Shown in pieces: positions 1 to 64,000 of a stretch of 64,000 bases of DNA (its first letter is position 1; each line of letters begins with the position of its first letter). Made by a program: the position numbers and the translations under genes. This DNA comes from Octopus sinensis (lineage: Eukaryota). The notes under the pieces were generated by a model. That model was not told the origin of the DNA. It saw only the letters and a program-made list of their open reading frames with translations, and did no database searches. The DNA is taken from assembly GCF_006345805.1 (NCBI RefSeq), contig NC_042999.1:86800001-86864000 (forward strand). Reading direction: 5' to 3'.

Positions 1-820
1 ACATAAATTTTAGAGCTTGAGATTTTAACCCTCTTGTTTTTAAAGGATTTTGCAAAAGGAAGTTGATTTGTAATAATGAAGGTAAAAAATAAAATGAGGA
101 ACAGCAAATGTGTTATAAATTGATTTTTCACTCGTTATTCAAAATTTCAAGTGGGCTGCAGAGCCTGAAAATGTAAATTTAAGAACTTTAGATTTTATCA
201 CAGTTGTTTTTAAAGGATTTCACAATAAAAAAATATATTCTTGAAAACATATTTTGAAAATCTGTAAAAAGTATCTTTTTCACTCCACCCTGTTGAGCCT
301 TACAGGATATATGTCTGTATGATGATTTATATCTTATCTTTTATCTTTTACTTGTTTCAGTCATTGGACTGCAACCATGCTTGGGATCCACCTTCAAGGG
401 TTTAGTCAAACAAATTAATGCCAGTACTTATTTTTAAGTCTGGTATAAATACCTTATGGTATTTGTCCTGGCCATTTTTGTGCCATGAGTTTAAATCCTA
501 CCTAGCTCAAATTTGCTTGTCATTTCTTTGGGATCAACTAATAAAGTACCAATTGATACTTCTTCTCTTTCTCACCCCTTCTCCTCTCTCTTTCCCCTCT
601 CTCTCTCTCCTTCTTCATCCCTCTTTTTTTATCTCTCTCCTCACTCACCCCACCTCTCCCTGGAATAATTCAACTGTGATTAGACCTTGAGAGGGAAGGA
701 CTCTGCCAGATTTTGACACCCAAAACATGTTGTATGGCACAACCAGTGCTACCTTAAGGCAAGTGTTATGCGTCCTGAAGCACCAAACACCCAGGACGCC
801 CATGGCCAAGTTAATATAAT

Positions 821-1040
821 TTCTTTATTTATTGCCTACAGGGGGCTAAACATAGAGGGGACAAACAAGGGCAGACAAAGTGATTAAGTTGATTACGTTG
901 ACCCCAGTGCATAATTGATCCCGAAAAGATGAAAGGCAAAGTTGACCTTGGTGGAATTTGAACTCAGAACAAAATACTGGTAAATGAAATACCGCTAAGC
1001 ATTTTGCACAGCATGCTAACGATTCTGCCAGCTCGCCGCC
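821..1040 (-). mobile_element. tRNA-derived SINE family B (GGCGGCGAGCTGGCAGAA head), near full length
   Basis: Pol III A/B-box-like head and ...caataaataaagaa tail. Related copies at about 11235-11612, 13270-13385, 22360-22480, 23285-23450, 37730-37900, 40801-41020, 41430-41640 and 52825-52965. Confidence 0.8.
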
Positions 1041-1637
1041 CTGAAAACTAATACCATTAAACCTGTATCAATAGTGGTGGAGGCCCATTTTTTTGTACAG
1101 CACTTGGACTCAGAAGCATGCATATAATGTTGTTTTATCTTTTACGTGTTTCATTCGACTGCATCCCTCAAAGGGTTTGGTTAATCGAACCAACTCTAGA
1201 ACTTTTTCCTAAGCTTGGTACTTATCCTATCAATGTGTTTGCTAAACTGCTAAGTTATGGGGACATAAACAAACCAACACACATACATACATAAGCATAT
1301 ACTTGATGGGCTTCCTTCAGTCTCTCTCAACCAAATCCACTCACGAAGCTTTGGTCAGCTCAGGGCTATGGTTGAAAACACTTGCCCAAGGTGCCATGCA
1401 GTGGGAATGAGCTCAGAACCATGTGGTTGGGAAGCAAGATTCTTACCACATAGCCTATGTTTATAGATATATACAAAGGTAAATATTAAATATCAATATG
1501 TAGTTTATTTCCAGTTTGTGTAACTTTTACTCCTTTCTAATATGAAAATATAACTACATGTCAATAAAATGGGATATTATTTATTCTATTTATAACACAA
1601 AAGACCAAGTTTTAGTATATATTTTATTTATTTTCAG

Positions 1638-1761
1638 GTGTTTTTTGTGCAATTCATGAACTTTCTGTATTCAAAACAAAGGCTTCATCAAACTAGAATA
1701 TGTGCAATGACTTACTTCAAAACATATCAGTTGCTTATAACTGGTTCTGAAGATGGTTGTA
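1638..1761 (+). CDS. WDR97: WDR97-like exon (first in window)
   Basis: tttcag|GTG...TGT A|gtaagt; VFFVQFMNFLYSKQRLHQTRICAMTYFKTYQLLITGSEDGC; phase 0/1; the acceptor is inferred because the upstream exon lies outside the window. Confidence 0.85.
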
Positions 1762-4700
1762 GTAAGTAATTCTTTCAACTCTCTTATCATTACTAGAACA
1801 ATATTTATCATACTTAAAGTAAAAAGGTAATGATAAAATTACCTCCTTGAGCCATACCGACTCATAAGGGCCAATTTCCCAGTATCTATGGCATAAAATT
1901 CCCCACCTGGATGGGACGTCAGTCCACCACAGAATTACTCATTTTTGCCAGTTGAGTGGACTGGAATTAATGTGAAATCCAGTGTTTTGCTCAAGAACAC
2001 AATGCATCACCCAGTCCAGGAATCGAAACCACAATCTTACAATCATGAGTCCAACACTCTAACCATTAAGTCATGTGCCCTCCACATAATAAAAATGAGT
2101 ACAGGGCCCTTATTCTAGAGATCCCTTCATCAGTGGGAAATGGTTTGCAATTTTTGATCAGTAAAATCAAAATTTATTTCTATTTATAACCAGAAGTTAC
2201 ATAATGTCTGGAAATTCTAAATGTTTCTATGTCATCATATAAGAATGTCCAAACTTTTATACGTAGAGAACTTACATTCTCAGTTTTTTTTAATATCATC
2301 TCACTAAAGGACAGTTGATAGTCAATTTGGTTGAATCATCATTCATCATAATCTTCATCCTCCTCCTCATCATCATTTAACATCTATGTTCCATATTGGT
2401 ATGGGTCGAGTGGTCCGATAAGATCCAGTGAGTGCAAAGACTGCATTGTGCTTCAATGCCTGCTTTGGCATGGTTTCTAGGCTGGAAGCCCTTCCTATTG
2501 CCAACCACTTTACAGCTTGTATTGGGTGCTTTTCTCATACCACCAACACTATTGAGGTTGCTATACAGCTCACAAGACTACGAACCCTGAAGGAGAGGAG
2601 GGCTCAGCTTTATGCAAGGGTATGAATGGTTAAAGTATGAGAGGTGGAGGGTAGGCACAGCTGCATGGTTACTCACATTTTGTTGGGGAGAGAAAGAATT
2701 ATCAGTAGGATCTACAAAGGGATAGATATTAGAGATGAGATGTCCAAGTAGTCTCTCAAAGCATGAAGTGAGGAGAAATAGGTGGAGTACCACTAAAAAC
2801 TATGTTGTAATTCTCTTTATGTTCTCAATTTTATATCTAACTAGAGTTGATAAAATAAACCCCAGAAAATATTGCATATATTAGCTACAGCTTTCTTTCA
2901 TATATTTGGCATATGTTTGTGGCTTTGTGTCATTGTAAGAAATTCATATTAAGCTGTGGTAAAGAAAGTTTAATGACATACCTGTGTGGTTAAGAACCTC
3001 ACTTTGCTACTGCATGGTTTGGGGTTCAGTCACACTATGTGACAAATTGGGCAAGTAACTTCTACTCTAGCCCCTGGCCAACTATGGTTTCTATGGTTTC
3101 TATTTGGCATGGTTTCTATGACTTGATGCCCTTCCTAATGCCAACAACTCTGAGAGTGTAATGGGTGCTTTTATGTGCCACTGGCATGGGTGCTATTTGC
3201 ATGACACCAGTACCTGCCACAACTGCAATTTTGCTCAGCTTGATGGGTCTTCTTCTCAAGCATGACATAATGCCAAAGGTCTCAGTCATTTGTCATTGCC
3301 TCTATGAGACCCAACACTCAAAAGAAGCTTTTCATGTTCCTTGTATGAGAATTTGGTTGCTGGAAACTGTGTGGAAGCCCATTGTATGTGTGTGTGTGTG
3401 TGTGTGCATGTGCGTGCGTGTCTGTCTGTCTGTCAGTCTGCCTGTATTTGTCCCCTCCTCAATGTATGGCAACTAGTGAACCAGTGCGGGTTTGTTTATG
3501 TTTCCATAACTGAGCAGTTTGGTAACAGAGACTAATAGAATAACTGTCAGGCTTAAAAAAAAAGAAAAATATTGGGGTTAATTTGTTAGATGAAACCTTT
3601 CAAGGGGTGCTCTAGCATGGTCACAGTTCAATGATTCAAACAAGTAGAAGATAAAAGATAAGATACAATAAATGCCCTTATGTAATTGAATTATATAACT
3701 AGCACTCTGTCAGGTGTAATGACAAGGCTTCCGGTTGATCCAATCAGTGGAACAGCCTGCTTGTGAAATTAACGTACAAATGACTGAGCATTCCACAGGC
3801 ATGTGTATCCTTAACATAGTTCTCAGGGAAATTCTGCATGACACCAAATGTGACAAGGCTGGCCCTTTGAAATACAGGTACTACTCAATTTTGTCAGCTG
3901 AGTGGACTGGAGCAACGTCAAATAAAGTGTCTTGCTCAAGGACACAGTGTGTTGCCAGGAATAGAACTCACAACCTTATGATTGTGAGCCAATTACCCTA
4001 ACCATGTGCCTTCACTAATCAAATTATATCATCATCATCATCATCATCATTATCTTCATTTAACGTCCATCGTCCATGCTGGCATGGGTTGGACAGTTTG
4101 ACCAAGGCTAGTAAGCTGAGTGGCTGCACCAGACACCAGTCTGATTTGGCATGGTTTCAATGGCTGGGTGCCCTTCCTAACACCAACCACTCCGAGAGTA
4201 TAAGGAGTGCTTTTATGTGCCGGTTGCATGACATCAGTATCTGCCACGACTATATATATCTTAGAAAACACCATGATGGATCTTACTTGAGATGTTATTT
4301 GACTGCACATCTGTGCTTATATTTATGAAGTCATTACTAATACACTTTTTTTTTTATTATTTATTTCAGTCAAAGTTTGGGATCCAGACTGGAATGTGTT
4401 ACTGGTCTTTGTGGGTCATAATGACAAAATTATAAAGCTCATTCAATTTCCACACAGTATAGCAAATCTTGTGTCTGTAAGTACTGATGAAACTTTAAGA
4501 ATATGGAACCTGGAAACACAAGAAGAAATCAGAAGGTATACTAAAGATGAGGAATTATATTTGTTTTCCTCTGTTGTCATTCATTTGTTCATTCATTCAA
4601 TCGTTCACTTTCTTTTGTAAGTTGTAAATCTATATATATAAAACTGAAGTTGTCTGTGTGTGGCGGGTTTGGTAGCCTTCAACTAACACTATCTCCTCCG

Positions 4701-5198
4701 AGACCCTGCATTGCAAGTTGACCAAAGTTGAGAGTATGATAGAAGAAGGCTTGCTCTTCATTCCATAGAAGATAAAATTCAAATCGGACCATGTTAAGAC
4801 CAAAAATTATTTACATCAAAAAGGTTTTCTAACGATTTTTTTGACTGCTGTGTCACCATTTTTCAGTGTATTTCAACCAGAAAAATGTTCACTTAAAGAG
4901 AATAACAAGCTACATAATGCAAAATTTTTACTTTTCAAAAATTCCAATTCTAAAGGGTCAAAACAAACCAGAGCAACGCTGGGTGATACTGCTAGTCTAT
5001 TTTAAATATAAGCCAATTTTAAGCAGATTTATGACTAAGGGTATTCCATCTGTCCTCACAACAATTCTTTTCTTCTCTCAGACAGTGTGTATCTAGTATT
5101 ACATTATGCAATGTGTCCCAATCTTACCCAAGATAACAGGGGTAAATTGTGGCAGATTTGAAGGATTATGTTCTGGTTTTATTATTGGCTTGGTTATC

Positions 5199-5241
<43 letters not shown>

Positions 5242-8060
5242 CTATTTGTGGTGTTTCTGTATGTTTAATAATGGCTGGGACAAAGCATCAGAGCAGAAAT
5301 GACAACATCCATGTTCTGTTCCTTTTCAAGCCCCTATTATCTGTAAGAAGAAAGAGTCAAAATTATCGTCAGGCCTGGTGACGAGTTAAGTCTATCAAGT
5401 TTCTTTTTTGCTTTTGTTCCAAGATTTCAGATGCACAAATTGAATGGAATTTTCAGTTGTGGCTGTATGGAAGTTTACTTCCCAACCACATAGTTCTGGG
5501 TTCAGTTGCACCATGGGCAAGTGTCTTCTATTATAGCTCAAGGCTGATCAAAGCCTTGTGAGTGGATTTGGTAGACAGAAACTGAAAGACGCCCATAATA
5601 TGTACAGCAATATCAGAGGAAGATTAAAGGTAACATTAAACACTGAAAATGTAGAGGTAGTAGATAGTTTCCATTATCTAGGTGACCAAGTTAGTAGTGG
5701 AGTTGAATGCTCCGAGAGCATAGCTGTGAGAATAAGAATAGGCTGGCAACAAAGGGCCTCTCCCTTAGAGTGACAGGCAGATTGTATGAAGCCTGTGTAT
5801 GAACAACTATGCTACACAGCAGTGAAACATGGGGTATGATAGCTAAGGAGAGGCATAGGCTTGAAAGAAATGAAACCAGTATGCTTTGCTGGATGTGCAT
5901 TGTCAGTGTGCATGTACAACAGAGTGTAAACACCTTGAGAGAAAAGTTGGGCATAAAAGGCATCAGATGTGATGTGCAAGAGAGACAACTGCATTGATAT
6001 GGTCATGTGATGTACACGAATGAGAACAGCTGTGTAAAGAAGTGCCGATCTCTAACTGTGCAGGGAACTTCTGGTAGAGATAGACCTAGGAAGACATGGG
6101 ACAAGGTGGTGAAACATGATCTTCAAACTTTGGGCTTTACAGAAGCAATGACTAGTGACCAAGATCTTTGGTGATATGCTGTGCTTAAGAAGACTTGTCA
6201 TGCCAAGTGAAATTGTAGCTGTGGCCGATGCTGGTGTCACATAACTGGTATGTAAAAAGCACCTTTCAAACATTGGGCCTCACACAGGCAAAGTGGCTGA
6301 TGCCAGTGGCATGTGAAAAGCTTTTCGAGTGTTGGGTCTCATAGAGGCAATGACAAATGACTGAGACCTTTGGCATCATGTCATGTTTGAGAAGACCCAA
6401 TAAGCCAAATAAAATCACAGTTGTGGCAGATACTGGTGTCATGCAAATGGTACCCATGCCAGTGGCACATAAAAGCACCCATTACACTCTCAGAGTTGTT
6501 GACATTAGGAAGGGCCTCCAGCCATAGAAACCATGCCAAATCAGACTTGAGTCTGATGCAGCCTTCCAGCTTGCCAGCCCTGGTCAAACTGTCCAACCCA
6601 TGCCAGCATGGGCAACAGGTGTTAAATGATGATGTTAGTTCTTTATGCTAGTTCCATACTGCGACCTGACAATCAATGGTGTTGGTTTGCTTATGACCTT
6701 GTAACTTAGTGGTTCAACAAAAATATTCAACAGAATAAGTGTCAGGCTTGAAAAAACAAAAAATATATATATAGGAGTTGATTTGTTAAACTAAACTCTT
6801 CAAGATGGCACCCCAGCACAGCCCTAGTCCAGTGACTGAAACAGGCAAAAGAAAGTTATGTATATGTGTTTATATATGCACCAGTGTGTGTATGTTTGTG
6901 TAGTGCATGATAGATGAATATCATTCATTTCCTATATTCTGTAAGAATATGTCTGACCATAGGGAAATATTATCTTGCTTGGAAACAGGTGAGGGTTGGT
7001 AACTTGCAGGGCATCCAGCCATAGAAAAGCTGCCTCAATAAGTTCCATCTGACACATGCAAGCATGGAAAAGTGCACATTAAAACAATGATGATGATCAT
7101 GATGGTAATGATATTAATTTTCACTGCTAGAATCAAATATCTAGTATATTTCCTAGCAGACAGGTCAGTGCAGTATATAAAGTAATTGTGCAAATATTTT
7201 AATATTTCTCTATCTTTGCAAGTCCTGCTATATTTCACATGGAATTTTTGGTCCTTTAAAGCCATCTTGGTTTATAAGCTAATCTGCCTTTTTTGGTTGT
7301 AAATTTTGGTCTGCAGAATTTGACTTGTATGCTGGAAAATATAGTTTCTCCATAAACTATCCTATATATTTATATAATCCTATATAATTGTTCTTTAGTT
7401 TAATTAATGAAATGAAATTCAAGTCCTTTCTCTTTAAATTAATCAGACATTCTAAATACAGATTTCTTTGTTGTTTGTTAGAATACAGATTGAAAAGAAT
7501 GTGACAATACTTGGCAGTATCCCAGAAAGAGAAGAACTTTACTCATGTTCCAATGAGGATTTATTTTTGTGGAAAACTGATCATTTATATAATCTCTTTG
7601 TGGTAATTGGGTAAGACAAATTTATAATTAATGTTTTCACTTTTATTCAAAGTTACTAATGAATTTAAGCATTTTATCTGATTGAATTCATCCTATGGTT
7701 GTGGAACTGTTTCCAGAGAGAAACGCAATCTTTCTGGATGATAAAGCACCAATTCACACAGCTTAAGTTGTTACTGAATGGCACAAGGAACATTCTAGTG
7801 AAGTTGAACATCTTATCTGGTCACCACAGTCCCCAGATCTCAATACTATTGAACATTTATGGTGCATTTTAGAAAAACAAGTAAGGAGTCGATATCCTCC
7901 ACCATCACCACTACAAGAACTGGAGACAAAAATTCATTTGGAAACAATTCAAAGTTTGTACCAGTCCATACCTCATAGAATTCAAGCTGTAATTACTGCC
8001 CCATATAAAAATAAATTTGTTTGAAATTTTAAGGTGTTTCCATTATTTTGTTCAACCACA

Positions 8061-8116
<56 letters not shown>

Positions 8117-8877
8117 AAAAGAAGGAAATGGAGAAATAGACTGGCAGACATCAGTTTATTTGAAGATATTCAAATCCATATCCAATTAGTTCATTTACAG
8201 AAATTAAATTAAATTAATTTAATCTAAATTTTCATGTTGAAACTGGTTAATTTTCCAAAAGAGAGTTACCTTTCAATGTGGAACTCAGCAGTAGAACGAG
8301 TAGATACACAGCAAAGCAAAATCATTTTACCATCATGCTCCAAAGAACTAGCTAAAAATCAGTCAGATGAAAAATTCTTAGGTATTAAATAATTAGTTAT
8401 ATTAATTTGTATCAATTTGCTGGCAGAGAGAGAAAGTGAGAGAGAGAGGAGGGAGGGAGAAGGAGAGAGAGGGAAGCAGATGAGAATCATTTAATCTAGC
8501 TCCCATATAATCTTTAACCTTCTCAGTGTAATAACCAAAAATCACTCAGTAAATATTTTACTGCTTTTTGTGTGTATATGTGTGTGTGTTTCAGTGTGTA
8601 TGTACGCATGCATGTGTGCATGCACGTGTATGTGTGTGTGCATAAGTGTGTGTTTGTGTATGCACACATGAATGTGTGTGTGAGTGTGTGCATGAATGTG
8701 TATGTGTGCATGTATGTGTGTGTGTGTGCGCGAGTGTGTGTGTGTGTGCATATTTTTTTTTTTTTTTTTACTTGTTTCAGTCATTTGACTGCGGCCATGC
8801 TGGAGCACCGCCTTTAATCAAGCAACTCGACCCCGAGACTTATTCTTTTGTAAGCCCAGTACTTATTCTATCGGCCT

Positions 8878-8928
<51 letters not shown>

Positions 8929-9777
8929 TAATAATAATATTAGGGAGTATATCCAAACTTACAGGGAAAAATTAGATTTAGGAATAAATCAAATTTCACA
9001 GTATAAATAAAAATTAAATTAGAGATAAAACCACTATTAGGCAACTCAAACAATGATAGACATAAACCAAAACATTAAAAAAACAATAAATAAATATGAT
9101 TAATATAATATACAAAATATAAGATATAAAATTTAATATTCAAATTATTAAAATTTGAAATTTTAAAATTTATATTTATACATTTTTATATTTTTAAATT
9201 TTTTAATTTTTTTAATCTTTTTTTTTATAACTAACCAAAAAGTATAAAAAAGTTAAATATAATATAATAAGTATTATATTATATTATAATATAATAGTAC
9301 TTATTATATTATATTTAACTTTTTTCATATTTTTTGGTTAGTTATAAAAAAAAGATTTTAAAAATTAAAAAATTTAAAAATATAAAAATATAAAAATGTA
9401 TAAATATAAATTTTAAAATTTCAAAGTTTTAATAATTTAAATTTTATATTTTATATATATATTGTATATTATATTAATTGTATTTATTTTTTGTTTTTTA
9501 TGTTTTGGTTTATGTCTATCACTGTTTGAGTTGCCTAATAGTGGTTTTATCTCTAATTTAATTTTTATATTACGGAGATGTACTTGCATAGCAAGTGATT
9601 TGATCTGAGATCGTGTGCTGAAACGAAAACAATTGCAGCGTGGAAGGTGTTTGTAAGCCATTTAAGAAACACACAAAAGCCGTTCGATTCACTTCAACAT
9701 TTAAGTTTAATTTGTCAAAATATTTTCGTTGCATTAAGACCGCGACCTCTTCACTGACAAAAATCCGTGGTGCATTA

Positions 9778-9823
<46 letters not shown>

Positions 9824-11387
9824 CGTTTTTGGATTTGGTTTGCAAGATTCTTTATATGAGTTCGTGTGTTGAAGCATATTCTGTTGTGTCTGGGGAGAGT
9901 CATTTTCTTTTTGTGCCTTATAATGTAACACACTCACCAGTAAAATTTTAACTTATTTCTTTTCTTTTTACTTTTTTTATTTTTCTTTTTATTTTTTTAA
10001 ATTATTATTATTATTTTATTTATTTTTATTTATTATAAAAATAAGAAATAAGTGGAAATTTTACCGGTGAGTGTGTTACATTATAAGGTACAAAAAGAAA
10101 ATTACTCTCCCTAGACACAACAGTATATATATATATATATATATTCCCTTCCGGTCATTCATTATGTGACAGTGTATCGTTGGTGATTTTTTTTTCCTCC
10201 GTCTTCCCTTCCTTGGATCTTACCTTTTTCTATGTTTCTGATGAAGAGCTCCCCTCAAAACGTTAAATCCTCCTTCTTTCTTTTCTTTCCTGAGCGTCCT
10301 CGTGTTGTTGTGTTTTCTCTTTGTGTTTTCATGTTTGGATTAACTTTATATATAACTTGCATATATTCAGTACTACAATTATTTAATTATCTAATTTGTA
10401 GTTTTGGATGTTTTATGTGCTGGCGCCACATACAAGTAACTGTGCTGGTGCCATGTTAAAAGCCCCCAGCACACTCTGTAAAGTTGTTGGTGACAGGAAA
10501 GGCATCCAGCTGTAGAAACCATACAAAATCAGACTGGAACCTGGTGCAGCTCTCCAGCTTGCCAGCTCTGGTCAAACCATCCAACCCATTCCAGCATGGA
10601 AAACAGATGTTAAAGAATGATGATGATGAGGAGGAGGAGGATTATCATTTTGGATGTTTTCTGTTCTGATATTTGGACTTATATCTTTCAGCTTCAAAAT
10701 TATATCAATAAAAATGACAAATCATCCAGCCTACCCTCAACGAGCGATTGTTATCTGCGATGACTTCTCAATAAGAATAATTAATCCTCATACTGGACAA
10801 AACATTACTAAACTGCTGCTGATTTCTGACTGTTCAGTTGATATTGTAGATTGTGTTTATGCAATTTCAGAAGGTAACTACAACACTTAATTAGATTTTC
10901 TTTCATTAGTTCCATATTTTCTGACATTGTAACAAATTAAACATACCAACTTTAATTCAAAGTTTGCTGTTAGCTTTTATACACACTCATGTACACACAC
11001 TCATGCACACACATTCAAGTGCACACACATACACACATACACATTCATGTACACATGCACACACATGCACACGCACACACACGCACACGCAGACACACAC
11101 ACACACACAAAATTTCATTGACATGTGTATTATCATCTGTTGGGACTGATATATTGACTAGGAGGCCCTGTTTTCTATAGTGGTCCTTGTTAACAACTGA
11201 TGTGCCCTCATCTCCCTGTCTACCTGTATTGAGAGTCCTTACATTCTGAGTTCAACTTCCAATGAAGTTGACTTACCTTTCATTTTTTCAGAGTCAGTAA
11301 ATTTAAGTACCAGTTAAGTATTGTGGTCAATCTAATCGACTTAACCCCTCTTCCAAAATTTCAGGCCTTGTGCCTATAGTAGAAAGG

Positions 11388-11426
<39 letters not shown>

Positions 11427-12749
11427 GCATGCTTGGCAAAATACTTTAGCGTTTTGTTTGTCCTTACATTCTGAGTTCAAATGCCACTGAGGTCGACTTT
11501 GCCTTTTGTCCTTTTGGGGTGAATAAAATAAGTATTAGTTGTGTACTGCAGTTGATGTAATCGAATTACCCCTTCCTTCGAAACTGATGGCCTTATACCA
11601 AAATTTTAAACCATTATTATTGTTATCATTATTATTATTATTTTTATTATCATTATTGAGTGAGAGAGTAGCACATGCTATCAAAGCAACATTGGGGTAT
11701 GAAACCCAATATACCCATCATGACTATCTGTCTGATAAGAGTACACCAGATACATACATCACAAGCATATGTGCATGACATGGTGATCTCCTATCAAGAC
11801 AAACAGCACATGACCTTGTAGGTGGGGCCACTTAGAATTTTCTTCAGGTCGAGTTGCCCATTCTGTCAAAATGTCCCTGAATAAGGGTTGTTTAAAGATG
11901 TTGAACAAATGACCCTTGTTTTCAATGGTGAATTATCCAAACCCCAAAGAATTCCTCTTAACACATGGCTATGATGCTCCCCTATTTCTGTGATCAGAGA
12001 TGCACATATCGTCAGCCACCAAGAGACATGCTCAACTGATTAAGGTCAAGCAACTGACAAGCAAATCTGTGGTATTGAGCAGAATATTTACTGTAGCCCA
12101 TCTTTTACACCAAAACAGAACATGTACATGATAACACTTCCAATCAGTTAAGATGTGAGCCAGTGCCTGGTATTGCATCAAGACATTATTATTATTGTTG
12201 TTGTTGTTGTTGAGTGAGAGAGCAGTGCATGCTATCAAAGTGACACTGGGGTAAAATATATGAAGCCCAGTATACCCGTCTGATAAGAGTATACCAGGCA
12301 CATGCATCACAACCATATGTGTGCAACCACATGTGGTGATCTCATCTTAAAATTAACAGCACATGACCTTGCAGGTGGGGCTCAGTTAGAATTTTCTACT
12401 AGTTGAGTAGCCCATCCCACTCAAAAGGTCCCTGAATATGGGTTGTTTAAGGATGTTGAACAAAACACTCATGTTTCCAAAGGTGAATTATCCAAACCTC
12501 AAAGAATTCCTCTCAACACATGGCTATGATGCTCCCCCATTTCTGTGATCAGAGATGCACATATTGACAGCCACTAAGGGACATGCTCAATTGGTTATGG
12601 TCAAGCAACTGACAAGCAAATCTGTGGTATTGAGCAGAATATTTGCTGTAGTCCATCTTCTATACCAAGACAAAACAATGTACATGATAACACTTCCAAT
12701 CAGTTCAGCTGAGAATCCATGAAAGCCACTGCCTGGTACTGCATCAGGG

Positions 12750-12801
<52 letters not shown>

Positions 12802-13567
12802 GGGTATGCAGCAGTGCACCGATTTCTGTCTTCACTTCTGATCTCTCTCTCTCTCTCTTTCTTTCTCCAACCGGGTAACCTTGTATCTCCTCTATAGCAA
12901 GATACCTGTTTCTTTCTCTCTGTAACCTTTCATCATCTGACACTAGATCACCTTCTCCAATGACCCCCACCTCTCAAACATTTTTTTTTGTCTAGTGACC
13001 CTGTCAATCCAGGTGCCACTTAAAAGCATCCAGTCCACACTATAAAGTGGCTGGCATTTAGAAGGGCATCCATCTGTAAAAACCTTGCCAAAACTGACCT
13101 TGCCTATGCTTGTGCTACATAAAAAGCACTAAGTCCACTCTGCTGGCATCCAGCTGTAAAAATCCTGCCGAAACAGTTGCAGTCTGGTGCAGGCTTCTTC
13201 CTGGCTGGCTCCTGTCAAACTGTCCTGCCCATACCAGCATGGAAGGTGGACATTAAGTGATGATGATGATGAGCTGGCAGAATTGTTAGCACACTGGACG
13301 AAATACTTAGTGGTATTTCGCCCGTCGCTACATTCTGTGTTCAAATTCCCCTTCCCCAAATTTCGGACCTTGTGCCTATAATAGAAAGGAGCATCACATC
13401 ATCATCACCACCACCACCACCACCACCACCATCATCATCATCATATAATGTTATATTCTTGTTCCATGCTACCAGACTCCATATACTTTTGCTTTTCCTT
13501 AAATTTTGTCCTAAATTTATGTGAACGTGTGCATGTTTTATTTTATGTAATTGTGTTATTGATTCTA

Positions 13568-13611
<44 letters not shown>

Positions 13612-13989
13612 TATGACAAGAGAGAAGAGAGAGAAAATGTTTTTGTGTGATTATATGTACCTTTACTTGCAACTGTATATATATATGTATATGTTGATTA
13701 TTATAAAAATAGGTTTTAAGTTGATTTTAAAATAACTTATTTTTTTCCCAGACACCCTATTTGTCTTACTAAAAGATGGATCCCTATTGAAAGCTTCCAC
13801 ATTAAGAAATCCATGTCAAATTATGAGTATATGGACATATAATTCCCCATCAGGTATGTTACAAAATCATAAATCAGTTCATATTTTTATCAATAGATGG
13901 TGTTACTGTAACGTTGTCAGGGCAGATTTCTAACTAATATTTTACCTAATAATAAAAGAAATGGCTACTATAAATGGTTCAGGCAATGA

Positions 13990-14053
<64 letters not shown>

Positions 14054-14735
14054 GCCTTTGACTTTAGTATCCAAAGTTTTTTTTAACCCAGTATTGTCAT
14101 GTTATTATTTATAGCTTTATTTGTTTTCAGATCTAATATTCCCATAAAGCAATTGTTTCACATGCCCTCAAAGCTTATAAATTTTAATATCATATATATA
14201 TATATGTAAAAGAAAAGAATATATATATATATGTATGTATATATAGTTCAAAATTTACAGAAAATGAAAGACGAAGACAAGTGGAGGAACAACAAGTAGG
14301 TGTATTAGTTTAATGCTCCTGAAGAATGGAAAAAATTTTGACAATTCGAGCCTATGCTCTTTATCTAACTTATAGTAAATCTTTTTGAAGAAACACTTTT
14401 TATTTTTCTTCTTTTAAGAATATATTTTTGTTTGATATCCTAATTCCAAATGTATGCAAGTTCAATTCTGTAAAAATTTGTACACAAATTTGAATTTTTG
14501 TAATCCCTTTTCAGTTTCTACTCAAACATAATCCCTACCCTAACTCAAAATTGTAATCCTAAGTGCTAACATAAAACCCTAACATTAGATACTAACCCTC
14601 AGTGGATCGAGAAAGAGTAAGATATGAAAGATGTGTGTAGAGAAAGGAGAGAGAGAGTGAGAGAGAATGAGAAAGACAAAGAGTGAGCGCAGAGCGAGAA
14701 AAAGCGTGATATGAAAGACACTTGCGTGTGTTTGT

Positions 14736-14804
<69 letters not shown>

Positions 14805-15484
14805 GCCTTTGACTTTAGTATCCAAAGTTTTTTTTAACCCAGTATTGTCATGTTATTATTTATAGCTTTATTTGTTTTCAGATCTAATATTCCCATAAAG
14901 CAATTGTTTCACATGCCCTCAAAGCTTATAAATTTTAATATCATATATATATATATGTAAAAGAAAAGAATATATATATATATGTATGTATATATAGTTC
15001 AAAATTTACAGAAAATGAAAGACGAAGACAAGTGGAGGAACAACAAGTAGGTGTATTAGTTTAATGCTCCTGAAGAATGGAAAAAATTTTGACAATTCGA
15101 GCCTATGCTCTTTATCTAACTTATAGTAAATCTTTTTGAAGAAACACTTTTTATTTTTCTTCTTTTAAGAATATATTTTTGTTTGATATCCTAATTCCAA
15201 ATGTATGCAAGTTCAATTCTGTAAAAATTTGTACACAAATTTGAATTTTTGTAATCCCTTTTCAGTTTCTACTCAAACATAATCCCTACCCTAACTCAAA
15301 ATTGTAATCCTAAGTGCTAACATAAAACCCTAACATTAGATACTAACCCTCAGTGGATCGAGAAAGAGTAAGATATGAAAGATGTGTGTAGAGAAAGGAG
15401 AGAGAGAGTGAGAGAGAATGAGAAAGACAAAGAGTGAGCGCAGAGCGAGAAAAAGCGTGATATGAAAGACACTTGCGTGTGTTT

Positions 15485-15527
<43 letters not shown>

Positions 15528-15995
15528 GAGGGAGGGATGAGAAGAAAGAATGAGTTTGCTTTAATTGCAAATATAGTTGTAGGAGTAAGTTACTTTCATT
15601 CATGTATGTAATGTCATAAGCCTAGGTGTATACATGTTAATAGAGTAAACCTTTGATCTTAATCATTCCTTTTCTTAAAGTTGACAGCATGTCACATACA
15701 CACATACATACATGTATACACACAAATGCTGGTTTCATTAGTTATCGTCTGTCTGCTACAATATGGCTTTGTAAACCGATTGAAAGACGTGCTCGTATGT
15801 ATCCCTGAATAACAGCTATATTAATGTTGCCATCCCACTGCCACTCCATATTTGTCACCTACATAACTCTGTTCTCCCCTTCCCTGATATTAGTCACTCT
15901 CCCTATGCCACCTTATTTTCCTCACACCAACACACTTGCACCCTTCTGATTTTATCCAAAAATAGCCCATCCTACCCTTACAATTTTATAAGTTA

Positions 15996-16031
<36 letters not shown>

Positions 16032-19000
16032 TATAATCATAGGTTAATGGAGGTGCTTGGTGTATCAGACAAAAATGAAGATGAAATAGAGACTTATAAC
16101 CTAGAAGACAGCTGAGACATTGTACAAGATAATCTACAGAAAGCTACAGACCAGAGCTGTGGTCAAGAGATGACTTACAAGAGCAGTGCAAGCAGTGTAC
16201 AAAGATGCAGTCAGTGAAGCAAGAGTTGACAAAGAGTTCAGTGAGGGCTTTAGTATGCAATGAAATCTATCACAGCTTGATTGTAGGGTTCCTTCTAGTT
16301 ATTGTAGTTCTCCAAAACCATAACATAGGAAGTTAGTATTGCTGTCCAAGGAACTACAATACACAAGTGACCTAGCACTTATTATAGAAAAAGAAGAAGA
16401 TTTAGAGAAGAAACTGCAAATGTATAAACAAAAACTTGAATCAAAAAGCATCAAAATACACTTAGCAAAGTTTTAGTAAGTAGGAAAGAAGAGAGGATTC
16501 TTCTACTACCAGGGAAATGGCTGTACTCAGTATTAGGCAGAAATTCTATATGTTGTCCTCTATGGGCTCATAAGATATACAGTGGAAACAAAAGCAATGA
16601 ATAAAGACTTCAATGTGGCAAGCATAATGCTGTATAGGTTGTATAGTCTGTTGATAGTCTCTATTTTCAACAGATTTTTCAAAATGTTGTCTTCGAAGAA
16701 TGTAGCCTAGAGGTTAGAGGTCTTTAACTCATGATCACAAGGTTGTGAGTTCAGTTTCTGAAATGATTAATGTATTGTGTCCTTGAGCAATGCCTTTCAT
16801 TTTACGTTGCTCCTGTCTACTCAGTTGTAATGAGTACCAGCCAGGGTGCTGGTACAACCCTCTCTCTCTCCAGCTGTCATATTCTGGATATTTGCTGACC
16901 CCATCAAGTGTCTTTGGACCAAGAAGGTATCTATGTCTGTTTGGGTTAATTAATGAAAGCATAGTACATACTACTAAGTCATACTTGCTTGCAAAGGATT
17001 GCTGGTTAACCTGAACTTGCAGCACATCTTTTTTAAAGTTCACTTCTTTTCTTTTTGTTTTTGTATCTTTGAGAAATACGAAAACTTTAATTGAAAGTTT
17101 CCTGCAAAATATATTGAAAGACATCTTTTTGTTCAGTTTAAATCTAGTTGTTCAGGGATTTCTATTTAGGATATTACTTGTAGATATGTATTTTCACTTG
17201 TGGATGCATATTTCATACACTTGTTTCTTATGTATTGTTTGGTGCATGTTTTTTCTTTGACACAATGTGATTAATTAACTATTGCCACTATGCTGGTTGT
17301 GAAGGCACATAGCCAAGTTTGTTAGAGCAGCAAACTCGCAGTCGAGGGACCGTAGGTTCAAATCTCAGACTGGGCATTGTGTGTGTTTATGAGCAAAACA
17401 CTTAAGCTTCATGCAGATGTATGTGTGTGCATGTGTATGAAATCCTCTGTGAAACCATAAATTTCTGTTTCAACTGCAATGTTTAATTCTCTATTGATTA
17501 CTTCACAGTTCATTTCAGCTCTCTAGTTTTATATGAACATGTCATAAATTTAACCCAAAATGTAAACATGACCTCTGCCCTGAAAATACTTACTACACAA
17601 ACTATCAAGTCAGGTGTTATGGCAGCTCCACCAAACACAAATCGTACAATACTTGTTGCTGGAAGATTCAATGGAGAAATTTGTATCCTGGACTGGTTTG
17701 AAGGAACAATTAATTTTCAAATACAAGTAAGGTTTATATTTCAGATCCTCTTTACTGATTTAGGTTATTGTTAACACAACTTGATATTCTTGCAGCTAAT
17801 TTCTGCCATTTATTTAAAGCATTGTTATTATACTTAGTCTGAGAAGGAATTGCATTGCAGGCCTCATTTGTGTTTGTGATTGATATTCAGAGTAAACTTC
17901 TATAGATTGATGGCTACAAGAATAATGTAGGCAGAGAAGGAGTTCCAAAGGTGTGTAATCCTAGAGAAAAGGAGTATGCAAAATTTTGATGGTTGAGGCA
18001 TAGTAAAGATGAGAAAAAGATAATAGGTAAGTTTGGGCAGAGGTGATATGGTGCTTGCTTGCTGGAGGAGCAGAAACTTTTTTAGGAAACAGAAACAGAA
18101 AACAGCTCATTAGTGATTTAATTATTATAGTATGCCTGTTGATGAAGCTTTGCCAATCAGCTATGTACAGCTTTTTTGGAGACAGAGTAAATTATTTGTA
18201 TGTGTAGCAACTATGTTGTCCCAAATATATGAGTAGTCCTCTAACATGACTCTCATCTGATACTGTAAGGTGCCAAACCAGAGTTGATCTCTTACAAGTG
18301 TGACCAAGCTGGTCATAAAGCAAATACTGCAGTCAGGGAAATGGAGGACGGGCAAGGAGGGTTATTGTGCTAGTAGCTGCTCCATCAGTCAAGTAAGGAT
18401 ACTTCTTCATTCGCTGCCTGACACTGGTGGACAACAGAATGACATTTCATTCAGAGTTGTTGAGAGATGCTGGACAAGTGGAAAACCAGGTGCTACTTTA
18501 AAGTTGCATACAGGCCGAGGAGGAATGGAACCAGAGAGAGATGCCAAAAGAGGGCATACCTCTCTGATGGAGGTAGTGTTCTTGTACAACATTTTGCCTC
18601 AATCAAACCAGGCAGAGGAGCTTTTACCTCAGAGAGCCATGTTCAGATATGAGTGGAGACTTTGAGCACAATATCAGCCAGTATAGGAATAAAGGAAGGA
18701 CTTGCACCTATCCAGATCAGATATGAGGTTTGGATAAAACTACTTGATGTGCACAGTATGTCCCAGTAAGTGAGGGGAGGGGAGGGGTGACTGATTTTAA
18801 TTCCTAGAATAACATTTCTGTTAATGGGGTACCTGTTATAACTATAATCGTAATTTCAGCCTTGTGTACTTGATAAATAAATTCTAATAAATTGCAACCC
18901 ACTAAATTCCAGTGAAGAAGAAAGTAATCCATAATTTGTTTTACATGGATAAGAGTTATATTATATTGCAAAGTATAGAAGCCATCTTATCATGGCTAAC

Positions 19001-22000
19001 CACATTGGGGAGGGGGTGTTACTGTAGCTTTATAGCCCCAAGAGATCTTCGTCTCTAGCTGGCCTTAGACACAATATCTGTGTCCTTGGAGTATTTGCAA
19101 AGGGAGGCCATCCCTTCCTCGCAAGCCTGAGTGATACGCTCGAATAATGCTACAGTAACACCCCCTCCCCAATGTGGTTAGCCATGATAAGATGGCTTCT
19201 ATACTTTACATTATCGAACGATTACTGTTTCAATCTCATTCCGAGATTTAATTATAGTTATATTATAACAACTGACAAAGACAAAGCTGTCCATTAGACA
19301 AAAAAATCTGAATGAGAATACACACATGGAAGACAGACTGACTTCCAGGGACATGGTTAGGTACTAAAAAACAAAATGGTCGTTTTATTCCTAACAGTAC
19401 CACATTGTTTACTGTAAATCCATCGAGTGATCAATACATCAGATGATGAAGCTAGTGATGATGGCCAGGATGAATAGAAGGCCAACTCTGCAAATTCTAC
19501 AGAAGTTGCAGTGGGAGTGGTGTCTGTATTGCTGGACAAGTGACTATGATATAATATGATGGTGTTGGTGGGAGATTGGAATAGGCAAGATTTTTTCAAT
19601 TGTAGATAATGTACATTGACAGAAATAATTGTACATGGAAATATTTTGTTGTTTAGTTGTTTGTAGATTTTCTTGGTGTATATGTTTGTATGTGTGTGTA
19701 TGTGGTGGTGGTGGTGGTGGGGCAGTTGCTGGTGCATGAAGTAATCTTGAGATCAGATGGACATGTGATGAAATGAACTGGTTTAGTACCACACCTGATC
19801 CAGATCCATGGTTACCTTCAGCTGAGTCCATGCTGTAGCAAACCTATAGACAAGGTCTCTGTTCTGATAATAACACAAGTCATAGTTTCTTCAATCTTGC
19901 TCACCAGTTGCAGTCTCTACAAAAGGATCATGGATGTTACTCTTTCTTCTGAGGCTAAGCCATACACACAAACACACATCACACATACTCAATACAAACA
20001 CACACACACACATGCGTGCACACACACACACACAATATTTTTGTAAGTGACTAAAATGTCTCTACAATTATATCATTTAGTTTCAACTAACACTCTCAGA
20101 TCAAAGTTTTGATTGAATTTATACAAGAAAAAAGTATTGTGATAATACTCATAATGATAGTGATGATGATGGTAATGATGATGGTGGTGGTCGTGGTCGT
20201 GGTGATGATGATGGTGACAGCAATGTAGTATTGACAAAAATAATGACAACAATAACAACAACTATAAGAAGGAATAGAATGGGGTTAATAAATCTGATTA
20301 TATAAGCAGGATATTTTCTAAGGCTGATTGTTCTCCTTTTCTAGGCTCATGGCAACAAAGAAGTATTATCATTAGTGTCTAACCCTCGTTTTGACCAGCT
20401 GATCTCCAGTGGTAGAGGTAATAAAATAAATAATTTTTTGCACTATGGAAATGCATTTCAATGATGTCAGGTTGACTTGTCTCACCTCTCTATCTATAAG
20501 CATCAATGTTTGTCTCTTTCTCTCTCTCTCACATACACACCCACTTTCACACACATGTATACACATACTCACACAAACACACACAAGAATGTGTGTGTGA
20601 GTATAGATAATTTTATCTAAACAGTCTTTTGATATCTATATTTTCAAAGACTACTTCATTACCTATAAGATTTACTTTCTAACACCATTTTTCAACTAGC
20701 CATTACCTTTAGAAATATGTAATAACTTTAATTTAGCAAAGAAGTGAATCTTCCAGGTAACAGAAGTAATAGTAAACTGCAGCAGACATGACTGTAATAA
20801 TATATACCTGTTTGTATTGGCCTAAGACTTTGCCACAAGCCAGATGCAATTGAACTGCATCAATGAATAGGTCAAAGCTGGTGTGACAAAAATTTTAACA
20901 CCAAATAATGAATGTTCAAATGAAGTTAACAGTGCTTGTGTGTTTTGCTGAGCTAGTATATGCCTTCCATGCTGTAATTGTTTTAATTTCAATACAGGGT
21001 CTCAGATCAGATTACTTACATCTCCAAAATACATAATAATGCTCTATTAGTTAAGCCCTCTAAGTTCAACAAAATAAGAAAAGCTAAAAAAAGAAAAAAA
21101 TGGTTTCTGTATATTTCACACCTGAGTAATAATGAATAACTCTGCTAATTATATTTTCCAAAATGCTAAAAGTATTACCTTATCTAGTATATTTAAATCA
21201 AAGCCATTAATCTATTTGGTATTTTTTTTTCAGATCTTGTCATCAAAATTTGGAGATTTTATGCTTTTGCAGCTGACTGCTTGATTCCTCTTATGTCATT
21301 TTACTGCTCTCAAACACCAACACATATGACTGTCTTACAGAATTTCCTTGTTGTTGCTTTTAAAGATTATGCTATGCTAAATTTCTCACTTGTGTCATAC
21401 GATCTTAGAAACTATAGTAAGTCTATTTTTTGTTTCTTATGATTATATATATATATAAAATATTAGAAAAAAAACACCTTTTATCAATTCAAAATGAACA
21501 ATTAAATTACACCATCTAGAAAATTACATATAATAGTAAAGTTAAAATTAAAATAACAATAAAAAGTAAAGATTAAGTAAATTACAAAAATAATAAAAAA
21601 AATTTTTAAATGTATATATGTATATAATTATTTATTTAAAAAAAAAATTTTTATTTTTTTAATTTAAAAAATTTTTTTAAATTTTTAATCTTTACTTTTT
21701 ATTGTTATTTTAATTTTAACTTTTCTATTATATGTAATTCTCTAGATGGTGTAATTTAATTATTCATTTTGAATTGATAAAAGGTGGGTTTTTTCTAATA
21801 TTTTATACATATATTATGTTGTGTGGAATTTGATTTAGTATTTCTAAATTGAATTCTTTTTCCTTGTAAGTTTGGATTTTATTCCCTCAAATAATAATTA
21901 TATATATATATATACAACTTGGTCTTGTGCAAGGGCTGTAGCTAGAAACACTGAGACTTGTAAGGTTGATTGCAGTTGATGTTCAGTTCGTATCTGAAAT

Positions 22001-25000
22001 AAAAGTGATAGGGTTAGGGTTGTAGCAGTAAAAATTCCAGACAGTTGAATCTCTGGGTAGGAAGGATTGAGACAGTAGTTAGTATATATATCTGAAAGGT
22101 GAGACACAGAATTGATGCTAAGAGAATATATAGGTAGGCTAGTTGGCCCTGATTCATAGGAACAGATACAGTTATATTAAAGAGACAATAGTCAGCACAT
22201 ACATAGGCCAAAGATTGTCAAGTATTGGAGTGTAAGGTTTGTCAATCAGTTGAATAACCTTCTTTTGGATTTTGAGTTGAGTGTTAAAATTATTCCACTG
22301 TAGGTCTTACTTGAGCTTTAAGGAAACTCTACCAGTTATCTTAGATGAAATATTTTATCAAGCTCAAAAGGATGAAAGGCAAACTTGACACTGCAGAATT
22401 TGAACCCAGAACATAAAGACAGATGAAATACTGCTAAGTATTTTGTTTGGTGTGCTAACAATTCTGCCAGCTCACCCTTTAATAATAATTATGAGCTTAT
22501 TTTAAGCAGTGTTCAGGTGCAGGAAAGGTTAAAAGAAGAGATAGAAAGCAGATACATAAGTCAAGTAAAGAAAGACAGCTGTGAAAGTTAGAAGTATATG
22601 TACAATACACAAAATATAACAGAAATTTGAAAAAATGGTCATTAAGATAGCCATAAAGAGGAAACATCAGGAGCAGTGTTAGTGAATTTCATAAGGCATG
22701 GCATTTTTGAAGGATAAATTGTCCTGACAGTTAACAACTGATACAGATAGTTTATTCCATGTTCAACAATTCTGAGCATGAAGAAATGTTTCCAAAAGTC
22801 ATGGGCATTGAACTATTTTTTCTTTTTAATTTTAACATCTCCATGAATGGTAGTGGTATTGGATTAAAAAATGAGGCCAAAATTGTTGGAAAGATGGTAG
22901 ATTATTTTGTTGGCTTCTACTAGAATTGAATCTTTAATGTGTTGATGCTCACAGAAGCAATACACTCAAAACATAGTGACTGACAGAAGGTATTTAATTG
23001 CACATCTCAGGACAGCAGATTGATATTTTGGACAAGATGGGGGTTCAAGACAGGAGATGCAAACTGCAAGTGTGGCTGTCCCATAGCTTTAAACAAATAG
23101 CTGGTGTGTGGCTGACAAAGACCTTATTGAGTGATGCTAAGATAGCTTTGACCTTTTCAATGATTTTAGAAATGTGGCTTGTGCAGTGCAGAATATTGTT
23201 GACAATGATATCTACGTCTCCTTTTATATGTTGATTTCAAATTTTGGCCCAAGGCCAGCAATGTCAGGAGTGGGGATAAGTCAATTACATCAACTCCGGT
23301 GCTCAACTACTACTTATTTTATTGACCCTGCAAGGATGAAAGGCAAAGTTAACTTCAGCGGAATTTGAACTCAGAATGTAAAGATAGACAGAATGCTGCT
23401 GGGGATTTTGCCTGGCATGCTTAACAATTCTGTTAGTTCACCAACCTTTTCGATACAATATATTGATTACTATATTTAAAATCTATCAAGCAAGAACTTT
23501 TTCTAAACTGTAACTTATTTTCTCATATTACTTCAGTGCAGTATGACCAGAATCCTTCTTGTGAACATTATGATCAAATCATTTCCTTAACATCATGTCC
23601 AAAATTAGGAATTTTAGCTTCGGCAAGTATTGATCAAACTATTAAGATTTGGAATGAAACGAATAACCTCATTCGGTAAGTTTTCTTGAAGCTGCTTCTC
23701 TGACCCCTTATATTCTTGTATCTGTACCTTTTATCTTTTTGACTTTCACTTGTTTCAGTTATTAGACTGCGGCCATGTTGGGGTACCACCTCAAAAGGCT
23801 TTAGTCAAGTAGATCAGCCCCAGGACTTATTAAGCCTAGTACTTATTCTATTAGATTTTTTTTTTCTTGACCTGTTAAGTTATGAAGATGTAACCACACT
23901 AATACTGGTTGTCAAGCAGTGGTGGGGAACAAAGACAGACAGACAGGCAGATACACACGCATTATATATATGTGTGTGTGTATATCATCATCATCGTTTA
24001 ACATCCGCCTTCCATGCTAGCATGGGTGGAATGGTTTCACAAGAGCTTGCCAGGCCAAAGCCTGCACCAGACTTCTGTGACTGTTTTGGCAGGATTTTTA
24101 CATCTGGATGCTTTTCCTAACACCAACCACTCAGCAGAGTGGACTTAGTGTTTTTTTTTTCATGCCTCAAGCACAGGCGATGTGAGTAGTGCTTTTTATG
24201 TGGAACAAGCACAGGTGAGGTCAGTTTTGGCAAGGTTTTTACAACTGGATGCCCTTCTGAACACCAACCACTTTACAGTGTGAACTGGGTGCTTTTAAGT
24301 AGCACCTGCACTGACATGGTTACCAAAAGTACTTGCAAAACAAAAAAAAAAGAAAAAAATTGGGGCTGATGAAGTCATACAAATTCTCTGACAACCACTT
24401 TTGGCTCTTTCCAGAAGTATAGCAAGAAGCCAGATCATGTTGCTACACATATGACCTTCCAGCAGTAACCCTCTCCAGCCAGAGTTTGACCACAGTCTCC
24501 AGCAGCTTCACAAAGCCATCTGAAGATCATGATATCATCCCCTCTGCAGCATGATATCCTCCCTGCTGGAAACACACCCAAAGACCATTACCTTCTTCCT
24601 GCTGGCCACAGCGTTTTAGTCTCCATTGTAGCTGTCCATGTTATATCATGCAGCCTTTACAGTGTTCAAAGAGCATTGAACAGTAGTCATGATATCATAT
24701 GATATAGGTAAATTTTTTCTAATATTTAGATGGCTCCCAGTCCTCCATATCAACTAGATTTTTCTCAACTACAACTTGAATCTTTTTACTCTCCATATCA
24801 TTGACTGTTCACCAATACATGAAGCTGTTTCTGAAAAAAAACATAATCGTAAAATATCTTCAGATTTAGCCTGGACAAGCTGTATTTCAGCTGCAAAATC
24901 TTCAAATATAATTCATATCACTAGAATCTATTCAGATGGACAGTTTTGCAAATTTGAAAAGAATTTTCCATTTGGCTTGGCATGTATAGATAAAGCGAAA

Positions 25001-26917
25001 GGGAAATAAGTCACATTTTTTTAATATATGGATTTAAAGATTCTCTTTTATTGGTAGAAATAACAGAAGATTCCCTAAGATGTACTGATTTAACTAATTA
25101 GATCTGGTGTTGATCACAACTCTGTCAGGCTCTGATTCTGAATGCATGGCAGTGATAGATGTTTTACATTAATAATAATTTTTTTTTTTATATAAAATTG
25201 AGTCAAGGATTGAACTAAACATTACCCTGAGCTGTATGTTTGACACTTTTGATCTACTGCAATAATTTTATTGTGTTCATCATGTTAAACTACATAATCG
25301 GTTGATAAGTTATTGCGGTACATTTGACTACATATTTATGCAAAAATAAAATTGCAAATTATTTTCTAAATTAAAAGAAGTTTTGAATATAGAAAACAAC
25401 CAGGGCATAAAAAGCCATGATAACACTTGAGTATGCATCAAAGTAAGGTAGAATACAGTGACAGAAAAGAAAAACAAAAACAGTATAGGCTGTTGCAGGG
25501 CTGAGGACAGCTAACATCATCCTCTGGCTAAAAAAAACAAAAACAAAGGGAACCGTCCTGAATGCTTCTGTTTCTAGATTCATCATTACTGTAAAGAAAC
25601 ATTTGTAACATTTCCTTATTTTATGACTGTAGGAATTTTTATGATAGGAATCACTGCCACTTTATATGTTTTAATAACTGACAAAAGTTTATCCTAAAAT
25701 ATCAGAACACTTCAACTTGAAGCCATTCCAGAGAGTTTATGTTTCTATGGTGAGAAAGGGGATTTGCTGGTTGGACTTTCTCGTCATATTTACAAAATAC
25801 CTAACACAGTTTGTAAGTATACCTGTTTATATTTCATCTCCATTTTACACTTGTATTGAAATCTTTGTTGCAGTGTGGAATAACTTACCATTTGTAGCTT
25901 TTGTAGTTTTATGAAGAATTCTCTGAATAGATTGTATCTGAGTTTAAGGATAGTTTAAAGAATACACTTCTACATATTAAATTTAAGCATCAGAAATTAG
26001 CTAGAGAGAGTATAGAAGGAATGTAAAGATCTACTTCTAGAAAGTGATTGCTAATGGATTCTTACTTGTTTTTCTTCTGATCATATTTTTCTAATTATCT
26101 ATCTAAAGTCTATATTTTTAGGACGTTTTCATAGATTGATGAAAAAAGACATTTGAAATGTTAAGCACTATTTACAAAGTTAGTTCTCCAGTTATGCTCT
26201 GGTGAAGGTACATTTACTGGTAGTTAGGATGTTGAATTATGATCATAAGGTTGTGCATTTAATTCCTGTACCAGGTAGTACATTGTGTTCTTGAGCAAGG
26301 CACTTCATTCCAATTTGCTCCAGACTATAAATTCATTATTCTATTTTTGCTGCCCACTATTCCAGGAAGCGATATGGGGGTAGAATCCTCAGGCACTTCC
26401 TCTATGCAGTTCTATAAGAAGCAACTGTCATCACACTTTCTTGCTGAATTCCCAAGTGTAACCTTCAGAGACTTTGAATATTATCCAACCATCTCTCTCT
26501 TGGTCTACCCTTGGGTCTCCTGTTATTTGGTTCAATTTGAAGAATTTGCTTTGCAATTCATTCTAACTACATGTCCATAGTACTGGAGCAATAACCTCTC
26601 AATGCAGAGAAGTTGCAGTTTGATCTGAAGAGACACCCTGATCTCCAAGCTAGACATCGTGTTGAGTAACATTACTCCAGAGATCCCTCAGAGGATCCCC
26701 ATTTTGGGTGCTTGTGTTCATGATTGTACTCTTTTGGCCATTACCCAATATTCATGACTATAGGTGAGGATAGGCATGGTAACTAAACTGAAGAGAGCAA
26801 GTTTGGCTTTTATACCAACCTCTATTTTTCTGGAGGTTAAGTGTTGAAGTTGGTGCATAACAGTGCCAGCACCTTCAATCTTAACTGAAACTTAGTACCA
26901 CCCAAGTGTTGTTACAG

Positions 26918-26958
<41 letters not shown>

Positions 26959-29900
26959 TGTCACATCACTAATATGCTGCTGAGCCAAGGTTAAGAGGAA
27001 CAAGAAGGTATCTTTGTCTGCTTACAAGTGCTTAGGCATTTAGGGAGAGCATGGTACATGCTGTTAAGTCATACTTGCTTGTAAGTGACATCTGTGCTTC
27101 CATCCCAGATATGTCATACATCTGATCAATTTTCAAGCTGTACATTCTGTATTTAGTTTAGTGTTGCAATTGCTTGAACCCTAGTAGGATGGGTGTCCTT
27201 GATAATACATTAACCTGATAAATTATTTATAGATCAGTGATAGATTTTTTTGCCAAATAACAATGAAATATGTAGCAGCTCTAACTTTCATTTAATATCT
27301 TTACAGACTTACCTAATTCCTACAAAGTGAAGTTGATGTCAATGACGATAAAGAAACCTATACCAGATACAGTAACACCTGTTGATGAAAGTACACTGAG
27401 TAAATCTGAGTATTTACATCAGTACCAAGCATTAAGAATGGAAAAATCTATGTTTGTATATTATATGTCTTTTTTTGTTTTTTAATCTCTAGTTATTGCT
27501 TGTATATACTTCTATGTTTTGTTTTACAATTTCTGATCTTCATTGGGCACATTAACACAGTAAGCCTATTAGGCCATTGGCTAGTGGGGGTCATGGTGCA
27601 CCCTGCTTGTGATTTACTTTAATGAGTATATTCATGTAGCCCTGGGTCTAACAAGTCAGAAAATTGATGTTGCCTGCAAAAAAACTGGGATGGAAGATAC
27701 CTCACCATGGACTTTTTGACCACACCCACTTTTACAGCTGGAGGCAGAAAATTAGGGGAATGGAAAATTCTAACAGCTCTAACTTTGCAACTCTTTGCCA
27801 AAATATTTCAAATGACCACTTAAAATGATTGCCTGGTCAAGATCTACAATGATAAATGAATTTATTCTGTAAAAATGTCACCAGAGGTTAAAAGGTCATG
27901 AACTTTGACCTTTACTTATAATACCTCACATTCACGGGTTTTATTTATCACTAACACCATAAAACGTTTTTTTTTTATTGAAAATGAATCCAAATGAAGG
28001 TTTACATGTGCTTTTTAATACCAGAAGTAAAAAAAAAATTGAAAAGAAGTAATGTTTATGCTGTGGAATGTGAGATATTTCTGCATTTTTACATACTGTT
28101 TTGTATGTATTGCTGAATGTGTCAAATAGAAGTAAGGCAAAATCTAGCAAGTCTTTGGAATCTTTCCTTGAATCATTGCAGATTACCACAGATGATATTT
28201 GAGTTGATCTATAAAATGAAGAATCAAATTATGCAAATATTTTCATCAAAGAGGTCATTGAAGTCAAAAGTAAACAAAAGTCGACCCTACCTACTGCCTT
28301 AGCAGTTTGTTATCCATGGTCATTATGAAATGTGCCATATAATTTTAATATTGAAACAAATGCCAGCTTGTATGATACTTTCTATCTCTCAAGTTTAAAC
28401 AAGATCCATTTCAAGTCTTGCAGCAGTTACCTTCCTCCCTGGTTGGTACATATACAGGATTAAAACAATGGATGTACAAGTTTGCTTTAAAGTTGAGTTA
28501 GAAATGTCAGCTGAGCACCCTTCAGATTATTAAAATTTGAATTAACACATTTCCAATAAGCATTTATCCAAATTCTTGCCTAGACGCAGGAGTGGCTGTG
28601 TGGTAAGTAGCTTGCTAACCAACCACATGGTTCTGGGTTCAGTCCCACTGCGTGGCATCTTCGGCAAGTGTCTTCTGCTATAGCCCCGGGCCGACCAATG
28701 CCATGTGAGTGGATTTGGTAGACGGAAACTGAAAGAATCCTGTCGTATATATGTATATATATATATGTATGTGTTTGCGTGTCTGTGTTTGTCTCCCTAG
28801 CATTACTTGACAACTGATGCTGGTGTGTTTACGTCCCCATCACTTAGCAGTTTGGCAAAAGAGACCGATAGAATAAGTCCCGGGGTCGATTTGCTCGACT
28901 AAAGGCAATGCTCCAGCATGGCCACAGTCAAATGACTGAAAAAGTAAAAGAGTAAAGAGAGTAAGAGAGTTGTATCTTATTTTCATGACAGTTATATCTG
29001 TTCTTAGTTTTATTAACTCTGTAATGCATTGGACTTCATCCTGTCCACCTATGTCCCATAATTGTCAAAGATGATAACATTATTTGTAAACCATCTTTTA
29101 CATTCAGGAGTCATTTCAAGTGTCCGATTAATAATCATCACCATTACTTTCAGTATCACTGTCCGATTCTACTCTGTCAAGGAAATCCCTTTCACTAAGT
29201 TCACTGCCACTATCAGGGTCAGAATCTGATGCACAAGTTTCATCTTCAAATTCTTCTTCCAGAATATCCACCAACTGATGGGGCATCACTTCACCCTCTG
29301 CCCACTCCAGCTTCGTGATTCCAGCTTCCATTGTCTATCCATGTCGTTTGTCTGGTCTAGGCACTGAAGGCTTTGTAATGTTTGCAAGCTTCCATATCCT
29401 GGTCTGGAAGTTACTTTAGCGAACAGATGCTCAAGGACATTTCTACATGGGGGTAGTAAAGTGAGATTGAATAACTTAGATTTTGTGAAATCATCCTATG
29501 CCCCACACTTTGCTCACAAGGTTGTGAACCACAATGTATTCACCTTTTTCATCTTTTTGTTACCATACAACTCACATATGAACCTCTCCAGTGCTTTCAT
29601 CACCTCCTCGTCAACTTCATCTGTTTTAACGACTTTCAGTCCCTTCACTTTCCCCTCCCCTTTGAAAGCATTGGTACTATCGCACCCGGTGAAGGCATGA
29701 TAACCCAGTCAGCTTGGTCACATTGATACAGCATCGTGTGTTGCCCTTTCCAGTTTTAAATAGAATTTGAAGTCCTTCCAGAAATCTAGCATGGTGAAGT
29801 AAGATGAAAAATATACCTGAATTGGGACTCTTCACACGAATGGATTTGCATCTCTGTTCTTTGGCACACATACAATACAGGATCACATGACTGTCAGTTT

Positions 29901-32395
29901 CTTCCTGTGAAGATTTGAGAGTGTGTATTTCTTGACAGAATGTGTTATATCCATCCGATATCAACTGGTAAGCCTTTCCTTCACATATCAGTACCATCCC
30001 ATGTCCAGTGAGAATGTCGGCAGACACCTCACTCCTTCAAGCTGAAAGCAAAAGCTGAATGAACTATGTCTTGTTCTCATCATTTGCAAGAAAGACTTTC
30101 CAATCTTTCGGACTCTTTGTTTTCTCACCACTCAGGATGAGTTTGTATCCAAAACCTTGTCTTTCACTCCGCCCCTTTTACAGAGTCTTCCTTGTACAGG
30201 TCAGTGCTAAATATGACAGGTAACAGGTGAAGAGCAGATCCCAACACCTTACAAGATGTTTCCCCAAATGTTTGAAGAATCTCATACAAGCAATGATAAA
30301 GCTTTGTAACTGTGCATCATCACATTCTTTCACATGTTTGAAGCCTTTCAATTTGTCTGTTTTTGCTAAAAATCCATCTTCCAATCCAATGCTGTATGGA
30401 ACAGGCATCAATGGGTATGTCAACAGTTTGTCAAGGTCAAGTTTCCGATCAACCTGTGCTTGAGACTTCACTAGTAATTGAAACGCTATGTTTCCCTGCT
30501 GCTTGTACTTGACAACTTTGTTTTGAGAAGTAGAGAGTTTCATGGACTTGTGCATGTGTGCCATGGTTTTCGAATTTGGGCATTTAATAGGAACAAAGAA
30601 GCCATCCTTCTTCATTGGTCTGTTTTCTATGAAGTCTTCCTTTGCTAGACTACCAACAGTCTCATCAGTGAGGACATCCTTCAGAACTTCTTCTGAAGCC
30701 AGAGCACCAGATGATAGATTATACAAATTTCCATCATCTGGAATGTTAAAAAGGTTGTTGATAGCTGCAATGGTCCTTGAGACAAGTTTCTCACTGGTCA
30801 CAATTTCATAAGGGTGAACATCCCAATGTTGCAGTCCATTGTCTTCTTCATCAGACATTCCTGCTAGACAAAATGTAACCTGAAGGAATTTGGCTTGTTC
30901 ATTACCTGACTTTGTCCATCTTTGATAGGTTCTGTCGTTTGTTGGCAGACTGCTTATGCCCGCTCCAGTCTAGCCACTTCCATCTTTTGATTTTGCATGT
31001 TTCATAAAAGTTTCTTCGATTGTTTTGTCAACAGCACACCTATTTCCTGGAATAAAGGATCTCGCCACACTGATTGCACCTCTTTTTAATAGATCCTCTG
31101 CACCAGGATGAGAATGTTCAGTGTTGGCAATTAAGATCGAAAAGAATGTGAGGTACTTGGCATAGTTTTGTCCTCTGAAGCTGAAGAAGAAGTCAGGCAT
31201 AAGGCAGAGACACTGTGTGTATACTGTAAAGTTGTATGCCTTTGCAGCTTGCAGAAAGCACATTGTCACCCAAACATGGTCGATGTATGACATCCAAAGT
31301 GCAGCAGTCTTTCCATGTTGGTCTGAGCAAATGTTCTCATGGAAAAGGAATTATTCCTCATTGTATGAACAAATTTCCTGATCATTCAATGCTGTATTTT
31401 CAGTCTCCTTGCTGGGAGATATTGCAAGTCTCTCAATACAATCCCTGGAAGTGGTCGAAAAGTCCATGGGGGTATCTTCCATCCCAGTTTTGTTTCTGGC
31501 AACATCAATTTTCTGATTTGTTAGACCTAGGGCTACATGAAAACATGCATTAGAGTAAATCACAAGTAGGGTGCACCATGACCCTTACCAGCCCATGGCC
31601 TCTATCTGTTGTCCCCACTAAATATGTCATAGACTCTCACCCCCCCTCTCTCTCTCAAACACACATAGTTTAGGTATATTTTGCCCAGTTATTATTTGTA
31701 TAACTTTTATCTGATACTTCAAATCTCACTTTTTCCCCAAGTTCCTTTTACTTCTGGGATTATACTCATCCACAGGATTCTTCTTGAATCACTTGACTTC
31801 AGTATACAATTATAATACTTAGTATTGACTTAAATTTTCTTGTCAATATGAAGATAATTCCAGATGTTAATAACAAAGATTTGAAACTGTGTAGGAACAG
31901 GGGAAGAGGGAATGTGGGTGGATAGCGGTTGCAAAAGTGTATGGGAAAGAGATGGGGAAATGAGTGAACACATTAATCAATTTTTCATCTTCATCATTAT
32001 TTTGTCTCCACTTTCCCTGCTGGTGTGGGTTGGATGTGTTGTCACAGTCCAAGTCAGTACTTATTTGGGGTTACTGCTCTCCATGACAGGTCAGATGTTC
32101 CCATCTCTCTCTCATACTTTTATTTTTACTTGGTGAATGCCCTTCCTATCATCAACCACTTCCCAGTCCTAGGTGTATTTTATCATGATACTGGCACTAG
32201 TAACATTACCTTACATTCTGTAGGGCTAGAGTCCTTACTATCCTATGTGTTGACTTTGTTGACTGCGCCTCTGTACATGATTTGTAGAACCCTCAGAAGC
32301 CAATCATCTGCCCCAAGCTTCCTCAACAACCATCAGAGCACAGGCCTTTACTAAATCAGTAAATGCTAGGTTCAGTATTAGATTTTTTTAGTTTG

Positions 32396-32438
<43 letters not shown>

Positions 32439-35400
32439 ATTCACTATATCTATACATACAAATTTAACTTGGTCGATTCTTTCTTGTATATTTTCTTGTC
32501 TTGGGATTCACAGTCAAACGACTGGGTGGAATTGCACGAAAAATTACACAGATGTGTAGAATGATCCAGTAGTGTTGCTGGGCTTTGTATTTTTTTCATA
32601 GCTCCCATGGTTACCGAGATAATCTACTATAATAATACTCTTGTGTTTATGAATGAGAAAGGAAGGGGTGATTGATGAATAAGGAAGGCAGGGGTGATGT
32701 CATACTTGGTAGTGGGATGATGAAAATTGTATGCTGAAAAAATAAATCAAACAGCGTTTCAACTCTGTGTATTTGGTATTTACTTACCAGCTCTTGTATT
32801 TAGTCAAGGCCAGATTTATGTGGCCTTAAGTCGGACAAGAAGGAAGGAAAACTTCAAAATTCTCTTAAAGGAAACAAGCAGTCAAAGGATATTAGTTGCT
32901 GATAGATTTTTCACGAGTTTGGCAGTAAAAAAATTATTAAACTAAAAACTTGGTTTTGTACCTTAGCTACTATAATAATACTCTTGCGTTTTTCTCCCTC
33001 ACAACATATGAATGAGAAAGGAAGGAGTGGTGGTAAACTTCGCAGTGGGATGATGGAAACTGTACGGTGAAAAAGATAAATCAACCAGCATTTCAACTCT
33101 GTATGAGTTTATGTGTGTGTATGTAAAAGGAAGGTTTGTGAATGTTTGTGTGTGTGTGTGCAATGGAAGTGGGACGGTGAACATTCAACGCTGAAAAGAA
33201 AAATCAAACAGCATTTCAACTCTGTGTATTTGGTATTTACTTGCCAGCTCCCATATTTAGTCAAGGCCAGCTTTATGTGGCCTTAAGTCAGACAAGAAGG
33301 AAGGAAAACTTGAAAATTCTTTTGAAGGAAACAAGCAGTCAAAGGATGTTAGTTGCAGATAGATTTTTCACAAAAAATTTAGTAATAAAAGAATTATTAA
33401 ACCAAAATCTTGGTTTTGCACCTTATTTGTTTATAAAATACTACAATTAGCTGTCATTTTTGACGACAGGGGGCCCAACTAGTATATGTATATATATATA
33501 TATATATATACTCACACACTCACTTCCCACACACACACACAAATCTTATCTTGGTGAGAAGTTGCATATTTGTATATATGTTGTAACTCCTTTACTTAAA
33601 CTAACCATTAATTGTGGTTATCAATGGCTATGCAGTTATCTGCTAGTTAAGTTGACAGAAGCAGGTAGGATGTTTAAACGTATGTCCAAAGAGTTAGGGA
33701 CTACAACTTGTTAGTCGAGCACCTAACCAATTCACATAATGCTCCAATAAAATGAAATGTGTGTCAATGTTTGCTGTATCTGATCCTTTGGTTATGAATT
33801 TTTTTTTTTTTCAACAGGTTGCCTTTCTATGTTGATCACTCATCACCAGACACAACTGAATGTCTTATAAGTGAAGATAAAGCCGTAAGCAATATGATTT
33901 TTGAAATCATTTTGAGTTCTGTTACAAAATGAGCCAATGTAATGATTATCAAAGTAAAATATCTCCAAATTTTTTTTCTCTTATGTTTCACAAAATTAAA
34001 TTTAATTATTGGCTTAACTTGATATTTAGTTATGATATTTTACAATTAATATGACTAATGTTTCAACTTTAATTTCAAAGTTTTGGTATTTTTATTGACA
34101 TGTAACCCTTTAGCATTCACATTATTCTGTCAAATATAATGCTTATTTATTCAGTTGTTTTGTTTTAATCCAGCATTATCTCATAACTGAAATTTTGATG
34201 ATGTGAATGTTTATTTTTAGATTGACTTTGTAGAGTAGGCGTGAGAGGCTAGATCTAGCCAGTTTGAACATAAAACAGGCATAATGTTTTGGCTGGATAT
34301 GACTGGTTTAAATACTAAAGGGTTAAATATGTTTTTGGTGTGTAAACCATGTAGTACTGCTTCAGTATGTGGTCTTGCTTCATGGTGTGGTATTGTCTTA
34401 CTTCATGAAGCTGCATTATCATGTGTTACTATTTGACAATGTAATACTGTTTCACAGTGTTTGACAATGTGGTACTATTTCCTTTACAATATAGCTTTGC
34501 TATATGGTACTTCCTCATAAACAATGCAGTTACTACTGCCATTGTGTTTTTTTTTTACTTCTCATACAGCCCTCATCAAGCAAACCTATGATAAAAGCTG
34601 TTCTAGCCTTATCAGTTCACTTTTTATTTTATGTATATCAGGGATTATACAATTCTTTATTTATAATGGTGAGTTGTGGTTTGTGAGAGATTTGGCTATT
34701 TTTTTCTACTAATATGAAGTCTTTCTTCCTCATGAGTGATGAGTGAAATTTCTGTTTGATTTAAATGTTTAGAATCAGAATAATTATAATCAGATATGCA
34801 TCAATAATTTTTAATACTTTAGGCACATCAAATGTTTAAGGAACGTAACAATGATCTTGAGACACTTCAGAGTGGGTCCACTCAGCAAAAGAAGAAAAAT
34901 TTAAAAAATGTGAAGCGGACTGCATTTTTTAATTATATGAGAGTTATAAACAAAGTTATTGCAGAACAGGTTAGTTCACTTTAACTTTCATGCATTAACT
35001 ATCAAAGAGAGAATGTCAACAATTAAGGTAGTTGATTAGCAACGTTGCTAGAAGTTTAGCTATAATGTTTGTAATTATCATTACAGCTGTGTTCAAAATC
35101 CATCGAGGTCAATTTTGCCTTTCATTCTTTTGGCAGTGATGTAGAAGATGGAGGTCAAATAAAGTACTAGTGAAGCACTGGAGTCATTTCTCCTCTGTCT
35201 GTCTGTCTGTCTCTCTCTCTCTCACTTTCTTGAACAAATCATCTATGACCTGAGCTGCAGAGGGACAGTTTTCATCAGACGTGGTTGTATTATTGAGAAG
35301 CTTGTTTTCCAACCATGTGGTCTTGGGTTCTGTTCCATTGCATGGCATCTTGGACAAAAGTTTTTTACTGTAGACTTGGGCCAACTAAAACCATGTGAGT

Positions 35401-38400
35401 GGATTTAGTGGATTTGTCATGTATGTATGTGTGTAAAATTTTTTTCAGAATGAGATAAAAAAACCCAAGGCTGTGAAGTTTTAGAACAGTTATAAAAAGA
35501 AGGTCTTACAGCTGTTTCCAGGCTATTTATTATATCCCTTCATTGGAGACAGTGTGAGAAAATGCTTAAGCAATAGTTAATTTAGATAAGATACCAGATA
35601 GAGAGTGAAGTGGAGGAATGAAAATAGATGCAAGATACGTTTGCTTTGGCATGGTTTCTGCAGTTGTATGCTCTTCCTAACATCAACCAAACACTTTACA
35701 GAATGTATTGGGTGCTTTTTATTTGGCGCCAGCACTAGTGAAGTTACCAAGTAACTTGTAAGACAAGCCCCTCAACTGAGAAGTGTGAAGTAGTATTGTG
35801 AGAAGTGGCTTTATGCCTATACTAGTCATTATTCTCTCCCTCTTCGTTTACCTTTTGACAAAGCATGTGATCCTTTCATTAGTAATGAAGTTAAGTTACA
35901 CAGAATTGTTACTCTAAGATTAAACTAAAATAGTATTTACCAAGGAAAGAGAATATTAAAATGAAGAAATAAAATTATAAAAACAAATGCATAAAAATAA
36001 ATAGATTAAAGTTGTATTTTTAACAGTAAAGATAAAAGTTCAGTTATTGATTTGAGATTAATATCTTTGAAATCTTGCAGATCTGATATCAAATTTGCAT
36101 ATCATTGCATTATATTGGCAGTTTATATTGCAGTTCACTCTATCAATACCAATAATATTTACATTGTGTTTCAATTATAAAATATTTGTATTATTTTTCA
36201 TTTATGTCTTAATTTATATAATGTCTCAATGTTGTAGTCTACCCCCGAGGACACACTAGCAAGTATTATTGATGGCAATGAAGTCAGTCACAGGTTTAAA
36301 AGTATTTCAGGTAAATTGATGTTCCCTCCACAATTACGGTTTTTCAACCAGCTTCAGTTTTCTTCATTTCCTACTCTAGAATGAACATTGGGCCCCACTG
36401 AGGTGATGACAAGTGACCGAGACCTTTGGAGATATGCTGTGCTTGAGAAGACCCAGCAAGCCAAGTGAGACCATAACCATAGCCTATGCCAGTGCAGCAT
36501 AACCAGCCCATTTAAGAGTACCCTTCAATCATTGGGCAATAAACTGCGCTTGCGAAGACTTGTTGAGTCAAGTGAAGTCATTGTCATGGCCAATGACAGT
36601 ACCACCTGATTGGTACCCATGCCAGTGGCACGTAAAAATCACCATTCGTGTGTGGTCGATGCCAGTGCTGCCTGACTGGGTCCCATGCTGGTGGCATGTA
36701 AAAAGCACCATTCAAGCGTGGTTGGTGTCAGTGCTACCTGACTGGCCCTCATGCCAGTGGCATGTAAAAAGCACCCACTACACTCTTGAAGTGGTTGGTG
36801 AAGGGCATCCAGCTGTAGAAACCTTGCCAGATCAGATTGGAACCTAGTGCAACCTTCTGGCTTACCAACCCTCTGTCAAACCATCCAACCCATGCCAGCA
36901 TGGAAAGCGGATGTTAAATGATGACGATGATGGTGATGATGATTAAAATTTCTGAGATCCAGAAGTTACAGCATATGTATATATGGAATCTTACATTTTT
37001 CAGATAGCATGTGATACTCTCATAGACATGTTAATGATATTCTATTTAGCATTTTAATATGTTATTAATGATTGCTTGCATATTTATTCTTAACATATCT
37101 AGGTAGGTTCATATGCACAATATAATGGTTGCTTATGTGTGAATCACTGGAAAAAAAACTTCTCCTTTTTTATGACAACTGTGTGTTCAACACATGGCAT
37201 TCTGGGACACTGGTCTTTCAACTTGTGTCTCATCAGCCCAAAGCAGTTGGAACTATGAGCCTAAACGAAGCTTGTGGCTTTGTTTATACTTTCAGCAAAC
37301 AAATTGTTTTCTGATCAATACTTATATCTGCCAACCAATGTAAAATCATTGTTTGTATCATGTGCAGTGAGATCTGTACATTGGAGGTGAAACACTGGTG
37401 CCCTAGTATGATGTGCCAATGAGTTTAATGTGTTGAAAACACTGTTGTTGTAAAAGGGAGAAGTTATTCTCTTATGATGTACACTACAGCAACTCAGTAT
37501 CTTTTGTGTCTAAACCTGCCTAGACATATTAAGAATAAATAAGCAAATTATAATTCCAGATCTCACTGTACACAGTGCAAATAATAATTTTCTAACATGT
37601 TAATTATTTGAAATCAAAGAAAACTTATGCTGTGGATTTTATATTTATTCCATTTTTATTCTTTATGCTTGTCATAAAGACAGTCCACTTTCTCAACTGT
37701 TGTTTAATATTACAGAGTTGACTTGATGGTGAGTTGGCAGAATCATTAGTATACTGGGTAAAATGCTTAGCGGCATTTCATTCTGAGGTCAAATTCTGCC
37801 AAGGTTGACTTTGCCTTTCGTCCTCTTGAGGTTAATAAAATAAGTAGCTTTTGAGTACTGGGGGTCGATGTAATAGAATTGGCCAAAATTTGAAGCCAAT
37901 ATTACAGAGTTGACTCAAGAACTTTGATTAATGCTATTCAACTTTATTTAGTGAAAGAAGCATAAATATAAGTAAACTAAATATATATAGTTTTTTTGTG
38001 TATATTGAACTTTTAGAATGGCTAGCAATTAGAAACATGAATTCTTGCTACAGGAGTTCAGAATCTAAAAACAATAAAAATGGGATATAATTCTGATAAG
38101 ATCACTTGATTGAAATTATTGGCCAATAGAGGTGATACAGATGTGAGTGGATTTAGTCTGTAATGTCAGTTTATGCAATATGGCTATGTTTCAGTTTTAT
38201 CAAACCTCATCAATGGAGCATTTTCTATTTAGTTGACAAGACTGAGAATGATTTATATAGAGAGAGTGAATGTAGTGATATTAATTATGAATATCAACAA
38301 CAGAGATGAAGGGAAAATACCTTGAGAGAAAGTACTACATGCTATCTCTTAATGTGGTAAGATTTCATTTATACATTTCAGAGATTTGAAAAACTTTGAA

Positions 38401-41400
38401 CATTTAAGATTATCTAAGGCAAATAGTATGCAAAAACTTCCTCTTGGGATGTTTAAAGTCTAGAAACAATTAGCAAGGTAGATAATTCTAATAAAACCTG
38501 ATTAATAGTTTTGGACATAATAAACAATAGAGATTTCAATGTATAAGTTAAGTAGTGAAATCAACAAATTTATTATTGCCTTGGACATCCTCAACAAAGC
38601 AAAGTCTAGACCAGCGTCATGACATTCCTTGTATTTCTATGCATGCATACTTCATATATACTGTGCAACAATGCTAATAAATGACAAATCCTAATAAATT
38701 ACAACCACTTTGAAAAACAGTATCCCCTTTGTATAGAATCTTATGACTAACTCTTAATTCATCATATAACATTAAACAATAACATAAATTAAATTTTGTG
38801 AAAACCAGTATGGGAAATAATTCCGGTAAAATCTGTGATAATGAGCAGAAAGTTTTGTAAGAGAATGCAAAAAGCACTTTACATAACTGAGGAATTTCCT
38901 TTACCAGCTGCCAATCAGAGGTTCTCATAATTTGACACTTTATGGCTGGATCACTACTTCTGATGGTGTCAAGCAACATTAGGAAATATATGGAAACATA
39001 TCATCATCATTGCTTAATGTCCATTTTCCATGCTGGCATGGGTTGGACGGTTTGGCATGAAACTGGCCAGCTGAGAGCTTTCCAGACTCTAATCATCTGT
39101 GATGGCATGGTTTCTGTGGCTGGATGCCATTCTTAATGCCAACTACTTAAAGTATGCTAGATGCTTTTTACATGCCACTGACATGTGTGTTTACAAAGCA
39201 CCCATACAGGTGTATTTACACAGCATTGTACACAGGTGCTTTTTATGTGGCTCCACCACCTGAAAGGACAAGCCTGTATGTATGGAAGACAGTGATTTTA
39301 CTTAGCTTGATATGTCTTTTCAAGTACAATAAATTATTACATTTCCTAGTCCCTTGTCATTTCCTCAGTGAGGCTCATCCATATGCATCACATGACTAAA
39401 CCAGTGCACTCTTCTCTCTTGCACACAACATGTGATGCTTTTTCTACCCAGCTTTCTTCTTAAATCATTTACGCTGTCATGCATGCACATTGACATTACC
39501 CATCCAGCAGAGCATGCTAGCTTCGTTTCTTTCAGGCCTTCACAACTCCTCTGTAGTCAAAGCCCATGTTTCACTGCCATATAACACAGTTGTACACACA
39601 CAGGAATCATACAATCTGCTTTTCACTCTGAGGGAGAGGCCCTTTGTTATCAACAAAGGTAAAGGCTCTCTGAACTTTGCTCAGCACATTCTTATTCTAA
39701 CAACTACACTTTCAGAACTTCATCCTGCTAACTTGCTCTCTTAGGTACCAAAAGCTACCTACTACTTCTAATGATCCCACTGAGCATTTGAAAGAGTGTA
39801 TTGTCTGTGCATGTTTATTACTTATTGTACCTGCACATTTGTCACACACAAAGACAATATTTCTCTGTTAAGTTTCCTGTCATACTGCTACACCTCTTAT
39901 GAAGTCCAAAGCTTGCACTAGATACAATGTACAGAGTTTCTACTAACACCCTTCTTACATATCGAGCAGGGCCAGCTCCCTGAAGGGACTTGTTAGTTGT
40001 CTGTTTTCCTACTTACTAGGACTTTGGTTTTTGCTAAATTAATTCTAAAGCCCTTAGATTCTAGGCCTTGTTTCCACACCTGAAATTTCTTCTCTAGATT
40101 AGGTAGTGATTCAGTTACAAGAACAAGATCAGCAGTGTAGAAGAGCTCTCAAGGACAGCCTATCTTGAATTTCTCTGTTAAGGCCTGGATGACTACAATG
40201 AACAAGAAAGGACTGAGAACTGAGACTTGGTGGACTCCTACCTGTACACTGAATTCATTACTATATTCATTTCCAATCTTCATCTTACTGGCAGCATCCC
40301 CGAACATGGCTTGTACATCTCTTACTAACCATTCACCTATCTCTAGCTTCTGCATAAGGGAACAGGTGATCTTGTCAAAGGCTTTCTTCATGTCAACAAA
40401 ATCCAAGTACAGAATTTTTTTTTTTTTTTTGGCTAATTTTTTCTCTTGCAGTTGCCAAACCAGAAATATAGCCAGATTTTTACCCATTTTGTTTTCTCAA
40501 CTACTCCTGTGAAAAGGATGAACAGTGATCAAACTGGAGCTTATTTTTGGAAGATTGGCTTCAAAGCAGAAATGATCATCAATAAACATAGAAAATGAGA
40601 AAAAACAGAAAAGAAAAAAAGATAGAAAGAAGGAAGAAAAAAAGATAGAAAGAAGGAAGAAAAAAAGAGAATTCCTTAACAATAACATACAGCAAATCAT
40701 TTGACTATATGAGTAATATTTTGAATGTCTCGAGAATACATCCCCTCATTTGTTATCTTTTCCTATGATGCCTTAAATTTTATTATTATTTAATGTCCTT
40801 AAGGCGGCAAACTGGCAGAATTATTAGCATGCCGGATAAAATGCTTAGCAGCATTCCATCCATCTTTATGTTCTGAGTTCAAATCCTGCCAAGGTTGACT
40901 TTGCTTTTCATCCTCTTGGGGGTTGGTAAATGAATATCAGTGGAGCAATAAGGTCGATGTAATCAACTTACCCACACTCCCCAAAGTTGCTGGCTTTGTG
41001 TCAAAATTTGAAACCAATATTTAGTGTCCTGGTTAAACTTTTAATTTATACACACAGACATGCACACTCACAATCACACACACATGCACACACACACACA
41101 CACATGTATTTACTCTCAGTTGGCTTGAAATTGTTAATCTAATAAACAAACTACAGAATTGTTTTAGTAATTAACCAAACCTTGTATGATTAGTCCCCTT
41201 AAATTTTGTTCATGTTCCACATCTTCAGAATTTCAAAGATGCATGGAAAGTCCTGAAAATCCCAATGTGAAGAAGCAACCTGACAGATATGGAAGAATTC
41301 AAAAGCCTAGACGTAGGGAATTTCTGTCAGAGAAGAAGCCACATGAACCCCTTAAAAAGGTACACATTTTAACCCTTTCCTGTTTGATATTTGAAACAGA

Positions 41401-42832
41401 AATTAATATTAATTGCTTGGTTTGGGTGGTGAGCTAGTAGAATTGTTAGCATGTCAAGTAAAATGCTTAGTGGCATTTTGTCTGTCTTTATGTTCTGAGT
41501 TCAAATTCCACCAAGGTCAACTTTGCTTTTCATCCTTTCAGGGTCAATAAAATAAGTACCAGTTGAACACTGGGGTCGATGTAATAGACCTACCCACTTC
41601 CCTGAACTTGCTGAACTTGTGCCAAAATTTGAAATCAATATTTATTGCTTGTTTGAATTATGAAACTTTTGTCTACATTTCTATTTTAGCATGATTGTCA
41701 TAACGTTCAGCCTGTCTCAGCTCTAATTTAGTTTTCTTTTTAATATAATTTTTGCTCATTTTTTTATCCCTAGTTGATTGTTAATAAAAATTTTAATGGA
41801 TAGGAAAATCGAAAAGCATCCTACCTGTTAATAGGTTCCGCTGATTATTATAACTCAAGTATGTTCACATTAACATTGTTCTCGGTTAGTTCTGATCAAA
41901 GTACTCCTATGACATGCAACTTTCTTTACACAGAATGCAGTTATGTCATGTCTTCATTACAGAGAATAACATTGCGCGTTCTGGTATACATTAATGAATT
42001 GTAAGAGATGCAGTATGTATTCTGTTCACTGTCCAATCTATCTCTATAGGCCAGTAGATTCTGATCATGTCAAAATGCTACCATTAACTTTATTGCTGCT
42101 TCATTTCCAGATTGTAACTGTAGCACCAGCTTTCATCACCAGTGATGACCTTCTGTAAAATGTTCAGATCAACTTCCAACTGTTCTTTCAGTTCACAACA
42201 TGTATTCAGTTGTGACTACTTTCGATCTTCTTTGAGCAATTAAGGCACACATTTTGCTACTACACTTTTCATTCACAATTCCTTGCTCAAAATTTGTTGG
42301 CAGGAACTCCAGGATACACCAGTTGTATCAACAAGTTCATCAATTGTTCAGTGACAGTCCTCTAAGATCAGTTCAGGAGTTTTCATGATGTTTTCATTTG
42401 TTCAGGAGGTAGATTGTCTCCCTGATTGAGGTTGGTCTTCAAGCAACAAGTGACCATTCCTAAAGCATGAAAACCACTCAGAAACTTGTGTTTTGCTCAT
42501 GGCAGTGTCCTTGTAAGCTGTTTGAAGCATGACAACTGTTTCAGCCACCATTTTCCCCAGTAGGAAACAGAATTTCATGGAAGTATGCTGTTTCTGCATT
42601 TCAGCCATCGCAAAAATCGGGGAAAAATGGGGAAAAGCAATGCAAAACAAAGATGCACCATATGACAGTACAACTTCACTTGATGAAGCTGGTTGATAGC
42701 CCAATGTTTGAGAGCAGCATCAAGTGGCTTCTTGCGGCAGAAGCCTGAACTACAACAGGCTTTTCTGGTTACTTTTGGGTGCCCCCTCATTCATAAATGT
42801 ATGTGTGTGTATACACACACATGCACGCGCGT

Positions 42833-42873
<41 letters not shown>

Positions 42874-45800
42874 TATGCATATATTAAATGGCACACATTT
42901 CAACTTAGAATTTGAAACAGAAACTTATGTAATCGCTTGATTCTGTTATTATTGTTTTGATTACGTTTCTATTCTAGGCTGATAAACACTGTACAACAAA
43001 TTTCAGGGTCAAGAAAAAAAACATAGTTCTCATGTACATTTTATTATGAAGTTGATTTTGCTAAATTTGAAATTTGTAACAAAAATTTCCCATCACATCA
43101 CATTTTCATCTAAACTACTGACTTAATAACTATGCAATTTATACCGATTTCCACAATGCTATAAATATATTTTGCTCCCAAAGTCAGATCAAATATGTCC
43201 ATTGTAATTAATTCATAAATATATAATGAATTGGCATGTTTGTTAGTATTATATCATGTATTAACCTACATTTTAGTATTTACTTCATTTATGAGACATC
43301 TTAAGTGTTTAAAGCTTCAGCTTCCAGCAGAAGTCAACCAGTGCAGCTGCGCTCCAGTTTCCTTTATACCTGTTTTCCATTGATGCTATATCTTGATGGG
43401 ACCTCTCTCCATGCTCATCACTCACAACTCCTGCATTCTCTGAGAAGGACAGATGAGAATGAAGAAAGTGTATCTTCAGTGATATATTGCGTCCAATATC
43501 TTGGTAGCACTTGATTAGGCTCTCCACTATACTCACTCACTGGGTCACTTGGTGCTTTCCCAGAAGTTCTTTGCAATCATCTTTAAATGCATGCCAGGCC
43601 ACTAGCTCAGTTTCATCCATTGTCATCTTGAAGACCTCATCAACCATAAGTTGACGAATCTGAGGGCCTACGAATATGCCCTCTTTAATCTTGGCATCAC
43701 TTATTTTAGGGAAGATCACCTTGAGCTACTGGAAACATGGCTTGTTATGTTGCAGTGCTTTGGTAAATTGCTTTATTAGGCTCAGTTTTATATGTAGTGG
43801 TGGCAAAATGATTTTCTCCTCCTTAACTAGTGGCTCATAATTTACATTATGGCATCCAGGTGTCATAGTTTCTCCGAGGTGGCCATTCTTAGCATACATA
43901 ATGTTCTGATCTAGCCCTACTGTCCCACTTGCAAAGGAAGCACATGATGTCTTCAGTTTGTAGCCCATTAAGCAGGGATACTACTTTTAAGTATGCACAA
44001 ATAAGCCACTCATGCTCCATTTAATTTATGTGGTTTAGAATAAAAGTGAGGTTCTCATATATTTCTCTTAAAATGACTGAGTGAGCAATTGGAACTGAAG
44101 TGTGCAACAGAACTGCTTTTATGCTATAAAGGGATGCATCTATGAATAATCTCCACCCATTTGGTTCATAAGTCAGCTTAGGGGAATTGAATAGGTCCCT
44201 GATATCATTACAATAAGTCAAGTTGTTTTCCAAAGTGAAGAATTGCTATAGATCTGCAGAATGCTTCCTAAATACTGTTATTTGAGCATTTTTATCCAAC
44301 AGGTTCCATTATTGTAGACATAAGGCCAGGACTTCACTCTGTTGCTTGGTAAGTGTTAGAACACGAAATAGATCATTGAGTTCCTGTTGGGTGATGAGGT
44401 GTGGTTTCTTGTCAGATTTACCATGGATTTGGACCCATATAACTATAAAAATATTGAGTGTATTTTGTAATATTCATAGGTTAGGTTTACAAATACCTTA
44501 GAAACACCCCATTAAATTATATGAAAATCCGTTCATAACTTTTAGAGTTCTCAGTTTTGGTCCAATCCTGTTTGCATTCAATTCCTACAGAACCATCAGT
44601 GTATTTGACATAAGTAAGGTGGTAATTTATGAGACACTGGAGGGTCACAAAAGAAATGGATGTTATATTCATGGTCTACACATAAAATACCCCTAGAAAA
44701 GGTTATTCTCATTTCTGTTTTTTATTTTTTTCATTGTTATCAAGTCAATCTTTCTGTAAGTATCAGCTATGACTTTTCCTTTTAATATAATCTTTGCTCT
44801 TGTTTTCTCAGTTTAGCTTTAATAAAAATATCAGTTAATATGAATTACAGTTTGGATATATCCTAGCATAATCAGATCAACTCAAAATAAAAGATTCTTG
44901 CATTTTGTTTGTCACTTCTATCTCTTCAAATTCCACCTGTAATAACTTTTATTGTTTATGAACTACAATGTTTTTATGATCTTGAGCCATAACATCTGTA
45001 CACAAACATTATCACTGCCTTTAATCTGGCTATTAGCTCCAGTGCACAGAGTAAATGTCATAATTATTTGGTTATTGTTATACCATATTTCAGACCAATT
45101 TTTTTTTAGATCAAATCCTATCATATTGTTTCTTCATGGCTTTTTCACATATAGTGCAAGGGGAGTTTTTCTAGCTACATAATTTACAGAATAATGGCCT
45201 CTGAAAAATATATTTCCTCTCGTAAACAACATGAACTTTCTCTCATATTTTCTCAGACCTATTCATCTCACTCAACACTTCACAGAATAGCACCCTTATC
45301 TAATTCATTTGTTATTTAGATAGATCTGAGATTAGTGATTAAGGTATTCAGCTTGTGATTGTAAGGTCATAAGTTCGATTCCTGGTAGCATGTTGTGTCC
45401 TTGAGCAAGACACTTTATTTCTCATTGCTCCAGTTCACTCAGCTGACAAAAATGAGTTGTACCTCTAATTCAAAGGGCCAGCCTTGTCACACTCTATCGT
45501 GCTGAATCTCCCTTTGAACTATGTTAAAGGTACACATGTCTGTAGAATGCTTAGCCACTTGCATGTTAATTTCCTAAGCAGGCTTTTCATTTGACTGGAT
45601 CAAGCAGAACACACATTGTTATAATTGAAAGAATGAGGAATGTAGGGTTTCTCTACAGGTAACTTAGACATTGCTTCTTATGTGAAACCCACATCAACCA
45701 AAATATTAGTCTTGTTATATCCATTATTATGGAATTTGAGTTTTCAATACTTATCAACTTATAACACACACACACACAAGGTTTGCTTTTCATCCTTTCT

Positions 45801-48800
45801 ACTTTAACACCTCCTTGATTTAATTAATAAAACTTTGACTACATTTCTATTTTAGCCTGAACATTCCAGCAGTCCGACAGTAAGTATCAGCTATGTTTTT
45901 CTTATTACCTCCGCCTTAGCGAAGGCAGAGGTATTGTTTTTAGTTGTGCTTGTTTGTTTGTTTTTTTTTTGCCCATGGACAAAATATCTTAAGAACCGCC
46001 AGATGTATTCAGATGAAACTTTCAGTGATGTTTGGCCTCGTGACTGGAATGAACTGATAAGATTTTGGGATCGATCCAGTAACAGACAAGGACTCTGGAT
46101 TATTTTTCTTGTTTCTCTACTTAATTTTTGAGAGCAGGTGGATTCATTTTTAGTATTCACATTTGTGAGAGCAGTCAAGTTTATTTCAGATATTCTCATT
46201 TTAAAAATCATCTCTGGCTAATTGTTGAGAGGATGTTGTTCTTGCCTTGGTGGAGGTTTGCGCTCTCTGATTGCTCTTGTTTCTTTCAATATAATTTTTC
46301 ACTTGTTTTATCAATTGACCATTAATAAAAATTCTACTTAATGATATGAAAGCTGAAGGTAATATAAGCAGTTACTATGAATATCAGTATCATCTTTGTT
46401 TTAATGTCTACTTTTCCATACTTGCAGAGGTTTGGCATTTTGGTTTCTTGGTTCATGCTCTTTCTTGATGGAGCTGAGGTCACTTCAAGTTAGTGCTCCC
46501 AGAGATGTCATCATATGTAGAGCCAAGTCCACCAGTGCTCTCTATCACTGACAGTCCCATATCAGCCCATCTGCATCATCCAAGGTGACATCAAGCCTCA
46601 GGAGATCTTCCCCAATCATGTTCAGCCATCTGTTGCAGGGCCTGCCATGTAGCTTATTCTAGCCTGCAGCTAAAAATTAGCTTAGACAGAATTTCTGTGA
46701 CTAGATGTTTTTTCTATTGTTGACCCCTACCTACTTCTAATCAAAGTAATATTTTCCCAAGTCCTTTGAACATCAAACAGTGCCATGGCCAGATATGTTC
46801 TTCACAGAAAATTGCATACGGCTTGTGTAACGAGGAAGTTTGTTTACAATTAGTGTGCATGTGTATGTATGTATGTATTTACCTATGTATGTATGTATGT
46901 ATGTATGTATGTATGTATGTATGTATGTATGTATATATGTATGATGTATGTACGTATTTACCTATGTAGGTATGTACGTCAAAGTTTCCTCTCAGGGCGC
47001 TTACACTTTGTCGTGTATGCACACTAACATAACACATCCAGCAGAGAATACTAGCTTCATTTCTTTCAAGCCTTTCTTTCATGTCCTCAGAAGTCACTAC
47101 CCATCTTTCACTGCCATGTAGTATGGCTGTTCATAGACATGCATCATACAGTCTACCTTTCACTTTGAATGAGAAGCCCTTTGTTACCAGCAGAGGTAGG
47201 AGCTCTCTGAACTTTGCCCAGGCTATTCTTATTCAAGCAGCTACACTCTCAGAACATCCACCCCAGCTATTGACTTGGTCACCTAGGTAATGGAAGCTAT
47301 CAACTGCTTCTAGTTTTTCCCACTGGCATGTGCCGGAAGCTGTTTTCTGCACATTTTCCATGTTTATTGCCCCTGTGCATCTGCCACACACAAAAACTAT
47401 CTTCCCTTTGATATTGCTGCACCTCCTATGTGTCCTTAGCTTACACTGGGTACATCTTATGGAGTTTCTACCTACCCCTTTTCTACAGATTTTGCAGGGC
47501 CATCTACCTGAAGGGATTTGTGATTTGTCTGCCTTCCTTACTTACTAAGACTTTGTTTTTTGCTAGATTGACACTAAGTATCTTTGATTCTAGACCTTGC
47601 TTCTGCACCTAAAACGTCTTCTGTAGTCCTGGTAGTGACTCAGCTATTAAAGCAAAGTCATCAGTATAGAGGAGCTTCCAGTGGCAACCTGTCTTGAATT
47701 CCTCTGTTATTGCCTGGAGGACTATGATGAACAAGAGGGGGCTGAAGATGACTGATCCTTGGTGGACCCCTACTTCTACCCAGAATTCGTCACTATACTC
47801 ATTGCCAACCCTCACCTTGCTGACAGCATCCCTCTACATGGCTTGTACAGTTCTCAGTAACCACTCATATGTCACTAGTTTCTGGATTGACCACCAGAGC
47901 AGAGATCGGGGGAATCTATCAAAAGCCTTCTCCATGTCAATGAAAGCCAAGTACAGAGGTTTATCTTTGACTAGAAATTTCCCCTGCAGCTGCCTTGCCA
48001 GAAATATAGTATCATTGGTGCTTCTCCCTGGCACAAACTCAAACTGCATCTCGTCTAAACTAACTCTCTCCCTAATTAGTTGGGCTATGACCTCCATGAC
48101 TTTTATCGCCTGATCCAACAATTTGATACCTCTGTAATTATTCGTATTTAATGCATTACCTTTACCTTTGTAGCAGTTGACTATGATGTTGATACACCAG
48201 TCATTGGGTATGACTCCTTCATGTATCACCTGATTGACTATACGGGTGACTAGACTGTAGCCAACACCACCAGATATTTTAAGTATTTCTGCAGTGATAC
48301 CTGATGTGCCGAGTTTTTCCCTGTCTTCATAACCTTAATTGCTTTATCTACCAAGGTACTGTCAATTTGGATAGCTAGTGACTCTGTTGGGTCGACATTT
48401 GGCAGACTCTCTTTCTCCCATTCATTCTCTTCATTTGGAAACATTTCATAGTGGCGTTTCCAAGTCTCTCTCTTTCCATCCTCATTAAATGCATGTGAGC
48501 CATCATCCATGTGGACACATTCTCTCTCCTATGACATCATGATTCTCTCACACTTTACTTGCCACTGGCACAGGAGCCAGTCAGGGGTACTGGCATCGGT
48601 CACAATCGGTTGGTGCTTTTTACATGTTACTGGCACGGGAGCCAGTCAGGCGGACCTGGCATCGACCACATTCGGATAGTGCTTTTTACCCCTCATTGAG
48701 TAAGTATTACATCAGAGTATCTGCTAGCTAAGAAACATATGTGGGTTCATATCTCATCAATGGCCTTTGACTTTTACCATCTAAAAAGGGCTTTTCACCC

Positions 48801-51800
48801 TAATATTTGCATGCTATTATTTATAGCTTTATATGCTTTAAGATCCACTGTTCCACACCAAATAATGTCTTGATTTATTGAAATTGTCTTGGTTCCAGAG
48901 AAGATAGAACAATTATACAATGGTAATGGGATCATCTTTCAAATGAGAAAGAATATAACCACAAAACTCATGAATTATCAAAAAATTGATATGCCATTAA
49001 GAAAAGACATTTTGATTGCCTGGAGACAAGTGACAGCTGCAAACACTTGTTTCTGCTTCAATAGGCATCATCAGCACAGCAGTTGCTTTACCTTGTCTCC
49101 AGCAGAATGAGGTACTTGGTTATATACTTAGTTATAACCCTCGCCATATCACGGTTCACCTATTGCAGTTCACCTATTGCGGTTTATTATTTGAGCCTAC
49201 GTTTATTCCTCCATGTGTTGTTTTGCATTTATAATAAAATAAATATATACAAATTATGGCTGTGTGGTAAGTAGCTTGCTTACCAACCACATGGTTCCAG
49301 GTTCAGTTCCATTGCATGGCACCTTGGACAAGTGTCTTCTCCTATAGCCTCAGGCCGACCAAAGCCTTGAGGATTTGGTAGACGAAAACTGAAAGAAGCC
49401 CGTCATATATATGTATATGTGTGTGTGTGTGTGTGTGAGTTTGTGTGTCTGTGTTTGTCCCCCCCAACATCACTTAACAATCGATGCTGGAGTGTTTATG
49501 TGTGATAGAATAAGTACTAGGCTTACAAAGAATAAAGGTGGTACTCCAGCATGGCCACAGTCAGATATCTGAAACAAGTAAAAGAGAGTACAGTACTGTT
49601 TCTACTTCACCGATTTTCACCAATTGCACCTGGGATAGTCAAGGGATTATTGTATACAAAAGAGTAGGACACATTTATGGCTTAAGTCATTTGCATCTAT
49701 TTATACACATACACACACATATATACACATGTGGATACATATATGTATGCTATGCATAGAATTATTTATTACATTCTTACTACATTAAGGCCAAAATGTT
49801 CCTTGTTGATACAGTGACCCTTTAATCTTTAGAAGACATTATCATATTTTTATATATACCATAATATTCCATAAACAGGCATGGCTGTGTAATAACAAGT
49901 TTGCTTCCCAGCCATATGGTACTGGGTTGAAACTCACTGCATAACATCTTAAGCAAGTGTCTTCTACTATAGCCTGGGCTGACCAAAGCTTTGTGAGTGG
50001 ACTTGGTTGACAGAAACTGAAAGAAGTCTGTCACATGTGTTTGTGTGTGTGTGTGTGCATGAGTATGTATTTGTATTTCCTTGTTTTGACATTGCATGAT
50101 TGTTGTAAATGACTGTTGTTATACTAGCAGTGTCATTCATTTTTAGTATTTTGTGAAAACATGTCTTGCTTGGAAACAAGTGAAGATTGGCAATAGAAAG
50201 GGAATCTGCTCTTAGAAAAATTTGCCTCAGTAAACTTTGTCCAACCCATGAAAGCATGGAAAAATGGAGATCAAAATGATGATGATGATGACCTAATTTT
50301 CTAAAATAGAATTTCATTCAGACTAAATGTGTTACATATTCTTACTTTTAATGATGTGTGTTTGGTCTTGTTTTGCAGGCTTTATTTTCTTTATTTGAAT
50401 CTGGTGAACAGAAAATGTTTTCTCTGTCAAAAAAAGTGACACATCTATTAAATGAATATAAACAAATCTCAAAGATTATTATGAGTCATAATGAAACTGT
50501 TTCTCGAACTCCAGCAAGTGTCATTTCAACACCTTCAAGAGTACCACAATATAGAGATGATTCCTCTTATGATATTCCTCCATCAAAAATACCTTCAACT
50601 GTATCTACAGCTCAGGCTTCAGAGCTTATGTGCACATTATCAAAATCTATAGTACAAAGGACAACTCGAAGTGCATCTGCAGAGCCGTCACAAACGTCTA
50701 CAGTGTTCCAAGAATATGTCAAAAAAATCTTGTCTGCTGATTGGTTCCAGAAACGTTTTGGTGACCTTACAGATGTAAGTAATTTATAAACTTATATAAA
50801 ACATGACATGTAAACACAAACACACAGACATCCTCTAGTGTTCTTTAGTTTGCTTAATATACAAATAGTGTGCTAGTGTGTGTGTGTGTGTGTGTGTGTG
50901 TAAAGAGAGAGAGAGAGTGGAAGCAAGGCCTAGTATTGGTGTTTATTCTGTTATAGGGGCTGGTTGATTTTCTAATTCTAAATATGCTTTATTGAGGTCT
51001 GTTCCTGAAGTTACTCAAAGTATTTCTTATGAAGTTAGAATATCATTAATTTTAATGACTTGTTTATTATTGGTATGAAGAATTAATTTGGTTAATTTAT
51101 TGAAATTTAGGAAAGACTGAAGTCCTAGTTTGTAGGAAAGAAGAAAAATCACCAACCTCTTCTGGGAAATGGCCCTGCTTGTAATGTAGAAAAGGTGTAG
51201 TTGAGAATCCCATACAGTGTACCCAGTGCAAGCTATGGATACATAATAGGTGTAGTGGTATCATAGGAAGGTTAATAGAGAAAGTAGTCTTTGTATGTGA
51301 CAGACCTGCAGGTACAATAAACACAAAGAATGTACAGGAAATAGACTTCCTCAAATGTCTGGAGCAATCCTTAGAAGTAGTAGATAGCTTCTGTTACCAA
51401 GGTGACCAAGTTAACTGTGGAGGAGGTTGCTCTGAAAATGTAGCTGCTAGAATAAGAATGGGCTGGGCAGAGTTCAGAGAGCTACTGCCTATGTTGGTAA
51501 CAAAGGGCCTCTCCCTCAGAGTGAAAGGCAGATTGTATGATGTCCATGTATGAACAGCTATGCTATATGGCAGTAGGATATGGGCTGTGACTGTAGAGAA
51601 AATGTGAAGGCTTGAAAGAAACAAAGCCAGTATGCTGTGTTGTGTGGGTAATGTCAGTGTGCATATATGAGAGTATAAATGATATATGATAAAAATTGGG
51701 TAAAAAAGGTATCAGATGTAGTGTGCAAGAGAGAAGACTGTGTTGGTATGGTCAAGTGATGTGTATGGATAAGGGCAGCTGCACAAAGGAGTACCAATCT

Positions 51801-52613
51801 CTAACTGTGGAGGGAACCTGTGGAACAGGTAAACCCATAAAGATCTGGGACAAAACGGTAAGAAACGATCTCCAGATGTTGAATCTCACAGCAGAGATGG
51901 CAAGTGATTGAGATTTTTGGTGGTTTGCTGTGCTTCTGAAGACACTTCAAGCTAAGTAGAATCATGGCCATCCATACATACAACCATAATCTGTCTTGTC
52001 AAATCTTCTCAACCCATCATTCCAGGACCCCTCTTCTCACTACCTATGACCACCACCTGCTGCAGGCCCCTCCACTATCTCTCACATGCCTATCTGCACA
52101 TACACTTGCTACAGTCACCTTTCCCCATCTCTAGACATCTCCCCTCACCTCTTATAGAACATCCCCTTCTATCTTCTCTGTACCATTTATTCTCCCCCAT
52201 CCACTCTACTCTTTTACTTGTTTCAGTCATTTGACTGTGGCCATGCTGGAGCACTGCCTTTAATCAAGCAACTCGACCCCGGGACTTATTCTTTTGTAAG
52301 CCCAGTACTTATTCTATCGGTCTCTTTTGCCGAACCGCTAAGTAACGGGGACATAAACACACCAGCATCGGTTGTCAAGCAATGCTAAGGAGACAAACAC
52401 AGACACACAAACACACACACGCATATATATATATATATATATATATACGACGGGCTTCTTTCAGTTTCCGTCTACCAAATCCACTCACAAGGCTTTGGTC
52501 GGCCCGAGGCTATAGTAGAAGACACTTGCCCAAGGTGCCACACAGTGGGACTGAACCTGGAACCATGTGGTTGGTAAACAAGCTACTTACCACACAGCCA
52601 CTGTTTCATCATT

Positions 52614-52650
<37 letters not shown>

Positions 52651-54918
52651 CTGACTGTCTCTCTGTCTATCTTTCTCTGTAATACTATCTCTCCCATCTG
52701 AGAGGTCTTCACCTTGCAAGCTACTTCATGACCCTACTGGTTTTGGTGTCACATAAAAAGCTCCAGTGTTGGTGCTACATAAAAAGCACCCAACTCACTA
52801 AGTAAAGAAGTTGGCATTAGGAAGGACTGGTACTTATTTTATCGACCACGAAAGGATGAAAGGCAAAGTTGACCTCAGTGAAATTTGAACTCAGAACGTG
52901 AAGACGAATGGAATGCCACTAAACATTTTGCCCAGCATGCAAATGATTCTGCCAGCTCACTGCCTTATACATATCATCATCATTATCATCATCATTTAAC
53001 ATCTGTTTTCCATGCTGGTATAGGTTGGATGGTTTGACCACAGCTGGCAAGCTGGGGAGCTGCACCAGACTCCAGTCTGATTTGGCATGGTTTCTATAGC
53101 TGGATGCCCCTTCTTAACACCAACCACTTTACAGTGTGTGCTGGCTGCTTTTATGTGGCATTGCATGAGCACTTTTATGTGGTGTCACATTGGGGCTTTT
53201 ACTTGATGCTATATGGGGACTTTTATGCGGCACTGGCACTTGCAGGTCAATCCTCACCACCACTGTCACATGCTCAGCAATATTTTAGGTGTCATCACAG
53301 TGACATCAAAATCCCTGTGACAAGACAGATTATGTGTGTGAGTGACAGCATCATCACTCATACCTGTAATGTCACCATTATATATAATTTGCTATACACT
53401 TATGATAATGTTTATTATCTCAGATTCCTTTCTGTCAATTAAATCAGTGCTCCACAACTGGTATGCTCTGGCACATTGGTGTGCCACAAGATGATGCTAG
53501 GTGTACTGCAGTGTAACCTGAATGTAATTTTTTCCCCCTATACTTTTAGTTATATTTTTAGTTCAGTTGTGCCACCAAAGTTTGAAAAGAATATAAGTGT
53601 ACCTCAAGTGAAATAAGATTGTGGTGCACTGAATTAAATTACTGCAGCTGATCACAGTCAGCACTATTACATCACCATCACTAGTAGTGTAACATTCTAA
53701 TTGTCACTGTGACATTACCATCATTGTTGTGTGATCATTATCAGCCATGTGACATCATCATCATCATTGTGATGTTCCATACATCATTGTGATATCCCAA
53801 CCATCACCATGTTGATACATTATCATTGTGACAGCATCATCATGTGATTATTGCCAGCAATGTGACAGCACCATCATTATCATTATTGTGACACCATGTA
53901 AATTATTGTGCATTCACATCATCGCTATGACATTATCATTATTGTATGATACTTCTTCAAGTATCACTTGAAAAGGAAAGTGAGAGTAGAGAGGCAAGTT
54001 TTGTCTAGCGAATGTTTCAAAAAAAGATGGGTGAATGTAGCAAGGATGGCATGTATGATTGACGAAGCCACCTTGAGCATAATCCTATGAATCCGGAAAA
54101 ATTTAAAACAGATAGTTACTTACTTGCAAATAAATGTGTTAACATGTGACATTATTGACCGAGGTTACTGTGGTCTTTTCCGTAGTCTTTTCTTTCCACA
54201 GATAAAGCTTATCTGCTTCCCCCTTTACACTTTACATCATGACATTTCTGTGATATATGATCCCTATTGATCTTTTATTTTTACATTTTTACGATCCCTT
54301 TTGATCGAAAACCTACCCCACTTTTTTTTTCTCCCCAAAATTTGTAATTTGTCCAGTCTGTGTGCAGCCCTGCATGGCTAATAAAGAAACATTATCATTG
54401 TATGATCTCTGTCAATAGTGTGACATTAGTATCATCATTGTGACATAAGTTTCTTCTGCATTATTTCTTTACGTGTTATATCATGATATAATTTTCTTGA
54501 ATAAATCCTTGCTTATGTTTATTTTTCTCTTGTTTGATACAGATTCTGACAAACATGGTACACAGTAATGACTTCATCCTTTCCATAATACCATTGCTAA
54601 ATAGTAACTCCATGGAAATAAAATTCAATATTCTTAATACAATCATTGATACTTTCTCTAAATTTGGAGCAGACGACAGAGAAGCAATTGCAGAAGCAAT
54701 TGTCAATCTCTTGAAAGAAGATCCCTTTGATTTAGATTCAGGTGATGAAGATCGAAAAAATCTTATACAGCTTGCAATGTCATCCCTTGAAATTTTTCAC
54801 GTTGAAAATGATGACATGGTTATGCAACATCTGAAACATTACATTTATGGTGATGAAATTATAAGGTATATCCATTATTTTACTTTGTAATTGAACTATT
54901 TATCAGTGTGTTTCTATG

Positions 54919-54952
<34 letters not shown>

Positions 54953-57900
54953 TCCTGATGCAATACCAGGCAGTGGCTCTCGTAGCTTCTGATCTTAACT
55001 GATTGGAAGTGTTATCATGTACATTGTTTTGTTTTGGTATAAAAGATGGGCTACAGCAAATATTCTGCTCAATACCAGAGATTTGCTTGTCAGTTGTTTG
55101 ACCTTAACTAGTTGAGCATGTCCCTTAGTGGCTGACGATATGTGCATCTCTGATCATGAGCAGAAGTAGTGGGGGAGCATCATAGCCATGTGTTGAGAAG
55201 GATTCTTTGGAGTTTGAATAATTCACCTCTAGAAACATGGGTGTTTTGTTCAACATCCTTAAACAACCCTTATTCAGGGACCTTTTGAGCAGGATGGGTT
55301 ACTCGACCAGAAGAAAATTCTAACTGGGCCCCACCTGCAAGGTCATGTGCTGTTTATCTTGGTATGAGATCACCATGTTGTGCACACATGGTTGTGATGC
55401 ATGTGCTTAGTGTACCCTTATCAGACGAGTAGACATGATGGGTATACTGGGCTTCATATATTTTACCCCAGTGTTTACTTTGATGGCATACACTGCTCTC
55501 TCACTCAATAATAATAATAATAATAATAATAATGAACTTGATGTATACAGTGCTCAGGTGCACTACAACTAAAAAAAAAGGAAGAAAAAAGAAACAGGGA
55601 TGGTGGGGCATCAGGTGTACTGTTGGCAAATTTCAGGAAGCATGGAAGTTTTGAAGGATGTAGTGTGTTGCCAGCTAACAATTGATGCAAGTAGTTTATT
55701 CATGCTTCAGTGATTCTGAATGTTTCTGATCAAGACTTCTTGCAATTTGCTGTGCTTGCAAAATGCCAGCATGCAAAATGAACACTAAAAATTAGAGAAA
55801 AGAAAACGAAGTTGAACTGAGTGGAAATTCAATTCAGAAATGAAAGAGGCTATGAGCTTCCCACCTTTTTTTTTTTTTACATTATCTAATGTACCTTTAT
55901 ATAAAGTAATATAGATACCTTTATAACAATCATATATGTCATCATCATCATTTAACATCCGTTTTAATTTGTGTCATTAATACTTCTACTAAAAATAAAT
56001 TATCTTTAAAATATTATTTATACCCCCAAGGACCACAAGAAGTAAGTGATAGGTCAAGAGGATTTTGAAATAATGTAGCAATATGGAGTGGCAGCAGGAT
56101 AAGGTGGTAAGCAAGGCATAGAAGGCATATTGCTAGAAGGGAAACTAAGAGTTGATGATTAGCGAATGTCCTTTATCATGAGGATGTTAAGCTTGAACAT
56201 TTCTGCATAGCAAGGCAATGTGTACTTATCTAAATTTTAATGTAGATATATGTACGAGCCAATATTAAGAAAGTGTTTGTGTGAAGTGTTACTGATGTTA
56301 CTCAGTAACACAGGAAAGAAAAGAATGTGTAAGTGTGACTGTGAGAGATTGTTAAATGAAGAATAGTGGAAGCCCAGATAAGCTAATATAGAGATTAGTT
56401 TCATCATCATCGTCGTCGTCATCATCGTCGTCGTTGTCATCGTCGTCGTTGTCATCATCGTCGTCATCATCATCGTCGTCATCATCATCATCAACATCAT
56501 TTAACATCTGTTTTCCATGCTTGTATGGGTTCGACAATTTGACAGAAGTTGGTCAGCCAGAGAGCTGACCAGGCTCCATTTGTCTGTCTTGGCATGTTTT
56601 CTATGGCTGGATGCCCTTCCTAATGCCAACCACTTTACAGAGTGTGTTGGGTGCTTTTTACATGGCACTGGCATGAGTGCTTTTATATGGCACTAAAAAT
56701 ATGAAGGTGTGGATAGCTGAGATGATGGAAGTATAGACTATTTATGTGCTATGCCAATGACTCAGTTAATTAGATAGTGTAGCTCACTTCATAACTGGCA
56801 TAGAAGTATCATTGTAAATGAATACAAACACAACTGGTATTCACTAGAATGGGAAAATTACATTATCCTTTAGCTGATGGTCTAGTTTTTGAAAACAGAA
56901 CAAGTTTTAACATAGCATAAGATAAAATTAATTTGGATAAAATGCAGTTTGGATTGTTACCAGAATATGGTGCAATAAATGCTATATTTCTAATGAGACA
57001 ACAGCAAGCAAAGCTCTTAGTTAAGCACAAACTTTTGCTTTGGATTTGCAAATATCAAAATCACTTTTTTGACAGTTGCACACCATGTCTGATAAGCTTT
57101 GAGTGAGAAAGCTCAGATGAATGGCTCATAAAGGTGGTAAATACAGGCCATGTAGAAATGGGTTGCAATGAAAAATTTGTCCCCCAGGCAAACTCTACAA
57201 GGGTCTTATCTTCAACCACTTTTTATTTATTATAGTCATTGAGGCAATGATAGAGAGGTTAATAAAATTTCCTAAGGAAATTTAATTTACTGATGGCCTG
57301 CTTTTATTTAAAGAATTTATTGAAGAATTACAGGAAGGAATAATGAGTCTGAGTTTGTGTTTAACAGTATGAAGAATTCTTGTGAACTAATTTAATCTTT
57401 TATCTTTTACTTGTTTCAGTCATTAGACTGCAACCATGGTGGGACACTGTCTTGAAGAATTTTTAGTTGAATGTATTGACCCCAGTACTTAATTTTTTTA
57501 AAGCCTGGTACTTATTTTATCAGTTTCTTTTGCTGAACTGCAAAGTTATAGGGACGTAAACACACCTGAACCAGTTGGCAAACAGTGGTGTGGACACACA
57601 CACACACGTATGATGGGCTTCTTTCAGTTTCTATCTGCCAAATCCAGTCACAAGGCTTTGGTTGGCCCAAGGCTTTGGTTGGCCTAAGGCTATAGTAGAA
57701 GACACTTGCCCAAGGTGCCATGCAGTGGGACTGAACCCAGGACCATGTGGTTGGGAAGCAAGCTTCTTACCAAACAGCCACACCTGTGCCTACATGTGTA
57801 TCTCAAACAATGAAGTTGAATTTATAAAAAAGCTAGTTAATATGTTTTTGTTATAGCTTAAACTCAAGTCAACAGACGTGAACAAAGGCATTCCAATCAT

Positions 57901-59834
57901 GACCATTCTGTCCATTTTTGGATGGGGAACAGCATAATTTAACTAGGTCTACATAATCCAATCTGTCTGTTCCTTTTTGGATAAAAAAGGGTGTTGATAT
58001 AACAAAAAATTAGCTACTAATTGCAGTAGGTCGATCATCAACATACAAGCTCCTATATGTGTTGGTGGGAGTTATATAGATATAACAGCAAGTCGCTTCA
58101 GAGACTTAGAGTTAATGGGAATAATGAACTGTTGCAAAAAAAACATTGAGTTAAACATTCTTTTTTTCTCTGTTTGCCAATTCTTTCATTATATCAGCCA
58201 TAGGCAACATGTGGCCTAATGAAAACCTAATGAAAAATTACCTTCACTTTTGTTAGCAATATGGCACATATGAGACATGTTTCATGCAACCTGCTTCTTG
58301 TAAGAAGTTGCCCATTTCTGCTTTATACTATCAAGAATTTAAAGGTTTCATAATTAATATTTTTTTTAGCTGGATGTTTTATCTATCAATAAACACTTGA
58401 TTATGAAGTAAGTGTGAAACTGTTGCCAATCAAGAAACTGAAACGCACACCTCACTAGTCAGAGGAAAGCTAATATTGTTACTTAAAATTAATTGAAACT
58501 TTTTTTTTTAAACAGGAATTGTGCAATTACTTCACTGAAGAGTTTTGGTTTAGGAGAAGGTGTGCATTACCTACAAAAAGAACTTGATGAATTTCATCTT
58601 CAGTATATGGAGACTACTCCATGGATAGATACAGAAGTGCAGTTGGAAAAATGGGTTACGAAGTAAGTAAATCATTTCATTTTATTATCTATTAGGAATA
58701 AATGGAAACAGGAAGCATATATTGGCATTTTTAATGTAGAAGTACAGGGTGTTCAGGCTAAATTTCATTGTTTGCATAAAAGGGAAAGAAAGCAATGTTC
58801 CATGCAATATAAAAGTATTTTTGAAAATCAAAACATTTCAAATAGATTATGTCTGAGAGATAGTTTACTCAAAATAACCACTTTCACCTTCCACCACAAC
58901 ATCAAAACAACTCCAGAGCTTGTTACAAGTCTTCCTCTGTGTTCCTGGTAAGACCTTCGAGCACTTCCTTGATCTTGGCCACCAGCTCAGTCTTGGTGTT
59001 GCAGGCAGAGTGATTGGTGTCTTTCTCAACCACACCCCATACATAGTAATTCATGGGATTACAATTGGAGGAATAAGGACACCAAAAATTGAAGCTGGTA
59101 AAACTGTAGAAATTTTCAGAGAACCACTTTTTACTTTTTTTAGAGGTATAGCAAGGAGACAAATCCTGCTGTCACACATATGGCCTTCCAACAACAACCC
59201 TCTCCAGCTAGGGTTTGATCACAGCTTCCAGTAGCTTCACATAGCTGTCTGAACTGAGCCTATGGCCCTGTCCAAACATGTGGGTCTGCAAGATGTCACC
59301 TTCACTGGAGACACTCAAAGACAATCACAGACAATGGGAACTTGGTTTTCATGATGTTCATGTTACATCTTACAGTATTTACAGTGTTCACAAAACATTG
59401 AGCAATAGTTATAATGTCAGCGAAAATGATGATTTATGCTGGGTAACTTTTTTTCCAGTATTTGGATGGCTTCCATTCCTCTGTATCAGCTAACTTTTTT
59501 CTCAGCTAAAACTTTAATCTTTACACTCTCCAATGCTGTTGACTGTTCACCAAATTTAGCCCAAACACCTTGTATAATGTGATACATTATTTTTCTGAAT
59601 ATACAAACGAAATAATGTGCATAGAAAATAATTTCATACAATTGCCTTGTTTTAGTGTGTTTACTTCTAAATGTCCCTCTTAGCAACTATTATTCAACTT
59701 TGAAATGACTGAAGATCACTATTCTTGGTTTGAGAATAATTACTGTTAAAGAGTGTTGTTCTTGTATATGATACCAACACTATACTGTGTCTACATCCAA
59801 GGCACTTGCTCCTTTTACCTTGCTGTATGGAGGG

Positions 59835-59871
<37 letters not shown>

Positions 59872-60416
59872 AAAATATGAGAGAGAATCCACTATGTGGA
59901 CGCTCTTACGCTAGATATAGATCCGCAAAGGGACTCAACCACTAAGAATTGTTCTCAAGAAATAATTTAGCACACTAAGAACGTAAGCGAGCAGGACAAA
60001 TGAAAAATAACGAAAATATAGATTAACCCCATACAATTGTTTCACTGTTAATAAATTATGTAATTTTACTTACATAAATATCCTCAGATCATCGGTGGAG
60101 TACGTCATAAGATATAATTTGTCGAACTGCACACTATATATTAACACGAGGTCAGAGACATGAACAGTTCGGCTGATTATATTCACAGTTACATTCAAGT
60201 GCCTTCGTTGTAGTGTGCCAAAAATTCCCGGAAATAAATACTGCATAAGTAATTCACTGCAGTAGTTTACGCCGGTTTGAGAACATATTAAATTATAATT
60301 AAAGTCAAAATGAGGGTGAACAAATTTTTTTCACCCTCATTTTGACTTTTATATATATATATATATATATATATCTTTTAAGTTTATGTGAAATGTCTTT
60401 ATCCTATGCTATTTAT

Positions 60417-60450
<34 letters not shown>

Positions 60451-61030
60451 TACATGGGAAAATGCGAGCAAGAGAAATAAGATTATAAACCTGGAAAAGT
60501 ACAGGACAAGTTATTACACTTTGCAAAGTTCAGGACAAGTTATTATATCTGGTAAAGTACAGAACATACTTCCTTCTCATCCAATTGCTTTCTTTCTATT
60601 TCCCTCTGAAAATATTTATGAAATTCCTTACCATCTCTCCAACTTTGGACGTAGTTATCTCTAACCTCATGCAATAAAGTGTTCTCTGAAGATCCGTTTC
60701 TAGTTAAGCATCCAAATGCACTTGGAACACCTATTTCAGGACTCCAAACAACAATAATAGTGAAACAGGTGTAAGAACTGTAATATAAACTTGTGTTTAT
60801 CCTTATTTCTTGTATATACATATATATGTATGGTCTTGCATGTTATGAGGCAATTGTTATTAGTGCTGGTATCATGAGAAAGGTACTTAGTAGTTGGTGT
60901 CGGGGGTGGGGGCATTCAGCCATAGAAAATATACCAAAGTAGACATTTGTGTATGACACAGTCTTCTGACTCATCAGACACTATCAAACTGTCCAGTCCA
61001 TGCCAGCTGTTAAACAACGACGACGACAAC

Positions 61031-61076
<46 letters not shown>

Positions 61077-61367
61077 TAGTAGTTTTATTCTTATAACGTG
61101 CTTTCACTTCACTACCGAGCGCACCTCTGTGTGCCTTGGGTATGTGCTGTGGTTTGTTGTGATACTCTTATGGTTACTTTATTGAAAGTGTTTTGTGTAG
61201 GATGTGTACAGTGCCCAGTAGTGCAATTTTCTGTATGTTATATATATTTGTACGTCCTGGTGTTTTTGTTATGTATTTGTCTGAATATTAATGTGCCTAC
61301 TATGATAGGAATTGTTTCTGTTTTTAGATTTCACATTTGAGTTACCTCTATTTCCAGGTCTTTATTA

Positions 61368-61419
<52 letters not shown>

Positions 61420-61643
61420 TATTATTATTATTATTCATGAATCATGAATCTTGCTTCAGAAAATGACAATACATCGACTTTATAAAATTCTGCTCTAGTT
61501 GTTAAGTAACACAATTTTAGTGAATGTTCATATATTTCAGATGGAAAAAATTCTTTCAGAGAGATATCCGCGTTTCATTTCATAGTTCAACTAAACCTGA
61601 GGATCTGCAAGATACTTTACCCTCAGTTTATAAATTCCGAGAG
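1638..61643 (+). CDS. WDR97: WD repeat-containing protein 97-like, partial multi-exon gene model (20 exons, 993 aa, open at both ends)
   Basis: Manually joined GT-AG exons keep one open frame. WD40 motifs: LITGSEDGCIKVWD, GHNDKI..VSVSTDETLRIWN, LISSGRDLVIKIWRFY, ASASIDQTIKIWN. The run DLVIKIWRFYAFA..HYDQIISLTSCPKLGILASASIDQTIKIWNETNNLIRTLQLEAIPESLCFYGEKGDLLVGL..YLPNSY follows the motif order I recall for WDR97/KIAA1875. The symbol comes from recognition and needs BLAST confirmation. Confidence 0.75.
1826..2082 (-). mobile_element. tRNA-derived SINE family C (core gtgttcttgagcaa...ctccagtccactcagctg)
   Basis: tRNA-like head tggcttagtggttagag..ggtttcgattcc on the - strand. Related copies at about 3705-4015, 16705-16835, 17300-17420, 26215-26330 and 45330-45610. 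Confidence 0.7.
4030..4250 (-). mobile_element. Short RTE 3'-tail element ending in (GAT)n
   Basis: Same ...aacccatgccagcatgga...gttaaatgatgatg tail as the RTE LINE copies. Other copies at about 2355-2560, 6960-7100, 10400-10630, 13030-13270, 23985-24310, 50170-50295, 52975-53150 and 56400-56690. Confidence 0.75.
4370..4535 (+). CDS. WDR97: WDR97-like exon 2
   Basis: tttcag|TC...AG|gtatac; IKVWDPDWNVLLVFVGHNDKIIKLIQFPHSIANLVSVSTDETLRIWNLETQEEIR; phase 1/2. Confidence 0.93.
4629..4995 (+). mobile_element. Non-autonomous Helitron
   Basis: A|TCTATATATATAAAA 5' end; ...gcaacgctgggtgatactgCTAG|T 3' end; inserted between A and T with no TSD. Confidence 0.75.
5600..6635 (+). mobile_element. RTE-clade LINE, 5'-truncated 3' fragment
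   Basis: VEVVDSFHYLGD..SESIAVRIRIGW, MLHSSETW..RLERNETSMLCWMC, then 3' UTR and (GAT)n tail; frameshifted. Confidence 0.85.
7482..7610 (+). CDS. WDR97: WDR97-like exon 3
   Basis: ttgttag|A ATA...GG|gtaaga; RIQIEKNVTILGSIPEREELYSCSNEDLFLWKTDHLYNLFVVIG; phase 2/2. Confidence 0.88.
7700..8064 (+). mobile_element. Tc1-like transposon 3' fragment
   Basis: DDKAPIHTA..WSPQSPDLNTIEHLW..IQSLYQSIPHRIQAVI; ends in TIR-like ttttgttcaaccacagtg|TA next to (TA)n. Confidence 0.8.
8064..8920. repeat. Microsatellite cluster: (TA)n, (GA)n and degenerate (GT)n. Similar tracts at about 9780, 10980-11110, 11390, 20120-20260, 46860-46980, 56400-56500 and 61030.
   Basis: Directly visible simple repeats; they generate most of the His/Thr-, Val/Cys- and Ile/Tyr-rich ORFs in the track. 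Confidence 0.95.
9007..9568. repeat. 562-bp near-perfect AT-rich palindrome, centre about 9287
   Basis: Arms such as aattagagataaaaccactattaggcaactcaaaca / tgtttgagttgcctaatagtggttttatctctaatt; no spacer loop. Confidence 0.9.
9572..10330. mobile_element. Penelope-like terminal fragments with an 80-bp-arm inverted repeat (9881-9962 / 10043-10123)
   Basis: The inverted repeat is seen directly. A degenerate hammerhead-like core ctgatgaagagctcccctcaaaacg lies at 10238-10262. The family assignment is inferred. Confidence 0.5.
10692..10873 (+). CDS. WDR97: WDR97-like exon 4
   Basis: tttcag|C TTC...G|gtaact; FKIISIKMTNHPAYPQRAIVICDDFSIRIINPHTGQNITKLLL..VYAISE; phase 2/1. Confidence 0.9.
11657..12185 (-). 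mobile_element. Element of about 530 bp embedded in (TAA)n, copy 1
   Basis: Same ends as the copies at 12211-12751 and 54951-55507; flanked by ATT repeats. Confidence 0.75.
12211..12751 (-). mobile_element. Element of about 540 bp embedded in (TAA)n, copy 2 (tandem with copy 1)
   Basis: tgagtgagagagcagtgcatg...gcctggtactgcatcagggca followed by long (ATT)n. Confidence 0.75.
13752..13853 (+). CDS. WDR97: WDR97-like exon 5
   Basis: ttcccag|AC...G|gtatgt; DTLFVLLKDGSLLKASTLRNPCQIMSIWTYNSPS; phase 1/1. Confidence 0.9.
14020..15515. repeat. Near-identical direct tandem duplication, period 751 bp, bounded by (GA)n(GT)n
   Basis: 14051-14738 reads identical by eye to 14802-15489; only the microsatellite lengths differ. 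Confidence 0.9.
15990..16640 (+). mobile_element. Decayed RTE LINE RT fragment
   Basis: Remnant of the YADDLAL..EEDLEKKLQ region (caagtgacctagcacttattatagaaaaagaagaagatttagag). Confidence 0.55.
17509..17726 (+). CDS. WDR97: WDR97-like exon 6
   Basis: ttcacag|TT...CAA|gtaagg; VHFSSLVLYEHV..RTILVAGRFNGEICILDWFEGTINFQIQ; phase 1/0. Confidence 0.9.
18000..18780 (-). mobile_element. Decayed CR1/Jockey-like LINE RT C-terminal fragment
   Basis: Minus-strand remnants such as LYKNT..IGKASSTGI; many stops. Confidence 0.45.
18970..19207. repeat. Perfect 59-bp inverted repeat with 120-bp spacer
   Basis: 18970-19028 is the exact reverse complement of 19149-19207. Confidence 0.92.
20345..20417 (+). CDS. 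WDR97: WDR97-like exon 7
   Basis: ttttctag|GCT...G|gtaata; AHGNKEVLSLVSNPRFDQLISSGR; phase 0/1. Confidence 0.92.
21234..21416 (+). CDS. WDR97: WDR97-like exon 8
   Basis: tttcag|AT...A|gtaagt; DLVIKIWRFYAFAADCLIPLMSFYC..SLVSYDLRNY; phase 1/1. Confidence 0.93.
21453..21807. repeat. AT-rich foldback with arms of about 123 bp
   Basis: caccttttatcaattcaaaatgaa..ttacaccatctaga / tctagatggtgtaa..ttcattttgaattgataaaaggtg. Confidence 0.88.
23537..23675 (+). CDS. WDR97: WDR97-like exon 9
   Basis: cttcag|TG...CG|gtaagt; QYDQNPSCEHYDQIISLTSCPKLGILASASIDQTIKIWNETNNLIR; phase 1/2. Confidence 0.93.
24380..24882 (-). mobile_element. Tc1/mariner DD37D (maT)-like remnant, truncated
   Basis: Homologous to the 58745-59572 element; TIR-like atttagcctggacaagctg|TA at the right end. 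Confidence 0.6.
25706..25812 (+). CDS. WDR97: WDR97-like exon 10
   Basis: atatcag|A ACA...T|gtaagt; TLQLEAIPESLCFYGEKGDLLVGLSRHIYKIPNTV; phase 2/1. Confidence 0.92.
27307..27451 (+). CDS. WDR97: WDR97-like exon 11
   Basis: ttacag|AC...AT|gtttgt (weak donor, chosen to match the phase of the next exon); YLPNSYKVKLMSMTIKKPIPD..QALRMEKS; phase 1/2. Confidence 0.82.
27570..31602 (-). mobile_element. Academ (AcademX-type) DNA transposon; both TIRs present, internally deleted, transposase pseudogenised
   Basis: TIRs of about 150 bp (27570-27723 / 31451-31602) starting TAGGCC; TSD (C)TAT on both flanks; minus-strand pieces YAKYL..VDKTIEETFMKHAK, SSQEETDSHVILY, HAFTGCDSTNAFKG (XPG/FEN1-like H3TH motif) and an acidic tail. 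Confidence 0.75.
28582..28970 (+). mobile_element. tRNA-derived SINE family A (octopus OK/OR-like), full length, nested in the Academ element
   Basis: gcaggagtggctgtgtggtaagtagc..ggttcagtccc head and AGTAAG tail. Other copies at about 345-460, 1140-1435, 5460-5592, 8768-8880, 23745-23960, 49254-49590, 49875-50040, 52205-52602 and 57403-57790. Confidence 0.85.
32449..33482 (+). mobile_element. Helitron derivative carrying two tandem copies of the PIF1-helicase C-terminus
   Basis: A|TCTATACATAC 5' end; ..FSQGQIYVALSR.. and ..FSQGQLYVALSQ..KILLK..KNLVIKELLN*; hairpin followed by CTAG|T at 33479-33483. Confidence 0.8.
33818..33884 (+). CDS. WDR97: WDR97-like exon 12
   Basis: poly-T tcaacag|G...GCC|gtaagc; LPFYVDHSSPDTTECLISEDKA; phase 2/0. 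Confidence 0.8.
34823..34969 (+). CDS. WDR97: WDR97-like exon 13
   Basis: ctttag|GCA...CAG|gttagt; AHQMFKERNNDLETLQSGSTQQKKKNLKNVKRTAFFNYMRVINKVIAEQ; phase 0/0. Confidence 0.82.
36238..36310 (+). CDS. WDR97: WDR97-like exon 14
   Basis: ttgtag|TCT...G|gtaaat; STPEDTLASIIDGNEVSHRFKSIS; phase 0/1. Confidence 0.72.
36400..36940 (+). mobile_element. RTE 3' UTR with three subrepeats of about 66 bp
   Basis: Unit ..cctgactgg..catgccagtggcatgtaaaaagcacc.. x3 at 36590-36780; (GAT)n tail. Confidence 0.7.
39000..40490 (-). mobile_element. RTE LINE RT and 3' fragment
   Basis: YLDFVDMKKAFDK..QVGVHQVSVLSPFLFIVVIQAL..KIGCP, followed by 3' UTR and tail. Confidence 0.85.
41229..41359 (+). CDS. WDR97: WDR97-like exon 15
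   Basis: cttcag|AA...AAG|gtacac; EFQRCMESPENPNVKKQPDRYGRIQKPRRREFLSEKKPHEPLKK; phase 1/0. Confidence 0.78.
41690..41713 (+). other. Microexon cassette copy A (24 nt, HDCHNVQP), donor decayed; pseudoexon or weak alternative exon
   Basis: Acceptor ctacatttctattttag is identical (17/17) to that of the 45856 microexon and the downstream intron is homologous; the donor is gtctcag instead of gtaagtatcag. Confidence 0.5.
42060..42792 (-). mobile_element. mariner (DD34D-type) 5' fragment
   Basis: MAEMQKQHTSMKFCFLLGK..AYKDTAMSKTQVSEWF..EDQPQSGR (mariner HTH); TIR-like tgagggggcacccaaaagtaacc. Confidence 0.8.
42978..44755 (+). other. Microexon cassette copy B, split by a Chapaev3-like transposon (left piece 42978-42990, right piece 44745-44755)
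   Basis: Acceptor matches copy C at 19/22 nt; donor gtaagtatcagctatg is identical to copy C (16/16); the transposon lies between them. Confidence 0.65.
42987..44746 (-). mobile_element. Chapaev3-like (CMC) DNA transposon, decayed
   Basis: WRLFIDASL, LPPLHIKLSL, KEGIFVGPQIR, SLKIHFLHSHL, VSDEHGERSHQDI; left TIR CACTGTACAACAA; right end ttgttatcaagtc matches 9/13. The family name is from motif recall. Confidence 0.72.
45856..45879 (+). CDS. WDR97: WDR97-like 24-nt microexon (PEHSSSPT), cassette copy C
   Basis: ttctattttag|CCTGAACATTCCAGCAGTCCGACA|gtaagt; strong sites on both sides; phase 0/0 between phase-0 exons; optional for frame. Confidence 0.65.
45902..46281 (+). mobile_element. HINE/DINE-1-like Helentron non-autonomous element
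   Basis: ttattACCTCCGCC..hairpin..(GTTT)n.. subterminal inverted ggtggaggt plus 3' stem, inserted in T-rich sequence; removing it restores homology to cassette copies A and B. Confidence 0.7.
46980..48540 (-). mobile_element. RTE LINE reverse-transcriptase fragment (longest copy in window)
   Basis: YKGKGNALNTNNYRGIKLL..QFEFVPGRST..FIDMEKAFDR..GVHQGS..LLYTDDFAL; frameshifted. An older RTE tail lies at about 46430-46670. Confidence 0.9.
50379..50774 (+). CDS. WDR97: WDR97-like exon 17 (Ser/Thr-rich)
   Basis: ttttgcag|GCT...GAT|gtaagt; 132 codons ALFSLFESGE..ILSADWFQKRFGDLTD; phase 0/0. Confidence 0.88.
51100..51960 (+). mobile_element. RTE LINE 3' coding fragment
   Basis: LEVVDSFCYQGDQV..RIRMGWAEFRELLPML..GIRCSVQERRLCWYG. 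Confidence 0.85.
53290..54450. repeat. Cryptic CAT/TGTGAC-rich degenerate minisatellite, interrupted by insertions
   Basis: Recurrent atcattgtgac-like units. Confidence 0.6.
53445..53631. mobile_element. hAT-type MITE, 187 bp
   Basis: TIR CAGTGCTCCACAA / TTGTGGTGCACTG; perfect 8-bp TSD AATTAAAT on both sides. Confidence 0.85.
54543..54865 (+). CDS. WDR97: WDR97-like exon 18 (helical region)
   Basis: gatacag|ATT...AG|gtatat; ILTNMVHSNDFILSIIPLLN..HYIYGDEII; phase 0/2. Confidence 0.88.
54951..55507 (+). mobile_element. Element of about 550 bp embedded in (TAA)n, copy 3
   Basis: (AAT)n-tgtcctgatgcaataccagg...ctctctcactc-(AAT)n; reverse complement of the 11.7-12.7 kb copies. Confidence 0.78.
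56860..57350 (+). mobile_element. Decayed RTE RT fragment
   Basis: QFGLLPEYGAINAIFLMRQQQ.. remnant. Confidence 0.55.
58516..58662 (+). CDS. WDR97: WDR97-like exon 19
   Basis: poly-T aaacag|G...AA|gtaagt; RNCAITSLKSFGLGEG..VQLEKWVT; phase 2/2. Confidence 0.86.
58745..59572 (-). mobile_element. Tc1/mariner DD37D (maT)-like element, internally deleted, both TIRs present
   Basis: TA|CAGGGTGTTCAGGCTAAATTT ... AAATTTAGCCCAAACACCTTG|TA (18/21); WCPYSSNCNPMNYYVWG..TKTELVAKI. Confidence 0.75.
61075..61365 (-). mobile_element. R4/Dong-like LINE 3' end inside (TAA)n
   Basis: KDLEIEVTQM*NLKTETIPIIVG..NIQKIALLGTVHILHKTLSIK* (restriction-like endonuclease C-terminus); long (ATT)n on both sides. Confidence 0.7.
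61541..61643 (+). CDS. WDR97: WDR97-like exon 20 (last found; no stop codon)
   Basis: tttcag|A TGG...GAG|gtaaat; KWKKFFQRDIRVSFHSSTKPEDLQDTLPSVYKFRE; phase 2/0. Confidence 0.84.
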
Positions 61644-61802
61644 GTAAATTTACACCCTTTCTTTTGTGAAAATTTAACTACTGACATTGAATGAGAAATA
61701 TTAAATGCATTGTTGAGAGGTGGGATAAATGTTTGAAGGTTAACCTATTGCTAATTTGGACTAAATTAACAGAGATTTTTTTTTGTAGAATTTTAGAGTA
61801 TA

Positions 61803-62200
61803 CTAGCAGTATCGCCCGGCGTTGCTTGGGTTTGTAAGGGAAATAACTATAAAGCATTTTTAGAGAGTTATAGCCAAAAAATAGCAAAAAAATGCATTAA
61901 AAATGGAAAAAATATGATGGTAGATTTTTTTTTAAATCGTTGACTCATCGTAGACATTTTTAGAGAGTTACTTCCCTTATATAATATCGAAAAAATGCAT
62001 TAAAATGGGGAAAAAATGATGGTAAATTATTTTTAAAATCGTAGACTCATCATAGACGCGCATTAATACTCAGAAGGGCTCGATATGAATCACGACTATA
62101 AGATACCCGGTTTTGGTTAAACTGCACTGCAAAATGTGGGAGTAGTTAGGAATCTAAATCGGAGTAGACAGACACACAACCTTACTTTTATATATAAAGA
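61803..62200 (-). mobile_element. Non-autonomous Helitron
   Basis: On the - strand: A|TCTTTATATATAAAA...caacgccgggcgatactgCTAG|T. Confidence 0.8.
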
Positions 62201-62995
62201 TATTAGAAACTTAATGTATGATTGTGATGAATCCAATTAAATTAAATTGAATTAATTCATTAATGAGAATTGATGCAAATTTTCTAGCCTGTTACTGAAA
62301 GTTAAACAATATAATTGGGACCTTTAAATTAATCTTCTTATTACATCTGTTTTTCTATCTGCCAATATACATCACCTCTATTCTGTTTTGACTCTGCTTA
62401 ATAATCTACAAATCTTGACTTGCCTTGCTCTTTGATTCACAAATATTATCCTTTACTAACAACCTATCTCTAGTACTTAGTATAACATATCTATTCCACT
62501 TTCTCCCAGTAATGTAATATATCTCCTCTTTTATAATAATGAATAAAATGAATTACAATTTAAGAATTTATTTTATGGTTCACTCTGCTTTTGGATGAAA
62601 GTTGAAGAAAATCGTTTTATTCTTCTATTTGTTTCAGTCATTGTGCTACTCACATGCTGGGGCACCAAGTGTTTTAGTTAATTTATTGATTGCAGTATTT
62701 AGTGTGATATCCATTTTATCATATGTTTCTGTTTATTTACTGAGTTATGTCTTCTTGGGTACTTAAAGCCACAAAATAGGACACATTTGAGAGTTGATGT
62801 ATAATTTTTTAAAATTCTTTGGAGCTGAAATAAATTATTAGGGATTAACATATTACCTGATGTGTAGAATATATATAATAAATCATTATTTGTATGGTAA
62901 AAACTAAGATTCTGCAGGAAAGTATTAAAAATAGATAAAGTTATCTATTTTTAATACTTTCCTGCAGATTCAAAGGCAAATATACTTATTACTTT

Positions 62996-63220
62996 TGTGC
63001 TTGTCACAAGAGAACAGCTTCTCTTTTATGACATGCTCATAATACATTCATGTTCATTAATGCAAGGGATTCTGTGACAAAAGTATTTTGACATGTTGCA
63101 TCTCATCAACCAGAAATGAGTCTGACAAAAGTTGATGACCTTGTTTATAATTTCAGCAAACAGTTTGTTTGCTGATTTGTATTATCATTAGACAGAAGCT
63201 GTTCTCTTGTGATGAGCACA
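62996..63220. mobile_element. Foldback/MITE-like element with 27-bp inverted termini
   Basis: tgtgcttgtcacaagagaacagcttct / agaagctgttctcttgtgatgagcaca. Confidence 0.55.
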
Positions 63221-63239
63221 TCAGTGATTAGCACATTTG

Positions 63240-64000
63240 GGTTGAAATCTACCAGAACATATTAGAATAAGTAAACAAATCATCATTTAGAGTCTCATTG
63301 TTCAGTGTACAAGTAGCAATTTATTATTGGTTGTCAGGACCACATTTTTGCTGTGATGGAGAGGTCTTCTTGAGCACAGCTAATCATCAATCATCCTGGT
63401 TCTTTGTCAACTCCATAAGACTCTGCAGCTTGAAATCAGTCTTCACTATTTTGTTCCATGTCTTCCTGGGTCTCCCTCTTCCACAAGTTCATCCACTATA
63501 AATGACCAGCACTTCTTTATGTTGCTGCCCTCATCCATATGCTTCACATGACCAAACCATCATTGTCTTTTCTCTTCCACACAACATAATTTTTCCTCTT
63601 ATGCCTAATTTTTCTCTCAATAACTTAGCATTTTTTCATCCTTGCACATTGACACAGAACTTTCAATGGAATATACAAGCTTTATTTCTCTCTAGTCTTC
63701 ACATGTCCTTTGTATTCAAGCTCAAATGTCTCATTACCTCTCAGAGGGAAACCTTTTGTTGCCAACAAAAGTAAAAGCCCTCTGAACTTTCTCCATTTTA
63801 TTCTTATTCTAGTAGCTATACTTTCAGAACGTCCTCCTTTGCTGCTGGTTTCGTCACTTAGCTAATAGAAACTATTTACTATTTCTAGGGAGTCTTCAAA
63901 ATATTTGAGAAAATCTATTTCCCGTGTTTCCTTAGTGTTTATTGCTCCTGTACATCTTCCACATGGAAACGTTACCTTCTTCATTAATCTTCTTGTAATT
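63240..64000 (-). mobile_element. RTE LINE 3' fragment running off the window
   Basis: Homologous to the 39400-39800 and 47000-47350 RTE segments. Confidence 0.75.

What the first reader, a model, noticed from the sequence alone, without database searches (positions are those of the whole stretch)
41660..46330. Triplicated 24-nt microexon cassette in the WDR97-like linker
Seen: three homologous units (A about 41660-41790, B 42950-42986 plus 44745-44830, C 45830-45901 plus 46282-46330) share the acceptor (ctacatttctattttag; A=C 17/17, B 19/22) and about 70 nt of downstream intron (tt[t/c]aatataat..tttt..ttaataaaaat). The exon bodies have diverged (HDCHNVQP / ADKHFNLS / PEHSSSPT) and all are phase 0/0. 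A different transposon later landed in or between each unit (mariner, Chapaev-like, HINE). Inference: local exon duplication built a modular, possibly combinatorial or mutually exclusive microexon array, in which intronic signals are more conserved than the coding bases.
Basis: partly seen in the sequence, partly recalled or inferred. Interest (0 to 1): 0.78.

Follow-up and report, generated by a model that had tools for sequence, protein, structure and literature searches.

The report
Old intronic triplication with exon-like core
A short stretch of a very long intron in a mollusc-type WD40-repeat gene was copied locally three times and later riddled with transposons; each copy has an exon-looking core, but two cores are broken and nothing shows that any is spliced, so this is most likely ordinary intron turnover, not a new splicing module.

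Summary
The repeat is real. Three same-strand copies of a ~165-nt unit (A 41648-41807; B 42936-42983 + 44735-44844; C 45814-45904 + 46281-46351) occur only here in the 64 kb. With a later SINE removed, the A-B homology runs further upstream, to about 41351, so it also covers the end and donor of a possible 131-nt exon.

The microexon-array reading does not hold up:
- **Unit A** has lost GTAA of the shared GTAAGT donor.
- **Unit B** is split 6 nt after its AG by a 1.75-kb element. The homology-guided join gives 27 nt, similar to A.
- **Unit C** alone is an intact AG-24 nt-GTAAGT.
- **Flank identity** (71-83%) equals that of scattered SINE copies in the window (72-85%), so the flanks look neutral rather than conserved.
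- **The A-B core** diverged like its flanks. Only 19 nt of C's core are aberrant.
- **Decoys:** 21 equally good pseudo-microexons lie in the same intron.

No transcript or cephalopod ortholog data were reachable. Best reading: an old, decaying intronic segmental duplication (about 0.7). One live microexon in C: about 0.12. A combinatorial array: about 0.03.

The parts
41229..41359 (+). Candidate exon X: 131 nt, acceptor ttccacatcttcag|, donor AAG|GTACAC. Only one frame is open and the exon ends in phase 0. Its last ~9 nt and its donor lie inside duplicated block A.
   Evidence: 43-codon ORF, GC 0.40 against 0.28-0.30 in the flanks, unique in the window, acceptor score 5.2, donor score 0.46. 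Not validated by any transcript or ortholog.
41351..41419 (+). Upstream part of block A (end of exon X, its donor, and ~60 nt of intron). Homologous to B 42882-42935.
   Evidence: a local alignment runs from A 41355-41806 (SINE excised) to B 42886-44844. By eye the TTAAA match extends it to 41351 / 42882.
41420..41640 (+). SINE inserted into block A after the A/B duplication. It is flanked by a ~11-bp target-site duplication, TAATTGCTTGG / TTATTGCTTGT.
   Evidence: the family has >=12 copies in the window, B lacks the SINE at the homologous point, and SINE A is 10% diverged from the majority consensus.
41648..41689 (+). Unit A upstream block, ending in the acceptor-like ...ctacatttctattttag.
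41690..41713 (+). Unit A core, CATGATTGTCATAACGTTCAGCCT. It is followed by GTCTCA, not GTAAGT, because the shared donor has lost GTAA.
   Evidence: (donor score -8.9).
41714..41807 (+). Unit A downstream block (TTTTAATATAAT ... TTAATAAAAAT).
41944..42790 (-). Truncated, degenerate mariner transposase remnant between units A and B. Its left end is not defined.
   Evidence: Pfam HTH_48 of Mos1 transposase, E=7.8e-9.
42794..42898 (.). CA-rich microsatellite abutting block B.
   Evidence: The only Rfam matches here are sub-threshold hits to repeat-like miRNA models.
42882..42977 (+). Block B upstream part plus unit B upstream block. It holds a decayed copy of the exon-X donor (AAATG|GCACAC) and ends in the acceptor-like ...ttacgtttctattctag.
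42978..42983 (+). Unit B core, left 6 nt (GCTGAT). Homology to A and C stops here.
   Evidence: A aligns to raw B-left up to 42983, and C up to 42982.
42984..44734 (-). 1.75-kb insertion splitting the B core. It carries frameshifted transposase-like ORF pieces on the minus strand. Its family is undetermined and its right boundary is uncertain (44710-44734).
   Evidence: (no Pfam hit). A possible duplicate of the acceptor region at 44710-44734 is not significant (P=0.14).
44735..44755 (+). Unit B core, right 21 nt (TGTTATCAAGTCAATCTTTCT). Joined to 42978-42983 it gives a 27-nt core (ADCYQVNLS).
   Evidence: similar to the A core, P=0.036. The join is inferred.
44756..44844 (+). Unit B downstream block, starting GTAAGTATCAGCTATG.
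45814..45855 (+). Unit C upstream block with an acceptor identical to A's. It is preceded by a degenerate SINE-like fragment (about 45658-45813).
45856..45879 (+). Unit C core, CCTGAACATTCCAGCAGTCCGACA (PEHSSSPT). This is the only intact AG-24 nt-GTAAGT and the only remaining candidate cassette microexon. Positions 45861-45879 resemble neither A nor B.
   Evidence: (permutation P=0.0008).
45880..45904 (+). Unit C downstream block, left part (GTAAGTATCAGCTATG...).
45905..46280 (.). ~375-nt non-coding insertion in unit C's downstream block, with hairpin-like ends ACCTCCGCC...GGTGGAGGT. Family not determined.
   Evidence: (no Pfam hit).
46281..46351 (+). Unit C downstream block, right part (TTTCAATATAAT ... 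TTAATAAAAAT).

Best explanation
This is an old local segmental duplication of non-coding intron sequence, now decaying neutrally.

A block of about 165-235 bp lay just downstream of a possible exon (41229-41359), in the ~23-kb gap between the coding exons at 27307-27446 and 50379-75. It was copied in place into three same-strand copies; A and B are near-tandem, and C lies about 1 kb further on.

The ancestral block happened to carry, or once carried, an exon-like core: a pyrimidine-rich TAG acceptor, about 24-27 nt, and a GTAAGT donor. Since then the copies have drifted at the neutral rate and collected insertions:
- a SINE into A's upstream part;
- a mariner between A and B;
- a 1.75-kb element inside B's core;
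- a 375-nt element 25 nt after C's donor.

A lost its donor through a 4-nt deletion. C's core was rewritten over 19 nt, probably by a single complex mutation.

Shown: the homology, its extent, the broken sites, the divergence levels and the order of events. Inferred: that the cores are pseudo-exons that are not spliced into the mRNA.
For: 1. **Local, not dispersed.** The only copies in 64 kb are three units within 4.7 kb on one strand.
2. **Homology covers plainly non-functional sequence.** With SINE A excised, A-B homology extends about 65 nt further upstream. There B carries a decayed copy of the exon-X donor (GT changed to GC). Homology stops abruptly at the end of the downstream block.
3. 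**Neutral divergence.** Unit flanks are 71-83% identical. Dispersed SINE copies in the same window are 72-85% identical pairwise and 77-90% identical to their consensus. The A-B core (15/24 identical plus a 3-nt indel) is no better conserved than its flanks, and most of its codon changes alter the amino acid.
4. **Two of three cores are disabled.** A's donor scores -8.9, and B is interrupted 6 nt after its AG.
5. **Exon-like looks are cheap here.** A crude splice-site scan finds 21 AG...GT pairs 6-51 nt apart, at least as good as B or C, in the same intron. Five of them are multiples of 3 and open in phase 0. The scan finds 34 such pairs on the + strand and 21 on the - strand of the whole window. 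Two of three frames are open in every core, so an open phase 0 says little.
6. **Intronic tandem duplication is ordinary at this locus.** A 751-bp-period duplication, 98.6% identical, sits at 14002-15514.
7. **No RNA gene or structure** on the units.
Against: - The ancestral unit had a good acceptor and a perfect GTAAGT, which B and C retain.
- Measured between homologous sites, the reconstructed B core (27 nt) and the C core (24 nt) are both multiples of 3.
- All three cores are open in phase 0, the phase needed between exon 27307-27446 (or exon X) and exon 50379.
- The cores are richer in G+C (33-50%) than their flanks (about 22%), as exons are.
- Conservation peaks sit on the splice-like sites in the first alignment.
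- C's 19-nt aberrant stretch needs a special event.
- No transcript data were available, so non-use is inferred, not shown.
Confidence: 0.7

Rival explanations
1. One live cassette microexon with two dead copies. The ancestral core was a real alternative 24-27-nt exon in the linker. After duplication only copy C (45856-45879, PEHSSSPT) kept working, and A and B decayed into pseudo-exons.
For: - C has an intact acceptor (score 3.1, within the range of this gene's real acceptors, 1.7-6.9) and a GTAAGT donor like 6 of about 13 real donors here.
- It is 24 nt long and open in phase 0, which fits the phase-0 boundaries at 27446, 41359 and 50379.
- B and C keep the same donor and 3n lengths.
- The cores are richer in G+C than their flanks.
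Against: - No constraint is visible anywhere: flanks are at the neutral level and the A-B core evolves like intron.
- Twenty other decoys of equal or better score lie in the same intron.
- No UGC motif lies within 42 nt of any of the three acceptors. The pyrimidine tract is short and there is no CUAAY branch point. UGC motifs near the 3' splice site, long pyrimidine tracts and CUAAY branch points are reported for eMIC-dependent microexons (PMC8797185; sequence read).
- A 375-nt element sits 25 nt downstream of the donor.
Confidence: 0.12
2. One reading: a modular array of three alternative (combinatorial or mutually exclusive) microexons, kept by selection on shared intronic splicing signals while the coding bases diversify.
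For: - Three units share acceptor-like and downstream blocks.
- The cores are open in phase 0.
- C's core has diverged far more than its flanks (P=0.0008).
Against: - A lacks the donor.
- B is split by 1.75 kb just after its AG, and the piece holding B's donor has no AG before it.
- The flanks are not conserved above the neutral yardstick.
- The A and B cores are not diversified relative to their flanks.
- There is no docking/selector-type structure (z>=0), and the spacings are far too long for steric exclusion.
Confidence: 0.03
3. A dispersed or mobile repeat: the unit is a low-copy non-autonomous element, or part of one, that inserted three times near itself.
For: - B could be read as shared termini around a transposase-like interior, with A and C as internally deleted derivatives.
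- The start and end of the unit share a short direct similarity (TTGA..ATTAATAAAA).
Against: - No other copy in 64 kb of very repeat-rich sequence.
- All three copies are on the same strand.
- No terminal inverted repeats or target-site duplications were found at unit ends.
- A-B homology extends beyond the unit into unique sequence next to exon X, as expected for a segmental copy, not a transposition.
Confidence: 0.05
4. An alternative terminal exon with intronic polyadenylation. The acceptor is used without the donor, translation stops within 13-30 codons, and the invariant TTAATAAAAAT (containing AATAAA) about 90 nt downstream directs cleavage, giving a truncated protein with only the WD40 part.
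For: TTAATAAAAAT is the longest invariant run, 11/11 in all three units (permutation P=0.03). In-frame stops follow each core when it is read through (read from the sequence).
Against: AATAAA is expected about 58 times per strand by composition in this AT-rich window (my estimate). The P value is marginal. There is no transcript evidence, and the flanks are otherwise neutral.
Confidence: 0.03

Closest known systems
Intronic tandem or segmental duplications that carry pseudo-exons (decoy splice-site pairs) and are later broken up by transposon insertions
   Same: Same-strand local copies, homology across non-functional sequence, neutral-level divergence, nested SINE, mariner and other insertions, and exon-like AG...GT pairs that are common in long introns (21 comparable decoys in this intron).
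   Different: Nothing essential. The only peculiarities are that the block clips the end of a possible exon and that one copy's 19-nt core was rewritten.
Tandem exon duplication giving alternative or mutually exclusive exons (Dscam, Mhc, 14-3-3zeta type; Kondrashov & Koonin 2001, Letunic et al. 2002; cited from my own knowledge)
   Same: Local duplication of an exon-sized, frame-preserving segment together with its splice-site flanks. The copies lie in one intron and on the same strand.
   Different: In known clusters all copies keep intact splice sites, the exons are more conserved than the introns, and transcripts contain them. Here two of three copies are disabled, the cores are no better conserved than the flanks, and no transcripts are known.
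Bilaterian neural microexon programme (SRRM3/4 eMIC-dependent exons; PMC8797185)
   Same: Size class (24-27 nt, a multiple of 3), location in a presumably disordered linker, and no AG in the 42 nt before the acceptor.
   Different: No UGC motif near the 3' splice site, a short interrupted pyrimidine tract without UCUC, and no CUAAY branch point (compare). The host is a WD40-repeat gene with no known neural role. Inclusion is untested.
Schistosoma micro-exon genes (MEGs; DeMarco et al. 2010; cited from my own knowledge)
   Same: Tandem symmetric microexons that could vary a protein by exon choice.
   Different: MEGs are small secreted-protein genes built almost wholly of many microexons. This gene has ordinary 90-400-nt exons and at most one usable microexon.

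Membership tests
Cassette microexon | AG acceptor with pyrimidine tract and a usable GT donor bounding the segment | tested here: inconclusive
   Met for C (acceptor 3.1, donor 2.3). Met for B only after removing a 1.75-kb insert in silico. Not met for A (donor -8.9). Crude scores. Real sites of this gene for comparison.
Cassette microexon | Length <=27-51 nt, frame-preserving and open in the phase set by neighbouring exons | tested here: met
   C is 24 nt and reconstructed B is 27 nt. A is 24 nt only to a non-homologous GT. All are open in phase 0. Neighbouring boundaries are phase 0. This is weak evidence: 2 of 3 frames are open in each core, and 5 other in-frame open decoys lie in the intron.
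Cassette microexon | Presence in mature transcripts | not testable with these tools
   No cephalopod transcripts or proteins are in the searchable collections. Papers gave nothing.
Cassette microexon | Exon and flanking intron conserved above the neutral level | tested here: not met
   Tested among paralogous copies only: flanks 71-83% against a SINE yardstick of 72-85%, and the A-B core at 63%. Orthologs were not available.
eMIC/SRRM4-dependent neural microexon | UGC motif close to the 3' splice site, long UCUC-rich pyrimidine tract, strong CUAAY branch point (PMC8797185) | tested here: not met
   No TGC in the 42 nt upstream of any of the three acceptors. The tract is tttctatttTAG. There is no CTAAY, only CTACA or TTACG (sequence; criteria).
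Mutually exclusive tandem exon cluster | All copies have intact splice sites and the same length | tested here: not met
   A's donor is lost, B is interrupted, and lengths are 24 / 27 / 24 with non-homologous ends.
Mutually exclusive tandem exon cluster | A mechanism for exclusivity (competing RNA pairing, or introns too short to splice) | tested here: not met
   The units fold no better than shuffled sequence on either strand (z from -0.3 to +2.1). Even before the insertions, spacings were >150 nt.
Dispersed transposable-element repeat | Copies elsewhere; terminal repeats and target-site duplications at unit ends | tested here: not met
   No further copy in the window (next hit E=2.3). No terminal inverted repeats or target-site duplications. 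A-B homology runs into unique flank. The genome-wide copy number is not testable here.
Local segmental (tandem) duplication | Same orientation, proximity, homology through non-functional sequence, roughly uniform neutral divergence | tested here: met
   The one exception is the 19-nt stretch of C's core.
   The best relative is an unnamed partial Candidula unifasciata protein (32% identity over 66% of the query, E=4.5e-66; exon-by-exon match). PDB hits are generic WD40 proteins. No WDR97 sequence was available to compare.

The most novel reading that the evidence does not exclude
A lineage-specific tandem duplication created paralogous microexons in the disordered linker of a WD40-repeat gene. 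At least C, and perhaps a second copy in some individuals or relatives that lack the insertions, is alternatively included. That would be a caught-in-the-act example of microexon birth, diversification and death by transposon insertion.
Probability: 0.08. Interest if true: 0.5.

Novelty: already known. Interest (0 to 1): 0.15.

Why it matters
If any of the cores were spliced, this would be a datable example of how microexons are born by local duplication and lost through donor decay or transposon hits, in a lineage known for transcript diversification. As it stands, the value is mainly cautionary. In long, AT-rich, repeat-laden introns, exon-looking AG...GTAAGT pairs are common. A duplicated piece of intron will then show 'conserved splice signals' without any selection. 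Insert boundaries also have to be set by homology before short exons are reconstructed. Here the wrong join created a false picture of three diverged 24-mers.

Tried and rejected
- **Protein database searches** with the linker exon (no hit) and with concatenated exons (only a gastropod partial ortholog plus generic bacterial WD40 proteins). No cephalopod sequence is present, so isoforms could not be checked.
- **Candidula locus L001**. The gene model ends at the homolog of exon 27307-27446. The next 10 kb hold no homolog of exon X or of the exons at 50.4, 54.5 and 58.5 kb. It gives no help on the linker.
- **PDB sequence search**: generic WD40 hits only, so WDR97 identity is untested.
- **Papers**: nothing on cephalopod microexon duplication or on WDR97 function.
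- **Rfam, tRNA scan and folding**. The ncRNA-cluster idea (for example intronic snoRNAs, suggested by the CTGA after the AG) is rejected: no family hit on the units and no excess structure.
- **Terminal inverted repeat and target-site duplication search** at the ends of the B and C inserts: inconclusive. The family of the 1.75-kb insert is not identified.
- **My own earlier idea that the duplicated block was 'SINE + unit'** is rejected for A and B. B has the pre-insertion sequence, and SINE A has its own target-site duplication. For C, a degenerate SINE-like piece upstream remains unexplained.
- **A possible fourth partial unit** after the SINE at 40799-41037: similarity is too weak.
- **A possible long duplication of the acceptor region** on the right of the B insert: not significant (P=0.14).
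- **Search for a template of C's aberrant 19-mer** in the window: none.
- **Building a full exon chain** between 27446 and 50379: candidates lie mostly in transposon-like sequence, so this was left unresolved.
Full report
**Setting.** The window is AT-rich (64% A+T) and full of SINEs, microsatellites and transposon remnants. A multi-exon WD40-repeat gene runs on the + strand. Its exons at about 1.7, 4.4, 10.7, 13.8, 17.6, 20.4, 21.3, 23.6, 25.7 and 27.3 kb match, in order, a partial protein of the land snail Candidula unifasciata (P0001).

- That protein ends at the homolog of exon 27307-27446 (...MEKSMF). This supports a phase-0 donor, TTT|GTATAT, at 27446.
- The next clear coding exon starts in phase 0 at 50379.
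- The finding lies in the ~23-kb gap between these two exons.
- No cephalopod protein or transcript is in the searchable collections. The 'WDR97-like' label was not testable, because PDB hits are generic WD40 proteins.

**The observation.** The repeat is real and local.
- The acceptor-like 17-mer occurs exactly at 41673 and 45839, with three mismatches at 42961, and nowhere else.
- The downstream blocks are shared.
- A three-way alignment gives a unit of about 165 nt running from CTTG... to ...TTAATAAAAAT plus about 15 nt.
- A profile built from the units finds only these pieces in the window (E from 1e-8 to 1e-35; next hit E=2.3).

**Anatomy corrected.** Four points change the picture.

1. 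*A SINE hides part of block A.* The SINE just upstream of unit A (41420-41640) is a later insertion with its own ~11-bp target-site duplication. With it excised, A-B homology continues about 65 nt further upstream, to 41351 in A and 42882 in B.
   - That stretch includes TTAAAAAG|GTACAC, the 3' end and donor of a candidate 131-nt exon X (41229-41359).
   - Exon X has a strong acceptor and a weak donor, a single open frame ending in phase 0, GC of 0.40 against about 0.29 in its flanks, and is unique in the window.
   - In B the copy reads AAATG|GCACAC.
   - So the duplicated block was about 235 bp of 'exon end + intron', not a neat exon cassette.
   - Homology ends sharply after the downstream block in all copies.

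   - Raw alignments show that homology on the left of the insert stops at 42983 (GCTGAT).
   - The best reconstruction is a 27-nt core, GCTGATTGTTATCAAGTCAATCTTTCT (ADCYQVNLS). It compares with A's CATGATTGTCATAACGTTCAGCCT (HDCHNVQP) at 15/24 identical plus a 3-nt indel.

3. *Unit A has no real donor.* B and C share GTAAGTATCAGCTATG. A has GTCTCAGCTCTA, with GTAA missing, so its '24-mer' ends at a non-homologous weak GT (score -8.9).

4. *Insert identities.* The insert between A and B is a truncated mariner (HTH_48). The 1.75-kb insert in B carries broken transposase-like ORFs of no recognisable Pfam family. The ~375-nt insert in C is non-coding.

**Is anything conserved?**
- Pairwise identity of the flanks is 71-83% upstream and 71-80% downstream.
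- Unrelated copies of the SINE family in this window are 72-85% identical to each other and 77-90% identical to their consensus. The flanks are therefore at the neutral level for sequence of this age.
- SINE A is 10% from its consensus, and the units are about 13-15% diverged per lineage. This fits the inferred order: duplication first, then the SINE.
- The A-B core is no better conserved than the flanks.
- Only C is odd. After the shared CCTGA, 19 nt (45861-45879) match neither A nor B (permutation P=0.0008), and no template for them exists in the window. One complex mutation is the simplest cause.
- The apparent conservation peaks on the splice-like sites rest on three sequences. The longest invariant run, TTAATAAAAAT, is only marginally unusual (P=0.03).

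**Exon-likeness.** C's acceptor and donor look like real sites of this gene. But a crude position-weight scan finds 21 pairs of equal or better quality in the same intron, five of them in-frame and open. Across the whole window it finds 34 on the + strand and 21 on the - strand. Each core is open in two of three frames. The features reported for eMIC-dependent microexons are absent: UGC near the 3' splice site, long UCUC tracts and CUAAY branch points (PMC8797185). No RNA family, tRNA or excess structure lies on the units.

**Conclusion.** The most likely account (about 0.7) is an old intronic segmental duplication that carried a pseudo-exon and has since decayed and been invaded by four transposons. 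Intronic tandem duplication is ongoing at this locus, as the nearly identical 751-bp repeat at 14002-15514 shows.
- A surviving cassette microexon in C, with A and B as dead copies, cannot be excluded (about 0.12). Points in its favour are the retained GTAAGT, the 3n lengths of B and C, the phase-0 fit and the G+C-richer cores.
- A dispersed repeat (about 0.05) and an intronic polyadenylation exon (about 0.03) are minor rivals.
- Transcript mapping, a genome-wide copy count and orthologous introns would settle the matter.

Noticed in passing
window 41229-41359 (+): Candidate 131-nt coding exon X: acceptor ttccacatcttcag|, donor AAG|GTACAC, one open frame (FQRCMESPENPNVKKQPDRYGRIQKPRRREFLSEKKPHEPLKK) ending in phase 0. 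It is richer in G+C than its flanks and unique in the window. Its acceptor is phase 1, so at least one more exon (phase 0 to 1) would be needed between it and 27446.
   Followed up: partly
window 14002-14763 and 14753-15514: Nearly identical tandem duplication in another intron (period 751 bp, 98.6% identity). It is either a very recent duplication or an assembly artefact.
   Followed up: partly
window 41420-41640 (and >=11 other sites, e.g. 40799-41037, 23226-23447, 37718-37917): An abundant ~220-nt SINE family with the core ...CAAGGTCAACTTTGCTTTTCATCCTTTCAGGGTC.... The copy at 41420 has a clean ~11-bp target-site duplication and is the least diverged (10% from the majority consensus).
   Followed up: yes
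window 45658-45813: A very degenerate SINE-like stretch, with its core CAAGGTTTGCTTTTCATCCTTTC intact, abuts unit C at the same point (..|CTTG) where SINE A abuts unit A. This could be a hot spot hit twice, or C could derive from A after the SINE arrived. Unresolved.
   Followed up: partly
window 41786-41796, 44821-44831, 46321-46331: TTAATAAAAAT, which contains the poly(A) signal AATAAA, is invariant in all three units and is the longest invariant run (permutation P=0.03). It could be chance in AT-rich DNA.
   Followed up: partly
window 42984-44734 (-): 1.75-kb insert with frameshifted ORF pieces (...LHIKLSLIKQF..., ...SDEHGERSHQDIASMENRYKGNW...) that look like a eukaryotic DNA-transposase family, but with no Pfam match even at E<=10. 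Class undetermined.
   Followed up: partly
window 47236-48530 (-): Reverse-transcriptase-like ORF pieces (e.g. ...EFWVEVGVHQGSVIFSPLLFIIVLQAITEEF...) just downstream of the units. Similar fragments lie at about 5.5-6.2 kb, 39.4-40.5 kb and 51.1-51.9 kb. The intron is largely retroelement debris.
   Followed up: no
L001 (Candidula unifasciata CAJHNH020000406.1) 43653-43748 and 49577-53801: The snail gene model stops at the homolog of exon 27307-27446. A separate 779-residue gene is called 6 kb downstream, so the snail ortholog may be split into two models. None of the four octopus-side query exons (X and those at 50.4, 54.5 and 58.5 kb) found a match in the 10 kb examined.
   Followed up: partly
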